Source: an uncultured bacterium
GTDB lineage: Bacteria; Fidelibacterota; Marinisomatia; Marinisomatales; UBA1611
Reading direction: 5' to 3'
DNA: 64,000 nt
Assembly: GCA_943788175.1 (NCBI GenBank)
Contig: CALSPG010000010.1
Coordinates: forward strand, 1-64,000
Shown: piece after piece, positions 1 to 64,000 of the stretch
How positions within the stretch are numbered: the first letter of the stretch is position 1
Layout of the letters: every line of letters starts with the position of its first letter
The notes under the pieces: model-generated
Database searches by the model: none
The model's input: the letters and a program-made list of their open reading frames with translations, nothing else
Told to the model about the DNA's origin: nothing
Made by a program: the position numbers and the translations under genes

Positions 1-2529
1 TTGGGACAATATAAATTTAAACAAGGGTATCAACGTAACTAATAACCGTATCGATGCCACTTCCATTTGACCTAACGATATAAGGAATACCTTCAATACA
101 TTCATTAAAATCTGTCATCACATCATATATGTAGATAGTTCCTTTACTCGGAGCCATATCTTCACACTTATTTAAGATATAAAACATTGTCGGTTAATGA
201 CCAGCCCTGGTTTTAGAGCCATTGTGTCCCTAAAAGCGAGGAGCATCTCGGGAGTATTATTTGTTGGGAAAAACTCACTATTTGAAAGTAGCATCGATAA
301 CTCTGCACCTATAGGCAGAGCATTCGTAAACATCGAAATTCAATTCCGCACTAATCAACGAATTTCTAATTTTATTTCTTGTCTCGTAATCCATTTTCTT
401 CAATGGACTGTTGGCGTGTGATAAGAAAACCATCTCATCTAATATTAATGAGAAAGGCGCTACTAATCTAAATCCACCCCCAATGCCTGCGCCAGCAACG
501 ATAGTACCTCTTCCATCAATCCTTGGCAGCAGCATCAATGGTAAGCTTAGTTGGATTAGAGGCCATTAAATCAATTATTGTTCCTTGATTTGCTGCTGGA
601 GCTACAATCGTATCAAATGAAGCGACGCTATCAGTCGTCCGATCAAATATTTGAATCTGTGTACCAAAACGGTTCAATTCTATTACAGTCATCGATGTGT
701 CTAGATCTGTTGGCGGATAACCGATAGTATCAATATCAAAACTCATTCTTGTCGTATCACCAAAAAACATCCACTCCAGTAAAATCCATATTCATTTCTC
801 ACTGGAAGCTTTATTTGGCTCTTCATTATTAAGCGCTAAACGAACATCAGCTAATGTTGCGCCTTTGAAACCCTGAGGCATCTCTTGATCTTGAGGCACT
901 GATGGAAAGCCCTGAACTATATTCGCCTCTAACTCCTTGAATACTAAGGAGCCAAACCTAACTGTCAAACCTAAACCGCCAAGACTAGAGCCGTCTAACG
1001 GGATAGTAACTTTTTGCGTAGGTATGCTTACCTCTAAATCCAAATCTAATTTATCAATAGCAGAGTCAGGGTTTGCAGCCCTCATCGTGTCTCCTTTGAG
1101 ACTAATGTCAAAATTATAGGTTTCTCCAGGAGTTAAAATTTGATCAATTTTGACTGGTACATTGCCCTCAGGTACAAAAAAGTTTTTATAATCCATTAAA
1201 AATTTTATATTAAATGGAAATGTGTTGATCAAGTTTAAAACTTGAAGCCTATTGGATGTGAAAGGAACATTATCTGAGGGACAGTACTGTTCTATACAAC
1301 TCTAGGCTCGTTGATGATCCATCGTCGTTTTCCGTTGCACCAAAAGGAATTTCAGGCTTTGGAACTTCTAAACCAACTGAGTCAATAGATACATCCATAC
1401 TTTCTACACCTCCCAGACTAAATTGCACACTAAAATCAATATACAAAGAATCACTAGGAGCATTGCCCACCTATATCATTTGGAGGATATAAAGTAACAA
1501 ATGAACCTGGCGGAGCATAATCAAGTTCAAACCCCGCTGTTATTTGTAAGAGCTGTGCTAATCCTTCTCCGCCCTAAATCTTTTGTCTCATCAAGTAAGT
1601 TACCAGTCGCTATCGATGTAGTTGAGTGATTTACAACAGTATCGTCTAAGGCCTCTGTTCCAGTTACTAATCTTGAATAGGGAGAGGAAATATCTGTTGG
1701 TATTCCTCTGTTAACAATTTTTGTTGCATAAGAGCTATTATCACCTGAACTAATGTTTATTGTATCAATACTACTTATAAATTGTGGATCTGAATCTGGC
1801 AAAAGGGAATTAAGGCCAAGGTTTACAGGTGCTTGACTATTTATTGCACCAAAAAGGGAATCTAAAATATTATTTGCTGGTCCAGCAATAGAAGCGTTAT
1901 AAAAATCAGCAGAAAATGTTTTTACAGAATCTATGGGAAATGAAAATGGAGTTTCCGGTATAGTTTACCCCCTCAAATGGAACCTCCAAGGTATCTGTTT
2001 GAAACCCTACAACGGTAAAACCATCATCACCAAATATAGGAATTGGGTTACCATCAGAGTCTAATGCAGGTATTAAAGTAATTGCCGTGTCAAGATATAG
2101 TAATTGATCATAAACGACTAGAGGAATTTTGAAGGCCAAGGGTGGGATTGTCAGGTAAAGCTAAACTACTCGCATCAACGGCCTGGTATTTCAGTAGCAG
2201 GAATAGCCGTCTCTAAATAGCCACCTTCAAAATCAATTTTTAAATTTTCTGGATCTAAGGATGTAAATGGGAAATCAGCCTCATAAACAATCTGAAAACC
2301 CATCGAGTCGGAGGTTGGAAAAATATTATAATCGGGATTTGAAAGATCTCCCATTTCATATCGTTTCTGCACTAAAGGTATCTTTATGTCTAAAAACCAC
2401 GTGGGCATTTCAAATTTTTCTGGAATATCAAAAATCGCATGCAGGAAGCGTAAGCAGGAGTAAGACCCCAAGAGCTTGTAATTTACCTATTTTCCACTTA
2501 GTGGAATTTTTCCTCAGATTTTTCTTCAA
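1..2529 (-). CDS. Large lipoprotein of unknown function, split by many frameshifts and running off the left edge
   Basis: Minus-strand fragments 2175-2471, 1906-2139, 1527-1802, 1270-1470, 792-1232, 516-770 and 278-538 are co-oriented with the same acidic beta-rich composition. Reading from TTG at 2529 gives MKKNLRKNSTKWKIGKLQALGVLLLLTLPAC-DF (signal peptide and lipobox), joining DIPEKFEMPTW after removing one T from a T5 run. Confidence 0.65.
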
Positions 2530-2596
2530 AACTATAGTTAGTTAATTAGACTAACCGCTCTAGAATTTGTAGAATTATTATAAGACATGCAAAACG

Positions 2597-2626
2597 AAAA
2601 AACCCCACAAAAAAATGTGGGGTTTT
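2597..2626 (-). terminator. Rho-independent terminator of the metH-metF-metK-ahcY operon (possibly bidirectional)
   Basis: Perfect inverted repeat aaaaccccaca-N6-tgtggggtttt with a U tract on the minus strand, ~25 nt after the ahcY stop. Confidence 0.85.
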
Positions 2627-2650
2627 CATACTTCTGTCGACGAATTTATA

Positions 2651-4098
<1,448 letters not shown>

Positions 4099-4109
4099 AA
4101 CTATTTCCT

Positions 4110-5322
4110 TTATAAGTTTTGCAGCCAATTTAAGTTTATCAGCTAAGTTAATTTGTTCCCATGTAAAAACTCTCACCATTCCGACCAAAAATGTCCATAG
4201 GAAGATGTGACATAATATCTAGGTTTTTTTAGAGTCTAGATGTTTGACAATCTCTCCCGGTCTAAGCGGAAATACATCGGAACATATTTGAGTTAATTGT
4301 TCATCACTTATTTTTCCTGTTCCAAATGTTTTAACATAAAAAGATGTTGGCTCTGCCACTCCTATACCATAAGATAACTGGACCTCACATCTTTCTGCTA
4401 AACCAGCAGCTACAACATTTTTAGCAATGTATCTAGACATATATGCCGCAGATCTATCGACTTTTGATGGGTCCTTACCCGAGAAAGCTCCGCCTCCATG
4501 AGGAGCGTATCCTCCATAGGTGTCAACAATAATTTTTCTACCTGTGAGACCAGTATCTGCTGCAGGGCCTCCATAAACGAACCGCCCAGTACCATTCACA
4601 ATAAACTCATCATCATACGGGATATCATAGTTTTCCAATACCGGAATAATGATGTGATCAATAACTTCTTTCTGGACAAAGCTTAATTCATCCTCCTCAG
4701 AGCCATATTTAGCTAGCATATCATCATGCTGCGTAGCTATCACAACTTTTGTTACCTTTACAGGCTTAAAACCGTCGTATTGTACAGTGACTTGGGATTT
4801 ACCGTCAGGTCTTAACCACGGAAGAGTACCGTCTTTTCTGACTGTAGCCAATCTTTCAGTAAGCCTTTGAGCAATTTGAATTGGCAGAGGCATCAGTTCT
4901 TCGGTCTCTTTGCAAGCAAAACCAAACATAAGACCCTGATCCCCAGCACCTTGCTCTGCAACATCATCTGAATCTACCCCCTGAGCAATCTCAGGACTTT
5001 GCTCGTGAATAATTTCTCTTATCTCAACAGAGTTGTTATCCATGCCCTTCGCTTCATCAGTATAACCGATATCACTTAGTGTCTCTTTTACTATGGAAGG
5101 AATATCTAAGGAGCCAGAGGACCTAACCTCACCAGAGACGACGACTAATCCGTTTGTAACAAGTGTCTCACATGCTACGTGTGAATTACTATCCTGCGTA
5201 AGTAGGTTATCTAATATGGCATCAGAAATCGCATCGCAAACCTTATCTGGATGCCCCTCTGTCACGGACTCTGAAGTAAATAAATATTTTGACAAATTAA
5301 ACTCCTGATTAGTTTTTGTCAA
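4110..5322 (-). CDS. metK: S-adenosylmethionine synthetase, frameshifted near the C-terminus (end approximate)
   Basis: [38 protein letters not shown] and [19 protein letters not shown]; the tail YGHF...FTWE continues in other frames down to ~4110. Confidence 0.95.
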
Positions 5323-5367
5323 TAAAATGAATTATTTTAGCCTGAAAATATAGTTATTTTTTTAAAA

Positions 5368-6306
5368 TTAGTATATAGTCGTTTTTATACAAAATGCACG
5401 ATAGATGCGCGATAATTCTTGAAGCATTTCGATAGAAGCCTGGAAATTATATGACATAATATGCTCGACATTTAATCCAATGGGAACTTTGATTTTATTT
5501 TTTTCCAAATGATTCAATATTTCGTTTAAAACGCTAACTGTTATTTCCATTGATTTTTCAGACATTCTGAGCACCGTCGTTTAACAATGATTCCTCTGTC
5601 TTTTTTGGGATTTCAACTCCTAACCATTTTAAGAATTTTATGTTTTTTTCTGAGCTCACAGGAGCAAAGCTAAGCAGAACTCTCCTGGGGAATGTGTCTT
5701 TCTCATCACACCTTTTTTGGTAATGAGTAATCATTTTTATAACTTTTGAAGCATCATATAAGCACTTGAGTAGTGAAGAACTCAGAACCATTTTCACTTT
5801 TTTCAATTAGTCTTAAAGATTCTCTTTCTCTACTAGGAATTGAAATCCCCCCACACAACAAATTCAGTCTATCATTTTGACTAATTGCACTGAGCGCTTG
5901 ATTTACGGTTGGGCCCGGATATCTAATATCTCTAGGACTCCCCACCAACTGTGATTAAATTTTCAATCTCGTATTTTGAATTTGTTTCTTCTAACCATTT
6001 CATTTCATCTTCAATGTTTTGATGGACAACTACTCTATTTACGATAGCTTCAATACCTACTATGTCTTGCAACAGTTTACCAAATTCTCTTGGTTCAGCA
6101 CGTACCTGATTTTTAATTGGACGTTCGCCTCTGGCTATTTCATCTCGAACTTCAGGAATGTTAATTGCATCAATATGAGTTTGAGAAAGTAACGAACTAA
6201 TATTTTCCGCATAGGAATTTAATGTTCCATCTTTTTCCCTTGGAGGTAAAATTTCATATGCAACTACAGGTCTTCGCGGCCTCTTGATTTTATCCTTAAT
6301 TCTCAT
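5368..6306 (-). CDS. Methylenetetrahydrofolate reductase, probably mycobacterial (flavin-independent) type; 3 frameshifts
   Basis: Joined fragments give YEILPP...DAINIPEVRDE...FFTTQVLYD...SFAPVSSEKNIKFLKWLGVEIP...PIGLNVEH. It lies between metH and metK. Confidence 0.75.
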
Positions 6307-6313
6307 AACTATA

Positions 6314-9300
6314 TCAGTCTTCTTTATTATTTAAAACACTAAAATAACTTGAATCAGGGTGACTAAAGTACCATCCACTGACTGAAGAAGCTGGGTACAT
6401 AGCTCTGCTCTCAGTAAGGGTAATACCAACAGACTCCTTCACATTTAATAATTTCCAAATTTTATCTTTTTCTAAGTGATCTGGGCAAGCAGGATATCCT
6501 GGGGCGGGCCTAATCCCAGCATAACTTTCTTTAATGAGGTCATTGATGGAAGTATCTTTTTCAGATGTATAGCCCCAATAGTCTGTTCTGATTAATTGAT
6601 GCAACTTTTCCGCAAATGCCTCTGCGAGTCTATCAGCAATTGCTTTAATCATAATAACTTTGTAGTCATCTAAATCTTTCTCAAAACCTGCAATAATTGG
6701 CTCTATCCCCTTGCCAGTAGTAACTGCAAACATACCTATCCAATCATCATTTGGTGATATAAAATCTGCAAGTGAATAATTTATTTTATTTGAACCTTTA
6801 TCAACTAGTTGTCTTGGAAAATTAAAAGTCTGGTCCTTAACGTTAACAGATTCATCTATTGATTTTGCAGGAAATATTCCAAAAACAGCATCCGCGGTTA
6901 ATTTTTGGTTAATGATAATATCATTTAACATTAGCTTCGCATCGGCAAATAGTAGTTTAGCTTGCTCTCCATATTTATCATTTTTCAATATTTCAGGGAA
7001 TTTCCCTTTTAATTCCCAAGTATGAAAAAATGGTCCCCAATCAATAAAATCAACCAAATCAGCAAGTGGAAAATTTTTTAAAACTTTTTTACCAATAAGC
7101 TTTGGCGTCGGTGGAGAGTAATTCCTCCAATCATCAACAAACTTCCTTCTTCTTGCAATATCTAAACTCAAAATACTTTTTCTTTTAGCATTCGATAAAT
7201 ATGATTTTCTAATGTTACTATAATCTTTTTTTGTAGAATCAATAAAATCATCCACTCTATCTTCATTTAAAAGTTTACTCACTACACCGACACTCCTAGA
7301 AGCATCAGTAACGTGAACAGAAAAACCACTATATTGTTCTTCAATTTTTATTGCAGTATGTCGCCTACTTGTCGTAGCTCCACCAATCATCATGGGAATA
7401 TTAAGTCCGTTTCGTTCTAGCTCCTGAGCAACAAAGACCATTTCATCAAGACTTGGTGTGATAAGTCCAGAGAGACCTATTATATCAGCATTCTCTTTGA
7501 TTGCTGTCTGTATTATCTTATCAGCAGGAACCATTACACCAAGGTCTATTATATCATATCCATTACACGCTAAAACAACACCGACAATATTTTTTCCAAT
7601 ATCATGAACGTCACCTTTAACAGTAGCCATCACAATTTTTCCATTTGATTTGAATGTTCCCAACCTCTCTTTTTCTTCTTCGATAAAAGGAACAAGGTGA
7701 GCAACTGACTTTTTCATCACCCTTGCTGACTTCACTACCTGTGGAAGAAACATTTTACCCGATTGAAATAAATCACCAACTTTATTCATCCCATCCATCA
7801 AGGGGCCTTCTATTACTTCTATTGGCCTGTCATATGCTTTTCTTGCTTCTTCAGTATCAGCATTAATAAAATCAGTAATACCTTCAACCAAAGCAAAAAC
7901 TAATCTCTCTTTTACATCAACATTCCGCCAAGAAAGATCTTTCTCTTTTCTTCTTTTCTTTCCAATATAATTGCCAGCTACATTTACAAGATTTTCTGTA
8001 CTCTCGCTATCTCTATTAAAGATCACGTCTTCAATTATATTTTTTAAATCAATGTCAATATCATCATACAACGTTAATTGCCCGGGATTAACTATGCCCA
8101 TATCCATACCAGCTTTGATAGCGTGAAATAAAAAAATTGAATGCATAGATTCTCTAATTGAATTATTGCCCCTGAAAGAAAAAGACAGATTACTTACGCC
8201 TCCACTGACATGAGCATTAGGCATTTTTTCTTTTATAGTTTTTGCTGCATTTATGAATGAGATAGCATATTCATTATGTTCTTCTATACCTGTAGCAACT
8301 GCAAAAATATTTGGATCAAAAATTATATCCTGTCCCTGGAAACCAACTTTTCCAGTCAAAATTTTGTATGCACGATGACAAATCTCAATTTTCCTTTCAT
8401 AAGTATCCGCCTGACCTTCCTCGTCAAATGCCATTACGATTACAGCTGCACCATATTTTTTTATGATTGAAGCTTGATTAATAAACTCTTTCTCACCTTC
8501 TTTTAGAGAAATAGAATTCACTATTCCTTTGCCTTGGATATTCTTTAGTCCGACTTCTAGAACACTCCATTTAGAAGAATCAACCATAATTGGGACTCTC
8601 GAAATATCAGGTTCTGAAGCTATCATCCTTAAAAATGTTTCCATCGCATTTTCAGAATCAAGCAAACCTTCATCCATATTAATATCAATGATTTGCGCAC
8701 CATTTTCTACTTGATCTCGGGCCACTGACAAAGCTTTTTCATAGTCTTCATTTTTAATTAATTTTCTAAAAACAGATGAACCTGTAACATTTGTTCTTTC
8801 GCCAATATTAATAAAATTGCTTTCAGGCCTTATAACTAATGGTTCAAGACCGCTGAGCATTGTGTGATTTTCAATTTCCGGAATAGATCTAGGTTGTATA
8901 TCATTTACAGCTTCTGAAATCGCTTTTATATGGTCTGGTGTTGTTCCACAACATCCACCAACTAAGTTTACTAGTCCAGCCTGAGCGAACTCTTGAATTT
9001 CAGTTGCCATTTGTTGCGGTGACTGGTCATACTCACCAAACTCATTTGGTAATCCAGCATTTGGATATGCAAAAACAAAGGTATCTGAGGACTTTGAAAG
9101 ATCACTAAGCCAAGGTCTCATTTCTGAAGCACCTAAAGCACAGTTTAAACCAATTGCTATAGGGTTAGAATGTAAGACCGAATATAAAAAAGCCTCTACT
9201 GTTTGGCCTGAAAGAGTTCTACCACTTGCATCTGTTATCGTACCAGAAATCATTATAGGAAGCTTAATTTGTTTTTTTTCTAACACTTCGTTAACAGCGT

Positions 9301-9856
9301 ATAATGCAGCTTTACAGTTAAGCGTATCAAAGACCGTTTCAATCAAAAAAAGATCGACTCCTCCATCTACTAACCCAAGAGCTTGTTCAGCATAAGATTC
9401 TTTTAAAGTATCAAAATCTATATTACGATAACCCGGGTTATTAACATCTGGACTAAGGGATGCAGTTCTATTAGTTGGACCTATAGCTCCTGCAACAAAT
9501 CTGGGTGTGTCTGTATATTTAACCGCCTGAGATTTTGCAATCTGAGCGGAAGATTTGTTTAGTTCATATGAAAATTTCTCAAGATTATAATCTTTTTGCG
9601 AAATCGAATTTGCGCTAAATGTATTTGTTTCAATTATATCTGCTCCAGCATCTAAATATGACTTATGAATTTCAGAAATAATATCTGGTCTAGTGATTGA
9701 TAAAACTTCGTTATTGCCTTTAATGTCACTTTGATGATCTTTGAATTGAGATCCTCTAAAATCCACTTCTTCAAGTTTATAGGATTGTACCATCGTACCC
9801 ATGGCACCATCAATGACTAATATTTTTCTATTAAAAATTTCTTTAATTTTTTCCAT
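6314..9856 (-). CDS. metH: Cobalamin-dependent methionine synthase
   Basis: [30 protein letters not shown] (B12 motif DxHxxG) and [12 protein letters not shown]; 1180 aa. Confidence 0.98.
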
Positions 9857-9883
9857 AAAAAAAACCCGATGCTAATCGGGTTT
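9857..9883 (-). terminator. Riboswitch-controlled intrinsic terminator directly before the metH start codon
   Basis: Minus strand AAACCCGAU-UAGC-AUCGGG-UUUUUUUU followed immediately by AUG. Confidence 0.85.
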
Positions 9884-9892
9884 GACATACCT

Positions 9893-9941
9893 GATTTAGC
9901 ACCGTTATTTTGAGTCGCGGCAATATGGTTCAAATCACGAC
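9893..9941 (-). promoter_or_regulatory. SAM-II riboswitch aptamer
   Basis: Minus strand GUCGUG-AUUUGAACCAUAUUGC-CGCGAC-UCAAAAUAACGGU-GCUAAA: P1 stem, conserved GAUUU and UUGC loop segments, and 3' GCUAAA, upstream of the methyl-cycle operon. Confidence 0.88.
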
Positions 9942-10016
9942 GTTAAAAAGTTTTTATTAACTACGCTTCAAATATAGGACCGGATGGTACTATAATAAAA
10001 TAACAACACTTAAGCC

Positions 10017-11630
10017 TTATAATGGACCACCCTTAAGAATGTCATCATCTCCAAGATCATATATTTTATAATTATTTTTGAATTTTTTAACAAGATTACT
10101 TGCCGAAGTTTTATATTCGCTTTGATCATCCCAACTATTTTTCGGATTTAAAATATTAGAATCAATATCAAATAATGATTCCGGAATATTAAAGCCAAAA
10201 TATTCATCAATTTGGAATTCAGTTTTTTCAATAGAGCCGTCAAGTATTTTGTGAATTATTTTTCGCGTAAGCGGCAAACTTATCCTCTTCGCACCACTGC
10301 TTGCGTCAGCCCCTACCCACCCAGTATTGACCAGGTATACAGGGACATCAAACTCGCGCATTTTTCTTTTTAATAACTTTGCATATTCGTATGGATGCAA
10401 TGTTAAAAAAGGACCGCCAAAACAGGGAGAAAAAGTTGCTGTAGGCTCTGTTATACCTCTTTCTGTGCCGGCTACTTTTGCAGTGTATCCGCTAATAAAA
10501 TGATACATTGCCTGGTCTGGATTTAGCTTAGCTACAGGAGGCAAGACACCATAGGCATCACAGGTTAAAAATATTATTTTTTCTGGGTTACCCGCAATAC
10601 TATCTCGCCCTTGAGCAAAGACAGAGTTTTCAATAAAATTAATAGGATATGAGACTCTCGTATTTTCTGTTTTTGAACCATCACTATAATCAACAATTTT
10701 TGATTCCTTGTCAAAAACAACATTTTCTAATAATGCACCAGGCCTAATTGCATTATAAATATCTGGTTCTTCATCTGGATTTAAATTAATAGTTTTTGCA
10801 TAGCAACCGCCTTCAAAATTAAAAATACTTTTATCAGACCAACCGTGCTCATCATCCCCAATTAAGGGTCTATCTGGATCCGTACTTAGCGTAGTTTTTC
10901 CTGTTCCGCTAAGCCCAAAAAACAGCGCAGGGTTTTTTCCATTATTGTCAACATTTGCTGAACAATGCATCGACAATATTCCTTTTTGTGGCAACAAATA
11001 ATGCATAACTGAGAAAATACCCTTCTTCATTTCTCCACCATATTCTGTACCACCAATTATTGCAATCTTTCTACCAAGATGAAAAATTACGAAAGCATCG
11101 GAATTCATACCATGATCTACATACTTAAGGTTCTTCACATCCGATGCATTTATAATTGTAAAATCTGGAGTAAAGTTATCTAGCTGTCCATTCTCTGGAC
11201 GGATAAACATATTGTGAACAAAATGAGCTTGCCATGCCTTTTTTACTATGAATCTGACTGAAAGATTGTGATGTTTATCAGCTCCGGCAAAACCATCAAA
11301 AACATAAGTTTTTGAGTCAGATGTATTATAGAATTCTATAACTTGATTATAAAGATCGTTGAAGATATCCTCTGAAATTTTTTGATTTACTTCCCCCCAC
11401 CAAATCTTATCCTTACTTGAACTTTCTTCAACAATATACTTGTCTTTTGGAGACCTTCCAGTGTATTCACCGCTATCAATCATTGCAGCGCCACTAGAGG
11501 CAATCAAACCTTCACCGTTGTTAATGATGTCCGATACTAAATCGTTAGGACTTAAATTTCTCGATAAGACCTTATCTTGTTTTAAGCCTAAAGTGTCTAG
11601 ACCTAAATCAATTGCTTTATATTGATTCAT
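10017..11630 (-). CDS. pckA: Phosphoenolpyruvate carboxykinase (ATP)
   Basis: TGRSPKDK, YGGEMKKG, MHCSAN, GLSGTGKTTLS, LIGDDEHGW and NFEGGCYAK. Confidence 0.97.
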   Translation of the reverse strand: MNQYKAIDLGLDTLGLKQDKVLSRNLSPNDLVSDIINNGEGLIASSGAAMIDSGEYTGRSPKDKYIVEESSSKDKIWWGEVNQKISEDIFNDLYNQVIEFYNTSDSKTYVFDGFAGADKHHNLSVRFIVKKAWQAHFVHNMFIRPENGQLDNFTPDFTIINASDVKNLKYVDHGMNSDAFVIFHLGRKIAIIGGTEYGGEMKKGIFSVMHYLLPQKGILSMHCSANVDNNGKNPALFFGLSGTGKTTLSTDPDRPLIGDDEHGWSDKSIFNFEGGCYAKTINLNPDEEPDIYNAIRPGALLENVVFDKESKIVDYSDGSKTENTRVSYPINFIENSVFAQGRDSIAGNPEKIIFLTCDAYGVLPPVAKLNPDQAMYHFISGYTAKVAGTERGITEPTATFSPCFGGPFLTLHPYEYAKLLKRKMREFDVPVYLVNTGWVGADASSGAKRISLPLTRKIIHKILDGSIEKTEFQIDEYFGFNIPESLFDIDSNILNPKNSWDDQSEYKTSASNLVKKFKNNYKIYDLGDDDILKGGPL

Positions 11631-11636
11631 ATAACT

Positions 11637-12578
11637 TTACTCGCCGCGAGGATGATTTTTTTGATATACCTTTTTGATTGTTTCTAAGTTAAGCTGAGTG
11701 TAATGCTGAGTGGAAGATAGACTACTATGACCTAGTAGTTCTTTAACCGTAAGCATGTCTGCACCTCTATCAATTAAATGAGTAGCAAACGTGTGCCTGA
11801 GTGTGTGTACTGATCCACCACCCATTGTAGTCTCAAGATATTTTTTTACTCTTCTTTGAAGCGTACGTTTAGGTAATCGTGCTCCTTTTTTATTCGTAAA
11901 TAATGGATCATTAAAATCAGCCCTTAGGGACCTTCCTGTGTTTTCTAAATAATTATTAATAGAATTTAGTGCGACCTTCCCTATAGGCACAATACGCTCT
12001 TTTCCTCCCTTACCCATAACTTTTACCATTTCAGTATTTTTGTCAACATCGCAAACATTAAGTGAAAGTAATTCAGCTAATCTTAATCCCGTTGCATAGA
12101 GTGTTTCTAAAATCGCTGAATCTCTAAATGCCTCTAATTCATTTGTAATGACATTAGTAAAAGGTTGCTCCATTAGTCTTGATATATCATTTTCTTTAAC
12201 GAATGTTGGTAATAATTTTGATGATTTTGGAGTTTTTATATAAATAGTCGGATTATCTTTTATCTTTTCAAAATTATATAAATATTTAAATAATGCCTTT
12301 ATAGAGGCCAATCTTCTTGCAATAGTTTTTTCACTATATGGCTTCGCACTTTTTTTTGATGTATGTATTTTCTCCATTTCATTGGATAAAAAGCCTCTGA
12401 TGGTAGCAGGCTTTATTTTATTTAAGTTAAGCTCTAAGCTAGAATCATAATCATTACAAAATCCAAAGAATACTTTCAAGTCCAACTCATAAGATTCAAT
12501 AGTGTGCTTTGAAAAACCTTTTTCACTTTCAAGATAATCTAAAAATTCTATTTTTATAGTTTGAAACTTAGTTTTCAT
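11637..12578 (-). CDS. xerC: Tyrosine recombinase XerC-like
   Basis: ETLYATGLRLAEL, GKGGKER, HTLRHTFATH, LLGHSSLSSTQHY and HPR. Start chosen at the ATG overlapping the rluD end. Confidence 0.85.
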   Translation of the reverse strand: MKTKFQTIKIEFLDYLESEKGFSKHTIESYELDLKVFFGFCNDYDSSLELNLNKIKPATIRGFLSNEMEKIHTSKKSAKPYSEKTIARRLASIKALFKYLYNFEKIKDNPTIYIKTPKSSKLLPTFVKENDISRLMEQPFTNVITNELEAFRDSAILETLYATGLRLAELLSLNVCDVDKNTEMVKVMGKGGKERIVPIGKVALNSINNYLENTGRSLRADFNDPLFTNKKGARLPKRTLQRRVKKYLETTMGGGSVHTLRHTFATHLIDRGADMLTVKELLGHSSLSSTQHYTQLNLETIKKVYQKNHPRGE

Positions 12579-13545
12579 ATGATGATAATTTGTCCTCAAG
12601 CTTTCTTAAAACTGTGGGAATTGGTGCCTCGAGCTTTAATCTTTTCCCATTTGAGTTTAATAATTCAAAATCTATAGAATGAGCATGTAGAGCATGTCTA
12701 TTTAAATTAATGATTTCTTTAGATATAAGTTTTTTAAATTTTGAAGAATATTCATTACATTTTTTTAGACCGCCGCCGTATTTATTATCGCCGAAGATTG
12801 GATTACCATTGCTTGAAGAATGAACTCTTATTTGGTGAGTGCGCCCAGAAAGCGGTCTAAACTCAACACAAGCAAAATTTGAGTATTGTTTATTAATTTG
12901 GAAAAAAGATTTAGAATATTTTCCATTTTCATTGCCAGAGTTAAGGGTGTAAGAAGTAGGATCTGTTTTTTTTCTATTCATATACCCTTCAATAACCCCA
13001 ATATTATTTGGCCACTTTCCCCAAGTAATAGCAAAATAAACTTTATTTATTGATCTATTTTTAAACTGATTAGAAAGATTTATATGAGATTCATTAGTTT
13101 TTGCAATTAAGACTATGCCAGAGGTGTCCGCATCTAATCTATGAACGATTCCTAGCCTGTCTTTACCATTAATATCTGATAAATTATTAAAATAATGGAC
13201 TAACCCATTAGCTAACGTACCTTCCTCATTTCCAACTCCAGGATGCATAACTAAACCACTAGGCTTGTTAATTGCAGCTATATTTTTATCCTCATATAAT
13301 ATTTCTAGGTCCATTCTTTGAGGAACCAATTCATCGCTTGTTTTTGCTTCTTCAAAATAGACTTCAACTAAATCACCTTTTTGAAGTAAATAACTAGGTT
13401 TACTAGATTTTCCATTTACCAATATGTCGTCTTTTATGATATGGTGTTTAATTATACTCCTCGAGATCTTATTAAGGTTATTAGTTAGATAGACATCTAA
13501 CCTAAGATCAAGGGGTTCCTGCACTAGAAAGGATTTTTTATTCAA
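12568..13545 (-). CDS. rluD: RluA/RluD-family pseudouridine synthase with S4 domain
   Basis: RLDVYL S4 domain, NKPSGLVMHP, GIVHRLDADTSG and GRTHQIRVH. Confidence 0.9.
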   Translation of the reverse strand: MNKKSFLVQEPLDLRLDVYLTNNLNKISRSIIKHHIIKDDILVNGKSSKPSYLLQKGDLVEVYFEEAKTSDELVPQRMDLEILYEDKNIAAINKPSGLVMHPGVGNEEGTLANGLVHYFNNLSDINGKDRLGIVHRLDADTSGIVLIAKTNESHINLSNQFKNRSINKVYFAITWGKWPNNIGVIEGYMNRKKTDPTSYTLNSGNENGKYSKSFFQINKQYSNFACVEFRPLSGRTHQIRVHSSSNGNPIFGDNKYGGGLKKCNEYSSKFKKLISKEIINLNRHALHAHSIDFELLNSNGKRLKLEAPIPTVLRKLEDKLSSYEN

Positions 13546-14018
13546 ATAGAAGCTTTTTTATTTATTTTTTCTTGAAAATAAATTGAATGGATAATAAAAA
13601 AGACCATTCCAATCGATACGGAAGTATCTGCAATGTTAAAAATGTACCATTCCCAATATGATCCTAATTTTATATGCAAAAAATCGACCACTTTACCAGC
13701 TAATAACCTATCTATCAAGTTTCCTAATGCACCAGCGATAATTAAAGATAGACCCAATTTTATTGTAATATGACTCATCCTCTCTAACCAGAAAAAATAA
13801 ACTAACACAAAGGTCATTAATATTGATAAAACAGATAGCGTAACTTGGCCGCCAGGAAGACTTAAGCCAAATGCCATACCATCATTTGTTACATATGTTA
13901 AATAAAAAAAGTTCTCAATTAATGGGATAGACTGGTATAAATCCATATAACTGTGTACTAACCACTTTGTAACCTGATCAGTAATGAAAATGCCAATTAT
14001 AAGCCCAATATAAAGCAA
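13542..14018 (-). CDS. lspA: Lipoprotein signal peptidase II
   Basis: DQVTK, NDGMAFG, GALGNLIDR, VVDF and FNIAD motifs. Confidence 0.95.
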   Translation of the reverse strand: MLYIGLIIGIFITDQVTKWLVHSYMDLYQSIPLIENFFYLTYVTNDGMAFGLSLPGGQVTLSVLSILMTFVLVYFFWLERMSHITIKLGLSLIIAGALGNLIDRLLAGKVVDFLHIKLGSYWEWYIFNIADTSVSIGMVFFIIHSIYFQEKINKKASI

Positions 14019-14019
14019 A

Positions 14020-14421
14020 TTAACTCTTTGGTAAGTTTAGCTTTTCACCTTCCTTACAAGAAACGCATTTTGTTGCGTTCGGAACTTCCATCATTCGTTC
14101 TTCGGGTATTTTTTCTCCACATACCGCACAAACACCAAAATCACCTGATTCTATCCTCTGAAGTGCAAGATTTAAAAAATTAATATAATCAGTTTCTCTA
14201 TTCATTAGATGAAAACCTTTTTCGCGCTCATATGAGTCCGTGCCGGCATCTGCCATGTGTACGCTATAAACAGAATCTTGAGCAAGACTAGCATTCCCTT
14301 TAGAATCAATATTTAGGTCATCCCTTATGCCATCCATAGTACCATTTAGCTCATCAATCCTTTTCTGTATCTCTTTCCTAAATCGTTCTAAATCTTTTTT
14401 ATTGTATCTATTTTTTGCCAT
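14020..14421 (-). CDS. TraR/DksA family C4 zinc-finger protein
   Basis: Coiled coil with HMADAGTD, CAVC...CVSC zinc finger; typical position between ileS and lspA. Confidence 0.9.
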   Translation of the reverse strand: MAKNRYNKKDLERFRKEIQKRIDELNGTMDGIRDDLNIDSKGNASLAQDSVYSVHMADAGTDSYEREKGFHLMNRETDYINFLNLALQRIESGDFGVCAVCGEKIPEERMMEVPNATKCVSCKEGEKLNLPKS

Positions 14422-14433
14422 CTTTTCAGTTCC

Positions 14434-17400
14434 TTATATATTAGCTATTTTAAGACTAATCTTGATTACCTTTTCTCTTAATTCAAATTCAGCATTGTAA
14501 TCATGGTCTGTAATAGAATTATCTATTAAAGTCGTCAATGTCTCATTACAAAAATAATCCTCAAATTTAACAAATGCTTCTTGAAATTCACTATCCAATT
14601 TCCAAGAAATAATTATGCGATCTTCTACAGAAAAACCAGCATCTTTTCTGATGTTTTGGACTTGTCTAACTAAGTCTCTAACAATTCCCTCTTGAATCAA
14701 TTCATCATTTAATTCGAGTGTTAAACCGACTGTTATACCTTTTCCACTTACTGCAGAAAAACCATCAGCTGCAAGCGTTTCAATAATAATATCTTCTTTT
14801 TCTAATGTATATACATCGTCATCTTTTTTTATAATTATGTAACCAGTTTTTTCATATTCCTTAAAACGCTCATCGTTATCCCCAGCGCTTAAAACAGCTC
14901 TAATATCTTTGAGTCCACTTTTATATTTTCTACCAAGAACAGGTAGGTTTGGTTTAATATTGTATTTAACCAAAGAACCAGCATTGGTAATTCTTTCAAT
15001 AGATTTAACATTCAACTCGTCTAGAATAATATCTTTATAATCATGAATAAAGTTAGAAGTCTCATTGTCCTCTATCGCATATAAGACCTTTAACAGAGGT
15101 TGTCTAATTTTTACCTTTGACTGATTTCTTGCAGATCTACCTAACTCGACTACACGTTTTAATGAATCAACTTTCTTGATAATATCATCATCAATTAAAT
15201 CTGTTTTAGGCTTTGGATAATCACAAAGATGAACACTCTCAGGAGCCTTAGAATCTAAATTTACCACTAAATTTTTATACATTTTTTCTGTGCAAAATGG
15301 TAATACTGGTGCTATACATTTAATACTATTTACTAGAACATGATACAATGTAGCATATGCAGTAAACTTGTCTTGGTCATCTTCAGATTTCCAGAACCTT
15401 CTTCTATTTCTTCTTATGTACCAATTTGATAAATCTTCCAAGAAAATATCGAAAGAATTAACTAGGCTAGCGACATCATAATTATCAAGATAATTTCGAC
15501 CATCTCTAATCAAGATATGCAATTTTGACAATACCCATTTATCAAGTATTGTTAAGTTTTCAAGTTTTATTTTTCCATGCTTTTTTAAATCAAATCCATC
15601 TACTGATGCGTAAGTAGAAAAAAATGAATAAACATTCCAAAAAGTTATTAGTTTTTTCCTAATATCATCTGCCGGCCCATAACCGAAAAATAGATTGCTT
15701 TCTAAGTTTTGTCCTGCATACATCCAACGCATAACATCAACACCCATTTTCTCAGCAGCATCATCAAACCATATTGCATTGCCCCAACTTTTATGCATCT
15801 CTCTACCATCCTCGTCTTTAACTAAAGCATGTCCAAGGAGTGTTTTGAAAGGAGCACTTCCTTCAAGCCAGCTAGACATAGCTAGCAATGAATAAAACCA
15901 ATTTCTGAACTGACCAGGAAAACATTCTGTAACAAAATCTGCAGGATACCATTTATCCCATTTATCCCTATCTGATATATAATCTAGAGTTGAGAAAGGA
16001 ACGATACCAGCGTCAAGCCAAGGATTACCAACATCTAGAATCCTTTTGCCTATTAGACCCGATTCTGGATGCTTAATTTGAATCTCATCAATCCAAGGCC
16101 TATGTGGACTATTACCGTCGAACGATTCAAAGCCTGAAACAGCGAGTTCTTTCAATTCTTTTTCAGAACCAACTACATAAAAAGAATCATCTTCAAAAAC
16201 CCAAATAGGCAAAGCTAAACCCCAAAACCTTTTTTTGGATATCATCCAATCGCCCATATTATCAAGCCATTCATGTTCTCGATCTTTGCCCCATCCCGGT
16301 ATCCAATCAACATCATCAACAACACTTTTAATTTTTTCACGCCAGTCCATGTTGATGTACCACTCCTCAACCAACCGAAAAACTAGTTCATCTCCCGACC
16401 TCCAACAATGCGGATATACGTGAGGATACTCTTCAACATATACAAGAAAATGTCTTTTTTTCAAATCTTCGATAATTAGATCAATTGTTTCTGGTTCTGT
16501 AGCTGATTTGTTTTTAAGCCAACCAAAATTATCCATAAACCTTGCTTCTTCATCGAGAGGTGCAATATTAATTAGATTTTTTTCTTTACCCACTTTATGA
16601 TCTATATCACCACAACCTGGCGCCATATGAACAATGCCAGTACCTTCTCCGGAAACAACAATATCATTCCCAATTTTATCTTTACCAGGGTCTATCACTT
16701 TATGCTGGCTGACAGAAGTAACACCCTCTTTTTCAAGGTGTTCATTAACAAAGGGATATCCTCCAGCCTTATTTTGAGCTTCTAAATCATCAAATGGCCC
16801 AATATATTCTAATCCAACTAATTCGGCACCGCTTACAGAACCAATAACCTCATATCCGCCGTGCTCTTTAAAAATTTGAGAAATTGTTTTGAGTTTTGGA
16901 ACACCCTCAACCCATTGTTTTTTATCAGAAAACTGTTTTTCTAGTCGCTGATGTTCGAGGTTATCTTTTGCAAAATAGTATATTGAACCGTCTGAGGATT
17001 TTAGTTTAACGTACTCAAGATTAACATTTACAGCTACTACAACATTTGATGTTAAGGTCCACGGCGTTGTAGTCCAAACGAGTAAATACTCTTGCTTTCT
17101 ATCTTTAATAGGAAACCGCACAAATACAGCTCTATGGGAAACAAGTTTTCTGCCTTCGATAACTTCCATTTGCGAATATGAAGTTCCTGACCTTCCACTC
17201 CAAGGAACAACATCAACGTCTCGATAGATTTTTTGTTCTTCAAAAAGTTTTTTTAAAAATCTCCAAATAGTATAATTATTTTCATTGGACATTGTAAAAT
17301 AAGAGTTTTCCCAATCCATCCAATATCCTAACCGAATTGACTGTTCCGTTTGAATTTTTGAATACTTCAATACTCTTTCTTTACATAGATTGACAAACTT

Positions 17401-17745
17401 TTCGATTCCAAAAGCTTCAACATCTTTTTTGGATTTAAAGCCCAATTCTTTTTCAACTTCTATTTCAACCCATAATCCTTGACAGTCAAAACCATTTTGA
17501 TATCTTAATTCAAAACCGGTCATTGCCTTATATCGATTATATATGTCTTTTAGGGTTCGTCCCCAGGCATGATGTACTCCCATTGGATTATTTGCTGTAA
17601 TAGGGCCATCAATAAAGCTCCAAGTTGGCTTGCCATCATTAAGTTGACGGCGTTTATTGAAAATTTTTTCGTTTTCCCAAAATTCGAGGACTTCATGCTC
17701 CTGAGCTATAAAGTCCACATTGGAAGAGATCTTTTTAATGGCCAT
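14434..17745 (-). CDS. ileS: Isoleucine--tRNA ligase, type 2
   Basis: DGPITAN, WTTTPWTL editing motif, GTGIVHMAPG, YPHCWR, IleRS2-type C-terminal domain; signatures read GVHH and EMHKS. Confidence 0.95.
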   Translation of the reverse strand: MAIKKISSNVDFIAQEHEVLEFWENEKIFNKRRQLNDGKPTWSFIDGPITANNPMGVHHAWGRTLKDIYNRYKAMTGFELRYQNGFDCQGLWVEIEVEKELGFKSKKDVEAFGIEKFVNLCKERVLKYSKIQTEQSIRLGYWMDWENSYFTMSNENNYTIWRFLKKLFEEQKIYRDVDVVPWSGRSGTSYSQMEVIEGRKLVSHRAVFVRFPIKDRKQEYLLVWTTTPWTLTSNVVVAVNVNLEYVKLKSSDGSIYYFAKDNLEHQRLEKQFSDKKQWVEGVPKLKTISQIFKEHGGYEVIGSVSGAELVGLEYIGPFDDLEAQNKAGGYPFVNEHLEKEGVTSVSQHKVIDPGKDKIGNDIVVSGEGTGIVHMAPGCGDIDHKVGKEKNLINIAPLDEEARFMDNFGWLKNKSATEPETIDLIIEDLKKRHFLVYVEEYPHVYPHCWRSGDELVFRLVEEWYINMDWREKIKSVVDDVDWIPGWGKDREHEWLDNMGDWMISKKRFWGLALPIWVFEDDSFYVVGSEKELKELAVSGFESFDGNSPHRPWIDEIQIKHPESGLIGKRILDVGNPWLDAGIVPFSTLDYISDRDKWDKWYPADFVTECFPGQFRNWFYSLLAMSSWLEGSAPFKTLLGHALVKDEDGREMHKSWGNAIWFDDAAEKMGVDVMRWMYAGQNLESNLFFGYGPADDIRKKLITFWNVYSFFSTYASVDGFDLKKHGKIKLENLTILDKWVLSKLHILIRDGRNYLDNYDVASLVNSFDIFLEDLSNWYIRRNRRRFWKSEDDQDKFTAYATLYHVLVNSIKCIAPVLPFCTEKMYKNLVVNLDSKAPESVHLCDYPKPKTDLIDDDIIKKVDSLKRVVELGRSARNQSKVKIRQPLLKVLYAIEDNETSNFIHDYKDIILDELNVKSIERITNAGSLVKYNIKPNLPVLGRKYKSGLKDIRAVLSAGDNDERFKEYEKTGYIIIKKDDDVYTLEKEDIIIETLAADGFSAVSGKGITVGLTLELNDELIQEGIVRDLVRQVQNIRKDAGFSVEDRIIISWKLDSEFQEAFVKFEDYFCNETLTTLIDNSITDHDYNAEFELREKVIKISLKIANI

Positions 17746-17874
17746 GCTTTATCCGATATTAGTCTAAATTATAGACTAATAAATTAGCAGTGAATAGTTT
17801 TGTTTTACTAGTTAAGAAAAAACAAAATTAATGATGGATATTCATGAATTCTATTATTAATAATTAAAATATAA

Positions 17875-19257
17875 TTAATAGTTAAGCGTAATAAAAAGAG
17901 ATGAACCATCATTCTTCTTTACTAATAACAATAAACTTCCTCTAGCTCTTGAAGCTTTTTCTTTTTTCTTAAATTCTTTTAGCGAACGAACTTGCTGCGT
18001 TCCCACGCGCTTGATTACATCGCCCTCAACAAGACCCTTATCAGCGGCCTCACTACCTGGTTCGACCGCTACTACTATAATTTTACCATCACCTTCTTTT
18101 AGATTGTATTTTTGTATTAAGGCACTATTTATTTCTTTCAATTCTAAACCAAGAATAGAAGTATTAGACGAAGTTTTCACAGCAACCTGCTTTCCATCCT
18201 TAAGCTCTTGCAATATCACTTTTAGAATTTTTTTATTACCGTTTCTAAAAATAACGATATCTGACTTCGAACCTGGAGGCATAAGAGAAACAATATTTCT
18301 AAGGTTTGATGGATCTGATATTTTTTTATTATCAAACTTAACTATTACATCACCCTCTTCAATCCCCGCTAACTCAGCAGGACTATCTTGAACAACCTGC
18401 GTTATAAGTGCACCGTCTCGCGATTCCATTTCTAACGCCTTAGCTGCATCCGCATCTAATGGCTGTATATATACACCCAACCAAGACCTAGTCACATAGC
18501 CTTTATCAATAAGATCAGACATTATTCTTTTTGACATATTAGAGGGAATTGCAAAACCAACACCTCTATTCCCTTTTTCATAACCGCCTGTAGCAATCGC
18601 TGTATTTATGCCTATCAACTCGCCCTTCATATTTAACAATGCTCCCCCGCTATTTCCCGGATTTATCGCGGCATCAGTTTGAATGAAGTCTTCATAACTT
18701 TGACCTCGAATGATATTTGATCTTCCCATAGCGCTCACGATACCAGTAGTAACAGTGTGGCTTAAATTTTCTGAGAAAGGACTACCAACAGCCATAACCC
18801 ATTCACCAACTCTTAGTTTATCAGAATTACCCAGTTTTAATTCTCTTAAATTATCCGCTTCAATCTTTAGAATCGCGAGGTCTGATTTAGGATCCGTACC
18901 CATAATTTTAGCTTTATATTCACGTTTATCGAAAAGTTTTACTTTAATATTATCCATATCCTCAACAACGTGATTATTAGTTAAAATATAACCTTTGCGA
19001 GCATCAACGATTACACCAGAACCGAGTGCATTGGTTTTATACTCTTTGTCACTGTTGGGATCCATATATGGATTAAAGAAAAAATATAAATCATTATTTG
19101 GCACCTTCATAATTTTATCTGTGATAATGGTGACAACGGCAGGTTTCGCAGTCTCGGCAACATCTGCAAAAGCATCACTGAACTGTTGCACAACAGAGTT
19201 TTGAGAAAAAAGATTTGCAATTATGGCGATAGTAAAAATAATAGTTCTAAGCATCAT
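17875..19257 (-). CDS. Do/DegP-family periplasmic serine protease with two PDZ domains
   Basis: Signal peptide, LGSGVI, TNNHV, SDLA, QTDAAINPGNSGGAL and two PDZ domains. Confidence 0.95.
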   Translation of the reverse strand: MMLRTIIFTIAIIANLFSQNSVVQQFSDAFADVAETAKPAVVTIITDKIMKVPNNDLYFFFNPYMDPNSDKEYKTNALGSGVIVDARKGYILTNNHVVEDMDNIKVKLFDKREYKAKIMGTDPKSDLAILKIEADNLRELKLGNSDKLRVGEWVMAVGSPFSENLSHTVTTGIVSAMGRSNIIRGQSYEDFIQTDAAINPGNSGGALLNMKGELIGINTAIATGGYEKGNRGVGFAIPSNMSKRIMSDLIDKGYVTRSWLGVYIQPLDADAAKALEMESRDGALITQVVQDSPAELAGIEEGDVIVKFDNKKISDPSNLRNIVSLMPPGSKSDIVIFRNGNKKILKVILQELKDGKQVAVKTSSNTSILGLELKEINSALIQKYNLKEGDGKIIVVAVEPGSEAADKGLVEGDVIKRVGTQQVRSLKEFKKKEKASRARGSLLLLVKKNDGSSLFITLNY

Positions 19258-19308
19258 ATTCCTTGTTTATTCATGTTACAATAATGCACTGAATACGCAT
19301 AATGTTCC

Positions 19309-19336
19309 AAAAAAAAAGCCCTCAACTTGAGGGCTT
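19309..19336 (-). terminator. Rho-independent terminator after the dockerin surface protein
   Basis: aagccctca-act-tgagggctt hairpin with a 9-nt U tract on the minus strand. Confidence 0.85.
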
Positions 19337-19359
19337 CTTCTTTGCTTTACAATAAATGT

Positions 19360-22300
19360 TTACTTTAAAAACAACATTTTCTTCATAGCGCTATGGTTAC
19401 CAGTATTAAGCGTATAAAAGTACATACCGGTTGATACTGAAACACCATTATCGTTTGTACCATCCCATTGAACTACATGATAACCAGAGGCAACTTGCTT
19501 GTTTGCCAGCGTTTTAACTTTTTGACCCATCAAATTAAAGATAGAAACATTAATTTGAGTTGCTTTTGGAATATCAAATTGTATTTCTGTGATTGGATTA
19601 AAAGGGTTAGGATAGTTTTGATGTAACGCAAATACACCAGGCACAAGCTTCACGTCTGCTGAAACAACATTTGAAGAGACACTTGCAATGTTTCCTTTTG
19701 GACCTGATACAACCACATTACTTATATCAACACTACTTCTATCTAAGACACTGCCTAAGAAGCTATATGACATCTGCAATAAATCTTGGTTTTTGTCTGA
19801 AAGGATGAAACCACCATTCACGTCGAATAAAACTACTTTTATTAAACCTTCTTTAATTTCTCTAAAAGTACTAACTACATTATCTTGCAATAAAATAAGA
19901 GAAGGCTCGCCGATCGAAACGATACTAGGATCATAACTCAAATCAAACTCAAGTCCCTTTAAAGCACCATCATATAAAATATTAAAAATTAAATCTGAAC
20001 TTGCATGATTAGATTTTATTTCTATTGAAGCAAATGAACCTAGGCTTGAAGATCTACCTGACTGAGTACCAGATATTATATCTACAACCATAACAACATC
20101 TGCAATATTTAATTCATCATCCATATTAATATCCGAATTATTAAATGCTGCATTACTAGGCGTGGTTTCTTCAAGTATGAAATCGACTAACGTCAAAACG
20201 TCTTCAATAGTCGTTTCGCTATCAAAATTAGCATCACCGACTGCAAATGGGACGGCACAGGCAGTATTTGAAGCCTTGGATTCAACTGTCCCATAGCCCC
20301 CATCTGATGGTTCACCAGTGTCATACTGAGCTTTAATATTGTAACAATAATTATTATAATTTTCCGAAACAACTATTGTATCCATGGTGTCTGTCGTGCT
20401 AGAAACAAGAGTCGTTGTTAAATCATCGGCCACTAAATACACATTATATAATTCAGGATCTTCATCCCGCATATTATTCATTACCAATGTCGGAATAGGC
20501 CTAGGAACATAAATCTGCGGAGACCCATTATTAACGTTTGAACCTGCCTGCATATTAAAATTATGGTTGGAAATACTCCTGTAGCTTAAATCTGTAAAAG
20601 GTTCATTTGAACTAGGTTCAGAAATAACTGCAAACGATGCTGCTTCTGCCGCACCAGGCGCACCAATAAACCCAGCCAGGATACCAAAGTCTCCAGCTAA
20701 ACCATAATATTCATTCGCCATTGTTGACCAACCGGCACCAGAATCAACCCAATTTCTATCGAAATATTCAGGAGAAATTGGTTCAAGATCATTTGCTAAT
20801 GAAATGAATCCTCCTCCATCATTTACTATAACGTAAACGTCACCACTGGCAATCTCAATATTAGCTTCAGACATATCAATAGGAAATTGAGTAAGAGCAT
20901 CCGAGTCAGTACTCAAATCAACACCCTCTAACGTATATACTGGTTCACCAACTGGGCCACCAGCTAGTCCTTGAGGATCTAAATAAACCGTTATAATTGC
21001 AGCAGCGGAGGTACCGCCACCATATTCTGTACCTTGAATGCTCACAACAATATTTTGAAGAGATGCTGGGTAATTTGCAGGTGTAAATCTTACACCAAAG
21101 CTACAACCACCGTAACCACAACCAATTTGCTGTTCTAATACCTCATCATAATATGCAATATCATATTCGGCTACTGAACCTGGTGTCCTCCAAGACAAAT
21201 AGATCTTTTCATCCCCTGGAATTGCGGACAACGCTACTGGCGAAGGCATATCTGGTGACAGTACAAAATCTTGAACGGTAGCTTCAGCTTGAGCAAGAAT
21301 ATTTACAGAGATTGATTCAGAGGAAAAGTTATTTCTTGAAACAGTAACAACGTGAGTGCCGACATCTAGGTTCATTAGCATGTATAGACCATCAGCGCCA
21401 GTAGTATCTGATACCCCACTTGCAGAAACAATAGCACTATCAAGCGGAGCACCATTTGGGTCTTTAATTGAACCACTAACGTCACCAAAAATAAAATCAG
21501 AAGCGTCTTGGACCGTAATCATTTCACTTTCATAATTATCGCCGCCAACTGGCCCATCATAGACTGCAGTGACACCAAATGTATAATCAGTTCCATTTAC
21601 AATGTTTGAAACAGTATAGCTAGTAAATTCTACAACATCTTCATTGTTCTTAACATCTCCAACGTAAATATTGTAACCAAGAAAATCATATTCATTTCTA
21701 TTCCTAGTCTCATTTAGCTCTAGGTCTTCAACAACCATTTGGTTCGTTACAACACTAATATCTAAAGTATAGTTACCCGAGCTAGTAGAGTAGCCATCTA
21801 TGACGACATAATACAAACCAGCTGGTAAAGTTCCCGAAAATGATGATACATAATTATCAAGTAAAGGAGAAGAACAGCCATCATCATTGCACGCTGTACC
21901 ATTATCTTCAGGTATATCTTCAGGTGATAGAAAACTTCCTTCTACAACGTTACCATCAGCATCTAAAACATAAAGCTTTGAATCGTAGCCTGTATTGCCA
22001 CACAGAGAAAAATCATAAGCAGCTCCAGAGCTAGTCATCATGTAAACAACATCTGGAGCAGTAGATCCAGTGAATGGGCAAACAGCATCATAGTCATTTT
22101 CAAAACCAACTGTAGTGCCTTCATCAGAAAAAGGCATAGATGATATAATAAATGGATTGTCCATATTATCACCGAGTGTACCTTGGCCGCCACCGCCCCC
22201 CCACCAGGCCCTTGCCAAATTAAAAGCATTTCTTCATCACCTGGAAACGACAATAAGTTTGTTGGCGGAACTGCTAACCAAGCTTCTGGAGTACTAGAAA

Positions 22301-23111
22301 CCGTAGCACTAGGAACAGATTCTGTCTCTGTACCATTTACATCATAAACAGCAACTACATAGTAAGTGTATTCAGTACCATTCGTTAAACCGGTATGTGC
22401 ATATTCAAGCTCTGTGGTATTCCCTAAAACAATACCAGATGTACTATTATAAACCCGATACGTAACAAAACTACCACAAGCAGCAGGTATTTCTCTATCA
22501 ACACTAAAAGAACCTGACTCAATTTTTTGTGGACTATTTGATTCTAATCCCTCAGTAAGAGCAGCATCAACTTGTTGACCTTTATCAAAAGGAAATGGTT
22601 CTGCGTATGTGTAAGACTGAACACCAAACCAACCTTCATCTGTATCAAAAGAGATTTCATATTCTTCAAACTGAGATTCTTCACTTCCTGTTTCACCAAC
22701 AAAACTGAAAATTTCGTTGCCATTTAACAACAAAGTAAATTCACCACCAGTGTAAAGCCCATCTCCATAAGAGTCATACATAGTAAACACGTAACTTCCA
22801 GATTCAATTTCAACATCCCAAGAATAAGAAGTGGAGGATGCCAGAACACCTGCTGAATCTGAACCTTCTTCTGCGACAACAGCATTAGAGGTTGCATTTA
22901 CAAGGTCCCAGGAAGTCTCGTATCCATATGTATCAGTTGTTAATTCAACAGTAAATGTTGAAAGAAATGGATCTGCCGGCTCATTCCAAGAAATAATATT
23001 TTGACTATCTCCGCCAAAAGCACTTACATCCTCGACAGGACAAAGTTCTTGAGCGACTACGCCGTTAAAAATAGAATAAGCTAAAATAAATAAAGTTGCT
23101 TTTAATTTCAC
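19360..23111 (-). CDS. ~1250 aa secreted surface protein: FnIII-like repeats, carboxypeptidase-regulatory-like domain, dockerin, cohesin-like domain and T9SS/FlgD-like C-terminal domain; one frameshift at ~22200
   Basis: ORFs 22038-23111 (signal peptide, FnIII) and 19360-22218 join at a G7 run in a Gly linker. Dockerin GDANFDSETTIEDV...SDINMDDELNIADVV; CTD LHQNYPNPFNP...IFNLMGQKVKTL...WDG...GMYFY. Confidence 0.85.
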
Positions 23112-23245
23112 TTTTTCCTCCGAAAATAAAATTTAAATATTCATAGGTAATGAAAATTTTGTATAAGTAATAACTAAACTAATTTAATATTCTCAATATT
23201 TTATTCAATTCTTTTATTCTTTTATATTAAAAATATAAACACATG

Positions 23246-26200
23246 CTAAATGGATCGATGAAAACTTAAAACTAAGTTCTTTTCATATGACGTTTCTTTG
23301 CCATCTATAAGAATAAAAGGAAAATCTAATCTCAAATAAATTGGTTTGTTATAAAACATACCACTAAAACGAATGCCAATGCCAAAACTTGCGAGACCCT
23401 TCATATCTTCACCTTGTTGAAAAAGTCCTGCGTCTGAAAATAGTGCCATTTCACTATTTATAATTCTGTCTTCAAAAAAACCATTTAAACCTACTTTTTT
23501 ATTTAAAAAATAAATTTCATTTGAAACAGATGATATTGCATTAGTTTTAATCGCATCTTGGCTCGAAAGAGATCTTATATTACCATCGCTAGGTAGATGG
23601 TATCCCGCTCTAAACTCGTTCCATGCAAAAAAACTGTCAAGTCCACGCAAATATGATTTTTCGTACATATCTGGGGAACTATTGCCGGCAGGATTGAAAG
23701 ATATTTGCGTTGGCGCGCCATTTGAAGTTGTCCAAACCTTACCAAGAAAAAATCTTCCCCTGTAGCCGCTATGAGTAAACCCCAATATTGACCTAAGAAT
23801 ATTTTCTAATTGAATCGTTTTTGATTTTTTTATACTGGAGAGAAAAGATAATTTTGAAAAATTCCAATTTGAACTCGGATTAATAGAACTAATAAAATCA
23901 ATAGCATGACTAGCATTATCAAAGTCAACACTGTTTTTTAGATAAAAAGCAGAAATATCACCTAGTTCATACAAGTTAGTTCGAAATGTATCGATGTCAA
24001 ATTGATGATAAACGCCTACTTTATAAGTTCGTTTAGGTTTTTTATTGTAAGCATTATTATACTTTATTTTCTCTATCTCTACGTTTAGTTCTGAAAGTCC
24101 AGGTAAATTAAAAGCTTTATAGTTTAATTTTAAATTTTTAAATCTATGCACAGATTTAAAGCTTCCAAAATAATACCAATAAAAATTCTTTTTATTATCA
24201 TCAAAGTTTTTTTTAGTCGCATAATTAAACTTAAAAGATTGTTTTTCCCAATTCCCATAGGAACGTTGAAAATGCAATCCGGGGCTGTACCCATCTAGTT
24301 CATTATAATACAGGGAAGGTAGCCAACTGTAAAGTATTTTGTTTCTGGGCTTATAATTCATACCCGGCCAATCAAATACAATTTCATAATCTGAATTCGT
24401 GGAGTTATTTCTATAATCAACATCTAGTGTTTGGACATCTGGGTCTAGAGTGACTTTTTTTGGCTTTGAAGGGACGGAAAATGAAAAAGTATCCTTAGTA
24501 TTCCAGTAATAATTATTCCACCATCTTCTATCAAAAGAACCATCGTATAGCTCTGTTTCAACCAACAAAGGCATGTGCCTATTACCTAAATTTTTTATAT
24601 TAATATGAACATCGTAAGAACCATTTTTATTTTTTTTATTGTTCCACCTATTGATCCCATAATCAAGTACTCTTGTGTCATGCAACCAAGGATCAAAGAA
24701 CCAAGCTAAATCTCTGTTGGTAATTTTCTCAACAGATTCTATGAATTTTTGTTCGTTAACATGCTTTTGCTTCCAAGTCTCATAAAAATATTGAATTGAT
24801 TTGTAATAAAGTGAATCACCTAAAACATACTTAAGCTCATTTAGCATTAAAGAAGGCTTGGTGTAAGCATTTTGCCTATATGATGAACTATTTTTAAACA
24901 AATAACTTTTACGACTAATCGGTTCATCATATCCGCTCATAATATATTTTATAGCTCTCCATTGATCATTATGCAACTTATTATTAAATGTCCAAAATTT
25001 TCTCTGATAGCTATCTGTCCAATCATCTGATTGCCAATCAAATCCAATTGGGCCGTAGCGATCCATCATATAATCTCTTGTCTGAGCACTGGTAAACCCT
25101 TCATCAATCCATGCTTCATCGACCTCATTATTTCCTAGGATGCCATAAAACCATATATGTCCAATTTCATGAAGAATTAAACTTTCACGATCACTACCAT
25201 CCATAATAAGCATCGGGTATTCCATTCCTCCTGATTTAAGCCTATCAGTATTGGTAATTTGAGGATAAGTATATTTACCAAATTTTTCATTAAGCCACTT
25301 TAAGGCACGGACAGACCTCTCCCTCACAACTTGATTCCAATCATTTGCATTCACTCTATTATAGAGCACATGAACATCGATTCCGTCATATATATCATGC
25401 TCATAAAGAAAATTTGGAGAGGCTACCCAAGCAAAATCATGAACATTTTCAGCAACAAACCTAACTTTTCTATTTTTTATTAATTCAGGTTCTTTATAAT
25501 CTTCTTCAAACACTGCAAACCAATCATCAAAATCTGCTGACGTATCAACTCGAACCATTTCCCAACCTGGATCGCCACTTTTAACTACACCAGAAGCGCC
25601 AACAATGAATTTTGCAGGCAGTTCAAATTCCACATCAAATCGACCAAATTCACCATAAAATTCTCCTTGAGCATGGAATGGTTCAGCATGCCAACCCCTA
25701 TCATCATAAACTGCTATTTTAGGATACCATTGAGCCATATTATATTGCCCCTCGTAATAACCAGCTCTTTCAACCATGCCACCAACATGATGATTCCATT
25801 CGATGTCAATACGAACCTCTTCTCCTGGTAAGATAGCACTTTTTAATTTGGCGCGTAATACTGTATCATTTATTTTATAGTCATCGAGTACAATATTTCG
25901 ATCTTTCGCAACAGTAAACTCTCTTACATGAATTCTGCTTTGGTAACCATCAAGCTCATCACGAAAGTAAGAAGCCCTTGAATTGCTACCATAACCACTT
26001 AAATAGTCTCTTGTCTTTACTGAACCGAGTTGAAAAGCATTTGGATATAGATGAAGATAGATTTCATTTAACTCATCAGGGGAATTATTTTTGTACGTTA
26101 TAATAGAATTACACGCTAATTGTCTTACACTATCAATTAACACTACATTCATTTTATAATTAACAGATTGTTGCCAATAATTATCGCTGCTCAATAAAAA

Positions 26201-26251
26201 TGAAAGAGCAAAAAAAAGTACATATACAGTTCTTTTAAACAAGCGAACCAT
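23246..26251 (-). CDS. M1-family zinc aminopeptidase with a long C-terminal, probably beta-barrel, extension
   Basis: QWYPK, VHDFAW, GGMEYP, HEIGH-x18-E and AYTKP; the C-terminal ~380 aa is rich in amphipathic aromatic strands. Confidence 0.9.
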   Translation of the reverse strand: MVRLFKRTVYVLFFALSFLLSSDNYWQQSVNYKMNVVLIDSVRQLACNSIITYKNNSPDELNEIYLHLYPNAFQLGSVKTRDYLSGYGSNSRASYFRDELDGYQSRIHVREFTVAKDRNIVLDDYKINDTVLRAKLKSAILPGEEVRIDIEWNHHVGGMVERAGYYEGQYNMAQWYPKIAVYDDRGWHAEPFHAQGEFYGEFGRFDVEFELPAKFIVGASGVVKSGDPGWEMVRVDTSADFDDWFAVFEEDYKEPELIKNRKVRFVAENVHDFAWVASPNFLYEHDIYDGIDVHVLYNRVNANDWNQVVRERSVRALKWLNEKFGKYTYPQITNTDRLKSGGMEYPMLIMDGSDRESLILHEIGHIWFYGILGNNEVDEAWIDEGFTSAQTRDYMMDRYGPIGFDWQSDDWTDSYQRKFWTFNNKLHNDQWRAIKYIMSGYDEPISRKSYLFKNSSSYRQNAYTKPSLMLNELKYVLGDSLYYKSIQYFYETWKQKHVNEQKFIESVEKITNRDLAWFFDPWLHDTRVLDYGINRWNNKKNKNGSYDVHINIKNLGNRHMPLLVETELYDGSFDRRWWNNYYWNTKDTFSFSVPSKPKKVTLDPDVQTLDVDYRNNSTNSDYEIVFDWPGMNYKPRNKILYSWLPSLYYNELDGYSPGLHFQRSYGNWEKQSFKFNYATKKNFDDNKKNFYWYYFGSFKSVHRFKNLKLNYKAFNLPGLSELNVEIEKIKYNNAYNKKPKRTYKVGVYHQFDIDTFRTNLYELGDISAFYLKNSVDFDNASHAIDFISSINPSSNWNFSKLSFLSSIKKSKTIQLENILRSILGFTHSGYRGRFFLGKVWTTSNGAPTQISFNPAGNSSPDMYEKSYLRGLDSFFAWNEFRAGYHLPSDGNIRSLSSQDAIKTNAISSVSNEIYFLNKKVGLNGFFEDRIINSEMALFSDAGLFQQGEDMKGLASFGIGIRFSGMFYNKPIYLRLDFPFILIDGKETSYEKNLVLSFHRSI

Positions 26252-26263
26252 TACTAATAATAA

Positions 26264-26926
26264 TTACAAATAAGGTTTAAGATCTTTAGAAAAAACGTGT
26301 CCAGGCCTGGCTCCTCTATAAGTTTTAACAATATATCCTTCTCGATCAATTAAGAATGTTGTAGGAACAGCTCTTGTACCTACGCCAGAAATAGTTCCAA
26401 AGTCACTAAAGGCCTTATATGATTCATTACCCTCAATATCTGTAAGAACAGGATAGTTTATTTTATAATAGTCCGAGAACTTCTTAATACTTTCGGAACC
26501 ACCAGATTGAATTGCTATACCAACAATCTCTAGACCTTCATTATTAAACTCATCGTGTAATTTAATAAAATCAGGTATCTCTTGTCTACACGGTCCACAC
26601 CAGGTACCCCAAAATGTGAGCAAAACCACCTGCCCTTCATATGCTGAAAAAGTCATAACATTTCCATCTAGGTCCGCTAACATAAAATCAGGCGCTTTCA
26701 TTTTTTGATATTCTTTGCCTGTTGAGCTTTTTACTTTCTTAGCTTTTATTTCTTTGCTTTTCCTAAGAGACGCTTTTGAATTATCATTAACTTTTCCCAA
26801 AATCATTTTTTGATTTGAAACATTCAAATTTTGTTCAATTTCATTAATCTTTTTCTTCTCTCCATTACCGCTGCAGCCTAAAAACAATGTCAATGACAAA
26901 ACCAAAAAAAATTTTAAGTAAAGCAT
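26264..26926 (-). CDS. TlpA/ResA-family thiol:disulfide oxidoreductase lipoprotein
   Basis: Lipobox FLGC, APDF, FWGTWCGPC and VPTTFLIDREG. Confidence 0.9.
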   Translation of the reverse strand: MLYLKFFLVLSLTLFLGCSGNGEKKKINEIEQNLNVSNQKMILGKVNDNSKASLRKSKEIKAKKVKSSTGKEYQKMKAPDFMLADLDGNVMTFSAYEGQVVLLTFWGTWCGPCRQEIPDFIKLHDEFNNEGLEIVGIAIQSGGSESIKKFSDYYKINYPVLTDIEGNESYKAFSDFGTISGVGTRAVPTTFLIDREGYIVKTYRGARPGHVFSKDLKPYL

Positions 26927-26976
26927 TTATTAATTCATTCCTTTATTTATTATATCGTAAATATTGAAAAATACTA

Positions 26977-28893
26977 CTATTGGTCCTTGGAATAATATTT
27001 TTTAATACCCTTAGACAAAAATCGATCAAACCCGTTAGGTATGTAACCGCCAGTATCAGCTAAAGCAGACTCGGTATTCGGGTCCAGTATAACATAATAT
27101 GGCTGAGTAGCTGTTTTGTATCTCTCAAATTGCATTTGAGCATAAATTGCACTCAATGAGTCTTTTTTGTCAACATAGAGCCTAGCTAAAACCATATTAT
27201 CAAGTTGGTTTTTTATTTTTTCTAGTGGGAAAATTCGTCTTTCCATTACTCTGCAATTTGCACAATAGATTCCAGTAAAATCTAGAAATAAAGGTCTGCC
27301 TTCTTTTTTTGCAAGCGCTAAAGCACCATCATAATCATCAACAAACCAACCCTCTTTTACAGCAATTTCATCTTCTGTTGGAGGGGGAGGTACCATTGCT
27401 TCAATTAATTCATCAGCGAATCTTGGAAGCCCGTTATAATGAAAAGTTGGCCCAGAAAAAAGGGATAACCCGATAGGAAGAAGCACTAAAGATGTAATAA
27501 TTATTCCAACGTAACTAATATCTTTTCTTTTGTTTTGAGGCCCTTTTTGAATTGAAAGAATACCAGCCAAATAGAGAATCAATAATAACCCGATTAGAAG
27601 GAATAATCCCAGCACCACATTGCGAGGCAATAATCCAAGCTCCCATTCTAAATCAGGAACCCACAAAAATTTCACAGCCGCTGCTAATTCCACAAAACCA
27701 AAAACAACTTTAGCTTTTTCCATCCATATACCAGATCTTGGTAACTTATCTAATGATGATGGGAATAAAGATAAAATGACAAAAGGGAAAGCAAAAACAA
27801 CTCCGTAAACTGTCATACCCAGCAAGCTAGTTAATAAACCAGTTGCTGTTCCACTAGCCGCAACCACAAGAAGCATTCCAACAACGGGGACCGTACAGCT
27901 AAAACTTGTTATAGCAAAGGCAACACCTAATATAAAAGCACCAAGATAAGCATTCTTGGCTGATTGTCCGACTTTATCTGTTTTGCTAAGTAACGCTCCA
28001 GCAACATTTACATTGATTACACCAAACATCCACAATGCAAAAAAAATAAATAAAAGCCCTAAAACCAAATTAAGCCAAGCATTTGTAGCAATGAAATTGC
28101 CTATATTTGCATAGCCAGTTTGAACAGCTGCATCATTAACCCCCCAGGATAAAAAGCTTACAAGTAATCCAATAAAAACAAAGGTACCTGCAATCCCAGA
28201 GCCATATAGAGTAGCAACGGAAATCCTTCCAATATTCTTATCTTCACTTACTTTTCCAAAAAATGAAATTATGATTGGTATCATGGGATAAACGCAAGGC
28301 ATTACCCAACTTAAAATTGCCCCGCCTATTGCAATAATAATTAGATTTAAAAATGAATTACCCTTATTTTTTTCGACTTTATCGCTCTTCAGAATACTTA
28401 AAGTAGTTCTACCGTCCCTTGGCTCCCCAGGAACAACATTGATTAAAATCTTTTTAGATACTTCTTTGGGAGGATAACAAAGTCGCTCGTTACAGACTTG
28501 ATAATAGACTTTTACAATGAGTTCATAAACTCCAGGAATCAAGTTTTTTTTCATGAGTACTTGGGTCGAAAACTGAGTGTCACCCTTATGATAAAAGGAG
28601 GTCATATCGAAACCAGGATCATATTTTTCTATTGGATTAGGCTCAATTATTTTAGCAATTGAACTAATCGATTCTCCAGCAATCTCAATTTCTGTTGCTA
28701 GTGGACCATCTACAATTTTATAAATTGAATAGATTTTCCATTCACTATCCATTTCAGCATCTATAACTATGTTGATTACCTCACCTGCTCGCGCCGAAGT
28801 ATCTGACTGCACGTTGATAACAACAGGGTTAGTGACCTGCGACAAACAGATAGTAACGAAAAAGACAATACAACTTATTAAATATTTAATCAT
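26977..28893 (-). CDS. dsbD: DsbD-family thiol:disulfide interchange protein
   Basis: N-terminal QVCNERLCYPP, transmembrane MPCVYPMIP and FSCTVP, C-terminal thioredoxin DFTGIYCANCR. Confidence 0.9.
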   Translation of the reverse strand: MIKYLISCIVFFVTICLSQVTNPVVINVQSDTSARAGEVINIVIDAEMDSEWKIYSIYKIVDGPLATEIEIAGESISSIAKIIEPNPIEKYDPGFDMTSFYHKGDTQFSTQVLMKKNLIPGVYELIVKVYYQVCNERLCYPPKEVSKKILINVVPGEPRDGRTTLSILKSDKVEKNKGNSFLNLIIIAIGGAILSWVMPCVYPMIPIIISFFGKVSEDKNIGRISVATLYGSGIAGTFVFIGLLVSFLSWGVNDAAVQTGYANIGNFIATNAWLNLVLGLLFIFFALWMFGVINVNVAGALLSKTDKVGQSAKNAYLGAFILGVAFAITSFSCTVPVVGMLLVVAASGTATGLLTSLLGMTVYGVVFAFPFVILSLFPSSLDKLPRSGIWMEKAKVVFGFVELAAAVKFLWVPDLEWELGLLPRNVVLGLFLLIGLLLILYLAGILSIQKGPQNKRKDISYVGIIITSLVLLPIGLSLFSGPTFHYNGLPRFADELIEAMVPPPPTEDEIAVKEGWFVDDYDGALALAKKEGRPLFLDFTGIYCANCRVMERRIFPLEKIKNQLDNMVLARLYVDKKDSLSAIYAQMQFERYKTATQPYYVILDPNTESALADTGGYIPNGFDRFLSKGIKKYYSKDQ

Positions 28894-28907
28894 AGTGGAG
28901 TTGTATT

Positions 28908-29810
28908 TTACCTCAGGTTTAAACATAATTTATAGTAAATATCATCTTTGCGCGGCTCTAAATTTTTTAGAGTTTCTAAACTCTTTGACATTGCGTTTTT
29001 GCCACACTCTAACAACTTATCAAAGTTATCAAAGTCGGACCAATGAATGCCTGAGACCTCAGGCTTAACTAGAATGTCTGCTTGCCTTGACAAGTTGTTT
29101 TTTAATCTCAAGGATGTAATGATATCTGAACGCCTCATTATCTCTATCATATTCGGTTGGTTTAATGGTTTTAATTCATAATTAGTTATATCTACTGCCA
29201 TTACCATTTCTGCGTACTCTTTTAGTATCTCAACTGGAATTGGTGATGTAACGCCACCATCTACAATTAGCTTACTATCTTTTTTAGTAGCTTCAAAAAA
29301 ACCTGGGATAGAAGAGCTCTGAATGAGGGCTTCTCTAATATCACCTCTGCTATAGATAATTTCTTCCCCGTTTTGAATATCTGTAGCTATAACCTTTAAA
29401 GGAATTTGAAGCTCTTCAAAGTTATTACAAGGTATCATGAACTCTACCGAATTTTCAATTATTGAACGAGGAACAACGTAAGACTCATTCAAACCTAGCC
29501 TAGCAGCATAGCCTTGTTTTGCTAGTTCAGTATTGTTCTCGAGAAAAGTTTCTTTATTACGTCCAGCCATTAAAGAACCGGAACTAAAGCTCGCAAATAA
29601 ATCACTGTTCATCAGTTCACGGAAGCGAGTTTCTATCCAGTTAGGATCTAAGGTTGCGGCATACATTGCACCAATCATTGAACCAGCGCTAACTCCAGCG
29701 ATTAAATCAGGCTTAAGCCCACTGTTATGGAGAACTTGAAGCGCCCCAATATGTGCAACACCTCTTGAACCTCCTCCTCCTAAGGCAAGCCCTAGATACG
29801 ACTTTCCCAT
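28908..29810 (-). CDS. Patatin-like phospholipase
   Basis: GGGGSRG, GVSAG nucleophile elbow and DGG motif. Confidence 0.92.
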   Translation of the reverse strand: MGKSYLGLALGGGGSRGVAHIGALQVLHNSGLKPDLIAGVSAGSMIGAMYAATLDPNWIETRFRELMNSDLFASFSSGSLMAGRNKETFLENNTELAKQGYAARLGLNESYVVPRSIIENSVEFMIPCNNFEELQIPLKVIATDIQNGEEIIYSRGDIREALIQSSSIPGFFEATKKDSKLIVDGGVTSPIPVEILKEYAEMVMAVDITNYELKPLNQPNMIEIMRRSDIITSLRLKNNLSRQADILVKPEVSGIHWSDFDNFDKLLECGKNAMSKSLETLKNLEPRKDDIYYKLCLNLR

Positions 29811-29813
29811 CGA

Positions 29814-30428
29814 TTACTTTTTATCTTCTAGGACAACCTTCATTTCAATTCTATCATCTGGATTATCTCTAGCATCTCTTGGCGCGCTGACTATAGCGTC
29901 GACAACTTCCATACCACTAACGACTTTACCAAAAACAGTGTATTGGTTATCTAAAAAGTTTGCATCTGCCACACAAATAAAAAATTGACTTCCTCCACTA
30001 TCAGGGTTTTGAGACCTTGCCATAGATAATATGCCTCTAACATGCGTAGTCGTACTGAATTCAGCTGGTAAATCCCAAGTAGATTCAGAGTCTTCACTTC
30101 CAATACCAAAAAATTTTGCAGCATTACCGCCTGTTCCATGCCTACTTTTGTCTTCTGATTTTGTTAGAGGGTCACCACCTTGAATCATAAACCCTGGAAT
30201 TACTCTATGAAAAGTTGTTCCATCATAATAACCATTTTGAGCATGCAATTTAAAACTCTCAACATGCTTCGGGGCAATATCATCAAAAAATTCTAATTTT
30301 ATATCACCAAATTTTGTTGTAATAACTGCTATATCTTTTTCCATAACTGTATCCTTATTTTTTTGTTTTGTTCCACAACCTACTATAGTCAAAATAATAG
30401 CAAGTAATATTGTAGTTTGTTTTATCAT
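29814..30428 (-). CDS. Cyclophilin-type peptidyl-prolyl isomerase, lipoprotein
   Basis: FHRVIPGFMIQGGDP, LSMAR, SQFFI and YTVFG; lipobox IVGC. Confidence 0.95.
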   Translation of the reverse strand: MIKQTTILLAIILTIVGCGTKQKNKDTVMEKDIAVITTKFGDIKLEFFDDIAPKHVESFKLHAQNGYYDGTTFHRVIPGFMIQGGDPLTKSEDKSRHGTGGNAAKFFGIGSEDSESTWDLPAEFSTTTHVRGILSMARSQNPDSGGSQFFICVADANFLDNQYTVFGKVVSGMEVVDAIVSAPRDARDNPDDRIEMKVVLEDKK

Positions 30429-31000
30429 AACGTTTTTCTACTCCCTGGTTTTTGTACTGGAATTTCTTTTAAATTATTTGGCATTCTATCTGCATCATAA
30501 CTTACGGCCTCAAGCTTAACGATTGAATATTGATTTTTATGAAGATTAATAGTACCATTACTTCTATCTACAAGAATAGCAACTCCGGAAATTAAACCAC
30601 CTAATTTGATAACTTCACTCATGACTTCCTTAACAGAGCCACCGGTTGTTATAACATCCTCAACAATCAGAATGTTTTGATTTTTTTTTATATTGAAACC
30701 TCTACGGATGCACATAACTCCATTTTTTCTCTCGGCAAAAATAGTTCTAGCATTTAGCAAACGTCCAACCTCAGTACCTAAAACAATACCACCGATAGCT
30801 GGCGATATTACTGCGTCTATTTTTGTCGAAATAAAATTATCAGCGATCATAGAAGCAAATAATGTGAGATATTTAGGGTATTGCAATACTTTTGCGCACT
30901 GAAAGTAAGAGGGGCTATGTTTGCCTGAGGTAAGGACAAAATGCCCAGACAACAGTGCCTCAGTTTCTTTAAAAATATCAACTATTTTTTCTTTATCCAC
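30425..31000 (-). CDS. pyrE: Orotate phosphoribosyltransferase
   Basis: GHFVLTSGKHS and VEDVITTGGS; next to pyrF. Confidence 0.95.
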   Translation of the reverse strand: MDKEKIVDIFKETEALLSGHFVLTSGKHSPSYFQCAKVLQYPKYLTLFASMIADNFISTKIDAVISPAIGGIVLGTEVGRLLNARTIFAERKNGVMCIRRGFNIKKNQNILIVEDVITTGGSVKEVMSEVIKLGGLISGVAILVDRSNGTINLHKNQYSIVKLEAVSYDADRMPNNLKEIPVQKPGSRKTL

Positions 31001-31790
31001 TTAATGCCTCATTTATTTTTTTAACATAGGAAAGTGCCGATTCACGTATAGATTTTTCAGAACAATCACCAGAAAAAGAGATATCTCTTGATACATTTAT
31101 AATTCCTATCCCAGTTTTATTACCTTCTAAGACACAACTACTTAAATCCCCGCCCTGGGCTCCTACTCCTGGAATTAAGATAGGCAAATCAGGCGCTAAT
31201 TTTCGAACTTTCGAAAGCTCCTTAGGTGCCGTTGCTCCGACAACTAACCCTACATTGTCCTTTGAGTTTAAATCATTTGCCCATTTTGCAACTAATTCAT
31301 AAATATGGTCACCGCCTATTAAATTTTGACTTTGAAAAGTGTCAGCGGAAGGGTTTGAGGTTCGACACAATATAAAAACACCTTTTTCTTCAAAATCAAT
31401 AAAAGGTTTTATACTATCTTCGCCCATGTAGGGGCTTAGCGTAACACAATCAAACCCAAAATGATTAAAGATACTTTCAGCATATTGTTTTGCGGTATTC
31501 CCGATATCACCCCTTTTTGCGTCTGCAATAACTATTGCATCTTCGCCAATGTAATTGACTATATCTTCTAACCATTTAAACCCCCTAGCACCCCATCTTT
31601 CAAAAAAAGCAAAGTTAGGTTTGTAGCACAATGCTATGTCTCTAGTCGCATCAACAATTTTTTTTGAGTGCGATACCAAGTCATCAAATTCATTAGATTT
31701 AACTAAAACAGGATCAACATCTATACCAACACAAAGGTAAGAATTGATTCTTTTTGCTCTATTTTTTATCTTGTGATTGAAAGAAATCAT
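30993..31790 (-). CDS. pyrF: Orotidine-5'-phosphate decarboxylase
   Basis: LCVGID, YKPN, DAKRGDIGNT, GLVVGAT and PGVGAQGG. Confidence 0.95.
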   Translation of the reverse strand: MISFNHKIKNRAKRINSYLCVGIDVDPVLVKSNEFDDLVSHSKKIVDATRDIALCYKPNFAFFERWGARGFKWLEDIVNYIGEDAIVIADAKRGDIGNTAKQYAESIFNHFGFDCVTLSPYMGEDSIKPFIDFEEKGVFILCRTSNPSADTFQSQNLIGGDHIYELVAKWANDLNSKDNVGLVVGATAPKELSKVRKLAPDLPILIPGVGAQGGDLSSCVLEGNKTGIGIINVSRDISFSGDCSEKSIRESALSYVKKINEALSG

Positions 31791-31896
31791 GGCTCAAAAT
31801 ATAGCTCGATAACAATACATTTAAAAAACTGAAATTATAAGTTTATGCAATAAAACAAAATTGTGAATGAAAATTTTAAATCAGTAAACTTTATTA

Positions 31897-32478
31897 ATGA
31901 AAAAAATCAAAAAAAATACGACAACGATTACGAAAATTATTGCTTCCAGCGGATCATTTGATATTGAACTTATAGAAAGTCTTGGTACAGCTGACTATGA
32001 ATCATTGATGGAGATATCGGCATCTCTGGCTGAAGACTATGGCGAAAAATATCTATTAACTAAAAACACCATTAACAAATACTTTAACCGCTCTGGTGCA
32101 CTTCCAATTATTGCGCGATTCGATAATAAAATTATAGGATATATAATTGGAATGCCTTTGGAACTATTATCTCAAGAGCCTTGGGTTAGACTAGATGAAA
32201 ACTATGGAAAGTTCAATACCTTATATACATACGCTTTCGTAATAAAAAATGATTTTAAAAGAAAAGGTTATGCGAAAATATTAAAAAAAGTTTATATCAG
32301 TTGGGCAAAAAAAAAAGAGGGAATTCTCTACAATACTGGACATGTCAAATCAGGTATTTCTAAAAAATTTAAAGGTCAAATCAAAATTATCGCAGAGATT
32401 AATAACTGGCAAGGTACAGGAAAAATATTTGAATATTATCGTAGAAATTTAGATCCTGAAAAAATCTATGAAAACTAA
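31897..32478 (+). CDS. GNAT-like hypothetical protein
   Basis: IIGYI strand and acetyl-CoA-motif-like FVIKNDFKRKGYAKIL. Confidence 0.55.
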   Translation: MKKIKKNTTTITKIIASSGSFDIELIESLGTADYESLMEISASLAEDYGEKYLLTKNTINKYFNRSGALPIIARFDNKIIGYIIGMPLELLSQEPWVRLDENYGKFNTLYTYAFVIKNDFKRKGYAKILKKVYISWAKKKEGILYNTGHVKSGISKKFKGQIKIIAEINNWQGTGKIFEYYRRNLDPEKIYEN

Positions 32479-32503
32479 AGTAATAAACCACGTTAATGCT
32501 TTT

Positions 32504-33832
32504 TTAAAAACAAATAGCACTTAGTGATTCGTGAGCGAGGCTCCTTAAAGCTTTTATACTTGCTCGCTCAATAAAATCATAATTTAATGCTTCTCGTGAA
32601 GCAATAATATGATCAAGAATGATATTTTTTGTTTTGGTGTCTATAATTTTTATCGACAAAAAAGCCTCAGATTTAAAAGGCTGTTTTCTGTTAGCTCTAC
32701 TAGTATTTCCAATAGATGATACGCCAAAAAACATCGATAAATCAGCATCATCTTCATTATTGACAAAAATCATATCATATTTAGATTCAAAACAAGATTT
32801 GACAGATTCATTGAAAACAGATTCGCCTAAACTAGAGTTAACACTTTGGATAGTCTCATTTAAAAAAACCTTTTTACTACTGGATATAACTGCAATTTTA
32901 GATTCCTTTTTATCAAATAAAAAAAAATCAAAAAAGGGTGTATTTAGAATTGTTTCATAATCGATTTTAATAGTAAAACTATATGGATTCCCGTCAGCTG
33001 ATAATGGGATTTTTATCTTATTTTCTTCAGTTAAATTATCAGTTATATTGATTGAATCGAAGGCACTTCCAAACTCCTGAATCATATTTATATTATCTAA
33101 TTTTTGGTTAGTTTTATTATCATAAATACTCACGTTAATATTTACACCATTATTAGTCATTGGAAGACTATTAATTGTTTCCGGTTCATATGAAAAAGTA
33201 ATTCGATTATTGTAATCATTAATAATTCTTTTGGTTTTTTCTAGGATATCTGTCTCAACATTTTTTTTATTATTTTTAATTAACAAATGATCCATATGGA
33301 TTACAAGATGATCAATAATCGATGACAGTGTTATAAAATTTTCAATCTTTAAATCGTCACTTAACAAAGATATCTGCTTTGTAACATCATAATTATTAAA
33401 TCTTTGTGCTATGCTTTTATAGTATTCTTTTTTACTTATGCTTAACAAAGAATATTTAAACCCATTGTAGACAAAAGAGCTATCAAAATTTTTTAATGAA
33501 TTAATTAAATCTCTCCGACCACTCATGATGTGTTTGGTAACCTTATCAAGATGTTTTTCTTTTATATCATAATTTTCAATAAATATTTTTTCCAAATCTT
33601 TTCTTAATTTTTCATTCATCAGGCTTAAAGCATTATCTTCTGAAGTAATTGAATCGTTTGTACTAGTTTGTCCAACTTTATACCACTTTTCAATATCAAT
33701 GGGCACACCCTTTATCCAATTAGGAATTCTTTTTTTAGACTTTTGGACTGGAGCTAACTCCGGCTTAGGACTACAGGATTGAGAAGAAAAAATAAAAAGA
33801 AAAATGAGGATAGTGAAAATTATTTGGCGCAT
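32504..33832 (-). CDS. Hypothetical lipoprotein (LPP20-like N-terminus), paralogue of the upstream gene
   Basis: Signal peptide with SQSC, PNWI motif; similarity to 33863-35206 seen by eye. Confidence 0.6.
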   Translation of the reverse strand: MRQIIFTILIFLFIFSSQSCSPKPELAPVQKSKKRIPNWIKGVPIDIEKWYKVGQTSTNDSITSEDNALSLMNEKLRKDLEKIFIENYDIKEKHLDKVTKHIMSGRRDLINSLKNFDSSFVYNGFKYSLLSISKKEYYKSIAQRFNNYDVTKQISLLSDDLKIENFITLSSIIDHLVIHMDHLLIKNNKKNVETDILEKTKRIINDYNNRITFSYEPETINSLPMTNNGVNINVSIYDNKTNQKLDNINMIQEFGSAFDSINITDNLTEENKIKIPLSADGNPYSFTIKIDYETILNTPFFDFFLFDKKESKIAVISSSKKVFLNETIQSVNSSLGESVFNESVKSCFESKYDMIFVNNEDDADLSMFFGVSSIGNTSRANRKQPFKSEAFLSIKIIDTKTKNIILDHIIASREALNYDFIERASIKALRSLAHESLSAICF

Positions 33833-33862
33833 TATTAGAATGAAGTGACTTAGCTTAATTAC

Positions 33863-35206
33863 TTAACCGCAAATTTTCAAACTAACTACTTTTGCCAAAT
33901 TCATAAGCGAATTAATTCCTGCTTTTTCTATCGAATTAAAATCTGAACCACTTTCTTCAAAGATCTTTTGGTTGAAAAATTCTTCATTTGAATTACTATC
34001 CCGAATGGTTAAGTGACCAGATGCATGAACAAAATTTGGATAAATTTTACTTATTTTATCGGCATTTTCTTGTGTTATGACATCAAGTTCTATCGCAATA
34101 CTCGATTCTTTTTTATTTCTCGTAAAACTCGCAGAATATTTCTTTTCAAAACACTTTTTAATTGCATCAACTACAGGTAAATCTTTTAAACTATTATCGA
34201 AATTATTAAAGCTGTTTTCAAAAAACATATTTGGTGATTTTGGTATTACAGATAATTTGCACTTCTTTGGGCTTAACTTAAAAAGTTTGACTAAATCATC
34301 ATTCAGCAAAACATTAAATGCTACGTTGAATTGAAGCTTATAGCCATTTGTAATTTGGTCTAATGATCTAACTTGGTATTCCATTGAACCATTTTCTTTT
34401 GATATCAATAAATCAGATTCATCAAAGCTCTCAGATCTGGCTTCAATCCATAATCCAGATAACATTTTTCCAGATAATAAATCTTTTGATATTAAAATAA
34501 CTCTTCTGCTTTCATTTACTAATGGCATTTTTTGTAGATAATCTGATTTGTATGCCAACTGAATTCGGTCATTATAAGTATGAGTTATTTTTTTTAATTG
34601 TAGAATTAATTGAACTACATCTTTATCAATATTATTACTACTAATTAATGATCCGTAACCAATATAATTAATTATAAGACCTAAGGATTTTGAAATTCTT
34701 TTAAAGTTTTTTTCAGAAATATCGTCGCTAATATTATTAATAATTTGTTGAGCAAGGTGCAAGGTATCAGACAAATCATTTTCAAAAGCTTTTATAAATG
34801 ATTTTTTATCGAATTTTAACAAAGCATACAAATGATTTTTATCAATGAACTTCTCTGGTTTGGTAAAATATTTTGAGGCTCTTAAAATTCTTTTTTCAAT
34901 AATAACATCCACGTACATACTAAAGTCTAAATTAGTAGAATCAGCAATGTTTTTCAGATGATTTAAAAAGTCATCTTCTATCATTTTTTCCATTTGGTTA
35001 TAGACTAAATCATTCAAGATTGAAGCTTCTTTTTTTTCAACTTTATAGACACTGTAAACATATGCACTATCATGTTGATGGTTTTCTACCCATGCAGGCT
35101 TTATTACTTTTGGGGGCTTCTGTATTATAGGGGCAGGCTTAGATGAGCAACTGACAATAAATATTAATAGAACAAATGAAAAAATATGAATGATAAATCT
35201 CATCAT
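33863..35206 (-). CDS. Hypothetical lipoprotein (LPP20-like N-terminus)
   Basis: Lipobox IVSC, PAWV motif and YALLKFDK segment. Confidence 0.6.
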   Translation of the reverse strand: MMRFIIHIFSFVLLIFIVSCSSKPAPIIQKPPKVIKPAWVENHQHDSAYVYSVYKVEKKEASILNDLVYNQMEKMIEDDFLNHLKNIADSTNLDFSMYVDVIIEKRILRASKYFTKPEKFIDKNHLYALLKFDKKSFIKAFENDLSDTLHLAQQIINNISDDISEKNFKRISKSLGLIINYIGYGSLISSNNIDKDVVQLILQLKKITHTYNDRIQLAYKSDYLQKMPLVNESRRVILISKDLLSGKMLSGLWIEARSESFDESDLLISKENGSMEYQVRSLDQITNGYKLQFNVAFNVLLNDDLVKLFKLSPKKCKLSVIPKSPNMFFENSFNNFDNSLKDLPVVDAIKKCFEKKYSASFTRNKKESSIAIELDVITQENADKISKIYPNFVHASGHLTIRDSNSNEEFFNQKIFEESGSDFNSIEKAGINSLMNLAKVVSLKICG

Positions 35207-35715
35207 AATGATTTGATATGATTTATCAAATCAAGAATCCCCATTTCGGAAAAATCTGTTTTGAAACTTATTTTAGCATTCCCTTTATTTAGAACAACTA
35301 TATAAGGCATGCTATTTATATTAAAAATTCTTGCTGCGATTTTATACTCATCAATTAAAATTGGTACCGTCCAAACATACTTCTGAACCATTGATAACAA
35401 ATCTAAATCGTTATCATAATCACTTATTAAAAAGTATTCAATCTTTGAATTTTGAATACTAGCTCTAATATTCTGTATCTCTGAAATTATTTTTTGAGAT
35501 TTAAAATTTTCATGTCTGATAAACAGAAGGACTAAGTTTTTTTGAATAATTTTATTTTTAAAATGTACATGTTTAGCTGTTCCAAGTTTTTTTAACGATA
35601 TTGTTTTAATACTTTCAGTTAAATATTCGTATTCTGGTAAGGTGATTGCAAAAGAAAAGCTGAAAAAACTAGCAATCAAAGTAATTGCTAGATAAAAATA
35701 TTTATATGTAATCAT
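35203..35715 (-). CDS. Exported thioredoxin-fold (TlpA/AhpC-like) protein lacking CxxC
   Basis: Signal peptide; VLLF..., PILID...IARIFNINSMPYIVVLNKG pattern without cysteines. Confidence 0.5.
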   Translation of the reverse strand: MITYKYFYLAITLIASFFSFSFAITLPEYEYLTESIKTISLKKLGTAKHVHFKNKIIQKNLVLLFIRHENFKSQKIISEIQNIRASIQNSKIEYFLISDYDNDLDLLSMVQKYVWTVPILIDEYKIAARIFNINSMPYIVVLNKGNAKISFKTDFSEMGILDLINHIKSL

Positions 35716-36664
35716 AGTTTGCAAGTATTTCCCTAAAAGCATTGAATTGTTCATAAGTCATGTCAAACTCATATAAATACTTACCTTTAAAATATACTCT
35801 TATTCTATTTGCATCAAAAAAACTTAATATTAAATCTGTATCAACCGAATCGTCAGATTTTTCTTGATTAGCAAACCTTGACTCAACTAATTCTTTATTT
35901 GATTTATTTACATCTATAATTATTCTCTTATTATTATCAGCTAATAATTCTATCTTGTTATAATTCATCCATTGCGGCTCGTGATAGTCTGAACCACTTT
36001 TGTCAATATAAGTTGATTTCATTCTAAACTCACGATCCCCATCTTTATTTACAATCATATATAATTCAATTCCAAAAGATACAGTATGAGCAACCTGACA
36101 TAAAGTTGAACGTAAAGTTCGAAAATATGTTTCTCCAGTCTTTCTATCATAAATAGATTCTACATTAGTCTTTATTGAATCAACCATTTGCGACGCTCTT
36201 TGCTGTTTGCGCTCATTTATTTTTTTTAATCTTAACTGCTCTTTTTCAATCTTCAATTTTTTCTTATTTGCTAAATTATATTTATTTTCAACTTTTTGCC
36301 GATCCCAATCTGGGTATTCCTCTGATAAAAGGATCAAAAGGTTCATACATTCATCAAATTGGCCAGAATCAAAATAACTATGTGCTTGAGAATAAAGTGC
36401 GCCAGGCAATTGGGAGATGCTATCCATTTTAGTTCGCATAATTGACAACTCTTTTTCGAGTATTTTAATTTTTTCTAATTTGCTCTTTAGATTCTTGTTT
36501 TCGCTTTTAACATTTATTATTACAGCTTCTAAATCATCCACTTCTTCTTGAAGATAACTTACTTGACTTTTTAAGTCATCTTTTTGGCAGGCAGCAAAAA
36601 AAAACAAAACTATTGTGACTGAAAAGGCCCAAAAAAGATTTATAGTTTTAATGTGTTTTTTCAT
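35702..36664 (-). CDS. Hypothetical lipoprotein with coiled coil and a TPR-like helix pair
   Basis: Lipobox FAAC, heptad-rich segment, then LYSQAHSYFDSGQFDECM...EEYP. Confidence 0.6.
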   Translation of the reverse strand: MKKHIKTINLFWAFSVTIVLFFFAACQKDDLKSQVSYLQEEVDDLEAVIINVKSENKNLKSKLEKIKILEKELSIMRTKMDSISQLPGALYSQAHSYFDSGQFDECMNLLILLSEEYPDWDRQKVENKYNLANKKKLKIEKEQLRLKKINERKQQRASQMVDSIKTNVESIYDRKTGETYFRTLRSTLCQVAHTVSFGIELYMIVNKDGDREFRMKSTYIDKSGSDYHEPQWMNYNKIELLADNNKRIIIDVNKSNKELVESRFANQEKSDDSVDTDLILSFFDANRIRVYFKGKYLYEFDMTYEQFNAFREILANYDYI

Positions 36665-36670
36665 AAATAA

Positions 36671-37621
36671 TTATTTAAAGTCAAAACCCATTCCGACATA
36701 AAGAGAACCCCAATATGCATTACCACCATTATTAAAATTTATAGTATTAAATCTGCTCGACATTGAAATAGAGCACGGTAAAGAACCTAAAAATAAATTT
36801 AAATTATAGCCAGCTACTAACCCTGAGCCATGGTCGTAATTTTGAGACCCTAAAACCAATTCTTTTACAAGATTTTCTCCACCTATTTTAATTATTTTTG
36901 ATATATTTAGATTAACAACCATACCACTTCCAATTCCGAAATAACTATCTAAAGTGTCAACTGAAGACGCAAAGGAATAGTTACTTGTTTCGTAACCAAC
37001 ATTTGTTAAAAAAGGGCCTATTTTTACACCAAAGGGGAACCGAATATTAAAAGATTTTTCAAAATATGACACTGAATTTGAAAGTGTAGAACCTCTTATT
37101 AATGCCTTACCGAAGTTTCCTCCAATTCTTAATCCGGAGAGGAGGCTTTTCATCGATTTTGAATCTTTAATCTTTTGAATTTTGTTTTCACTATTAATTT
37201 TATTGAGGTTGTTTTTTTTATTAGAAAGACCATCTGCAGTCTGAATTATTTTAGGCATTTTGACTTGGTTACTAGCTTTAACAGAATCACTTTGTTTCAT
37301 TGATGTGTTTTTATCAGTTACGATATCTTCGACTATGACAAATATTGATAATAAAGTATCAATATTGTTATCTATATAAGTTTCAAAACCTGCTTCTCTC
37401 CCACCCCAATCAAAACCATCTTTTAACTGTTCATCTTTGATGCCGAGAGAGTCTAACTTTTTAACTAAAATGTTATAAGCAACATTATCAAACTCATCAG
37501 TTATTTTTAAACCGATTTTTTGTTTTAGGTTGTCAATTTTTTTGGTTTTGGGTTTTTCAAGACCTTCACAGAAAATAACAGAATAGAAAAATAAAATAAA
37601 AGCGAAATATTTACAGGTCAT
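36671..37621 (-). CDS. Hypothetical exported protein with a probable C-terminal beta-barrel
   Basis: Signal peptide; alternating-residue strands ending YVGMGFDFK. Confidence 0.5.
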   Translation of the reverse strand: MTCKYFAFILFFYSVIFCEGLEKPKTKKIDNLKQKIGLKITDEFDNVAYNILVKKLDSLGIKDEQLKDGFDWGGREAGFETYIDNNIDTLLSIFVIVEDIVTDKNTSMKQSDSVKASNQVKMPKIIQTADGLSNKKNNLNKINSENKIQKIKDSKSMKSLLSGLRIGGNFGKALIRGSTLSNSVSYFEKSFNIRFPFGVKIGPFLTNVGYETSNYSFASSVDTLDSYFGIGSGMVVNLNISKIIKIGGENLVKELVLGSQNYDHGSGLVAGYNLNLFLGSLPCSISMSSRFNTINFNNGGNAYWGSLYVGMGFDFK

Positions 37622-39182
37622 CGTCATTAAAAAACTGTGATAGTACTTTTTTGGGAGGTGGGTCAGTGAAAAGGCTTACAAATATCAATGCAAAAACAGA
37701 CAATCCGGCTGCTGGGTATGTTAGTTCTTGTAAAAAAGGATGAAGGTTTTTAAAACCGCTCCAATTTGGTAACAAATATGTCCATATAATTGTAATACTA
37801 GAACCCGTTAAAATAGAAATGGCAGCACCTTCTTTTGTGGCTCTTTTCCAAAGAAAAGCAGCTAATAATGCAGGGGTGAGAGAAGCACCGTATATATTGT
37901 AAGCCGTAAACGCAGCGTTAAGAACTGTTTTAAATTGACTTACTAAAAGAAACGCTATCAGACCTAAAAATAGAACGAGCATACGACTAATGAAGATAAC
38001 TTTTTTCTCAGTTGCATTTTTATTAATATATTTTTGATAGACATCTCTTGTCAAGTTTGTAGCTGGAATTAATAAAAACGAATCAGCTGTAGAAACAATA
38101 ATTGCCATCATCGTGGAAACTAAGATTAAACCAATTATTAGTGGCAAACCTCCATGTATTGCTATAGCGGGAATGACTGATTCACTTCCAGACTGCCTAG
38201 CTGAGAGCAATTCATCTTCGGATGGAGATAATCCTAATATTTCAGCATTTCGAACGACTATTCCTTGTTCGTTTTGAACAATATCAGGCATGATACCCTG
38301 CTCAGCTGCAACACTTCCTGTTAGTCCAAGAAAAGAGATACTCGATTCTAGAATCACAACACCAACAACCCAGAAAAAGACTGCTTTTTTTGCAGAACCG
38401 CCATCCTTTGCACTAAAAATTCTTTGATACATATTTGCATCACCCATTAGAAGAAGCATTGTGGGAACAAAAAAACTAAGGGCAATTATAGGGCCAGAAA
38501 TATCTCCAGTGCGTTCGGCTGACCAATTGCCAAACAGGCTCCACTTACCTGCCTGATCAGCAATTTGTATCATTTCCTCAATGCCACCAATATTTATCAA
38601 CATAAACATTAGTGCAGCTAGAACACCGATCGTAATCAAAACTCCATTTACAACATCAGTGTAGACAACTGAAAACATACCTGCCAGGACAGTGTAAGAA
38701 ATTGCAAATACCGCTGTAATAATAATCCCAATCTCTAGCGATATCATACCATTTGAAACCATTTCTAAGACCTTACCACCGCCTCTAAATTGATACGATA
38801 CAATAGTCGTATAAGCGATAACCGTAATAATTGTCGCTAATAATGCAGCAAATCGTCCATAGCGAATCTCAAAAATATCAGGAACAGTTATTTTGCCAAA
38901 GTTTCTGATTCTTTTAGCTATGAAGTAAATGAGTGTTATACCTAACCATGCACCAGCACTTGACCAAAGAGCAGCTGGCCCGTTACGGTAACCTAATCCA
39001 GCACCACTAAACAACGATCCACTTCCCATCCACGTTGCAAGTAAAGTGCCTACTAGGATATACCAAGGTAAAACTCTTCCAGCGACCATAAAATCTTCGC
39101 TATTTTTTACCATTTTGGTTTTATAAATACCAACACCGACTAGAGCAAAAAGATAGATAGCAATAGAGACAGTATATATCAT
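37611..39182 (-). CDS. Sodium:solute symporter (SSS family)
   Basis: DFMVAGR, ATWMGSG, GMFSVVYTD, YQRIFSAKD and STADS; many transmembrane helices. Confidence 0.92.
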   Translation of the reverse strand: MIYTVSIAIYLFALVGVGIYKTKMVKNSEDFMVAGRVLPWYILVGTLLATWMGSGSLFSGAGLGYRNGPAALWSSAGAWLGITLIYFIAKRIRNFGKITVPDIFEIRYGRFAALLATIITVIAYTTIVSYQFRGGGKVLEMVSNGMISLEIGIIITAVFAISYTVLAGMFSVVYTDVVNGVLITIGVLAALMFMLINIGGIEEMIQIADQAGKWSLFGNWSAERTGDISGPIIALSFFVPTMLLLMGDANMYQRIFSAKDGGSAKKAVFFWVVGVVILESSISFLGLTGSVAAEQGIMPDIVQNEQGIVVRNAEILGLSPSEDELLSARQSGSESVIPAIAIHGGLPLIIGLILVSTMMAIIVSTADSFLLIPATNLTRDVYQKYINKNATEKKVIFISRMLVLFLGLIAFLLVSQFKTVLNAAFTAYNIYGASLTPALLAAFLWKRATKEGAAISILTGSSITIIWTYLLPNWSGFKNLHPFLQELTYPAAGLSVFALIFVSLFTDPPPKKVLSQFFNDDDL

Positions 39183-39291
39183 TATATTAAAATATATCTG
39201 CTTCTATTGTCTAAATACAGAACTATTTATTTAAACATTTAATATAAATTAACTTTAATATGCGTATCAGATATAAAAGAACTTATTTATC

Positions 39292-41442
39292 ATGATTAAA
39301 AACCCAAACTACCTATTATTACTTCTATTAGTTATAGTAGGCTGTTCGAAAAAAAATGAAAGAGGCGGTAAAATGAACAGACTCGGAGAATCTCAAAGTC
39401 CTTATTTACTTCAACACAAAAATAACCCCGTTGATTGGTACCCTTGGAGTGAAGATGCTTTCAATAAGGCAAAAAAACAAAACAAACCGATTTTTCTATC
39501 CATTGGATATTCAACTTGTCATTGGTGTCATGTTATGGAACATGAATCTTTTGAAGATAATGAAGTCGCTAAACTGATGAATGATAATTTTATTTCAATC
39601 AAAGTCGATCGTGAAGAAATGCCAGAAATTGACCATCTTTACATGTCAGTTTGTCAAGCGATGACTGGCAGAGGTGGATGGCCATTGACGATTGTAATGA
39701 CACCGGAGAAAGAACCTTTTTTCGCAGGAACTTACTTCCCTAAAAAAGGTAACAACAACCAGCCTGGCATGATGGAACTCATTCCATCTTTAATGAATGC
39801 CTGGAATAATAAACAAGATGATATAAAAAAAACAATTGAACAAGTAAATAACTACTTAATAAGGTCAAATAATTACGAAGGCAGTAAGCAGATAAATGAA
39901 GAAACAATTAAAAATGCATTTGTGAACTTTAGCAAAAGATTTGATAATGAGTTTGGCGGTTTCGGGGACTCGCCGAAGTTTCCATCTCCTCACAACCTCA
40001 TTTTTTTACTTCGCTATTATAAAACTTATGGTGATACGATTGCAAAAAACATGGCCATTGAAACACTTCAGCATATGAGGGCTGGAGGAATTTTTGATCA
40101 TATCGGATATGGTTTCCATCGTTATGCTACAGACAAACGCTGGTTTCTACCTCACTTTGAAAAAATGCTCTATGACCAAGCCATGATTTCAATGGCATAC
40201 TTAGAAGCTTTTAAAGCGACAAAAGATAAAAGTCTAGCAAAAACCACTGAGGATATTTTTACATATGTAATTCGAGATATGATGAAAAAAAATGGAGGTT
40301 TTTATTCAGCTGAAGATGCAGATAGTGAAGGTGAGGAAGGCAAATTTTACATTTGGACGGATAAAGAAATAAATCATGTCTTAGGCAAAGAAAAAGGAGA
40401 AATTTTTCAAAAAGTATATGGAATAAGAAGAGAAGGAAATTTTATCGATGAAGCATCAGGTCGTGCAATGCCTGGGAACATACCTTTTTTAAAGTCAAGT
40501 TTACCTGCATTTGCAAAATTAGAGAACCTAGATATAAATGAACTGTCTAAATCAATTGATGAAAGTAGAGAGCTTTTATTTATTGAAAGAGAAAAAAGAA
40601 TTCACCCTCTAAAAGATGATAAGATATTAACAGATTGGAATGGGCTAATGATTGCTGCCATGGCAAAAGGCGGAAAAATTTTAAAAAAGCCTGTTTACAT
40701 AGATGCTGCCATTAAATCTGCTGATTTCATTATTAAAAATTTGAGAGATAGTGACGGAAAACTCAAAAAAAGGTATAGAAATAATCAGGCTGGATTACAA
40801 CCACATATAGATGACTATGCATTTTTTATTTGGGGTATTCTAGAACTATATGAAGCAACATTCGAAACTCGCTTTCTAATGTCTGCTTTAGAATTATCAA
40901 AAATCATGGTTGATGATTTTTATGATGAAAAAAAGGGCGGGTTTTTTATTGGCCCAAATGACGGGGAAAAACTAATTATTAGAGCCAAAGATAGCTATGA
41001 TGGAGCTATTCCTTCGGGCAATGCAGTTGCAGCAATGAATTGTATAAAATTAAGTAAGTATACTGGTGACTTGAAGTGGGAAAAAATCGCATTCAAAACA
41101 ATTAAAGCTTTTTCAAACAAAATTAACCAAGCTCCTTCAGCTCATGCTTCAATGTTAAGTTCATTTATGTTCGGAACAAAAAATCCAAAAGAAATAGTCG
41201 TTGTGGGCAAAGAGCTGAATGGCGAAGTAATTGATAAAATTAAACAGCTTCAAAGTAATTATAACCCCCATACTATTTATATATTTAAATCATCAAATGG
41301 TGACTCTGATTTGGACAATATTGCACCCTGGACTAAAACACACCATTCAATAAATAATAAAACAACTTATTATATTTGTGAGAATTTTTCCTGCAAAATG
41401 CCCACAACTGAAATTAAAACAGCTTTGAATTATCTTGATTAA
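39292..41442 (+). CDS. YyaL/SSP411-family thioredoxin-domain protein
   Basis: NRL...[50 protein letters not shown] and [11 protein letters not shown]. The N-terminal IVGC may be a lipobox. Confidence 0.92.
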
Positions 41443-41500
41443 TTATCTTGAATATATTTTTTCAAATTTTAATTATTAGTGATACATTGCAAGGCTGCAT

Positions 41501-42793
41501 ATGAAAAATCTAGCATTACATTGGAAAATCATCATAGGATTAGTTTTAGGGCTAATATATGGAATAATAAGCGCATCTAATGGTTGGGGTACATTTACCA
41601 CCAATTGGATTGCTCCTTTTGGCACAATATTTATTAATTTGCTAAAACTCATAGCAGTTCCATTAGTATTTGCTTCCTTAGTATTAGGTGTAGCCTCACT
41701 ATCAGATACTAAAAAACTATCAAGGATAGGTGGAAAAACAATTTTAATATATTTATCTACTACATTGATATCTGTTATAATTGGACTTTTTCTAGTGAAT
41801 TCTTTAAAGCCTGGGAACCAGATTCCAGAACAGATGAAAATTGAACTCCAAGATACTTATAAAAAAAACCTGGAGTCAAAAACTGATAATGCTGAAAAAG
41901 TGAAAAAAAGAGGTCCTTTAAAACCGCTTGTTGACATGGTCCCAAATAATATTGTTTTTTCAGCATCAAATAATAGAAATATGCTACAGATTGTTTTTGT
42001 AGCAATTCTAGTAGGCATCGGACTTATTCAAATACCAAAGAATAAATCAAAAGAGTTTTTAGGTTTTTTTGAGGGTCTAAACGAAGTAGTTCTTAAAGTA
42101 ATTGATATAATTATGCTTATGGCACCTTTAGGAGTTTTTGCACTTATTTCCCAAACAATTAATAAGGTAGTTGGCGATAACATCAGCCAGGTAATAGAAC
42201 TCATCAGTGCATTAGGATTCTATATGTTCACGTTAACATTAGGTCTCTTTTTACATGTTATTATTACTTATCTATCGCTGTTAAAAATTTATTCTAGAAT
42301 GCCCATAGAAAAATTTTTTAAAGGCATAGCACCTGCTCAATTATTAGCATTTTCTACAAGCTCTAGTGGAGCCACATTGCCAATAACCATGGAAAGATGC
42401 GAAGAGGAGCTCGGCGTATCTGAGGAGGTATCATCTTTTGTCTTGCCTCTTGGCGCAACCATAAACATGGATGGAACAGCACAGTATCAAGCTGTAGCAG
42501 CAGTATTTATTTCTCAGGCACTAGGTATGGATTTATCATTAACGGATCAAGTCACGATTGTTTTGACAACAGTTTTAGCCTCAATTGGTACAGCAGCGGT
42601 ACCAGCAGCAGGTATTATTATGTTAATTATTATACTAGAATCAGTAGGAGTTCCAAGTGCTGGTGTTGCTCTTATTCTAGGCGTAGATAGAATTTTAGAC
42701 ATGATTAGAACTACCGTAAATGTAACTGGAGATGCAGCTGTTGCGGTTTCAGTAGCAAGTAGCGAAAAGCAATTAAAATCATATAGTAAATAA
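41501..42793 (+). CDS. Dicarboxylate/amino acid:cation symporter (GltP/DctA family)
   Basis: AFSTSSSGATLP, LPLGATINMDG and DRILDMIRTTVNVTGD. Confidence 0.95.
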   Translation: MKNLALHWKIIIGLVLGLIYGIISASNGWGTFTTNWIAPFGTIFINLLKLIAVPLVFASLVLGVASLSDTKKLSRIGGKTILIYLSTTLISVIIGLFLVNSLKPGNQIPEQMKIELQDTYKKNLESKTDNAEKVKKRGPLKPLVDMVPNNIVFSASNNRNMLQIVFVAILVGIGLIQIPKNKSKEFLGFFEGLNEVVLKVIDIIMLMAPLGVFALISQTINKVVGDNISQVIELISALGFYMFTLTLGLFLHVIITYLSLLKIYSRMPIEKFFKGIAPAQLLAFSTSSSGATLPITMERCEEELGVSEEVSSFVLPLGATINMDGTAQYQAVAAVFISQALGMDLSLTDQVTIVLTTVLASIGTAAVPAAGIIMLIIILESVGVPSAGVALILGVDRILDMIRTTVNVTGDAAVAVSVASSEKQLKSYSK

Positions 42794-42844
42794 TGTTTTT
42801 TATAAAGCATAAAGGGAATAATTTCCATGATAATTAAAAAAATA

Positions 42845-43019
42845 ATTTGGGCGGGTTCTGTTAATTCCGGATCGACAATTATATAATTAGGAGGCTGTAC
42901 TTCGTTTTCAAAAAACAGGCCTTTCCAAATTTTAATTTGGATCAAGGAAGTTTGCTAAAAGCGGGAGGCCACCACCGTTCTTTAAACTAAGAAGGGTCCT
43001 GAAAACTGCCTGCCCATAT
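42845..43019 (+). ncRNA. ssrS: Probable 6S RNA
   Basis: ~170 nt GC-enriched rod. Closing stem UGGGCGGG (42848-55)/CCUGCCCA (43009-16); GGAUC/GGUCC and GGAGGC/GCCACC helices flank an A/U-rich central bubble; apical hairpin UCCAAAUU/AAUUUGGA. Motif order GAUCGACA...GGAGGC...GGCCACCACC...GGGUCC resembles known 6S RNAs. Confidence 0.7.
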
Positions 43020-43029
43020 TTCTAAAAAT

Positions 43030-44193
43030 ATGAATAATAATAATAATAATAATAAAAGAAATAGAATTCCGAGAGGCTATCTTCCTGAAGATTCTGATAG
43101 ACGTCTAGATTGGCTCAAGAATGAACATGATTTTGAATTAAAAAACCTGCCACCTAATGAAACTGAAGAGTTAAAAGGTATTATAGAAAACCATGTCGGT
43201 TTTATGCAAATGCCAATGGCAATTGCTGGACCAGCAATCATTGATGGTAAATATGCTAAAGGTGAGTTTGCAATACCTTTATGTACAATTGAAGGTAGTT
43301 TAGCGGCATCAATGAATCGCGGTCTTTATGCATCCTCTTTATGCGGTGGAATGAAGGTAAAACACTTTCGTCAAGAGCTTTCAAGATCACCAATTTTTAT
43401 TTTTGATGATTTAAAAAAGAGTGATAAATTTCAAAACTGGGTAAATGAGCACTTAGATAAAATCAAAAAAGCAGCGCAATCTACCACACAATACGGTAAA
43501 GTGATTCGAATTGATCAATATGCAATTCAAAATTATGTTTTATTAGATTTTATTCTTGATACTGGGAATGCTGCCGGGCAAAACATGGTAACTCTAGCCA
43601 CAAATGTTGCTTGTGAATATATTAGACAAGAAACGGGACATAAATTTTTTCTTGATTCAAATTTAGCCAGCGATAAAAAAGCATCTTCTAGGAACATGAT
43701 ACTCGGCAGAGGTCACGGTGTTATTGCAGAAACGCACATAACAAAATCCGTTATGTCTAGGGTCCTTAATGTTGATCCCGATTTTGTTATAGAAAATTGG
43801 ACTTACTTTCCTATTGTATCAGCGATGGCGGGAACCCTTGGAAATGCCATCCATGCTTCAAACGCTCTGACAGCAATTTACATTGCAACGGGTCAAGATA
43901 CTGCCTGCGTTGCAGAAAACTCTGTTGGACATTTTACAGTGGAAAAAGTTGACGACGGTATTACTTGGAGATTAACCTTACCATCAATGACTGTTGGCAC
44001 AGTTGGTGGCGGAACTAGATTAAATCAACAACAACAAAACTTACAACTTTTAGGCTGCGACAGTAGTGAGCATTCATCTAGAAAGCTTGCTGAAATCATA
44101 GCTGCAGCTGCTTTAGGTCTAGAAATTTCATTAGGATCAGCAATCATGTCCCATACATGGACAAGTGCGCATATGAAATACGGTAGAAAATAA
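43030..44193 (+). CDS. Class I-like HMG-CoA reductase homologue
   Basis: ENHVG, PLCTIEGSLAASMNRG, LSRSP, TGNAAGQNM, SDKK, ATGQD, GTVGGGT and C-terminal SAHMKYGR. Confidence 0.9.
   Translation: MNNNNNNNKRNRIPRGYLPEDSDRRLDWLKNEHDFELKNLPPNETEELKGIIENHVGFMQMPMAIAGPAIIDGKYAKGEFAIPLCTIEGSLAASMNRGLYASSLCGGMKVKHFRQELSRSPIFIFDDLKKSDKFQNWVNEHLDKIKKAAQSTTQYGKVIRIDQYAIQNYVLLDFILDTGNAAGQNMVTLATNVACEYIRQETGHKFFLDSNLASDKKASSRNMILGRGHGVIAETHITKSVMSRVLNVDPDFVIENWTYFPIVSAMAGTLGNAIHASNALTAIYIATGQDTACVAENSVGHFTVEKVDDGITWRLTLPSMTVGTVGGGTRLNQQQQNLQLLGCDSSEHSSRKLAEIIAAAALGLEISLGSAIMSHTWTSAHMKYGRK
43033..43053 (+). repeat. (AAT)7 trinucleotide repeat encoding an N-terminal poly-Asn
   Basis: atg followed by aat x7. 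Confidence 0.9.
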
Positions 44194-44204
44194 AAAACAC
44201 TACT

Positions 44205-44930
44205 ATGAATGTACTTGATAACCCCAAGTATTCTCATTTATTAAAACGCCAGCCTTTTTATCATCGTATTGGTAAGACATTGCTATATAACTGGGCCAAG
44301 TTTATTTTTTTTTGGTACACACCACTGAGTGTTTTTGGCAAAGAGAATATTCCCAATGATTCTTTTATTTTTTGCAGCAATCATAATGCTCATTTGGATG
44401 TCATTGCATTATCTCTTTCAGCAAATAAAAACTTTAATAATGTTGGAATGCTTGCAGCTAAAGACTATTGGTTCGATAACTGGCTTCGAAGAAACATAAT
44501 GAAACCGGTAATGAACCTCATTCCTCTTGGTCGAAAATCACACCTTGGAAAAGATATAACCTTTGAGCAAACTCTAGAATTATCAAATTGTTTTATGAAT
44601 GTTGATAAGCGTTGTATTATTATATTTCCTGAGGGAACTAGAGGTCAACCAGATGTATTAAAACGATTTCGAAAAGGTCCAGCACGATTATCAATAGGAA
44701 CAGGAAAACCAATCCTTCCTGCCGTTGTCATGGGTTCAGGAAAATCTTGGCCAAAAGGAAAATTTATTTTTAAACCTGGTAAAATTCATGTTTACATTCT
44801 AAAGCCTATAGACCCTAATTCATTCACTATAAGAGACAAAAATAATGAAAAAGACCTTTTCAAAACTGCAGAGGCCATGACAAAAGAATTAGAAGAAAAA
44901 ATTACGAGTAAATTGGAAGAATTAACATGA
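44205..44930 (+). CDS. PlsC-family (lyso)phospholipid / putative DHAP acyltransferase
   Basis: NHNAHLD (HX4D), AAKDYWF and FPEGTRG. Confidence 0.9.
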   Translation: MNVLDNPKYSHLLKRQPFYHRIGKTLLYNWAKFIFFWYTPLSVFGKENIPNDSFIFCSNHNAHLDVIALSLSANKNFNNVGMLAAKDYWFDNWLRRNIMKPVMNLIPLGRKSHLGKDITFEQTLELSNCFMNVDKRCIIIFPEGTRGQPDVLKRFRKGPARLSIGTGKPILPAVVMGSGKSWPKGKFIFKPGKIHVYILKPIDPNSFTIRDKNNEKDLFKTAEAMTKELEEKITSKLEELT

Positions 44931-46699
44931 GTAGTAGTAAAAAAGAAAAGTTTTATGGAGTAAACGATGAACTCTGGGGCCATAAATGGGGTTTTAAAGA
45001 TTCATCTTTTATAATAAATGATGACAATTCTATCACATTTACTGGCGCAAGGTATGATGGAATATCTGGAGAAAAATTGCCTTATCTAATCCCTTTTGTT
45101 ACCAAAGTTTTAGATACAGAGATAAATAAGGAACCTTACTTTAAAGAAGTTAAAAAAAAGTTTGTTTCTGAACGGATATTAAACAGAGCGTTTATTGATG
45201 CAATTGAATCTTCTTTTGCAGAAGATAAACTTTCATTAAGTGATGATGAGAGAATTCTTCACAGCCATGGCCAAAATTCTCCAGATGAAGTTTTCAAAGT
45301 ATTGTATGACAAACTTGATAAGTTCACGGATCTTATTATTTATGTTGAAACTGAGGAAGACGTTGTTTTATTAATAGACCTCGCAAAAAAACATAATGTG
45401 TGTCTTGTCCCATTTGGTGGCGGAACTAATGTCACAAATGCACTCCAGTTACCAAAGAATGAAACTAGAATGATAGTTACTGTTGACACAAGGAGATTAA
45501 ATAGAATTATTTCTATAGATCAAAAAAATCTTCTAGTTGAAGTAGAGGCTGGTATTACAGGTAAAGAATTAGAAAAGCAACTTCAAGATAAAGGGTATAC
45601 TACTGGCCACCAACCAGATAGTATTGAGCTATCTACTGTAGGTGGCTGGATATCTACTAATGCCGCAGGTATGAAAAAAAACCGATATGGAAATATTGAA
45701 GATATTGTTCAAAACCTAGTTATGGTCACTCCAAATGGGATAATAAATCAAATTGAGCCACTGGTGAGGTCCTCAATTGGTATAAAAACACAAAACATTC
45801 TTTTCGGTTCTGAAGGCAATCTAGGTATAATAACAAAAGCCACAATGAAAATTCATAGATTACCAGAATGTAGTGACTATGAATCGGTTGTCATGAAGGA
45901 TTGGAATACTGGACTGGATTTTATGTACGAGCTCGCTCACTCAAATACAATACCTGCTAGTGCAAGAATGCTTGATAGTTTACACTATCAATTTGGAAGC
46001 GCATTAAAACCAGAAAAAACAAATTTCGGAAAATTCAAAAGTAAAATTCAAAAGTTAGCATTTAAAATTAAAAATTTCGATGCAGATCATTTTGTTGCAG
46101 CAGTCTTCAAACTAGAAGGAACATTTTCCGAAGTAGAATACCAAAGAAAAAATATAAAAAATCTTGCAAGAAAGTATAATGGATTGCTTGGTGGTCGCAA
46201 GGAAGGAAAAGTTGGTTACAACATAACAATGGTTATAGCATACATACGCGAATTTTTTGTACCACAGGGGATTCTTGGCGAAACTTTAGAAACAGCAGTC
46301 CCATGGTCAAAAGTAAATCAAGTAAAAGACGAAGCAAATAAACTACTAACAAAATTGCACAAAGAATATAATCTTCCAGGAAAACCATTTTTTTGTTCAA
46401 GAGTTTCAAAAATTTATCACACTGGGGTTTGTATGTATAATACAATGGGAATTAATGTTAGAGGAGTTAAAAACCCTGAAAAAGTTTTTAGTGATATTGA
46501 GCATAAAATTAGAGCTTGTTTTATTAAAAATGGCGGTTCAATCTCGCATCATCACGGAGTAGGAAAATTGAGGAAAGAGTTTATGCCCGAGACCATTTCA
46601 ATTGGTAGTATTCAGGTGATACAGAATATTAAAAAATCACAAGACCCAGATAACATATTTGGAATTGATAACAATATTGTAAACAAGATTCAGGATTAA
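44927..46699 (+). CDS. Alkyl-dihydroxyacetonephosphate synthase (AGPS/ADS) homologue, FAD-linked
   Basis: PFGGGTNV, GHQPDSIELSTVGGWISTNAAGMKKNRYGNIED, GSEGNLGIIT, PASARMLD, ETAVPW, GVCMY, GGSISHHHGVGKLR and DPDNIFG match the eukaryotic AGPS motif set. Confidence 0.9.
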   Translation: MSSSKKEKFYGVNDELWGHKWGFKDSSFIINDDNSITFTGARYDGISGEKLPYLIPFVTKVLDTEINKEPYFKEVKKKFVSERILNRAFIDAIESSFAEDKLSLSDDERILHSHGQNSPDEVFKVLYDKLDKFTDLIIYVETEEDVVLLIDLAKKHNVCLVPFGGGTNVTNALQLPKNETRMIVTVDTRRLNRIISIDQKNLLVEVEAGITGKELEKQLQDKGYTTGHQPDSIELSTVGGWISTNAAGMKKNRYGNIEDIVQNLVMVTPNGIINQIEPLVRSSIGIKTQNILFGSEGNLGIITKATMKIHRLPECSDYESVVMKDWNTGLDFMYELAHSNTIPASARMLDSLHYQFGSALKPEKTNFGKFKSKIQKLAFKIKNFDADHFVAAVFKLEGTFSEVEYQRKNIKNLARKYNGLLGGRKEGKVGYNITMVIAYIREFFVPQGILGETLETAVPWSKVNQVKDEANKLLTKLHKEYNLPGKPFFCSRVSKIYHTGVCMYNTMGINVRGVKNPEKVFSDIEHKIRACFIKNGGSISHHHGVGKLRKEFMPETISIGSIQVIQNIKKSQDPDNIFGIDNNIVNKIQD

Positions 46700-46702
46700 T
46701 CT

Positions 46703-47503
46703 TTGGACCTTGTTAATAAAGTATGCGTAATAACTGGAGCGTCTTCCGGTATTGGAAAATCTTTAGCAACAAAACTTTCCCTAAGAGGTGCTAAAGTTGT
46801 TTTAGCCGCAAGAAGAAACTCTAAACTTGAAGAAATAAGACAAGGCATTGAAAAAGAAGGCGGTAAATGCTTTGGTGTGAAAACAGATATTACTAAAAAA
46901 TTAGAATGTAAGAATCTCATTGATGAGACAATTAATCGATATAAAAAAATAGATATATTAATTCTAGCTGCTGGTGTAAGTATGTGGTCCCCATTTGAAG
47001 AAATATCTGATATTTCTTTTTTTGATGACCTTATGGCCACTAATTATACTGGTGCAGTCCATTGCGTTCATGCAGCCTTACCTAGCCTTATATCAACAAA
47101 TGGTATGATTGTTTCCTGCTCAACTGCACAAGCGATTGTAGGATTTACAAACCATTCTGGTTATGCTGCCTCAAAACATGCTTTGCACGGTTTTTTAGAT
47201 ACTTTAGAAATGGAACTTAATGGTAAAGTAAAATTTTTAGAAACTTGTTTGGGTTGGATTAAAGGAACAAATATGCGATCTAATGCATTTGGTCCTAATG
47301 GTAAAAAAATGGGCGAAACAAAAAGAAAACACAGTAGTAATTCTGTTGATCTAGATGTTTGTATTGAAAAAATAATTTCTGCTATAGTAATTGAAAAAGA
47401 GAAAGTTTACATTCCTTGGAAGCTGAAATTGATTCCATTTCTTGATTTATTTTTTGGAAAATTTCTAAGAAACAAAATAAATAGAGCAGTACACTCTGAA
47501 TAA
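46703..47503 (+). CDS. Classical SDR oxidoreductase (NADP-type), putative acyl/alkyl-DHAP reductase
   Basis: TGASSGIG, AARR, TNYTG and YAASK; 3 nt after the AGPS stop. Confidence 0.85.
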   Translation: MDLVNKVCVITGASSGIGKSLATKLSLRGAKVVLAARRNSKLEEIRQGIEKEGGKCFGVKTDITKKLECKNLIDETINRYKKIDILILAAGVSMWSPFEEISDISFFDDLMATNYTGAVHCVHAALPSLISTNGMIVSCSTAQAIVGFTNHSGYAASKHALHGFLDTLEMELNGKVKFLETCLGWIKGTNMRSNAFGPNGKKMGETKRKHSSNSVDLDVCIEKIISAIVIEKEKVYIPWKLKLIPFLDLFFGKFLRNKINRAVHSE

Positions 47504-47526
47504 TGTACTAAGCTTTGCTTTTTTAA

Positions 47527-48672
47527 TTACTTTACCATTTTTAAATATTTAGATATAATTCTCAACATTATTTCGTCTGTACCACCACCTATTGAGTGGA
47601 GTCGTCCATCTCGGTATAGTTTTGCTGCTTGATTTTCCCAAGTGAATCCCATTCCACCATAGTACTGAATACACGTATCAGCAACCTCTCGAATTAATCT
47701 ACCACTCTTTAATTTTGCCATTGATGCCAATAAAGTAACATCCTCGCCTCTGATGTAATTTTCACACGCCCTATATATCAAAGACCTTAAAGCTTCTACT
47801 TCTGTTTTTAACTCAGATAAGCGAAATTGAATTGCTTGATTATCAATTATATTTTTTCCAAATGCTTTTCTTTCGCTACAATATTCTATTGTGTAATCTA
47901 TACAATTATCCATTGAAACAAGTATGCTTGCTGCTAGAAAGAGCCTTTCTTCTTGAAACTGCTCCATTTGCATCTTGAAACCATCCCCTTCAATTCCAAT
48001 TCTATATTTTTGAGGAACACATACATTATCAAAATAGACTGGTGCTGTATCTGAAGATCTAAAACCTAGTTTGTCAATTTTATCACCAATACTTACTCCT
48101 TTTGTATTTGACGGTATTATAATTAAGGACTTATTTATATGAGGTTTATCATCACTTGTATTAACTAGCGTACAAAAATAGTCAGCTTGAGTTGCATTTG
48201 TTATCCACATTTTTTGACCATTAATTATGTAATCCTTTCCTCTTTTAATAGCATTAGTTTTTAGCGATGATACATCTGAACCACCACCAACTTCACTTAT
48301 AGCAACAGAAGTAACTTTTTCACCTTTAATTGCAGGAACTAAAAACTCCTTTTTTAATTCTTCAGAACCATACCGCTCAAGGGCTGGTGTTGCCATATCA
48401 GTTTGCACACCTATTGCTGTAACTACACCACAATCGTCAGCGTGTCCTAAGGCCTCAGCAAATATTAGACCATAACTATAATCTAAACCCATGCCGCCAA
48501 AATCTTCACTCTTGGTTATACCAAGCAAATCCAGTTTACCCATTTTTTTAAACAAATCATGAGCAGGAAAAAAACCATTTTGTTCCCATTCATCGGCAAA
48601 AGGTTTGATCTCTTTTTTTACAAATTCTTTTACCGTATTAAACAATGCTTTTTTTTCTTCATTCAAATACAT
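47527..48672 (-). CDS. Acyl-CoA dehydrogenase, citronellyl-CoA dehydrogenase (AtuD)-like
   Basis: GVQTDMATPAL, SEVGGGSDV, INGQKMWITN, QFQEER and SIGGGTDEIM; in an atuA-atuC context. Confidence 0.88.
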   Translation of the reverse strand: MYLNEEKKALFNTVKEFVKKEIKPFADEWEQNGFFPAHDLFKKMGKLDLLGITKSEDFGGMGLDYSYGLIFAEALGHADDCGVVTAIGVQTDMATPALERYGSEELKKEFLVPAIKGEKVTSVAISEVGGGSDVSSLKTNAIKRGKDYIINGQKMWITNATQADYFCTLVNTSDDKPHINKSLIIIPSNTKGVSIGDKIDKLGFRSSDTAPVYFDNVCVPQKYRIGIEGDGFKMQMEQFQEERLFLAASILVSMDNCIDYTIEYCSERKAFGKNIIDNQAIQFRLSELKTEVEALRSLIYRACENYIRGEDVTLLASMAKLKSGRLIREVADTCIQYYGGMGFTWENQAAKLYRDGRLHSIGGGTDEIMLRIISKYLKMVK

Positions 48673-48697
48673 TTATTATCCTTTATTGTGATATAAA

Positions 48698-49498
48698 TTA
48701 TTTTTTAATTGTCCACGATGGTTTACGTTTATTAAAAAAAGAGTCAAATCCTTCTCTTCCATCATTACTAATAATACTATCAGAAAATAAATCAGCTGCT
48801 CTCCGGGAATCAATATTTTGGTTTAAGGACAATATTTTTTTAGTAGTCGCTATTGCAGCAGGCGAGCAGTTGATGACATCAGATTTAAAATCGTTTATTT
48901 TTTTTTCAAGTGCCTCATTATTATTTGCAACAAAATCAACCAATCCAATTTTACTTGCCTCCAACCCATCAATTATAGTTCCCAAAAGCATCATTTTTCT
49001 CGCTTTTGAATAGCCTAATTTATTTATTACATATTTTGAAATTTGTGATGGCGTTAGACCTATTTTAGTTTCAGTGAGACCAAATTTTGTATTTTCCAAA
49101 GATATAACAAAATCTGAAGCACACGCGATCCCAAAACCGCCAGCAAGTGCAAACCCCTCCGTAACCGAAACGACAATTTGAGGCGCTTGATTTATCACTT
49201 TAAGTAATTTCCCAATGGTCATACTAAAATCATATGCTTGATTTTTAGCTTCTTTTCCTGATTCAGTTATTTTTTTCATTTTTTTTAAATCTGCTCCAGC
49301 ACAAAATACACCACCATCACCCCTTAAAAAAATTGCACGAATATCTTTATTATCCTTTGCAACGTCAAAGACAATTAATAGTTCTTCGACTAAACTTTCT
49401 TTAAGGGAATTCCTGTTTACCGCATTATTAAACAGTATTTCTAGCCAACCATTTTTATTATTTAATATAAGATCTTGTGTTTTTGGAAATTGATTCAT
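48698..49498 (-). CDS. Enoyl-CoA hydratase, isohexenylglutaconyl/methylglutaconyl-CoA hydratase (AtuE/LiuC)-like
   Basis: FCAGADL, ALAGGFGIACASD, FGLTETKIGLTP and EGFDSFFNKRKPSW. Confidence 0.85.
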   Translation of the reverse strand: MNQFPKTQDLILNNKNGWLEILFNNAVNRNSLKESLVEELLIVFDVAKDNKDIRAIFLRGDGGVFCAGADLKKMKKITESGKEAKNQAYDFSMTIGKLLKVINQAPQIVVSVTEGFALAGGFGIACASDFVISLENTKFGLTETKIGLTPSQISKYVINKLGYSKARKMMLLGTIIDGLEASKIGLVDFVANNNEALEKKINDFKSDVINCSPAAIATTKKILSLNQNIDSRRAADLFSDSIISNDGREGFDSFFNKRKPSWTIKK

Positions 49499-49535
49499 TC
49501 TGTATCCATAATTTAAAAAAGTCTGCCTTAAGTAA

Positions 49536-51158
49536 TTATAACCTAGCGATACCAAAACTATTAGATTTGGTAGTGCGGTTTAACGTTTCCCAAAATGTAT
49601 CTAATAAAAAACCGAGGATTTCTCTTGTTTTGACTGGTTCAATAATACCATAGTCTAATCCTCTACCAGAAGTGGTAAAAGCATCAGATTGAGCATTATA
49701 TTTTTCAGCAATTTTAATTATTTGGTTTTTCAATTTTTCATTATCTATCTCTACACCTTTTCTTTTAGCAGAACTAATCATAACCTGCTCCATGGTTTTT
49801 GCAGCTTGTTCTCCTCCCATTACACCAATCATTGCATTAGGCCACGAAAATATAAAATCAGGCTTATAAGCATACCCACACATAGCATAATTTCCTGCTC
49901 CAAAACTAGCACCTATATTAAAAGTTATTTTAGGAACTCTTACATTTGATACCGCTTGAATTAACTTTGCTCCATGTTTAATCATACCAAGTTGCTCAGA
50001 TTGTTTTCCAACCATAAACCCAGTTGTATTACTTAAAAATATTAATGGGATATTTGACTGATCACATAATTGAATGAATTGAGCTGCTTTTGTAGCACCG
50101 TTTGGGTCAATGGGGCCATTATTACCTATTACCCCACAGGGATGACCATAAATTTTTGTTTGGATACAGACAGTGGAAACACCATAGAGAGGCTTAAAAT
50201 CAATAAAATCAGAACCGTCAACAAGCCTTGCCACAACCTCTCGAACATCGTAAGGGATTTTGTAATCAGCAGAGACAACCCCAATTAATTCATTCACATC
50301 ATAAATTGGATTATCAAACGAGATGTTTTCACGACTCTTTAAACTAGAATTCCAATCAATTTTATCAATTACTTCTCGTGTGATTTTTATGGCATGTTCA
50401 TCATCTTCAGCAAGATATTCTACTAAACCTGTAATTCTTGCATGCATTTCGCTGCCACCTAACTCATCTTTATCTGCGATCTGTCCAGTCGCTGCTTTTA
50501 GCAATGCTGGTCCAGCTAATGCAGCCATTCCATTTTTTTTTACACCTACTACGTAGTCACTCATACCAGGTTGATATGCACCACCTGCCGTAGACAGACC
50601 ATGCAATATTGCAATTGTAGGAATTCCTGCAGCACTAAGTTTTGCAAGTCCATAAAACATACCTCCAGTATTAGACCAAAATTCAACTGTATAGTTCATT
50701 AAATTAATTCCAGCACTTTCAACAAGGTGAATAAATGGTAATTTTTGTTTTAAGGATATTTCTAAGCAACCTAATGCTTTATCAATCGATTTTGCGGTCA
50801 AGGCGCCCGCATTTATTCCACTATCATCAACAAAGACCATACTTCGGACACCACTTATAAATCCAATGCCAGCAATTACACTAGCTCCGGAGATGCTAGT
50901 ATCTTCATTATTATCATCTACTAAATAACTAATCATATTAAATAATTCTATAAAAGACGTATTAGGATCTAATAATGCTGAAAGTCTTTCTCTAGGAGTA
51001 AGCTGCCCTCTTTCAATAAATTTTTCTCTTCGTCTTTCTGACACCTTTTCAGCTCGTCCTTTTATAGAATTCATTTTTTTAATTAACGAACCAAACTGAT
51101 TTTTATTATTTATAAAATTCTCGGATTCAGAATCTATTTTAGTTTTAAATATTGTCAT
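49536..51158 (-). CDS. Acyl-CoA carboxylase carboxyltransferase subunit, geranyl-CoA carboxylase (AtuC)-like
   Basis: LTPRER..LLDP, LVESAG, STAGGAYQPGMSDY, NTTGFMVG and GASFGAGNYAMCG. Confidence 0.9.
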   Translation of the reverse strand: MTIFKTKIDSESENFINNKNQFGSLIKKMNSIKGRAEKVSERRREKFIERGQLTPRERLSALLDPNTSFIELFNMISYLVDDNNEDTSISGASVIAGIGFISGVRSMVFVDDSGINAGALTAKSIDKALGCLEISLKQKLPFIHLVESAGINLMNYTVEFWSNTGGMFYGLAKLSAAGIPTIAILHGLSTAGGAYQPGMSDYVVGVKKNGMAALAGPALLKAATGQIADKDELGGSEMHARITGLVEYLAEDDEHAIKITREVIDKIDWNSSLKSRENISFDNPIYDVNELIGVVSADYKIPYDVREVVARLVDGSDFIDFKPLYGVSTVCIQTKIYGHPCGVIGNNGPIDPNGATKAAQFIQLCDQSNIPLIFLSNTTGFMVGKQSEQLGMIKHGAKLIQAVSNVRVPKITFNIGASFGAGNYAMCGYAYKPDFIFSWPNAMIGVMGGEQAAKTMEQVMISSAKRKGVEIDNEKLKNQIIKIAEKYNAQSDAFTTSGRGLDYGIIEPVKTREILGFLLDTFWETLNRTTKSNSFGIARL

Positions 51159-51179
51159 TCACTTTACCTATTTTATCGA

Positions 51180-52970
51180 TCAAAAATTATCTTTTGTTAT
51201 TTTTTTATAAATTAATTCTGGAATCGCAATCTTTGCATTTAAAATGTATTGAGCATAAGCCTTTCCCTGGGGGTCAAGAAGTAAGCTCGACATTCCACCA
51301 CCTCCTAGACTATTTTTTACTAAAAAGTTCAATCCATTTATTTTTGGTAGCTCCCAGCAAACAACAGATTTTTCAGTACAATTTTTAAAAAAAGAAGATA
51401 TTTTTTCCGTAGTCAAAGTTTTTTTTATATATGAAAAATATTCAGGCTCTCTAGAAATAATACCAACGTTTACATGATTACCTTTATCCCCACTTCTAGC
51501 ATATGCCAAATTTATTAAACGAGTTTCAAAACTATAATCGCTAGTATTACCACCTAACTTCGCAGGCGTTGTATTTGAAGAGATATTTAATTTATCAGAA
51601 TTTTCAATTTCAACGGATTCTACGGTATTATTAAAATCAATCTGGCATTTAACTTTCTTTTTATCTAACATAAAAGAAAATAAATTAATTGACGGAGAAA
51701 TTGATGGCCTTCCACCTAAATAGTTCATTATACCCGGAGCCATCCCAGTAGCCGCTTGAGCTATTTCCCTAGATAATATAATAAGAGCTTCTTTTTCTTC
51801 ATGCCTTGCAGCAACTCTTAATACCACTTCATTGCTACCTTTGAAATTACTATGATCATTGATATTTTCAGATCCTATTACAGAAACATTAATATCTTTA
51901 TATGCAGAAAAATTTTGTTCAATAAAAATATCTTTAGTTCTTTTTAAAATGGAATTACCAACAGAGTATGCTTTTTTTACGGCTTTCGGACCACCTATAA
52001 CTAAAGTTGCAACAGTTTTAAATCCGTCTTGGTATGTTGCAGACACTTTATAGAAGTTTGAAGGCCTGTTGCCTTTCACTCCTTTTACCGAAACGACATC
52101 ATTACCCTTATCTTTAATGGAGACATTTGTGAAATCACATATCACATCGGGAAGGAGGTAACTACTCGGATTTCCAATTTCGTACAAAAACTGTTCTGCA
52201 ACTGTTCCAAAATTGACAATTCCTCCAGTATTTTTAGGCTTTGTAACAATAAAGTTACCATTTTTTTCTACTTCTATAATTGGAAACCCAATATTATCAA
52301 ACCTTTCTACAGATTCCCAATCAGTAAAGTTTCCACCAGTGCATTGAGCTCCACACTCAATAATGTGCCCTGCTAGACTACCACTAGCAAGGAGGTCATA
52401 GTCATCAGTCTTCCAATCAAATTCATACATTAAAGGACCAAGTACTAAAGCACTATCAACGCATCTGCCAGTAATTACTATATCAGCATCAAGCTCTAAG
52501 GCTGCCTTTATTCCTGGAGCACCTAGATACGCATTCACGCTTAATAAGTTTTCTGGAAGGGACTCATTTGTATCAATTTCTTTGATATTACTTGAGCGTA
52601 AATCTTTTTCAAGATGTAAAAGATCATCACCTTCAAGTATTATAATTTTTAAATCAACAGCTTCTTTTTTTGCTTCTTCAAGCAATGCTTTTCTACACGC
52701 TTCAAGATTCACTCCACCAGCATTACTTATAATTTTGATGTTCTTTTCTTTAATTTTTTTTATTAAAGGACCAACGTGGTTTATAAAATCTTTAGCATAA
52801 CCATGACTATTATTTTTTAATTTTGCACCTGCCAAAATTGACATTGAAACCTCTGCTAAGTAGTCAAAAACTAAATAATTAATGTTGCCCTTATTTACTA
52901 ATTGAGGGGCAGCAATATCGGTGTCACCCCAAAACCCTGATGCACAACCTATTTTAACCTTTTTTTTCAA
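51180..52970 (-). CDS. atuA: Acyclic terpene utilisation AtuA family protein
   Basis: IGCASGFWGD, FDYLAEV, SNAGGVN, NAYLG, VITGRCVD, GHIIECGAQCTGGNF, ARSGDKGN and DPQGK. Confidence 0.92.
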   Translation of the reverse strand: MKKKVKIGCASGFWGDTDIAAPQLVNKGNINYLVFDYLAEVSMSILAGAKLKNNSHGYAKDFINHVGPLIKKIKEKNIKIISNAGGVNLEACRKALLEEAKKEAVDLKIIILEGDDLLHLEKDLRSSNIKEIDTNESLPENLLSVNAYLGAPGIKAALELDADIVITGRCVDSALVLGPLMYEFDWKTDDYDLLASGSLAGHIIECGAQCTGGNFTDWESVERFDNIGFPIIEVEKNGNFIVTKPKNTGGIVNFGTVAEQFLYEIGNPSSYLLPDVICDFTNVSIKDKGNDVVSVKGVKGNRPSNFYKVSATYQDGFKTVATLVIGGPKAVKKAYSVGNSILKRTKDIFIEQNFSAYKDINVSVIGSENINDHSNFKGSNEVVLRVAARHEEKEALIILSREIAQAATGMAPGIMNYLGGRPSISPSINLFSFMLDKKKVKCQIDFNNTVESVEIENSDKLNISSNTTPAKLGGNTSDYSFETRLINLAYARSGDKGNHVNVGIISREPEYFSYIKKTLTTEKISSFFKNCTEKSVVCWELPKINGLNFLVKNSLGGGGMSSLLLDPQGKAYAQYILNAKIAIPELIYKKITKDNF

Positions 52971-53110
52971 ATACTATAACCTTTCAAACATTGATTCATT
53001 AATTATACAAAAAAAATAAGCACTCAAACATGATAAAATGGAATTCGTTAAATATCTGTAATTATCTATCATTTAAATATATTTTCAGTATAAATAAACT
53101 AATAAAATAT

Positions 53111-54389
53111 TTAAGAAAATAGTTCATTGATATCTTTTACTCCATTAAAAAAAGAAGGCACTAAAAAGCGATTACCAAAGGAATCAAATAAGTCATTAGA
53201 TTTTATTTTAAATTTATCTATACCATAATTTTCAATATATGAAAAAACACCTGGTTTTGGAAACCCCCAGCCGTATACACTGCCTACATTAGCTTCAGCT
53301 AGAGAATTAAGAACCCCCTGATCATAACAATTAAGAGCTTCAATTACTTGAGAAAATATCAAACGCTCGCACATTCGGTTTTTTGAAATTTCTTTACGAT
53401 TTGATGTGATTTTTGTACCAAGGCCAGACCATAATTTTTTAACTCCATTTTCAGGATAGTCGTAAGAACCCTTTTTTGTTGATTCTTCCTAATCGACCAA
53501 ATTCATTAATCATCAAACTAAGTACTTCATCCCATGGCTGTTCTAAAAGTTTTGATTCTCCACTATCAGTATTTTTTCGTTCTTGATTTCGAATGTTAAA
53601 AGCAACCTTTAAGCTAATCTCATCAAGGACAGCTAATGGCCCAACAGGGAAGCCGACCTCTTTACCTGCTGATTCTATAGCATAAGCATCATTACCTTCA
53701 TGAAGTAAAGCCATCCCTTCCAATGCATATTTCATAAAAACACGGGTAGTAAAGAAACCAGGAGCATCATTTACAACTACAGGTATTTTTTTAATTGTTT
53801 TAACAAAGTCTAATGTTCTAGCCAACGTATTAGAACTTGTAAAATCACTTTTAATAATTTCAACAAGTTTCATCTTATGGACAGGAGAAAAAAAATGGAT
53901 GCCAATAAAATTTTCTGGTCGAACTGATACTTTTGCCAATTTAGATATTGGAATGGTAGATGTGTTTGAGGAAAAAATGCTATTATTTTCTATGATCTTT
54001 TCAGCAGCGATAGTTACGTCTCTTTTTAGAGCTGTATCTTCATAAACTGCTTCAATCACTAAATCACAGCCTTTTAAATCAGATACCTCAGTTGATACTT
54101 TTATACTTTCTAAACACTTTTCCATTTGACTATTTGAAAAGAAGTTTTGCCTAACATCATTTTTAAAAATTTCTTCAATTTTTGAAAACGCAGTTAATAC
54201 ATTTTTCTTTGAGTTATCTATTAAAATAACTTTAAACCCGTAATAAGATGAAACATAAGCAATTCCATGCCCCATTAGTCCAGAACCAATAATTCCTATC
54301 TTTTTAAATTTTGATTTTAAGGATCCTGATGTTCTTAAAGATTTAATTTTAATCTCCTTTAAGAAATTTGAAAAAGTATCTTCTGTCAT
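53111..54389 (-). CDS. 3-hydroxyacyl-CoA dehydrogenase (FadJ/FadB C-terminal part only), frameshift at ~53470
   Basis: GSGLMGHG, VIEAVYE, SNTSTIPI, HFFSP...LVE and GFPVGPL; the second C-terminal domain (ANVGSVYGWGFP) is in ORF 53111-53374. Confidence 0.85.
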
Positions 54390-54423
54390 GAAATGTTTAA
54401 ATTATTAAAACCACTAATTAATT

Positions 54424-55431
54424 TCATTTACTTTTCCCATGTTTTAAAACAATCCTACCGATTTGCTCCCCATTGAGCATCTTTTTTATCTCGGGAAACA
54501 GCTCATCAATAAGAACTGTTTTATGCAGTGACTTTAGATTGTTTAACTTCCAATCTGACCCAAATAATTTCCATATTTTAGATTTTTTATTAATTGAAGT
54601 TTTCGCAGAATCAATACCCACCAATTGATTAGCTCTCAGAATAAAGGGATACACATTTGCATCAAAATTTGGACTACTTACATTGCCACAGCATGCAATA
54701 ATCCCACCATATTTCATGCTAACAATTAAAGCCGATAAAATAGAACCTCCAACAACATCAATTGCAAAACTCCAGGTACTTTTGCTTAGTGGTTTTTTTG
54801 TTGAATCAAGAAGATCACTAACTGAGACAACTTCGTTAGCTCCAATCATCATTAAATATTCTTTCGAATCTATGCTACTTGTTATTGCAGTTACATCGGC
54901 TCCCATCATATTTAGAAGCTTAATTGCGATAGTGCCGACTCCTCCAGTAGCCCCTGATACAACAACCTTTTTACCTGAAATATCATTTTTTTTTATAATC
55001 ATTTCAATGCATAGCCCAGCTGTAAGACCAGCCGTTCCAAGAATCATTGATTCTAGGCTTTGAAGTCCCTTTGGGAGGCGACAAACCCATTCTTTTGGCA
55101 CACGAATATATTCTCCAAAGCCACCAGCGGTATTCATTCCAAGGTCATATCCTGAAACAATAACTTTATCTCCAACATTAAATTGCGAGACAGATGATTT
55201 TTTAACAATACCAACAGCATCAATTCCAGGCGTGTGTGGATAGTTTTTTGAAACACCTCTGTTGCCAGAGAAAGAAAGAGCATCTTTATAATTTAAAGAG
55301 CTATGAGATACCTTAATTAACAAATCATTTATAGGAAGATCAACGATTTTTCTTTGTTTAATACTTTGGCTAAATGATCCTGTTGTATTTTTTTCAATCA
55401 CTACAGCTCTAAATGTATTTTTATTTATCAA
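54424..55431 (-). CDS. acuI: YhdH/AcuI-family acryloyl-CoA reductase (MDR)
   Basis: SSLNYKDAL, PGIDAVG, GTAGLTA, SGATGGVG and PFILR...GIDS. Confidence 0.85.
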   Translation of the reverse strand: MINKNTFRAVVIEKNTTGSFSQSIKQRKIVDLPINDLLIKVSHSSLNYKDALSFSGNRGVSKNYPHTPGIDAVGIVKKSSVSQFNVGDKVIVSGYDLGMNTAGGFGEYIRVPKEWVCRLPKGLQSLESMILGTAGLTAGLCIEMIIKKNDISGKKVVVSGATGGVGTIAIKLLNMMGADVTAITSSIDSKEYLMMIGANEVVSVSDLLDSTKKPLSKSTWSFAIDVVGGSILSALIVSMKYGGIIACCGNVSSPNFDANVYPFILRANQLVGIDSAKTSINKKSKIWKLFGSDWKLNNLKSLHKTVLIDELFPEIKKMLNGEQIGRIVLKHGKSK

Positions 55432-55458
55432 ATTTTTATTTAATTCTTAAAGACTTAA

Positions 55459-56690
55459 TTAAGTTAATAACTTATTAATAGATTCCTCGCGACCTCTTAC
55501 TTTTAAATTAATGTACTTATCTCCATAATCAGTATCTATAATTTCTGCCTGATCTTGGATTTGAGATAAGATTTTTCCTTGATCATAAGTGACCCTTACA
55601 TTAAAAGTTTTAAATCACTTTCTATTTTTTTAATTAAATGAGATCTTATATCATCAAGTTTCAGATGATGTAGTGCAGATATAAAAAGCCCTTCATTGTA
55701 ATCTGATTTTAGATTTTTTATGGTTGATTCATTATCAACCATATCTATTTTATTTAAAATAAAACTTTTTGAAATTTTAGCAGCACCAAGTTCTGATAGG
55801 ACTTCCATAATAGTATCAAGGTGCTCGTTAATGATACTTGAGCTTGCATCCAATACGATTAAAATATGATCCGACTCTAACAATTCTTTAAGTGTACTTT
55901 TAAATGAGGCTACTAAATTGTGAGGCAATTTTCGAACAAAACCAACTGTATCACTTAACAAAACCTGATGTTTTTTATTTAATTTCAATTTCCGCACTGT
56001 TGTATCTAAGGTAGCGAACAATTGATCTTCGACATATACTTTGTTTCCAGTCAATGAATTAAACAACGTAGACTTTCCTGCGTTTGTGTAACCTACAAGG
56101 GCAACTCTATATTCATTATCTCTTTTTTGACTTTGAGTTTTTCTTTCTGATTCAATTTTAATTAAATCTAATTTCAATTTAGCAATTTTATCTCTTACTA
56201 ACCTTCTGTCTATTTCAATCTGCGTTTCTCCCATACCAGCACGAGTTCCAACTCCTCCTCGCTGTCTTTCAAGGTGAGTCCATTGCCCTGTTAATCGAGG
56301 CAATAGATATTGACATAATGCTAGTTCCACTTGAGTTTTGGCTTCTCTCGTTTTTGCACGCATTTTAAATATATCAAGTATTAATGCACTTCTATCAATT
56401 ACACTAATTTTTTTTGCAATCTTATGATAATTTTTAATTTGAGCTGGACTTAGCTCATCATCAAAAATAATTAAATTTGCACCAATAAGTTGAGCCTGAT
56501 CTATAACCTGCAATGCTTTTCCTTTACCAATATAAAATGCAGGATTCACTTTTTGAAGTCTTTGAGTAACCAGACCTAATGTCTTAACGCTTGCAGTCTT
56601 AGCTAGCATTTTCAATTCATTTAAATGATTATTTACATCGACATCATTTACGCCGGGCAGAACTATGCCAATCAAGAGAGCCTTATCCAA
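55459..56690 (-). CDS. hflX: GTPase HflX, C-terminal frameshift at ~55610
   Basis: GETQIEIDRR, GYTNAGKST, LFATLD, DTVGF and NKID; the C-terminal domain continues in another frame to TAA at 55459. Confidence 0.93.
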
Positions 56691-56699
56691 ATTTAAAGA

Positions 56700-58746
56700 T
56701 CAACTTTTAATATTATTCACATTAGGTCTACCAACCCATGTTTCTAATAAAAATAAAATTATTGCTAGAATTAAAAATAATTTCCAAAGTGCCTTACCAT
56801 GCCTTATTTCATTAAAAATATTTATAAAATTATCGCTAGGGTTTATCCATTTATATTCTAGTTCTGGAAATAAAATATCTATCTCATTTTGAGTAATTTG
56901 ATTAGAGATAATTTCATTAGAATTAAGTTCAGTTGTGAAAGAAGTGTATAATATTTTATTTTTATAAACATTATAAACGCCCAATTCATTAGTATTTTTA
57001 ATTTTTAGGCCCTCTTTACTAAAATCAGGGACTATTAAATTTTTTTATACCTGAAGGCGACTCCACCTCCCACTCGCTCTTTACTTCATTACCATCTAAA
57101 GCAACCCATTTTACACTACCTAATTTGACAGCCATAGAATTAACCTCATCTGTGCCACCAAGAACTAATAGTTTATACATTAAAGGGACCAATAATCCTC
57201 TAAACGGCATATCATTCCAATCTAAGTCTAATATAGATGAAAAATAAAAAACTTTTCCGTTCCCTCGTTTAAAATCAATTAGTAAAGGGTCTCCATTATT
57301 TAGCTCAAGATGCACTTTTTGCTTGGACTTGGTGGTGTGCTTTACATACTTAAAAATCTCAGGAAGCTCGTCACTCAATTTTCTAACATCTAAATCATAT
57401 ATAGCATTATCTTTAATATTAGGAATTCGGACATTAAAACTTCCAAAATCAGATTTTATAATATCATGTGCTATTGGAAAATTTAAATTAGAAAAATATT
57501 TATCAAACGCGGGATCTGCTTCCATGCCACTAGAAAACCAAATTAGACCGCCTCCATTTTTTAAAAAAACATCTAATTCATTAAAAGCTGATTCCGTAAA
57601 AGCATCGGGATTATGAATGACTAGAATGTCAACATCTTCAACAAAAAGTCTATTAACCACGGGCTGCTTTCTTAGTTCATAATTTATCAGTTGTTTTTCA
57701 GGGTCAATAGCATTCAATATTAATTTAAAAATTTCTTTTTCGTTATCAGTATTACATACGACTAAACAATTAATTTTATTTAATATCGGAGTACTAATAT
57801 GCCAAATATTATCATTAGCATAATCATCCTTTGGTAGTTGGACACTGCCTTTTAGAATTCCTTTTTTACTTGGATATGCCTGAAAAACAAAATCTTTATT
57901 TGAATTTTGCTCAAAATTAGAGATTACCTGTCCAACTCTATTTTCATCAAAAACTAAATTTATTGGAATATTCTTCATATTTTTAGAATTATGATTGTAA
58001 ATATTAGTTTTTATTTTTATCAGCTGATCAGGGACTTTAATTCTACTAACGATATCAAGATTATTTATTGACATATTATTATCAACTAATCCTGCATTGA
58101 TAAAATAATATTTCCAATCATCTGACAAGGAATCAATAGAGATATCTTTTGTCTGAAAGTCGCTTATAAGAATACACTCTTTAATAGTCTCCTTAACAGT
58201 AAGAGTTTTAGTTAGTGAATCAACCAGAACCCAAATGTTATCAAAATTTTTAGAATTAGAAATTTTAATAATGTTTTTTTTATACTTTATGTCAATAGCT
58301 TTACCAGAAAACAAGATTTGAGGAGGGCAGGTTTGAAAAATATCTATGGTGGTATTTTCATCATAGAGACTTATTAGATCAATAGCAGTCTTTTTTGCTT
58401 TTTCTAAAAGAGAAAACTCACCTTTTTGTGCAGCCATACTTGATGAATTATCTATGACTAATAAAAGCCTAGAATCAATTTCTGCAGATAACCATCCAGG
58501 CATAAATCCCTTAGTCACGGGCCTTGCCAACATTAGTACTAAGGCAGAAATAATACCTGCCCGAAGTAATAATAAAATTAATTTTTTAAACTTTACGCTC
58601 CTTATTGCATTTTTTTTCATACTTTTTAAATACCGAATAGAACTGAATTCTACTTTTTTGACATTAAGTTTATTTAAGAAGTGAATAAAAATTGGGATGC
58701 TAATTCCCAAAAGAAATAGCATCGCGGTAGGTGCAAGAAAAGTCAT
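56700..58746 (-). CDS. BatA/VWA-domain membrane protein, frameshift at ~57040
   Basis: MTFLAP...PIFIH...VEFSSIRYL...LLLLLR...LARP, then DNSSSM (MIDAS-like); C-terminal LWKLFLILAIILFLLETW is in ORF 56700-56984. Confidence 0.85.
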
Positions 58747-59333
58747 ATTATCATACTAACTATGTACATTGCACAACCAGAAACAAGTGGTATCGAAACA
58801 TTATCATTAATATTAAATGAAATTAATTCTACAACTGAAGCAACCAATGCACCAAAAATTAAAATTTCAATATCTAATTTTTGATTAAGTATGAAACCTA
58901 CTCCTAGACAAGCAATAAAGCAGGCAAATGAGCCAGACAAAGTTTTTTCCCCAATTTTAAAATAGGGATATTTAATACCAATTATTGCAGCAAAAGTATC
59001 CCCAAAGGATAAGAAGAATAGCGCAATTATGCAAAACGGGCTAGGAACTATGATTATTGATAACAAGGACCCAACAAAAACCCATGTTGCACCGGTTAAA
59101 CTTCCTTTTTTTTCAAAATTTCTCATCATAAAAAATAAATATTTTTTAAAAACTTTATTAGTTTGAGGGTTATTCCTAGCATTTTCAATAAAAAAACAAA
59201 AAATCAACATCAAGGAAAGAAAAAGAATCATATCAATTTTTTCTTTAAATACATAAATGTGACATAGTGGTATAATCGCACTTAAAACATGGATAAATTT
59301 TCTAAAAATTTCACTATAACCAATATTTGCCAT
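58743..59333 (-). CDS. SEC59/DGK1/VTE5-family CTP-dependent polyprenol or diacylglycerol kinase
   Basis: RKFIH, GDTFAAIIG, KTLSGS and DNVSIP. Confidence 0.85.
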   Translation of the reverse strand: MANIGYSEIFRKFIHVLSAIIPLCHIYVFKEKIDMILFLSLMLIFCFFIENARNNPQTNKVFKKYLFFMMRNFEKKGSLTGATWVFVGSLLSIIIVPSPFCIIALFFLSFGDTFAAIIGIKYPYFKIGEKTLSGSFACFIACLGVGFILNQKLDIEILIFGALVASVVELISFNINDNVSIPLVSGCAMYIVSMII

Positions 59334-60088
59334 TAATCTACTATATTATTAAATATGTCTTGCATGTCAAGTACACTAATTGTTAAATCAATTGCTACGG
59401 ATTTTTCAAGGACTGTTCCAGGCTTTAATGATTGATCTAAAACTGTATATGGAATTAAATCTTCATTTTGCCTGTAGTAAACTTTACCTAAAGAAAATCC
59501 AGACTTTTCAATTTCAACTATTGCTTTTTTTTTGCTTAATCCAAAAATATTTGGAGCTTGAAAAAAATTTGGAGGGACACCTAAACTAATTGTTAAATGA
59601 ATACCCATACCCCTACTCAGCATATCACCACCTTTGGGATATTGCCATGTAACATTTCCGGCTGGAACATCAGAATTATATTCTTTATATACAGTATCTA
59701 TTTCAAGTCCAACTTGACTTATATCTAGCTCTGCACTTCGTTCGGACCTGCCTATTAAATCTGGCACCATCACAGAACGCTCAGCATTCGCGATTGTTAA
59801 CCGTACCGTTCTACCTTCTTTTACTTTCATATTGGTAGAGGGATATTGATCTATAACAATACCTGGGTTAAATGCTGATGAAAACAGTGTATCTGAGACT
59901 AATCCTCTGTGACCCTCAGAGGACAATATATCCAACGCATATTCTAACTGTTTACCCTCAACATTTACCATATAACTCCCTTGCCCATGCCTTACATATA
60001 ATGGCATTAAAAGCGAATCAAAGAGCAAAACTGACACGATTATAATCGAACCTAGACAAGCAATATAATATTTAAGATTTATTCTCAA
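59333..60088 (-). CDS. PASTA-domain protein (3 repeats)
   Basis: N-terminal TM; repeats ending PGIVIDQYP, AGNVTWQYP and YTVLDQS. Confidence 0.9.
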   Translation of the reverse strand: MRINLKYYIACLGSIIIVSVLLFDSLLMPLYVRHGQGSYMVNVEGKQLEYALDILSSEGHRGLVSDTLFSSAFNPGIVIDQYPSTNMKVKEGRTVRLTIANAERSVMVPDLIGRSERSAELDISQVGLEIDTVYKEYNSDVPAGNVTWQYPKGGDMLSRGMGIHLTISLGVPPNFFQAPNIFGLSKKKAIVEIEKSGFSLGKVYYRQNEDLIPYTVLDQSLKPGTVLEKSVAIDLTISVLDMQDIFNNIVD

Positions 60089-61406
60089 TTTTTCTTCTGT
60101 AAAACGGCAGCAAAAAGACCGTCCGTCTTTGTTTTATACGGCACTGCAAACATGAATCCATTAGAATTTACCCATTGATCAGGCAATAATGAATGAGTTA
60201 CTAATAATTTAAAATCTGATCTCTGTTTTAAAAATTTATTTACAACATCTTCATTTTCTTCTATTTCTAAAGAGCAAGTTGAATATACTATCTTACCGTT
60301 TGGAGATAAAAATTTAGCCATATGGTTAAGAATGTTAATTTGTAATTCTGACATCTTTTTTATATCTTGAGATCTTAATCGCCATTTTATATCTGGCCTT
60401 CTTCCAATTGCGCCCGTTCCAGTGCAGGGAACGTCAATCAGAATTTTGTTATAAGTAGGAAACTTATCTTTTGTTGCATCTAAAACCGACCATTGAATGT
60501 TTTTATAATTGTGTCTTCCTATATCTAATATACCACTATCTACTCGTTTTTTATTTTTATCGGAAGCATAAATCTTTCCTCCTAATCCCACTCTTTGAGC
60601 CATATATAATGATTTCGTACCAGGAGCTGCACAGGCATCTAAAATAATATCGTTTTTTTAGGATTAATTAAGTCTACAACTGCACCTGATGCTGGATCTT
60701 GAATAGATATCTTACCATCTTTGAAAATTTCAGTTTCAAATATTTTTTCTTTACCCTTAATTACTTTAAAAAAATTTTTAAATTTACTTTGCCTTGATAG
60801 TTCTATGTTAATTTTTGAAAAATTAGAAATCATACTTTCTTCACTGATTTTACTTTCATCTAGTCTTATGTAAATCGGTGCTTTTTTTATAAGAAACGAA
60901 CACAATTTTTCTGTATCGTATTTGCCAAATTGTTTTTGCCACTTTTTTATTAACCAATTTGGATATGCTAATTTTATGTTCTTTTCAAATAAAGAATCTT
61001 TCCAACCGCCATGTTTTGCATTGTGCCTTTGTATATTTCGCATAACTGCGTTAACCATAGATCCGGTTTTTTTATTAATAACTTTTTTTGCAAGATCGAC
61101 ACTTGAATGTATAGCAGCAAAATCAGGTATTAAATCATCGAAAAGAAGTTCATATATACCTAATCTTAAAACATTCATTAGCTTAGGTTGTATAAACTCA
61201 ACCTTTCTTCTAGAGCCTTTTTCAATGACAAAATCTAATATTCCGCGATAACGAATGACCTCATTTACACTAGCCTTTATACGATTTTTTTCATTTTTTG
61301 ATAGTATTATATTTTTAAAAGATTGCTTTATTAGGATGGGGACTTTTTCTTTTTTAGTATCAAAATTGTTAAGGATACCTAAAGCTATTTTACGTGTTGA
61401 TATCAT
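60085..61406 (-). CDS. rsmB: 16S rRNA m5C967 methyltransferase RsmB/Sun, frameshift at ~60655
   Basis: NusB-like N-terminus (LRLGIYEL, VNAVMR), IQD, DACAAPGTK read across the break, DVPCTGTG and YSTCS. Confidence 0.9.
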
Positions 61407-62331
61407 TAGAAAAATAATCACCTACTTTTATATCTGAACCTTTTAAAAATTCTTCAATAGTTAATCTTTTTTTCCCTTCTTGCTGTAATTCAAGAATCGA
61501 AACTAAGCCGTCTCCTGAATTCACTTCTACAGCTGAGCTACTAACACTATGTATGATACCAGCTTTTTCGACATTAGTATTCCTAACTAGTTTTACTTTA
61601 AATATTTTTAATTTCTTTTTGTTATATAAAGTATACATTCCTGGCCAAGGTGACAATCCTCGAATCCAGTTATTTATTTTATTACTTGACCAAGTCCAAT
61701 CAATTTGCAACATTTTCTTAGTAATCTTTGGTGCCTTGGTAGATTTTGTATTGTCTTGTCTAAATAATTTTGCACTACCTAGCTCTATTTCGCTCAGTGC
61801 TTTTAATAAAGATTTACTCCCTAAAGTAGATAGTCTATTTGAAAGAGTCTCGAAGTCATCTTCATTCAAGATATCAATTTTATCTTGATAAATAATTTTT
61901 CCAGTATCTACTTTTTTCTCAATTTGAAAAATACTAATACCTGTATTTTTATCTCCATTCATTAAAGCCCATTGTATCGGAGCGGCTCCTCTATAACTTG
62001 GCAATATTGAAGCATGAATATTGACTGCTCCAAACTTTGGTATATCGATGTACCTCTGCGGTAATATTCTAAAAGCAACAACAATAAATATATCCACTTT
62101 CAACGAAACAATTTCTTCATAAGTGTCTTCATCTTTAAAAGAACCTAATTCGATTAATCTTATTTTATTATCAATTGCAAACTGACCAACATCTGTGTGC
62201 TGGCGTGTCTTTTTTCTCCCCATTCGTTTTGGTGGATTTGATATAATAGCACAAATGTCGTGCCTACTCTTTAAAATTTCTTTTAGCGGGTCAATAGAAA
62301 ATCGAGGGTTTCCCATGAACGCAACTTTCAA
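61390..62331 (-). CDS. fmt: Methionyl-tRNA formyltransferase
   Basis: FMGNPRF, NIHASILPSYRGAAPIQ, DTG, APKI and IRGLSPWPG. Confidence 0.95.
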   Translation of the reverse strand: MKVAFMGNPRFSIDPLKEILKSRHDICAIISNPPKRMGRKKTRQHTDVGQFAIDNKIRLIELGSFKDEDTYEEIVSLKVDIFIVVAFRILPQRYIDIPKFGAVNIHASILPSYRGAAPIQWALMNGDKNTGISIFQIEKKVDTGKIIYQDKIDILNEDDFETLSNRLSTLGSKSLLKALSEIELGSAKLFRQDNTKSTKAPKITKKMLQIDWTWSSNKINNWIRGLSPWPGMYTLYNKKKLKIFKVKLVRNTNVEKAGIIHSVSSSAVEVNSGDGLVSILELQQEGKKRLTIEEFLKGSDIKVGDYFSNDINT

Positions 62332-62370
62332 TTTAGAGAGCCCTTGTTTTTTATAAATGAATGAAAGTTT

Positions 62371-62919
62371 TTATAAAACGATTTTTTTATCGTTAGAAAT
62401 GCGTTTGATTTTGGCAACAGATTCATTTTTTATTTTATTGACATCAGATTGGACTTCCGATCGTTGAATATCACTAACTAAATCTATCATTAAAACACCA
62501 TTGAGGTGATCTATTTCATGTTGTACAGCACGTGCTAAAAGTCCATTGAATTTTTCTTGATGCCATTTTTTTTCTAAATCTTGAAATTTTAAAGTGATTG
62601 TTTCTGGTCTAATAACATCTAAGGAGACTTGTGGAATAGATAGACAACCTTCAGAAAAGACACTTTCACCTTCATTAGAAATTATTTCACCATTTATAAA
62701 AATTCTTGGAAATTCATCCTCATCAGTATGAGTAATGTCTATTATAAAAAGATGCATATCAACACCTACTTGGTTCGCTGCAAGACCTATCCCCTCTTCT
62801 TCATACATTGTATCAAACATATCATCAACGAATTTTGATAAGTTAATAAAATTCTCAACAGGCAAACATTTTTTTCTCAAGATGGGATCACCATAGTGAA
62901 CAACATCAAGTACTGACAT
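62371..62919 (-). CDS. def: Peptide deformylase
   Basis: GIGLAANQVG, EGCLS and QHEIDH. Confidence 0.97.
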   Translation of the reverse strand: MSVLDVVHYGDPILRKKCLPVENFINLSKFVDDMFDTMYEEEGIGLAANQVGVDMHLFIIDITHTDEDEFPRIFINGEIISNEGESVFSEGCLSIPQVSLDVIRPETITLKFQDLEKKWHQEKFNGLLARAVQHEIDHLNGVLMIDLVSDIQRSEVQSDVNKIKNESVAKIKRISNDKKIVL

Positions 62920-63242
62920 TATTTTAAGTCCTCTTCATTAGTCTTACCAAACAGCCCTGCAATGGAGGATTTATTAAATGTTAGTGAAGTGCTACTATCA
63001 ACTTTAACAACGACAAGCTTTCCTTTTTCTTTAAAGCCACTAATCGTCCCGACTATACCACCAATTGTAATAATTTTATCTCCTTTACCAAGATTGGTTA
63101 TCATCAGGTCTTTTTCTTTTTGCTTTTTAGCTTGAGGCCTCAACATAAAAAAATATAGAATTACCATTATTAGTAAAAATGGCAAGAAACTCAAAATTCC
63201 TCCACCCTGAACAGATTGTGATTGTGCGAAAATAAAATCCAT
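62919..63242 (-). CDS. yajC: Preprotein translocase subunit YajC
   Basis: YFFMLRPQAKK and GDKIITIGGIVG. Confidence 0.95.
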   Translation of the reverse strand: MDFIFAQSQSVQGGGILSFLPFLLIMVILYFFMLRPQAKKQKEKDLMITNLGKGDKIITIGGIVGTISGFKEKGKLVVVKVDSSTSLTFNKSSIAGLFGKTNEEDLK

Positions 63243-63314
63243 ATATATCTATCTTTTAATTATATACAATTTAAGATATTATTAACATTATCTAATAATA
63301 GAAATCAAATTAAA

Positions 63315-64000
63315 CTATTTATTTGGAATTGTTAGCTCTATAACCGTGCCATTATTTATTTTTGAGTCCAAAACATATATTTTGCCTTTATGGACTTCTT
63401 TAATTATTCTTTGACACAATGACAAACCTAAGCCCCACCCTGATTTCTTAGTACTAAATCCCGGTCGAAATATGTTTTTCCAATCTTTATTAGGAATGCC
63501 ACAACCATCATCTGAAATTCGTACTTTCACATGAAAAGAGTCTTGGTCTAAATCAATAACAATTTCTCCATTTGATTTATTAATCGAGTCGATTGCATTT
63601 CTTATTAAATTTTCAATTGCCCAAGAAATGAGGGTGCCATTTGCCCTTATTTGTATACCTCCATCAATATTATTTATCAATTTGACGTTGCCTCCCAGAG
63701 AAGGCATCCTTTTTTTAAGGTAAGCTAGTGTAACCTTGATTCTTTCTGACAAATCGAATATTTCCATCTCTGGATCTGATCCCATTTTACTAAACCGCCT
63801 ACTTACTTGTTGCAACCTATCAATGTCTAATTCAATTTCCGGTAATACTTTTTCTAAATTTAATGGTTTATTTTTAAGGTAATCAAACCACCCCATTAAT
63901 GCAGAAACAGGCGTTCCTAACTGGTGAGCAGTCTCCCGAGACAGACCAATCCAAATATGCTGTTTTTCATTATTTCGAATAAAAGAGAATCCAAAAAACC
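63315..64000 (-). CDS. Sensor histidine kinase (5' part beyond the window)
   Basis: Frame open to the edge; H-box WIGLSRETAHQLGTP, N-box ENLIRNAID, DDGCG, IFRPGFSTK and GWGLGL. Confidence 0.92.
   Translation of the reverse strand, partial: FFGFSFIRNNEKQHIWIGLSRETAHQLGTPVSALMGWFDYLKNKPLNLEKVLPEIELDIDRLQQVSRRFSKMGSDPEMEIFDLSERIKVTLAYLKKRMPSLGGNVKLINNIDGGIQIRANGTLISWAIENLIRNAIDSINKSNGEIVIDLDQDSFHVKVRISDDGCGIPNKDWKNIFRPGFSTKKSGWGLGLSLCQRIIKEVHKGKIYVLDSKINNGTVIELTIPNK

Follow-up and report, generated by a model that had tools for sequence, protein, structure and literature searches.

A conserved four-gene cassette with a predicted role in alkyl glycerol ether synthesis in an uncultured Marinimicrobia bacterium

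Four consecutive genes in a 64,000-nucleotide stretch of DNA from an uncultured SAR406/Marinimicrobia bacterium (the window) probably form a single operon for the de novo synthesis of 1-O-alkyl-sn-glycerol-3-phosphate by the AGPS route. This compound is the precursor of plasmanyl (alkyl-acyl) glycerolipids, which would be the final products as predicted from the gene content. The pathway reading is well supported, if indirectly, by the FcrA signature of the first gene, the AGPS residues of the third and the recurrent gene order. The following features are considered below.

42794-43029, + strand: upstream intergenic region, 236 nt; presumed promoter region (ORF map and sequence)
43030-44193, + strand: gene 1, fcrA-like, 387 aa; PF00368 (HMG-CoA_red), E 2.8e-105; class-I HMGR fold
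44205-44930, + strand: gene 2, PlsC/AGPAT-family acyltransferase (AT), 241 aa; PF01553 (Acyltransferase), E 2.2e-17, the only Pfam match
44927-46699, + strand: gene 3, alkylglycerone-phosphate synthase (AGPS) orthologue, 590 aa; PF01565, 1.2e-37, and PF02913, 2.9e-25
46703-47503, + strand: gene 4, classical NADP-type SDR, 266 aa, TTG start; PF00106 (adh_short), E 9e-46

Layout and conservation of the cassette

The ORF map of the window shows the cassette as four + strand ORFs at 43030-47503. Junction sequences give spacings of 11 nt, -4 nt and 3 nt between consecutive genes, with the AGPS start overlapping the AT stop by 4 nt (ATGA), which bears out the tight coupling described in the original prediction. 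A sigma-70 scan of the upstream region returned 24 promoter-like sites, compared with 20.9 expected from shuffles, and no promoter was called. The downstream neighbour (47527-48672, - strand) is convergent with the cassette, and a convergent Atu/Liu-type acyl-CoA catabolic cluster adjoins, comprising an acyl-CoA dehydrogenase, an enoyl-CoA hydratase, a carboxyltransferase, AtuA and a 3-hydroxyacyl-CoA dehydrogenase. Contigs from metatranscriptome libraries of two studies span the whole cassette and run across the FcrA/AT and AT/AGPS junctions; they may derive from carried-over DNA and, as the flanks are covered equally, are weak evidence on expression.

The original prediction proposed that the gene order be sought in relatives, and it does recur. 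Among 80 AGPS loci taken from species genomes, 30 carry FcrA-AT-AGPS-SDR in this order and on one strand, with AGPS identities among these 30 as low as 49%; when only the 63 loci long enough to show every neighbour are counted, the figure is 28. Within a sample of 201 genomes of the phylum, 25 contain an AGPS orthologue, 23 contain FcrA and 23 contain both; in 22 of these last 23, the two genes lie on one contig, about 0.73-0.87 kb apart. Exceptions are a locus with 78% AGPS identity (L009), where all three partners are missing although there is space for them, and a genome (G196) with AGPS present and FcrA absent. On metagenome contigs, 29 loci with FcrA of at least 46% identity include an AT in 27 cases, AGPS in 20 and the SDR in 16, and those that lack AGPS or SDR lie on contigs without room for these genes. 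Downstream of more distant FcrA-like genes (51 loci), neither AT nor AGPS was found. Because it is conserved across loci and genomes, the arrangement is not due to chance. Agps homologues have also been reported in 49 of 134 Black Sea Marinisomatota MAGs (PMC11868695).

The HMGR-fold reductase and the AGPS orthologue

Gene 1 is a member of the HMGR family, as originally predicted. PF00368 is the sole Pfam domain of its 387-aa product, which consists of the core domain only, has a poly-Asn run at its start and contains no Lad (PF25653) or ACP domain. In an alignment to human HMGR (1dq8), the catalytic residues are kept (E88, K216, D290 and H381, equivalent to human E559, K691, D767 and H866). 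The pocket carries three changes, S684 to D209, K735 to Y259 and L862 to W377, and the sequence NAAGQN occupies the position of the HMGR motif DAMGMN. The three changes agree with the FcrA signature described by Grossi et al (2025; PMC11948995), namely an acidic residue at Ser684, loss of the HMG-binding Lys and a bulky residue at Leu862, the Lys replacement being given there as "generally small".

Across gene 1 and 248 full-core relatives, the first signature position is E or D in 216, the second is variable and the third is F, W or Y in 239, while the canonical S-K-L combination occurs in only 6 rows. In a tree of 256 rows built with FastTree only, a 100% branch has these six, including one named Methanohalophilus HMGR, on one side; gene 1 is nested several nodes deep on the other, FcrA-signature side, opposite archaeal HMGR. 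This FcrA side is defined by the signature and by Lad-domain architecture, with the Lad-containing rows P0133, P0145 and P0154 standing in for the assayed FcrA proteins (Pb-FcrA, Natronomonas), which are not among the rows by name. Gene 1 is most likely to encode an NADPH-dependent fatty acyl-CoA reductase that forms fatty alcohol; judged by its sequence, it is not a mevalonate enzyme. The boldest guess of the original prediction, that an HMGR homologue acts as a fatty acyl-CoA reductase, thus matches a family whose activity was demonstrated experimentally in 2025 and whose signature gene 1 fits.

That gene 1 is instead a genuine HMG-CoA reductase, supplied with HMG-CoA by the neighbouring Atu/Liu-type cluster or by a mevalonate pathway and adjacent to AGPS only incidentally, is hardly credible. 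Its strong PF00368 match, its closest solved relative (archaeal HMGR 6hr7, E 9.2e-72) and the convergent cluster with AtuA next door would fit such a role, but three HMG-binding positions are altered as in FcrA, one of them the Lys that forms a salt bridge with HMG, and the protein scores 285.9 bits against TIGR00533 (HMG-CoA reductase NADPH), under the cut-off of 441.8. The catabolic neighbours persist in close relatives only, whereas AT-AGPS-SDR persists down to 49% AGPS identity. PF00368 occurs once in the window's own genome (92% complete), in which diphosphomevalonate decarboxylase (TIGR01240) was not found and IspH of the MEP route is present. Furthermore, Pb-FcrA did not reduce HMG-CoA in the assays that Grossi et al describe (PMC11948995).

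Gene 3 is a full-length AGPS and a true orthologue of the eukaryotic enzyme by sequence, with predicted acyl/alkyl exchange activity. It contains FAD_binding_4 and FAD-oxidase_C domains and is similar to AGPS over its full length, including the N-terminal region; residues 19-582 align to residues 94-656 of guinea-pig AGPS (PDB 4bby; E 3.5e-127, 428.6 bits). Dictyostelium AGPS (2uuu) matches at 1e-78, and the AGPS mutant chains 4bc7 and 4bca are also among the structure matches. The "full motif set" ascribed to this protein can be specified as R347, Y504 and H541-H543, which align to R419, Y578 and the HHH loop of guinea-pig AGPS and are invariant in 17 of 17 orthologues. We take the numbering and catalytic roles of Arg419, Tyr578 and the His615-617 loop to be those given by Nenci et al (2012).

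These features also bear on the idea that the product of the operon is a free fatty alcohol, a wax ester or some other neutral lipid, with gene 3 as an FAD-linked 2-hydroxyacid oxidase or dehydrogenase, which we consider very unlikely. Wax-ester synthesis is the context in which FcrA was first found (Grossi et al, ISME J 2025; PMC11948995), and gene 3 does match the GlcD and LctD family models weakly. However, its score against the GlcD model (149.1 bits) is far under the cut-off of 567.9, lactate/glycolate dehydrogenases reach 2.8e-24 at best (at most 88.9 bits, compared with 428.6 bits for AGPS), and the Arg, Tyr and HHH residues and N-terminal region specific to AGPS are kept. A WS/DGAT wax synthase was not found in the window's genome in a search whose control was weak.

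The acyltransferase, the SDR and the proposed pathway

The HX4D acyltransferase of the original prediction is confirmed by PF01553 and by the motif N59-H60-N-A-H-L-D65, whose H60 and D65 are shared by all 17 aligned orthologues. All four AGPAT blocks (NHNxHxD, MNLIPxxR, FPEG(T/S)RG and PI(L/V)P) are kept in the same 17 of 17. The protein shares PF01553 and HX4D with GNPAT and has neither the large GPAT/GNPAT architecture nor orthology to it; it may therefore work like GNPAT, yet it is not a member of the GNPAT family. We regard it as a candidate DHAP acyltransferase that would supply 1-acyl-DHAP, with a proposed specificity for DHAP. A profile of the AT family gives 106-119 bits for AGPS-adjacent ATs of other phyla versus 38-60 bits for the three other PF01553 paralogues of the genome. 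In the AT tree, the AGPS-linked clades are not joined into one clade.

Alternatively, the same pathway could be divided differently, with the cassette AT as the sn-2 acyltransferase for 1-O-alkyl-glycerol-3-phosphate (alkyl-LPA) and acyl-DHAP coming from another enzyme, such as a promiscuous housekeeping G3P acyltransferase. PlsC size, the four AGPAT blocks, NCBIfam matches of AGPAT type (all under their cut-offs) and the closest solved structure, the LPA acyltransferase PlsC of T. maritima (5kym, E 1.8e-16), all point this way. We nevertheless consider this division unlikely. The three other PF01553 proteins of the genome outscore the cassette AT against the PF01553 family model and could perform sn-2 acylation, and AGPS cannot work without acyl-DHAP, a compound that bacteria do not provide in their ordinary lipid synthesis. 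Moreover, across phyla the AT either adjoins AGPS or is fused to the alcohol-forming reductase, mirroring the FAR+GNPAT-like fusions of Myxococcus and protists.

Gene 4 carries the motifs of the NADP-type SDR that had been predicted: TGASSGIG at 11-18, AARR with R37-R38 after strand 2 and YAASK at 154-158. A preference of such enzymes for NADPH is read from the cofactor motif. The protein scores 238.3 bits against NF004825, over the cut-off of 215, and reaches only 4.3e-5 against PF01370. Its closest solved relatives are 3-hydroxybutyrate dehydrogenases, and a look-up in the ESM Atlas returned generic SDR clusters only. Gene 4 is a candidate acyl/alkyl-DHAP reductase that would yield 1-O-alkyl-sn-glycerol-3-phosphate.

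In the preferred reading, in which the AT acts on DHAP, the FcrA-type enzyme with its remodelled HMGR pocket would reduce long-chain acyl-CoA to fatty alcohol with two NADPH, and the small PlsC-type acyltransferase would convert DHAP to 1-acyl-DHAP. The flavoenzyme AGPS would then swap the acyl group for the fatty alcohol, giving 1-O-alkyl-DHAP, whose ketone the SDR would reduce with NADPH to 1-O-alkyl-G3P for processing by housekeeping PlsC and the CDP-diacylglycerol pathway. No step would require O2, which would suit a member of SAR406/Marinimicrobia living in low-oxygen water. For relatives of these proteins, others have demonstrated FcrA activity and AGPS chemistry. The assignment of the four genes to four ether-lipid steps, as originally proposed, remains the best-supported explanation given the FcrA signature, the AGPS residues and the synteny, while the DHAP specificity of the AT and the substrate of the SDR are the parts of it that are inferred.

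Alcohol-forming modules of other phyla and comparison with known systems

In other phyla, an FAR-type or FAAL-ACP-reductase module replaces FcrA, a non-orthologous displacement of the first step. In Poribacteria, AGPS and SDR come after an ElbD-like protein of 1407 aa with FAR, AMP-binding, ACP and AT domains; in cyanobacteria, an AMP-binding/ACP/reductase protein precedes AT, AGPS and SDR, with a CdsA-family gene added at one locus (L063). An SDR of 41-52% identity directly follows AGPS at 11 of 12 Acidobacteriota loci and at 3 Poribacteria-type loci, with FcrA nearby in none; adjacent AT and SDR are absent from all 23 Chloroflexota AGPS loci (23/23). It is possible, and we suggest it tentatively, that a conserved AT-AGPS-SDR core with interchangeable alcohol-forming modules is the general route, independent of O2, by which bacteria make 1-O-alkyl glycerolipids. 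FcrA would be the module of Marinimicrobia and an unplaced sister lineage, while Poribacteria would use the FAR fusion of ElbD type and cyanobacteria FAAL-ACP-reductase. What are called the "ElbD" and "AGPS" routes would then be one pathway seen from two sides in many phyla, and SAR406 would be a major, hitherto unassigned producer of non-isoprenoid monoalkyl glycerol ethers in oxygen-poor ocean water.

Non-isoprenoid alkyl glycerol ethers occur widely in the water columns and sediments of the sea and serve as biomarkers, yet which bacteria produce them is poorly constrained. SAR406/Marinimicrobia ranks with the most abundant uncultured groups of the dark and oxygen-poor ocean. If our reading is true, the cassette would add membrane ether lipids to the wax esters already linked with the newly found FcrA family, and the same pathway would have been rebuilt with three unrelated alcohol-forming reductases. 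The cassette may also bear on the eukaryotic origin of AGPS: FcrA cassettes include both metazoan-like and Dictyostelium-like AGPS, a hint that AGPS passed from such bacteria to eukaryotes on more than one occasion. Since the cassette is compact (4.5 kb), conserved and O2-independent by its enzyme chemistry, the question is directly testable by heterologous expression.

The eukaryotic peroxisomal pathway uses FAR1/2, GNPAT, AGPS and an acyl/alkyl-DHAP reductase (Ayr1, DHRS7B/PexRAP). The same four chemical steps are proposed here, but only AGPS is truly orthologous; the reductase differs in fold, a PlsC-type protein of 241 aa would take the place of the large GNPAT, and no organelle is involved.

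A bacterial system for comparison is the Myxococcus xanthus operon, described as encoding AGPS, a FAR+GNPAT-like AT and an NAD-dependent reductase (PMC9131029). It shares with the cassette an AGPS orthologue (about 42% identical to human AGPS in M. xanthus, according to a review), an alcohol-forming reductase, an acyltransferase and an NAD(P)-dependent reductase, all following peroxisome-type logic. Deletion of MXAN_1676 is described as lowering ether lipids only slightly. The Marinimicrobia cassette contains AGPS and is not of the MXAN_1676-1674 operon type: its alcohol-forming enzyme is of the HMGR fold (FcrA type), where Myxococcus has the NAD_binding_4 "male sterility" FAR fold; this reductase and the acyltransferase are two small proteins that are not fused; a classical SDR (PF00106) takes the last place instead of an extended, epimerase/dehydratase-family SDR; and the order is reductase-AT-AGPS-SDR. 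No PEDS1/CarF was seen for the Marinimicrobia host in a search unable to exclude its presence.

ElbD of the myxobacterial elbA-E cluster and ElbD-like proteins unite an alcohol-forming reductase with an AT domain; ElbD is a single polypeptide, about 1400 aa long, whose reductase is of FAR type and which also has AMP-binding and ACP domains. The original prediction set the cassette apart from ElbD, and the single large FAR-type protein does differ. The separation is nevertheless not clean: the AT domain of the Poribacteria ElbD-like protein scores 105.9 bits on the cassette AT profile, against 38-60 bits for the genome's own paralogues, so that the AT groups with it, and the Poribacteria fusion gene directly precedes AGPS-SDR. 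Myxococcus ElbD acts largely independently of AGPS, according to genetics summarised in PMC9131029.

Gene 1 resembles the FcrA proteins of Grossi et al (PMC11948995) in fold, catalytic residues, the three pocket substitutions and its side of the HMGR/FcrA split, as well as in the mevalonate marker searched, diphosphomevalonate decarboxylase, not being found in the host genome. It differs in lacking the Lad and ACP domains, which only some FcrA members have, in the Tyr in place of a small residue at K735 and in NAAGQN for DAMGMN; the FcrA of wax-ester synthesis also differs in context, as no wax synthase was found here. Grossi et al suggest that some FcrA feed ether-lipid synthesis; they point to a PlsC-like neighbour of fcrA in Coxiella and to a gene for AGPS at a distance of nine genes from Pb-fcrA (PMC11948995). 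The novelty originally claimed for the cassette was therefore overstated and is moderate, because the Myxococcus operon (PMC9131029), this suggestion and the Black Sea count of Agps homologues (PMC11868695) preceded it. Gene 1 differs from the published FcrA in standing at the head of a tight AT-AGPS-SDR operon, an arrangement that the main text of Grossi et al does not describe.

Organization, surroundings and expression of the cassette

The cassette at 43030-47503 is a real, conserved operon and a variant of a known pathway type, and it probably serves ether-lipid synthesis. It comprises four genes, which are listed here with their neighbors:

43030-44193, + strand: gene 1, putative FcrA-type reductase (HMGR-derived fatty acyl-CoA reductase); Pfam HMG-CoA_red
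44205-44930, + strand: gene 2, acyltransferase (AT); Pfam Acyltransferase
44927-46699, + strand: gene 3, predicted AGPS; Pfam FAD_binding_4 and FAD-oxidase_C
46703-47503, + strand: gene 4, SDR; Pfam adh_short
39292-42793, + strand: DUF255/thioredoxin-domain protein (716 aa) and sodium:dicarboxylate symporter family protein (430 aa), upstream of the cassette
47527-55431, - strand: convergent cluster of acyl-CoA dehydrogenase, enoyl-CoA hydratase, carboxyltransferase, AtuA (PF07287 and ferredoxin-like domain), 3-hydroxyacyl-CoA dehydrogenase and Zn-alcohol dehydrogenase

The ORF map, the junction sequences and the Pfam matches bear out, as written, the four coupled + strand genes of the original prediction. 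Genes 1 and 2 are joined by TAA, 11 nt and ATG, genes 2 and 3 overlap in ATGA, and genes 3 and 4 meet in TAA-TCT-TTG; the TTG start of gene 4 is supported because its orthologues align from residue 1. The + strand island (39292-47503) ends with the cassette, and the rest of the window is read on the - strand. A promoter scan gave 24 promoter-like sites against 20.9 expected, and a terminator scan gave one terminator-like site, within AGPS on the - strand. With 12 contigs totalling 2.27 Mb, the window's genome is 92% complete. The closest AGPS loci belong to species genomes titled Candidatus Marinimicrobia or Neomarinimicrobiota, a phylum that NCBI now names Fidelibacterota, and DNA nearly identical to the window is present in marine metagenomes from many studies.

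Several features of the region are of separate interest. Gene 1 opens with seven AAT codons (poly-Asn, 43033-43053), alignments with its orthologues begin only at about residue 5-7, and 43021-43069 was treated as a repeat and left out of the read mapping; the true start of gene 1 or the length of the poly-Asn run may be variable. Upstream, + strand ORFs similar in size to the two listed here recur before FcrA in several relatives (by size; for example L004, L008, L029 and L032). The convergent cluster resembles Atu/Liu-type sets for the catabolism of branched acyl-CoA; its first genes alone adjoin the cassette in relatives, and in close relatives only.

Metatranscriptome-library contigs from two studies cover all four genes. 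The FcrA/AT junction is bridged in two contig sets (X16 record 2 and X18 record 19), as is the AT/AGPS junction (X16 record 3 and X18 record 20). For the AGPS/SDR junction there is a single bridging contig, a long one from X3; X16 record 7 extends fewer than 31 nt into AGPS. The X3 library also includes a 71-kb contig, so that DNA carry-over is likely. The genes flanking the cassette are covered like the cassette itself, and such libraries can contain DNA; uncovered bins in the mapping count as no evidence. Together, the contigs hint that the cassette is expressed and leave a single transcript without support.

Sequence features and predicted functions of the four genes

Gene 3 is predicted with high confidence to encode AGPS. 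It matches guinea-pig AGPS over residues 19-582 (E 3.5e-127) and Dictyostelium AGPS at 1e-78, and the best match among lactate, glycolate and 2-hydroxyglutarate dehydrogenases reaches 2.8e-24. Its residues R347, Y504 and H541-543 align to Arg419, Tyr578 and the HHH loop and are invariant in 17 of 17 orthologues, in keeping with the full motif set that had been ascribed to this protein. We take these residues to have the catalytic roles given by Nenci et al. 2012. In the alignment with gene 3, the Y-to-F mutant chain 4bca differs visibly at that tyrosine. With 428.6 bits to the guinea-pig enzyme versus 268.6 to the Dictyostelium enzyme, the predicted AGPS of the window is metazoan-like. A complex prediction for AGPS and AT, made from their alignments, scored 0.00, which is no verdict for or against binding.

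An alternative for gene 1 is a canonical HMGR. According to the available text of Grossi et al. (ISME J 2025, PMC11948995), FcrA members retain Glu559, Lys691, Asp767 and His866 of HMGR and differ from it by an acidic residue in place of Ser684, loss of the conserved HMG-binding Lys and a bulky residue in place of Leu862. An HMMER alignment to human HMGR (1dq8) showed that gene 1 retains all four catalytic residues, with D209, Y259 and W377 at the pocket positions and NAAGQN in place of DAMGMN. Pocket residues were compared in the query and 248 full-core relatives (259 proteins matched, 11 with partial cores being left out): at the first position, 182 rows have E and 34 have D; at the third, 227 have F, 7 have W and 5 have Y; and the canonical S-K-L combination occurs in 6 rows only. 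These six rows, one of which carries the source name Methanohalophilus HMG-CoA reductase, form one side of a branch with 100% support in a FastTree phylogeny of 256 rows; the gene-1 protein lies several nodes deep on the opposite side, within a 14-row clade (100% support). Rows of about 510 aa with W at the third position combine PF25653 and PF00368, the Lad-plus-core architecture of published FcrA, and the N-terminal Lad domain (PF25653) is absent from the gene-1 protein. The tree is a quick one in which the assayed FcrA proteins are not among the rows by name, and a search with P0001 (the gene-1 query) at E 1e-10 had no match in the genomes of five AGPS loci (three Promineifilaceae/Leptofilum, Planktothrix and Poribacteria), so that the tree has no anchor near the assayed Pb-FcrA.

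The HMGR reading was rejected on the FcrA-type pocket, the side of the tree and a score under the NCBI HMGR cut-off. Gene 1 probably encodes an FcrA-type reductase that supplies fatty alcohol, and the signature and tree placement support the original proposal of an HMGR homologue acting as a fatty-alcohol-forming enzyme. PF00368 is single-copy in the window's genome; IspH is present, and neither diphosphomevalonate decarboxylase nor WS/DGAT was found in this 92% complete genome. Matches to the FAR-type reductase family PF07993 in the same genome are weak and generic (best E 6.2e-15), and the family has matches in all 14 control genomes.

Some observations on gene 1 relatives and on IspH stand apart from this assignment. 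The only ispH found matches in two pieces in different frames (G000:C6:229926-230745, - strand; model positions 1-232 and 235-280), suggesting a frameshift or misassembly. No "Rosetta stone" fusion of FcrA to AT was seen, as PF01553 is absent from the 120 longer P0001-matching proteins listed. Many longer HMGR/FcrA-like proteins (P0005-P0124 and P0131) carry a fused kinase-like domain (PF01636 APH, PF02958 EcKL); the fusion partner is AMP-binding (PF00501) in at least five and PilZ in one. The kinase fusions may indicate that the product is phosphorylated or that some further step takes place; we found no description of either.

Besides HX4D, gene 2 contains the remaining AGPAT blocks. Among solved structures, T. 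maritima PlsC is the closest to it, and as a PlsC-type protein it was rejected as a GNPAT orthologue. The window's genome has three further PF01553 genes, each fitting the family model better than gene 2. A profile built from 17 aligned sequences (the window protein and 16 Marinimicrobia-type orthologues) scored 106-119 bits for AGPS-adjacent ATs of cyanobacteria and of a MAG titled Rhizobium and for the AT domain of a Poribacteria ElbD-like protein, versus 38-60 bits for the genome's own PF01553 paralogues, which places gene 2 in an ether-lipid-associated AT group. The AT tree has an open fork joining the AGPS-linked clades with one housekeeping paralogue and therefore does not prove a single origin of AGPS-linked ATs. 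We slightly favor gene 2 as a candidate DHAP acyltransferase.

Gene 4 encodes a classical, NADP-type SDR by Pfam, NCBIfam and motifs; an ESM Atlas look-up returned generic SDR clusters only. The SDR is linked most strongly to AGPS: SDRs with 41-52% identity directly follow AGPS in Poribacteria-type loci and in all but one of 12 Acidobacteriota loci, and FcrA is near none of these. That the SDR tracks AGPS without FcrA favors a role after AGPS, in alkyl-DHAP reduction, over one in alcohol formation, and makes gene 4 a fairly good candidate for the alkyl-DHAP reductase.

Conservation of the cassette and exchange of alcohol-forming modules

Among species-genome contigs, 600 stretches matched AGPS and 571 encode an AGPS relative, the best 80 of which were used. 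FcrA, AT, AGPS and SDR follow in this order on one strand in 30 of these 80 loci. By title, complete cassettes occur in 20 of 22 Fidelibacterota loci, in one from Lentisphaeria and in 9 of 14 without a phylum label; 63 loci have room for every neighbor, and 28 of these are complete. Incomplete Marinimicrobia-type loci stop at contig edges, with the exception of L009.

A sample of 201 genomes of the phylum, in which related genomes are not independent counts, contains AGPS matches at E 1e-60 or better in 28 genomes (25 at 47% identity or more, and three at 29-31% that are probably other flavoenzymes) and FcrA matches in 24 (23 at 50% or more, one at 41%). Both genes are present in 23 genomes, and in 22 of these they lie on the same contig and strand, 0.73-0.87 kb apart; in the remaining one (G167) they are at two contig ends. 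Elsewhere, AGPS is at a contig edge (G188) or alone (G196), and one genome (G136) has a distant FcrA-like gene only. The carriers fall into 5 of the 30 families sampled, making the trait patchy. The conserved synteny that the original prediction had proposed to look for is thus seen in AGPS loci and phylum genomes alike.

The L009 locus has an AGPS (5254-7011) 78% identical to that of the window, without FcrA, AT or SDR and flanked by a weak peptidase-S9-like ORF and unrelated ORFs. FcrA was not found in its 5.1-Mb genome bin, and the locus reflects either a rearrangement or a chimeric bin.

A metagenome scan seeded with the nearest non-Marinimicrobia FcrA relatives yielded 29 loci with an FcrA at least 46% identical to that of the window. 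AT is present in 27 (no more than 619 nt is available for it in the remaining two), AGPS in 20 and SDR in 16, and those without either of the latter have no room. In 51 metagenome loci with distant FcrA-like genes (35-43% identity), AT and AGPS are absent downstream. Ten of the 29 loci (L093-L102) represent a second version of the cassette, in which the third gene, in the five with room, is only 28-31% identical to the window AGPS. The third gene of L095 (6879-8672) scores 474.4 bits to Dictyostelium AGPS (2uuu) and 300.3 to guinea-pig AGPS, and is nevertheless an AGPS, of Dictyostelium-like type; bacterial FcrA cassettes thus include both AGPS types known from eukaryotes.

Other loci carry different modules beside AGPS. 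In Poribacteria-type loci, an ElbD-like protein of 1406-1407 aa (NAD_binding_4, Sterile, AMP-binding, PP-binding, Acyltransferase) directly precedes AGPS-SDR. Cyanobacterial loci have AT-AGPS-SDR behind a protein with AMP-binding, PP-binding and NAD_binding_4 domains; in Planktothrix this protein bears an additional acyl-CoA dehydrogenase domain, and the cluster is followed by a CdsA-family cytidylyltransferase gene (L063:8528-9469). In L040, from Chloroflexota, a Lad-type FcrA precedes AGPS by 2 kb. Three unrelated alcohol-forming modules at one position are the strongest indirect argument that the first step feeds fatty alcohol to AGPS.

One cyanobacterial locus has a gene of the fatty-acid desaturase family between AGPS and SDR (L067:7776-8720), whose product might act on the ether lipid. 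In nine Chloroflexota loci, ORFs of 255-262 aa follow AGPS, among them a conserved ORF of 255-257 aa. The translated example (L044:7822-8595) is a membrane-anchored, Pro/Thr-rich protein, no Pfam family was found in the post-AGPS ORFs of L044 or L040, and a reductase function was rejected on these grounds.

Proposed pathway and comparison with known systems

In the proposed pathway, FcrA would convert acyl-CoA and 2 NADPH to fatty alcohol, AT would form 1-acyl-DHAP from DHAP and an acyl donor, AGPS would exchange the acyl for an alkyl group, and the SDR would yield 1-O-alkyl-G3P, from which housekeeping enzymes would finish plasmanyl lipids. PF10520 (PEDS1/CarF) has no match in the window's genome, and none in any control genome either. 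By established AGPS chemistry, O2 is needed at no step. An O2-free route agrees with the abundance of Agps in euxinic Black Sea water, where Marinisomatota matches are among the most abundant (available text of PMC11868695).

Neither the coupled FcrA-AT-AGPS-SDR operon, nor its conservation in SAR406, nor interchangeable alcohol modules around an AT-AGPS-SDR core was found in print, supplements aside; the operon may be listed in those of PMC11948995 or PMC11868695. The novelty originally claimed may stand for the coupled HMGR-type cassette and is narrowed by what is known of its parts. The M. xanthus operon combines AGPS, a fusion of FAR and a GNPAT-like AT, and an NAD-dependent reductase (available text of PMC9131029), FARAT fusions have been described in protists, and Agps homologues are known from Marinisomatota MAGs (PMC11868695, in part). 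That FcrA may feed ether-lipid synthesis was already suggested by Grossi et al. (PMC11948995, in part). Finally, elbD and agps co-occur in sponge-symbiont MAGs, and the proposed distinctness from ElbD, the myxobacterial multidomain protein, holds in one respect: the cassette has a separate FcrA-type reductase, but its AT groups by profile with the AT domain of the Poribacteria ElbD-like protein.

Follow-up and report, generated by a model that had tools for sequence, protein, structure and literature searches.

A predicted FcrA-type fatty acyl-CoA reductase heads a putative four-gene ether-lipid operon in an uncultured Marinimicrobia bacterium

The gene at positions 43030-44193 of the window (the whole 64,000-nt stretch of DNA analysed here, part of a Marinimicrobia metagenome-assembled genome, MAG) most likely encodes an FcrA-type fatty acyl-CoA reductase and opens a four-gene operon for 1-O-alkyl glycerolipids, a reading whose probability we put at about 0.8. 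We infer the reductase function from sequence, namely from the family placement and residue pattern of the protein, the identity of the alkyl-DHAP synthase (AGPS) encoded two genes downstream, the conservation of the operon and the failure to find mevalonate genes in a genome that is 92% assembled, and the substrates of the reductase, acyltransferase and short-chain dehydrogenase (SDR), as well as the lipid product, are predicted.

FcrA, as characterised in the available text of Grossi et al. (ISME J 2025, PMC11948995), is an enzyme derived from class-I HMG-CoA reductase (HMGR) that reduces fatty acyl-CoA and not HMG-CoA, and it was discovered in the context of wax-ester synthesis. The protein of Ca. 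Promineifilum breve (Pb-FcrA) was assayed and that of Natronomonas pharaonis modelled; the former, which carries an N-terminal acyl-carrier-like domain (PF25653/Lad), converts acyl-CoAs of C14 or longer to the alcohol with NADPH, is inactive on HMG-CoA and is insensitive to statins. The same text names three positions of HMGR, S684, K735 and L862, as separating the two activities, with FcrA featuring an acidic residue at the first, a residue other than Lys at the second and a bulky aromatic at the third. FcrA and putative FcrA proteins form a monophyletic clade separate from characterised HMGRs, and an elongated, hydrophobic substrate pocket in the oligomer model is a further feature of the family; 59 FcrA proteins were modelled in that work, with pocket volumes set against 1dq9. 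That some FcrA proteins supply alcohol to AGPS is an idea already published there (PMC11948995). The operon considered here comprises the following features:

42794..43029, no strand: intergenic region of 236 nt upstream of the operon, where the promoter is presumed to lie
43030..44193, + strand: fcrA-like gene with an ATG start, encoding a class-I HMGR homologue of 387 aa, predicted NADPH-dependent, alcohol-forming fatty acyl-CoA reductase
44205..44930, + strand: PlsC-like acyltransferase of 241 aa (PF01553, 63.5 bits), predicted to act on DHAP (or 1-alkyl-G3P), the acceptor being a prediction
44927..46699, + strand: AGPS of 590 aa (PF01565 and PF02913; 428.6 bits to guinea-pig ADHAPS 4bby over residues 19-582)
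46703..47503, + strand: classical SDR of 266 aa (PF00106, 156.3 bits; NF004825, 238.3 bits against a cut-off of 215), predicted 1-alkyl/acyl-DHAP reductase

Residue pattern and family placement

A Pfam profile search aligns the 387-aa protein with PF00368 over practically the whole profile (residues 23-386 on positions 3-368 of 368; 352.8 bits, E 2.8e-105). Residue equivalences come from HMMER alignments with human HMGR (1dq8/2q1l) and an archaeal HMGR (6hr7), which bear out what the first-pass annotation had read by eye, namely retention of the catalytic tetrad (E559, K691, D767 and H866 correspond to E88 in TIEG, K216 in DKK, D290 in GQD and H381 in AHM), replacement of the DAMGMN motif by NAAGQN (residues 179-185) and loss of the Lys that binds the HMG carboxylate. 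Human K735 pairs with Y259 (human chain) or F260 (6hr7 chain; MAFFT alignment), with Lys at neither position, and the human segment NINKNLVGSAMAG reads NWTYFPIVSAMAG. The HMG-binding signature is gone at all three positions (S684 to D209, K735 to Y259, L862 to W377) and R590 is further replaced by Q154; GTVGGGT is shared with canonical class-I HMGR, as is the C-terminal His helix. A set of 120 close homologues (64-98% identity) shows the same pattern: all 120 have an acidic residue at 209 and retain K216, D290 and H381, Trp stands at 377 in 118 (Phe in the other 2), and the residue at 259 is Tyr in 106 and Phe in 14. Against TIGR00533, the NCBIfam model for HMGR, the protein scores 285.9 bits, 156 bits short of the 441.8 cut-off; six representatives with the canonical pattern score 433-510 bits and six FcrA-type proteins 285-365 bits. 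Close homologues are labelled HMG-CoA reductase (NADPH) by JGI, a database label that wrongly implies mevalonate metabolism in organisms using the MEP route.

Overall, the protein is like FcrA in its PF00368 fold, Glu/Lys/Asp/His set, D209, absence of Lys at K735 and W377, as well as in a genome where no mevalonate pathway was found and a position apart from canonical proteins in the HMGR tree. It is unlike Pb-FcrA in having no N-terminal PF25653/Lad domain, and its identity to the two domain-bearing proteins compared, P0130 and the G136 product, reaches only some 41-43%. Furthermore, Tyr259/Phe260 occupy positions at which the available text of the FcrA paper describes mostly small residues (PMC11948995), and NAAGQN departs from the D-A-A-G-Q-N consensus of AGPS-linked relatives; the Asp-to-Asn change counts as a caveat to the FcrA assignment, as it may bear on cofactor binding. 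Canonical class-I HMGRs share the fold (245.5 bits to 6hr7 from Methanothermococcus thermolithotrophicus, 147.5 bits to human 1dq8), from which the protein is set apart by its changes at S684, K735, L862 and DAMGMN, its score under the TIGR00533 cut-off and the lack of an accompanying mevalonate pathway.

Phylogenetic analysis used the best 150 library representatives, of which 146 were long enough to include. The canonical S684/L862 pattern is present in only 7 of these 146, and 5 of the 7 have Lys at K735, so that an earlier caveat, according to which other bacterial class-I homologues may also lack this Lys, holds. Branches with 100 support split the canonical-pattern proteins from all others, and the 387-aa protein lies on the same side as the PF25653-bearing ones. 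Its placement in the FcrA clade is indirect, being anchored through signature residues and PF25653-bearing proteins and not through a named FcrA sequence. A phylogeny of AGPS-linked HMGRs, suggested as a check in the first-pass annotation, resolves AGPS linkage to one well-supported FcrA subclade among 80 metagenome loci: all 19 with an adjacent AGPS fall in a single clade with the 387-aa protein (SH-aLRT 100), as opposed to 0 of the 31 with room for an AGPS but none present. On one short metagenome contig within this clade (L055), an acyltransferase is not seen in the 619 nt after the gene.

Mevalonate and fatty-alcohol genes in the genome

The source MAG is 92.2% complete and contains frameshifted genes, and absences from it are not proof. 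Within it PF00368 has one match, making the 387-aa protein the sole HMGR homologue, and profile searches found none of HMGS, MDD, MVK or PMK, while the MEP route is represented by DXR (475.9 bits), IspE and IspH. Only two GHMP kinases were found, IspE and a galactokinase-like gene. The latter, at C5:245957-246895, was considered as a candidate MVK (107.4 bits, cut-off 163.05) and rejected, as it carries a galactokinase signature and lies between GH109 and nucleotidyltransferase genes. The window itself has 55 ORFs of 90 aa or longer, and scanning them all with Pfam found no other mevalonate gene, in agreement with the initial reading.

A FAR of the NAD_binding_4 type was not found in the MAG, and of five PF07993 matches considered as a hidden FAR, the two best proved to be an HpnA-like epimerase and a dTDP-glucose 4,6-dehydratase. 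WS/DGAT was not found either, in a search whose control was weak (detection in one control genome, below cut-off), nor was the PEDS1/CarF desaturase, for which the search control was positive in no genome; with this weak control, the latter result leads us to expect alkyl lipids and not plasmalogens.

The four-gene operon and its predicted pathway

The acyltransferase gene begins 11 nt past the end of fcrA, the AGPS gene overlaps the acyltransferase gene by 4 nt and the SDR gene follows 3 nt after AGPS. The acyltransferase translation contains the HX4D (NHNAHLD) and FPEGTR motifs, and of the solved chains T. maritima PlsC (5kym, 63.4 bits) comes closest to it. Alignment of the AGPS to solved chains shows that it keeps the Tyr altered in the Y578F mutant chain 4bca, together with the SHHHGVG loop, and we consider it clearly a bona fide AGPS, orthologous by sequence to the eukaryotic enzyme. 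The SDR carries TGASSGIG and YAASK, and its predicted substrate follows from operon logic only; a substrate assignment from the PDB was attempted and dropped, as the matches were generic 3-hydroxybutyrate-dehydrogenase-like chains at no more than 83.5 bits.

These assignments are consistent with a model in which an FcrA-type descendant of class-I HMGR, no longer carrying the HMG-carboxylate-binding residues, would use the HMGR-type Glu/Lys/Asp/His chemistry and NADPH for four-electron reduction of a long-chain fatty acyl-CoA to the fatty alcohol, the substrate range and chain length being extrapolated by analogy from Pb-FcrA. The acyltransferase would provide 1-acyl-DHAP, AGPS would swap the acyl group for the fatty alcohol to yield 1-O-alkyl-DHAP, and the SDR would reduce the keto group to give 1-O-alkyl-glycerol-3-phosphate for ordinary phospholipid synthesis, such that the operon would encode everything needed to make 1-O-alkyl glycerolipids in the manner of peroxisomes. 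The same four activities make up the peroxisomal route (FAR1, GNPAT, AGPS and acyl/alkyl-DHAP reductase) and are found in the Myxococcus xanthus ether-lipid operon MXAN_1676-1674, in which MXAN_1675 is a FAR-GNPAT fusion according to the available text of PMC13012113. In contrast to both, they are predicted here from four separate genes in one tight bacterial operon, with an HMGR-derived reductase. FAR/FarA-type enzymes (PF07993 plus PF03015; eukaryotic FAR1) share the predicted reaction and pathway role of the 387-aa protein, but their extended-SDR fold is unrelated to that of HMGR, which makes this a case of non-orthologous displacement and not of homology.

The operon is conserved within the phylum. 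At a threshold of at least 50% identity, fcrA orthologues occur in 23 of 201 phylum genomes, and in 22 of these an AGPS orthologue follows on the same strand after 725-868 nt, the 23rd being interrupted by a contig break. The order FcrA-AT-AGPS-SDR, with AT the acyltransferase, is seen in all 7 loci with room to show the four genes, and in one related genome (G196) a canonical FAR (PF07993, 219 bits, plus PF03015) occupies the FcrA slot ahead of AT-AGPS-SDR. Metatranscriptome contigs from 4 libraries in 2 studies span the operon, including each of its three gene junctions, although DNA carry-over may be among them; those termed X1 extend into the convergent neighbouring gene, and X2-X4 are partly without cover. 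Scanning 42700-47700 for promoters and terminators gave no excess over shuffled sequence (22 sigma-70 consensus sites against a mean of 20.1) and is uninformative on the transcription unit.

Directly downstream and convergent lies an Atu/Liu-like cluster with ACAD, enoyl-CoA hydratase, carboxyltransferase and AtuA genes. This adjacency recurs in the 3 fetched loci that share at least 83% identity and extend beyond the SDR gene, and in 0 of 13 loci of at most 65% identity; a functional tie between operon and cluster was rejected, as the adjacency is confined to close relatives.

Alternative readings and a possible ether-lipid subfamily

The first-pass annotation had advanced an acyl-CoA-to-alcohol reductase feeding AGPS, and this proposal gains in silico support from the residues, the NCBIfam score, the genome, the operon, the replacement by FAR and the phylogeny. 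Its own alternative, mevalonate synthesis leading to hybrid isoprenoid ether lipids, finds no support, as HMGS, MVK, PMK and MDD were not found and the HMG-binding residues are lost. The same evidence weighs on the wider possibility of a true HMGR that would form mevalonate, for isoprenoids or isoprenoid ether lipids, from HMG-CoA released by adjacent leucine or acyclic-terpene catabolism. Such a role would accord with the PF00368 fold, the intact tetrad, the JGI name of close homologues and an adjoining cluster that could yield HMG-CoA, but we regard it as extremely unlikely given that neither the DAMGMN motif nor any of the equivalents of S684, K735 and L862 is conserved, that the score falls 156 bits under the NCBIfam equivalog cut-off where canonical proteins reach 433-510, that the MAG has MEP genes and none of the four mevalonate-pathway genes searched for, and that the gene travels with AGPS and not with Liu-like genes; Pb-FcrA, the member of the family that was assayed, is moreover inactive on HMG-CoA (PMC11948995).

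A subtler departure would retain an FcrA-like reductase feeding AGPS and alter its chemistry, with an iso-branched or isoprenoid acyl-CoA or an acyl-ACP as substrate, giving unusual or hybrid ether lipids, or with an aldehyde as product. Tyr259 and Phe260 in place of the mostly small residues described by Grossi et al. (PMC11948995, available text), the missing acyl-carrier-like domain of Pb-FcrA and the ACAD, enoyl-CoA hydratase, carboxyltransferase and AtuA genes directly downstream all point this way. The convergent neighbours are however restricted to the closest loci (3 at 83% identity or above, 0 of 13 at 65% or below), and a canonical long-chain FAR fills the identical operon slot in G196. 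The substrate of AGPS is an alcohol and not an aldehyde, which argues against the aldehyde product, and we judge this set of variants unlikely. There is, finally, little chance in our estimation that the operon serves another lipid, be it wax esters, free alcohols or the product of an AGPS-like enzyme with a different acceptor, and no membrane ether phospholipid. The discovery of FcrA in wax-ester synthesis (PMC11948995, available text) and the as yet predicted substrates of the acyltransferase and SDR would allow for it, but WS/DGAT was not found in the genome (with the weak search control noted above), the AGPS has the catalytic Tyr and HHH loop of solved alkyl-DHAP synthases, and the four activities exactly match the known alkyl-DHAP pathway.

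Returning to the FcrA-type reductase as alcohol supplier, its separate subclade is tied to AT-AGPS-SDR operons and not, unlike FcrA as previously described, to WS/DGAT. We lean towards the view that these proteins form a distinct FcrA subfamily dedicated to ether lipids and not wax esters, encoded in a self-contained operon that is interchangeable with a FAR-headed version and spans two AGPS lineages. The operon predicts ether-linked membrane lipids in the widespread uncultured SAR406/Marinimicrobia of the deep ocean, made as in peroxisomes and myxobacteria but with an alcohol supplier recruited from isoprenoid metabolism. Non-isoprenoid 1-O-alkylglycerol lipids occur in sea water and sediments; were a dedicated subfamily confirmed, the abundant dark-ocean SAR406/Marinimicrobia would represent a major unrecognised source of them. 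For lipid biogeochemistry, the operon offers a marker gene for marine alkylglycerols and a candidate for their producer. A literature search, through sources available in part, returned no report on the lipids of this lineage, and surveys of ether-lipid capacity that use FAR queries, as PMC13012113 does, would presumably overlook systems built on FcrA. With its four genes, the operon would also be a compact cassette with which bacterial ether-lipid synthesis could be tested or engineered.

A scan of named genomes with the 387-aa protein alone yields 6 close Marinimicrobia loci. Many members of the clade are fused to AMP-binding and PP-binding domains, an arrangement that fits with fatty acyl substrates.

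Fold, residues and family placement of the HMGR-like protein

The HMGR-like gene heads a group of four genes that lie head to tail, the next gene after them being convergent.

Genes of the operon and their positions in the window
43030-44193, plus strand: fcrA-like gene, 387 residues, matching PF00368 end to end
44205-44930, plus strand: PlsC-like acyltransferase (AT) gene, 11-nt gap after the fcrA-like gene
44927-46699, plus strand: alkyl-DHAP synthase (AGPS) gene, 4-nt overlap with the acyltransferase gene
46703-47503, plus strand: SDR gene, 3-nt gap after the AGPS gene

The first protein matches PF00368 with 352.8 bits (E 2.8e-105, Pfam), and its closest solved chains are class-I HMGRs, namely archaeal 6hr7 (245.5 bits), plant 8ecg (165.2) and human 1dq8 (147.5), while class-II HMGRs reach only about 36 bits. 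In HMMER alignments of this query with human and archaeal HMGR chains, the catalytic residues that the first-pass annotation had read as retained are indeed in place (E559, K691, D767 and H866 in human numbering correspond to E88, K216, D290 and H381), and the DAMGMN motif reads NAAGQN at 179-185, as had been claimed. The segment around the HMG-binding K735, described earlier as altered, is NWTYFPIVSAMAG in the query, with Tyr259 replacing the lysine in the human alignment and Phe260, not Tyr259, at that position in the archaeal one. Beyond these changes we find S684 replaced by Asp209, L862 by Trp377 and R590 by Gln154. Among 120 close homologues (64-98% identity, from the matches listed), position 209 is Asp or Glu in all; Trp377 is shared by 118 (the other two have Phe) and Tyr259 by 106 (the other 14 have Phe). 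N180, A182 and Q184 do not vary, and neither do K216, D290 and H381 (120/120 each); E88 is retained in 118/120, and the R590 position is variable (Lys 84, Asn 19, Gln 16, Arg 1). At the N-terminus an (AAT)7 repeat at 43033-43053 encodes a run of Asn, which is N5, N6 or N7 in near-identical homologues, so that repeat length differs between populations; read placement skipped 43021-43069 as repeat.

FcrA is the name given in the accessible text of Grossi et al. (ISME J 2025, PMC11948995) to a large group of class-I HMGR homologues, monophyletic and shown there to be fatty acyl-CoA reductases. According to that text, the purified enzyme of Ca. Promineifilum breve (Pb-FcrA) uses NADPH to reduce acyl-CoAs of C14 and longer, has no activity on HMG-CoA and is insensitive to simvastatin. 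Three positions are described there as diagnostic: an acidic residue at S684, loss of the HMG-binding Lys, and a bulky residue at L862 (Trp in N. pharaonis). Judged by its aligned residues, the query agrees with FcrA at all three. The lysine printed in that report as Lys795 we take to be K735 in human numbering.

Searching 1.84 billion cluster representatives yielded 2800 matches at E<=0.001, and 146 of the best 150 of these 2800 were long enough for a tree. Among these 146, an acidic 684 with an aromatic 862 occurs in 104, a basic residue or Gln at 684 with an aromatic 862 in 24, other patterns in 11, and the canonical pattern (Met in DAMGMN, S684, L862) in 7, five of which have Lys in the K735 column. 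The seven canonical-pattern proteins form one clade, split off by a branch of 100 local support from the rest, including the query (FastTree), in trees that hold no named FcrA sequence; a scan of named genomes with the single protein returned six close relatives only. The NCBIfam equivalog TIGR00533 scores the query at 285.9 bits, below its cut-off of 441.8; scores are 433-510 bits for six representatives of the canonical pattern, of which four pass the cut-off, and 285-365 for six FcrA-type proteins, two of them with PF25653 at the N-terminus. Several members of the clade carry fused AMP-binding and phosphopantetheine-binding domains, which fits with fatty acyl substrates. A further genome of the phylum sample (G136, 65% complete, no AGPS found) encodes a 513-aa FcrA-type protein with N-terminal PF25653, 41% identical to the query (locus L038, G136:C243, 101-1642, minus strand), its architecture being that of the assayed Pb-FcrA.

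The operon and its conservation

The window's AGPS is a genuine alkyl-DHAP synthase: it aligns with the guinea-pig enzyme over residues 19-582 (428.6 bits) and retains the SHHHGVG loop as well as the Tyr that is replaced in 4bca, the Y578F structure. The acyltransferase carries HX4D and FPEGTR, with T. maritima PlsC as its closest solved chain (63.4 bits); the SDR carries TGxxxGxG and YxxxK, and its solved relatives are generic only.

Of 201 sampled genomes of the phylum, 24 carry a homologue of the fcrA-like gene at E<=1e-20, with at least 50% identity in 23, and 25 carry an AGPS orthologue (47% identity or more). For 22 of those 23, AGPS follows 725-868 nt downstream, on the contig and strand of the fcrA-like gene; in G167, the remaining one, the acyltransferase gene is cut by the contig end and AGPS opens another contig. 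The order FcrA-AT-AGPS-SDR is found in the window and in all six relatives with room for it (BLAST of fetched stretches). The AGPS orthologue stands without FcrA in two genomes: in G188 the contig starts 650 nt ahead of AGPS, and in G196 the slot ahead of AT-AGPS-SDR is filled by a protein of 563 aa with PF07993 (219 bits) and PF03015.

Operon in a related Marinimicrobia genome
3871-8994 of locus L037 (G196:C11), minus strand: FAR-headed AT-AGPS-SDR operon

By its domains the 563-aa protein is a canonical fatty acyl-CoA reductase (FAR), a natural non-orthologous swap for the HMGR-like gene. Of the evidence from context, none speaks more strongly for the HMGR-like gene as supplier of the alcohol than this pair of unrelated reductases in one slot of an otherwise conserved operon.

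Beyond the phylum, an alignment of the six nearest representatives was used to scan metagenome contigs, and 80 loci were retained; since one of the two motifs used to fetch them prescribes the A[AS]GQNM columns, these columns do not count as evidence. The phylogeny of AGPS-linked HMGRs proposed by the first-pass annotation places the query and 28 loci in one clade with support 100 and a stem of 0.94 (quick IQ-TREE, SH-aLRT). Where at least 1700 nt are available downstream, loci with an adjoining AGPS all fall in this clade (19/19) and loci without AGPS never do (0/31); four more members show the start of AGPS ahead of the contig end. An acyltransferase follows in every member where 700 nt or more are available (24/24), position 684 is acidic in 28/28, and position 862 is Phe or Trp in the 27/27 that reach that far. 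The sole exception seen is a 1644-nt metagenome contig (L055, 1-1644) with a 61%-identical fcrA-like gene and no acyltransferase in its last 619 nt, where a 113-aa ORF without family match takes the expected place. In the half of the clade that is more remote from the query (46-50% identity), AGPS belongs to a different lineage: the AGPS of one such locus (L042, 6879-8672) matches Dictyostelium 2uuu at 474.4 bits and guinea-pig 4bby at 300.3, versus 268.6 and 428.6 for that of the window. The FcrA-headed operon occurs with two lineages of AGPS: that of the window is closer to the mammalian enzyme, that of its sister group to the Dictyostelium one.

Part of the stretch is contained in 20 public runs, 14 of them recorded as RNA. 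Contigs from four metatranscriptome libraries (X1-X4, two studies) aligned to the operon, most pieces at 99% identity or more, and spanned the fcrA/AT and AT/AGPS junctions in X1, X2 and X4 and the AGPS/SDR junction in X1 and X3. The operon is present in RNA libraries; a single transcript is not proven and DNA carry-over is possible, and the long X1 contigs also run into neighbouring genes.

The FcrA family is already published, and the accessible text of PMC11948995 already proposes some FcrA as alcohol source for ether lipids, with looser examples (AGPS nine genes off in Ca. Promineifilum, a PlsC-like gene adjoining fcrA in Coxiella). Agps homologues, without the reductase, are reported from 49/134 Black Sea Marinisomatota MAGs in the available part of PMC11868695, and that of PMC13012113 describes a myxobacterial AGPS operon with a FAR-GNPAT fusion and a bacterial survey based on FAR queries, in which FcrA-type genes are not expected to show up. 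A full-text search, which for PMC11948995 covered the accessible text, found no paper describing the operon or linking SAR406 to FcrA. To this the locus contributes a four-gene operon that is tight and conserved in a marine phylum of high abundance, a subclade of FcrA dedicated to the AGPS link, and a natural FAR-for-FcrA swap.

Mevalonate genes, other reductases and the wider window

True mevalonate synthesis had been named as the alternative. The window holds no other mevalonate gene among its 55 ORFs of at least 90 aa (Pfam), as had been claimed, and the 92.2%-complete genome (2.27 Mb, 12 contigs) has a single PF00368 match, hence no second HMGR was seen; neither HMG-CoA synthase nor diphosphomevalonate decarboxylase was found in it. 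The only GHMP kinases found are IspE (209.2 bits, cut-off 138.7) and a second gene, rejected as mevalonate kinase, for which galactokinase and mevalonate-kinase models score about equally and all below cut-off; the galactokinase signature of this second gene and its place between GH109 and nucleotidyltransferase genes make it a sugar kinase. DXR (475.9 bits) and IspH are present, which indicates the MEP route, and in the accessible text of PMC11948995 bacteria having only an FcrA-type homologue lack the mevalonate pathway. IspH is split over two frames (G000:C6:229926-230745), S-adenosylhomocysteine hydrolase over three ORFs (window 2881-4188) and RsmB over two (60085-61421), which suggests a frameshift-prone assembly or real pseudogenes and calls for caution about genes missing from this MAG. 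A FAR of the NAD_binding_4 type was not found in the genome, whose five weak PF07993 matches are led by two sugar-nucleotide enzymes; WS/DGAT and PEDS1/CarF were likewise not found, each in a search with a weak control.

A possible HMG-CoA source lies next to the operon.

Cluster convergent with the operon
47527-55431, minus strand: ACAD, enoyl-CoA hydratase, carboxyltransferase, AtuA, 3-hydroxyacyl-CoA dehydrogenase and Zn-ADH genes

The cluster looks like one for leucine or acyclic-terpene catabolism, and its ACAD, enoyl-CoA hydratase, carboxyltransferase and AtuA genes could in principle yield HMG-CoA. Next to the operon it is seen only in the three fetched loci with 83% identity or more that extend beyond the SDR gene, and in 0/13 loci of 65% identity or less. 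An acyl-CoA-to-alcohol reductase feeding AGPS, as first proposed, is the predicted function that every test run supports; its substrates and the lipid product are ones we infer.

Elsewhere in the window, five consecutive ORFs without Pfam match (442, 447, 183, 320 and 318 aa; 32504-37627, minus strand) sit in the part of lowest GC (0.27-0.28 at 32001-36000). A 952-aa protein (19360-22218, minus strand) combines a carboxypeptidase-regulatory-like domain with a C-terminal Por_Secre_tail/CHU_C region of the type IX secretion sorting kind, which indicates a putative T9SS cargo in a SAR406 genome.
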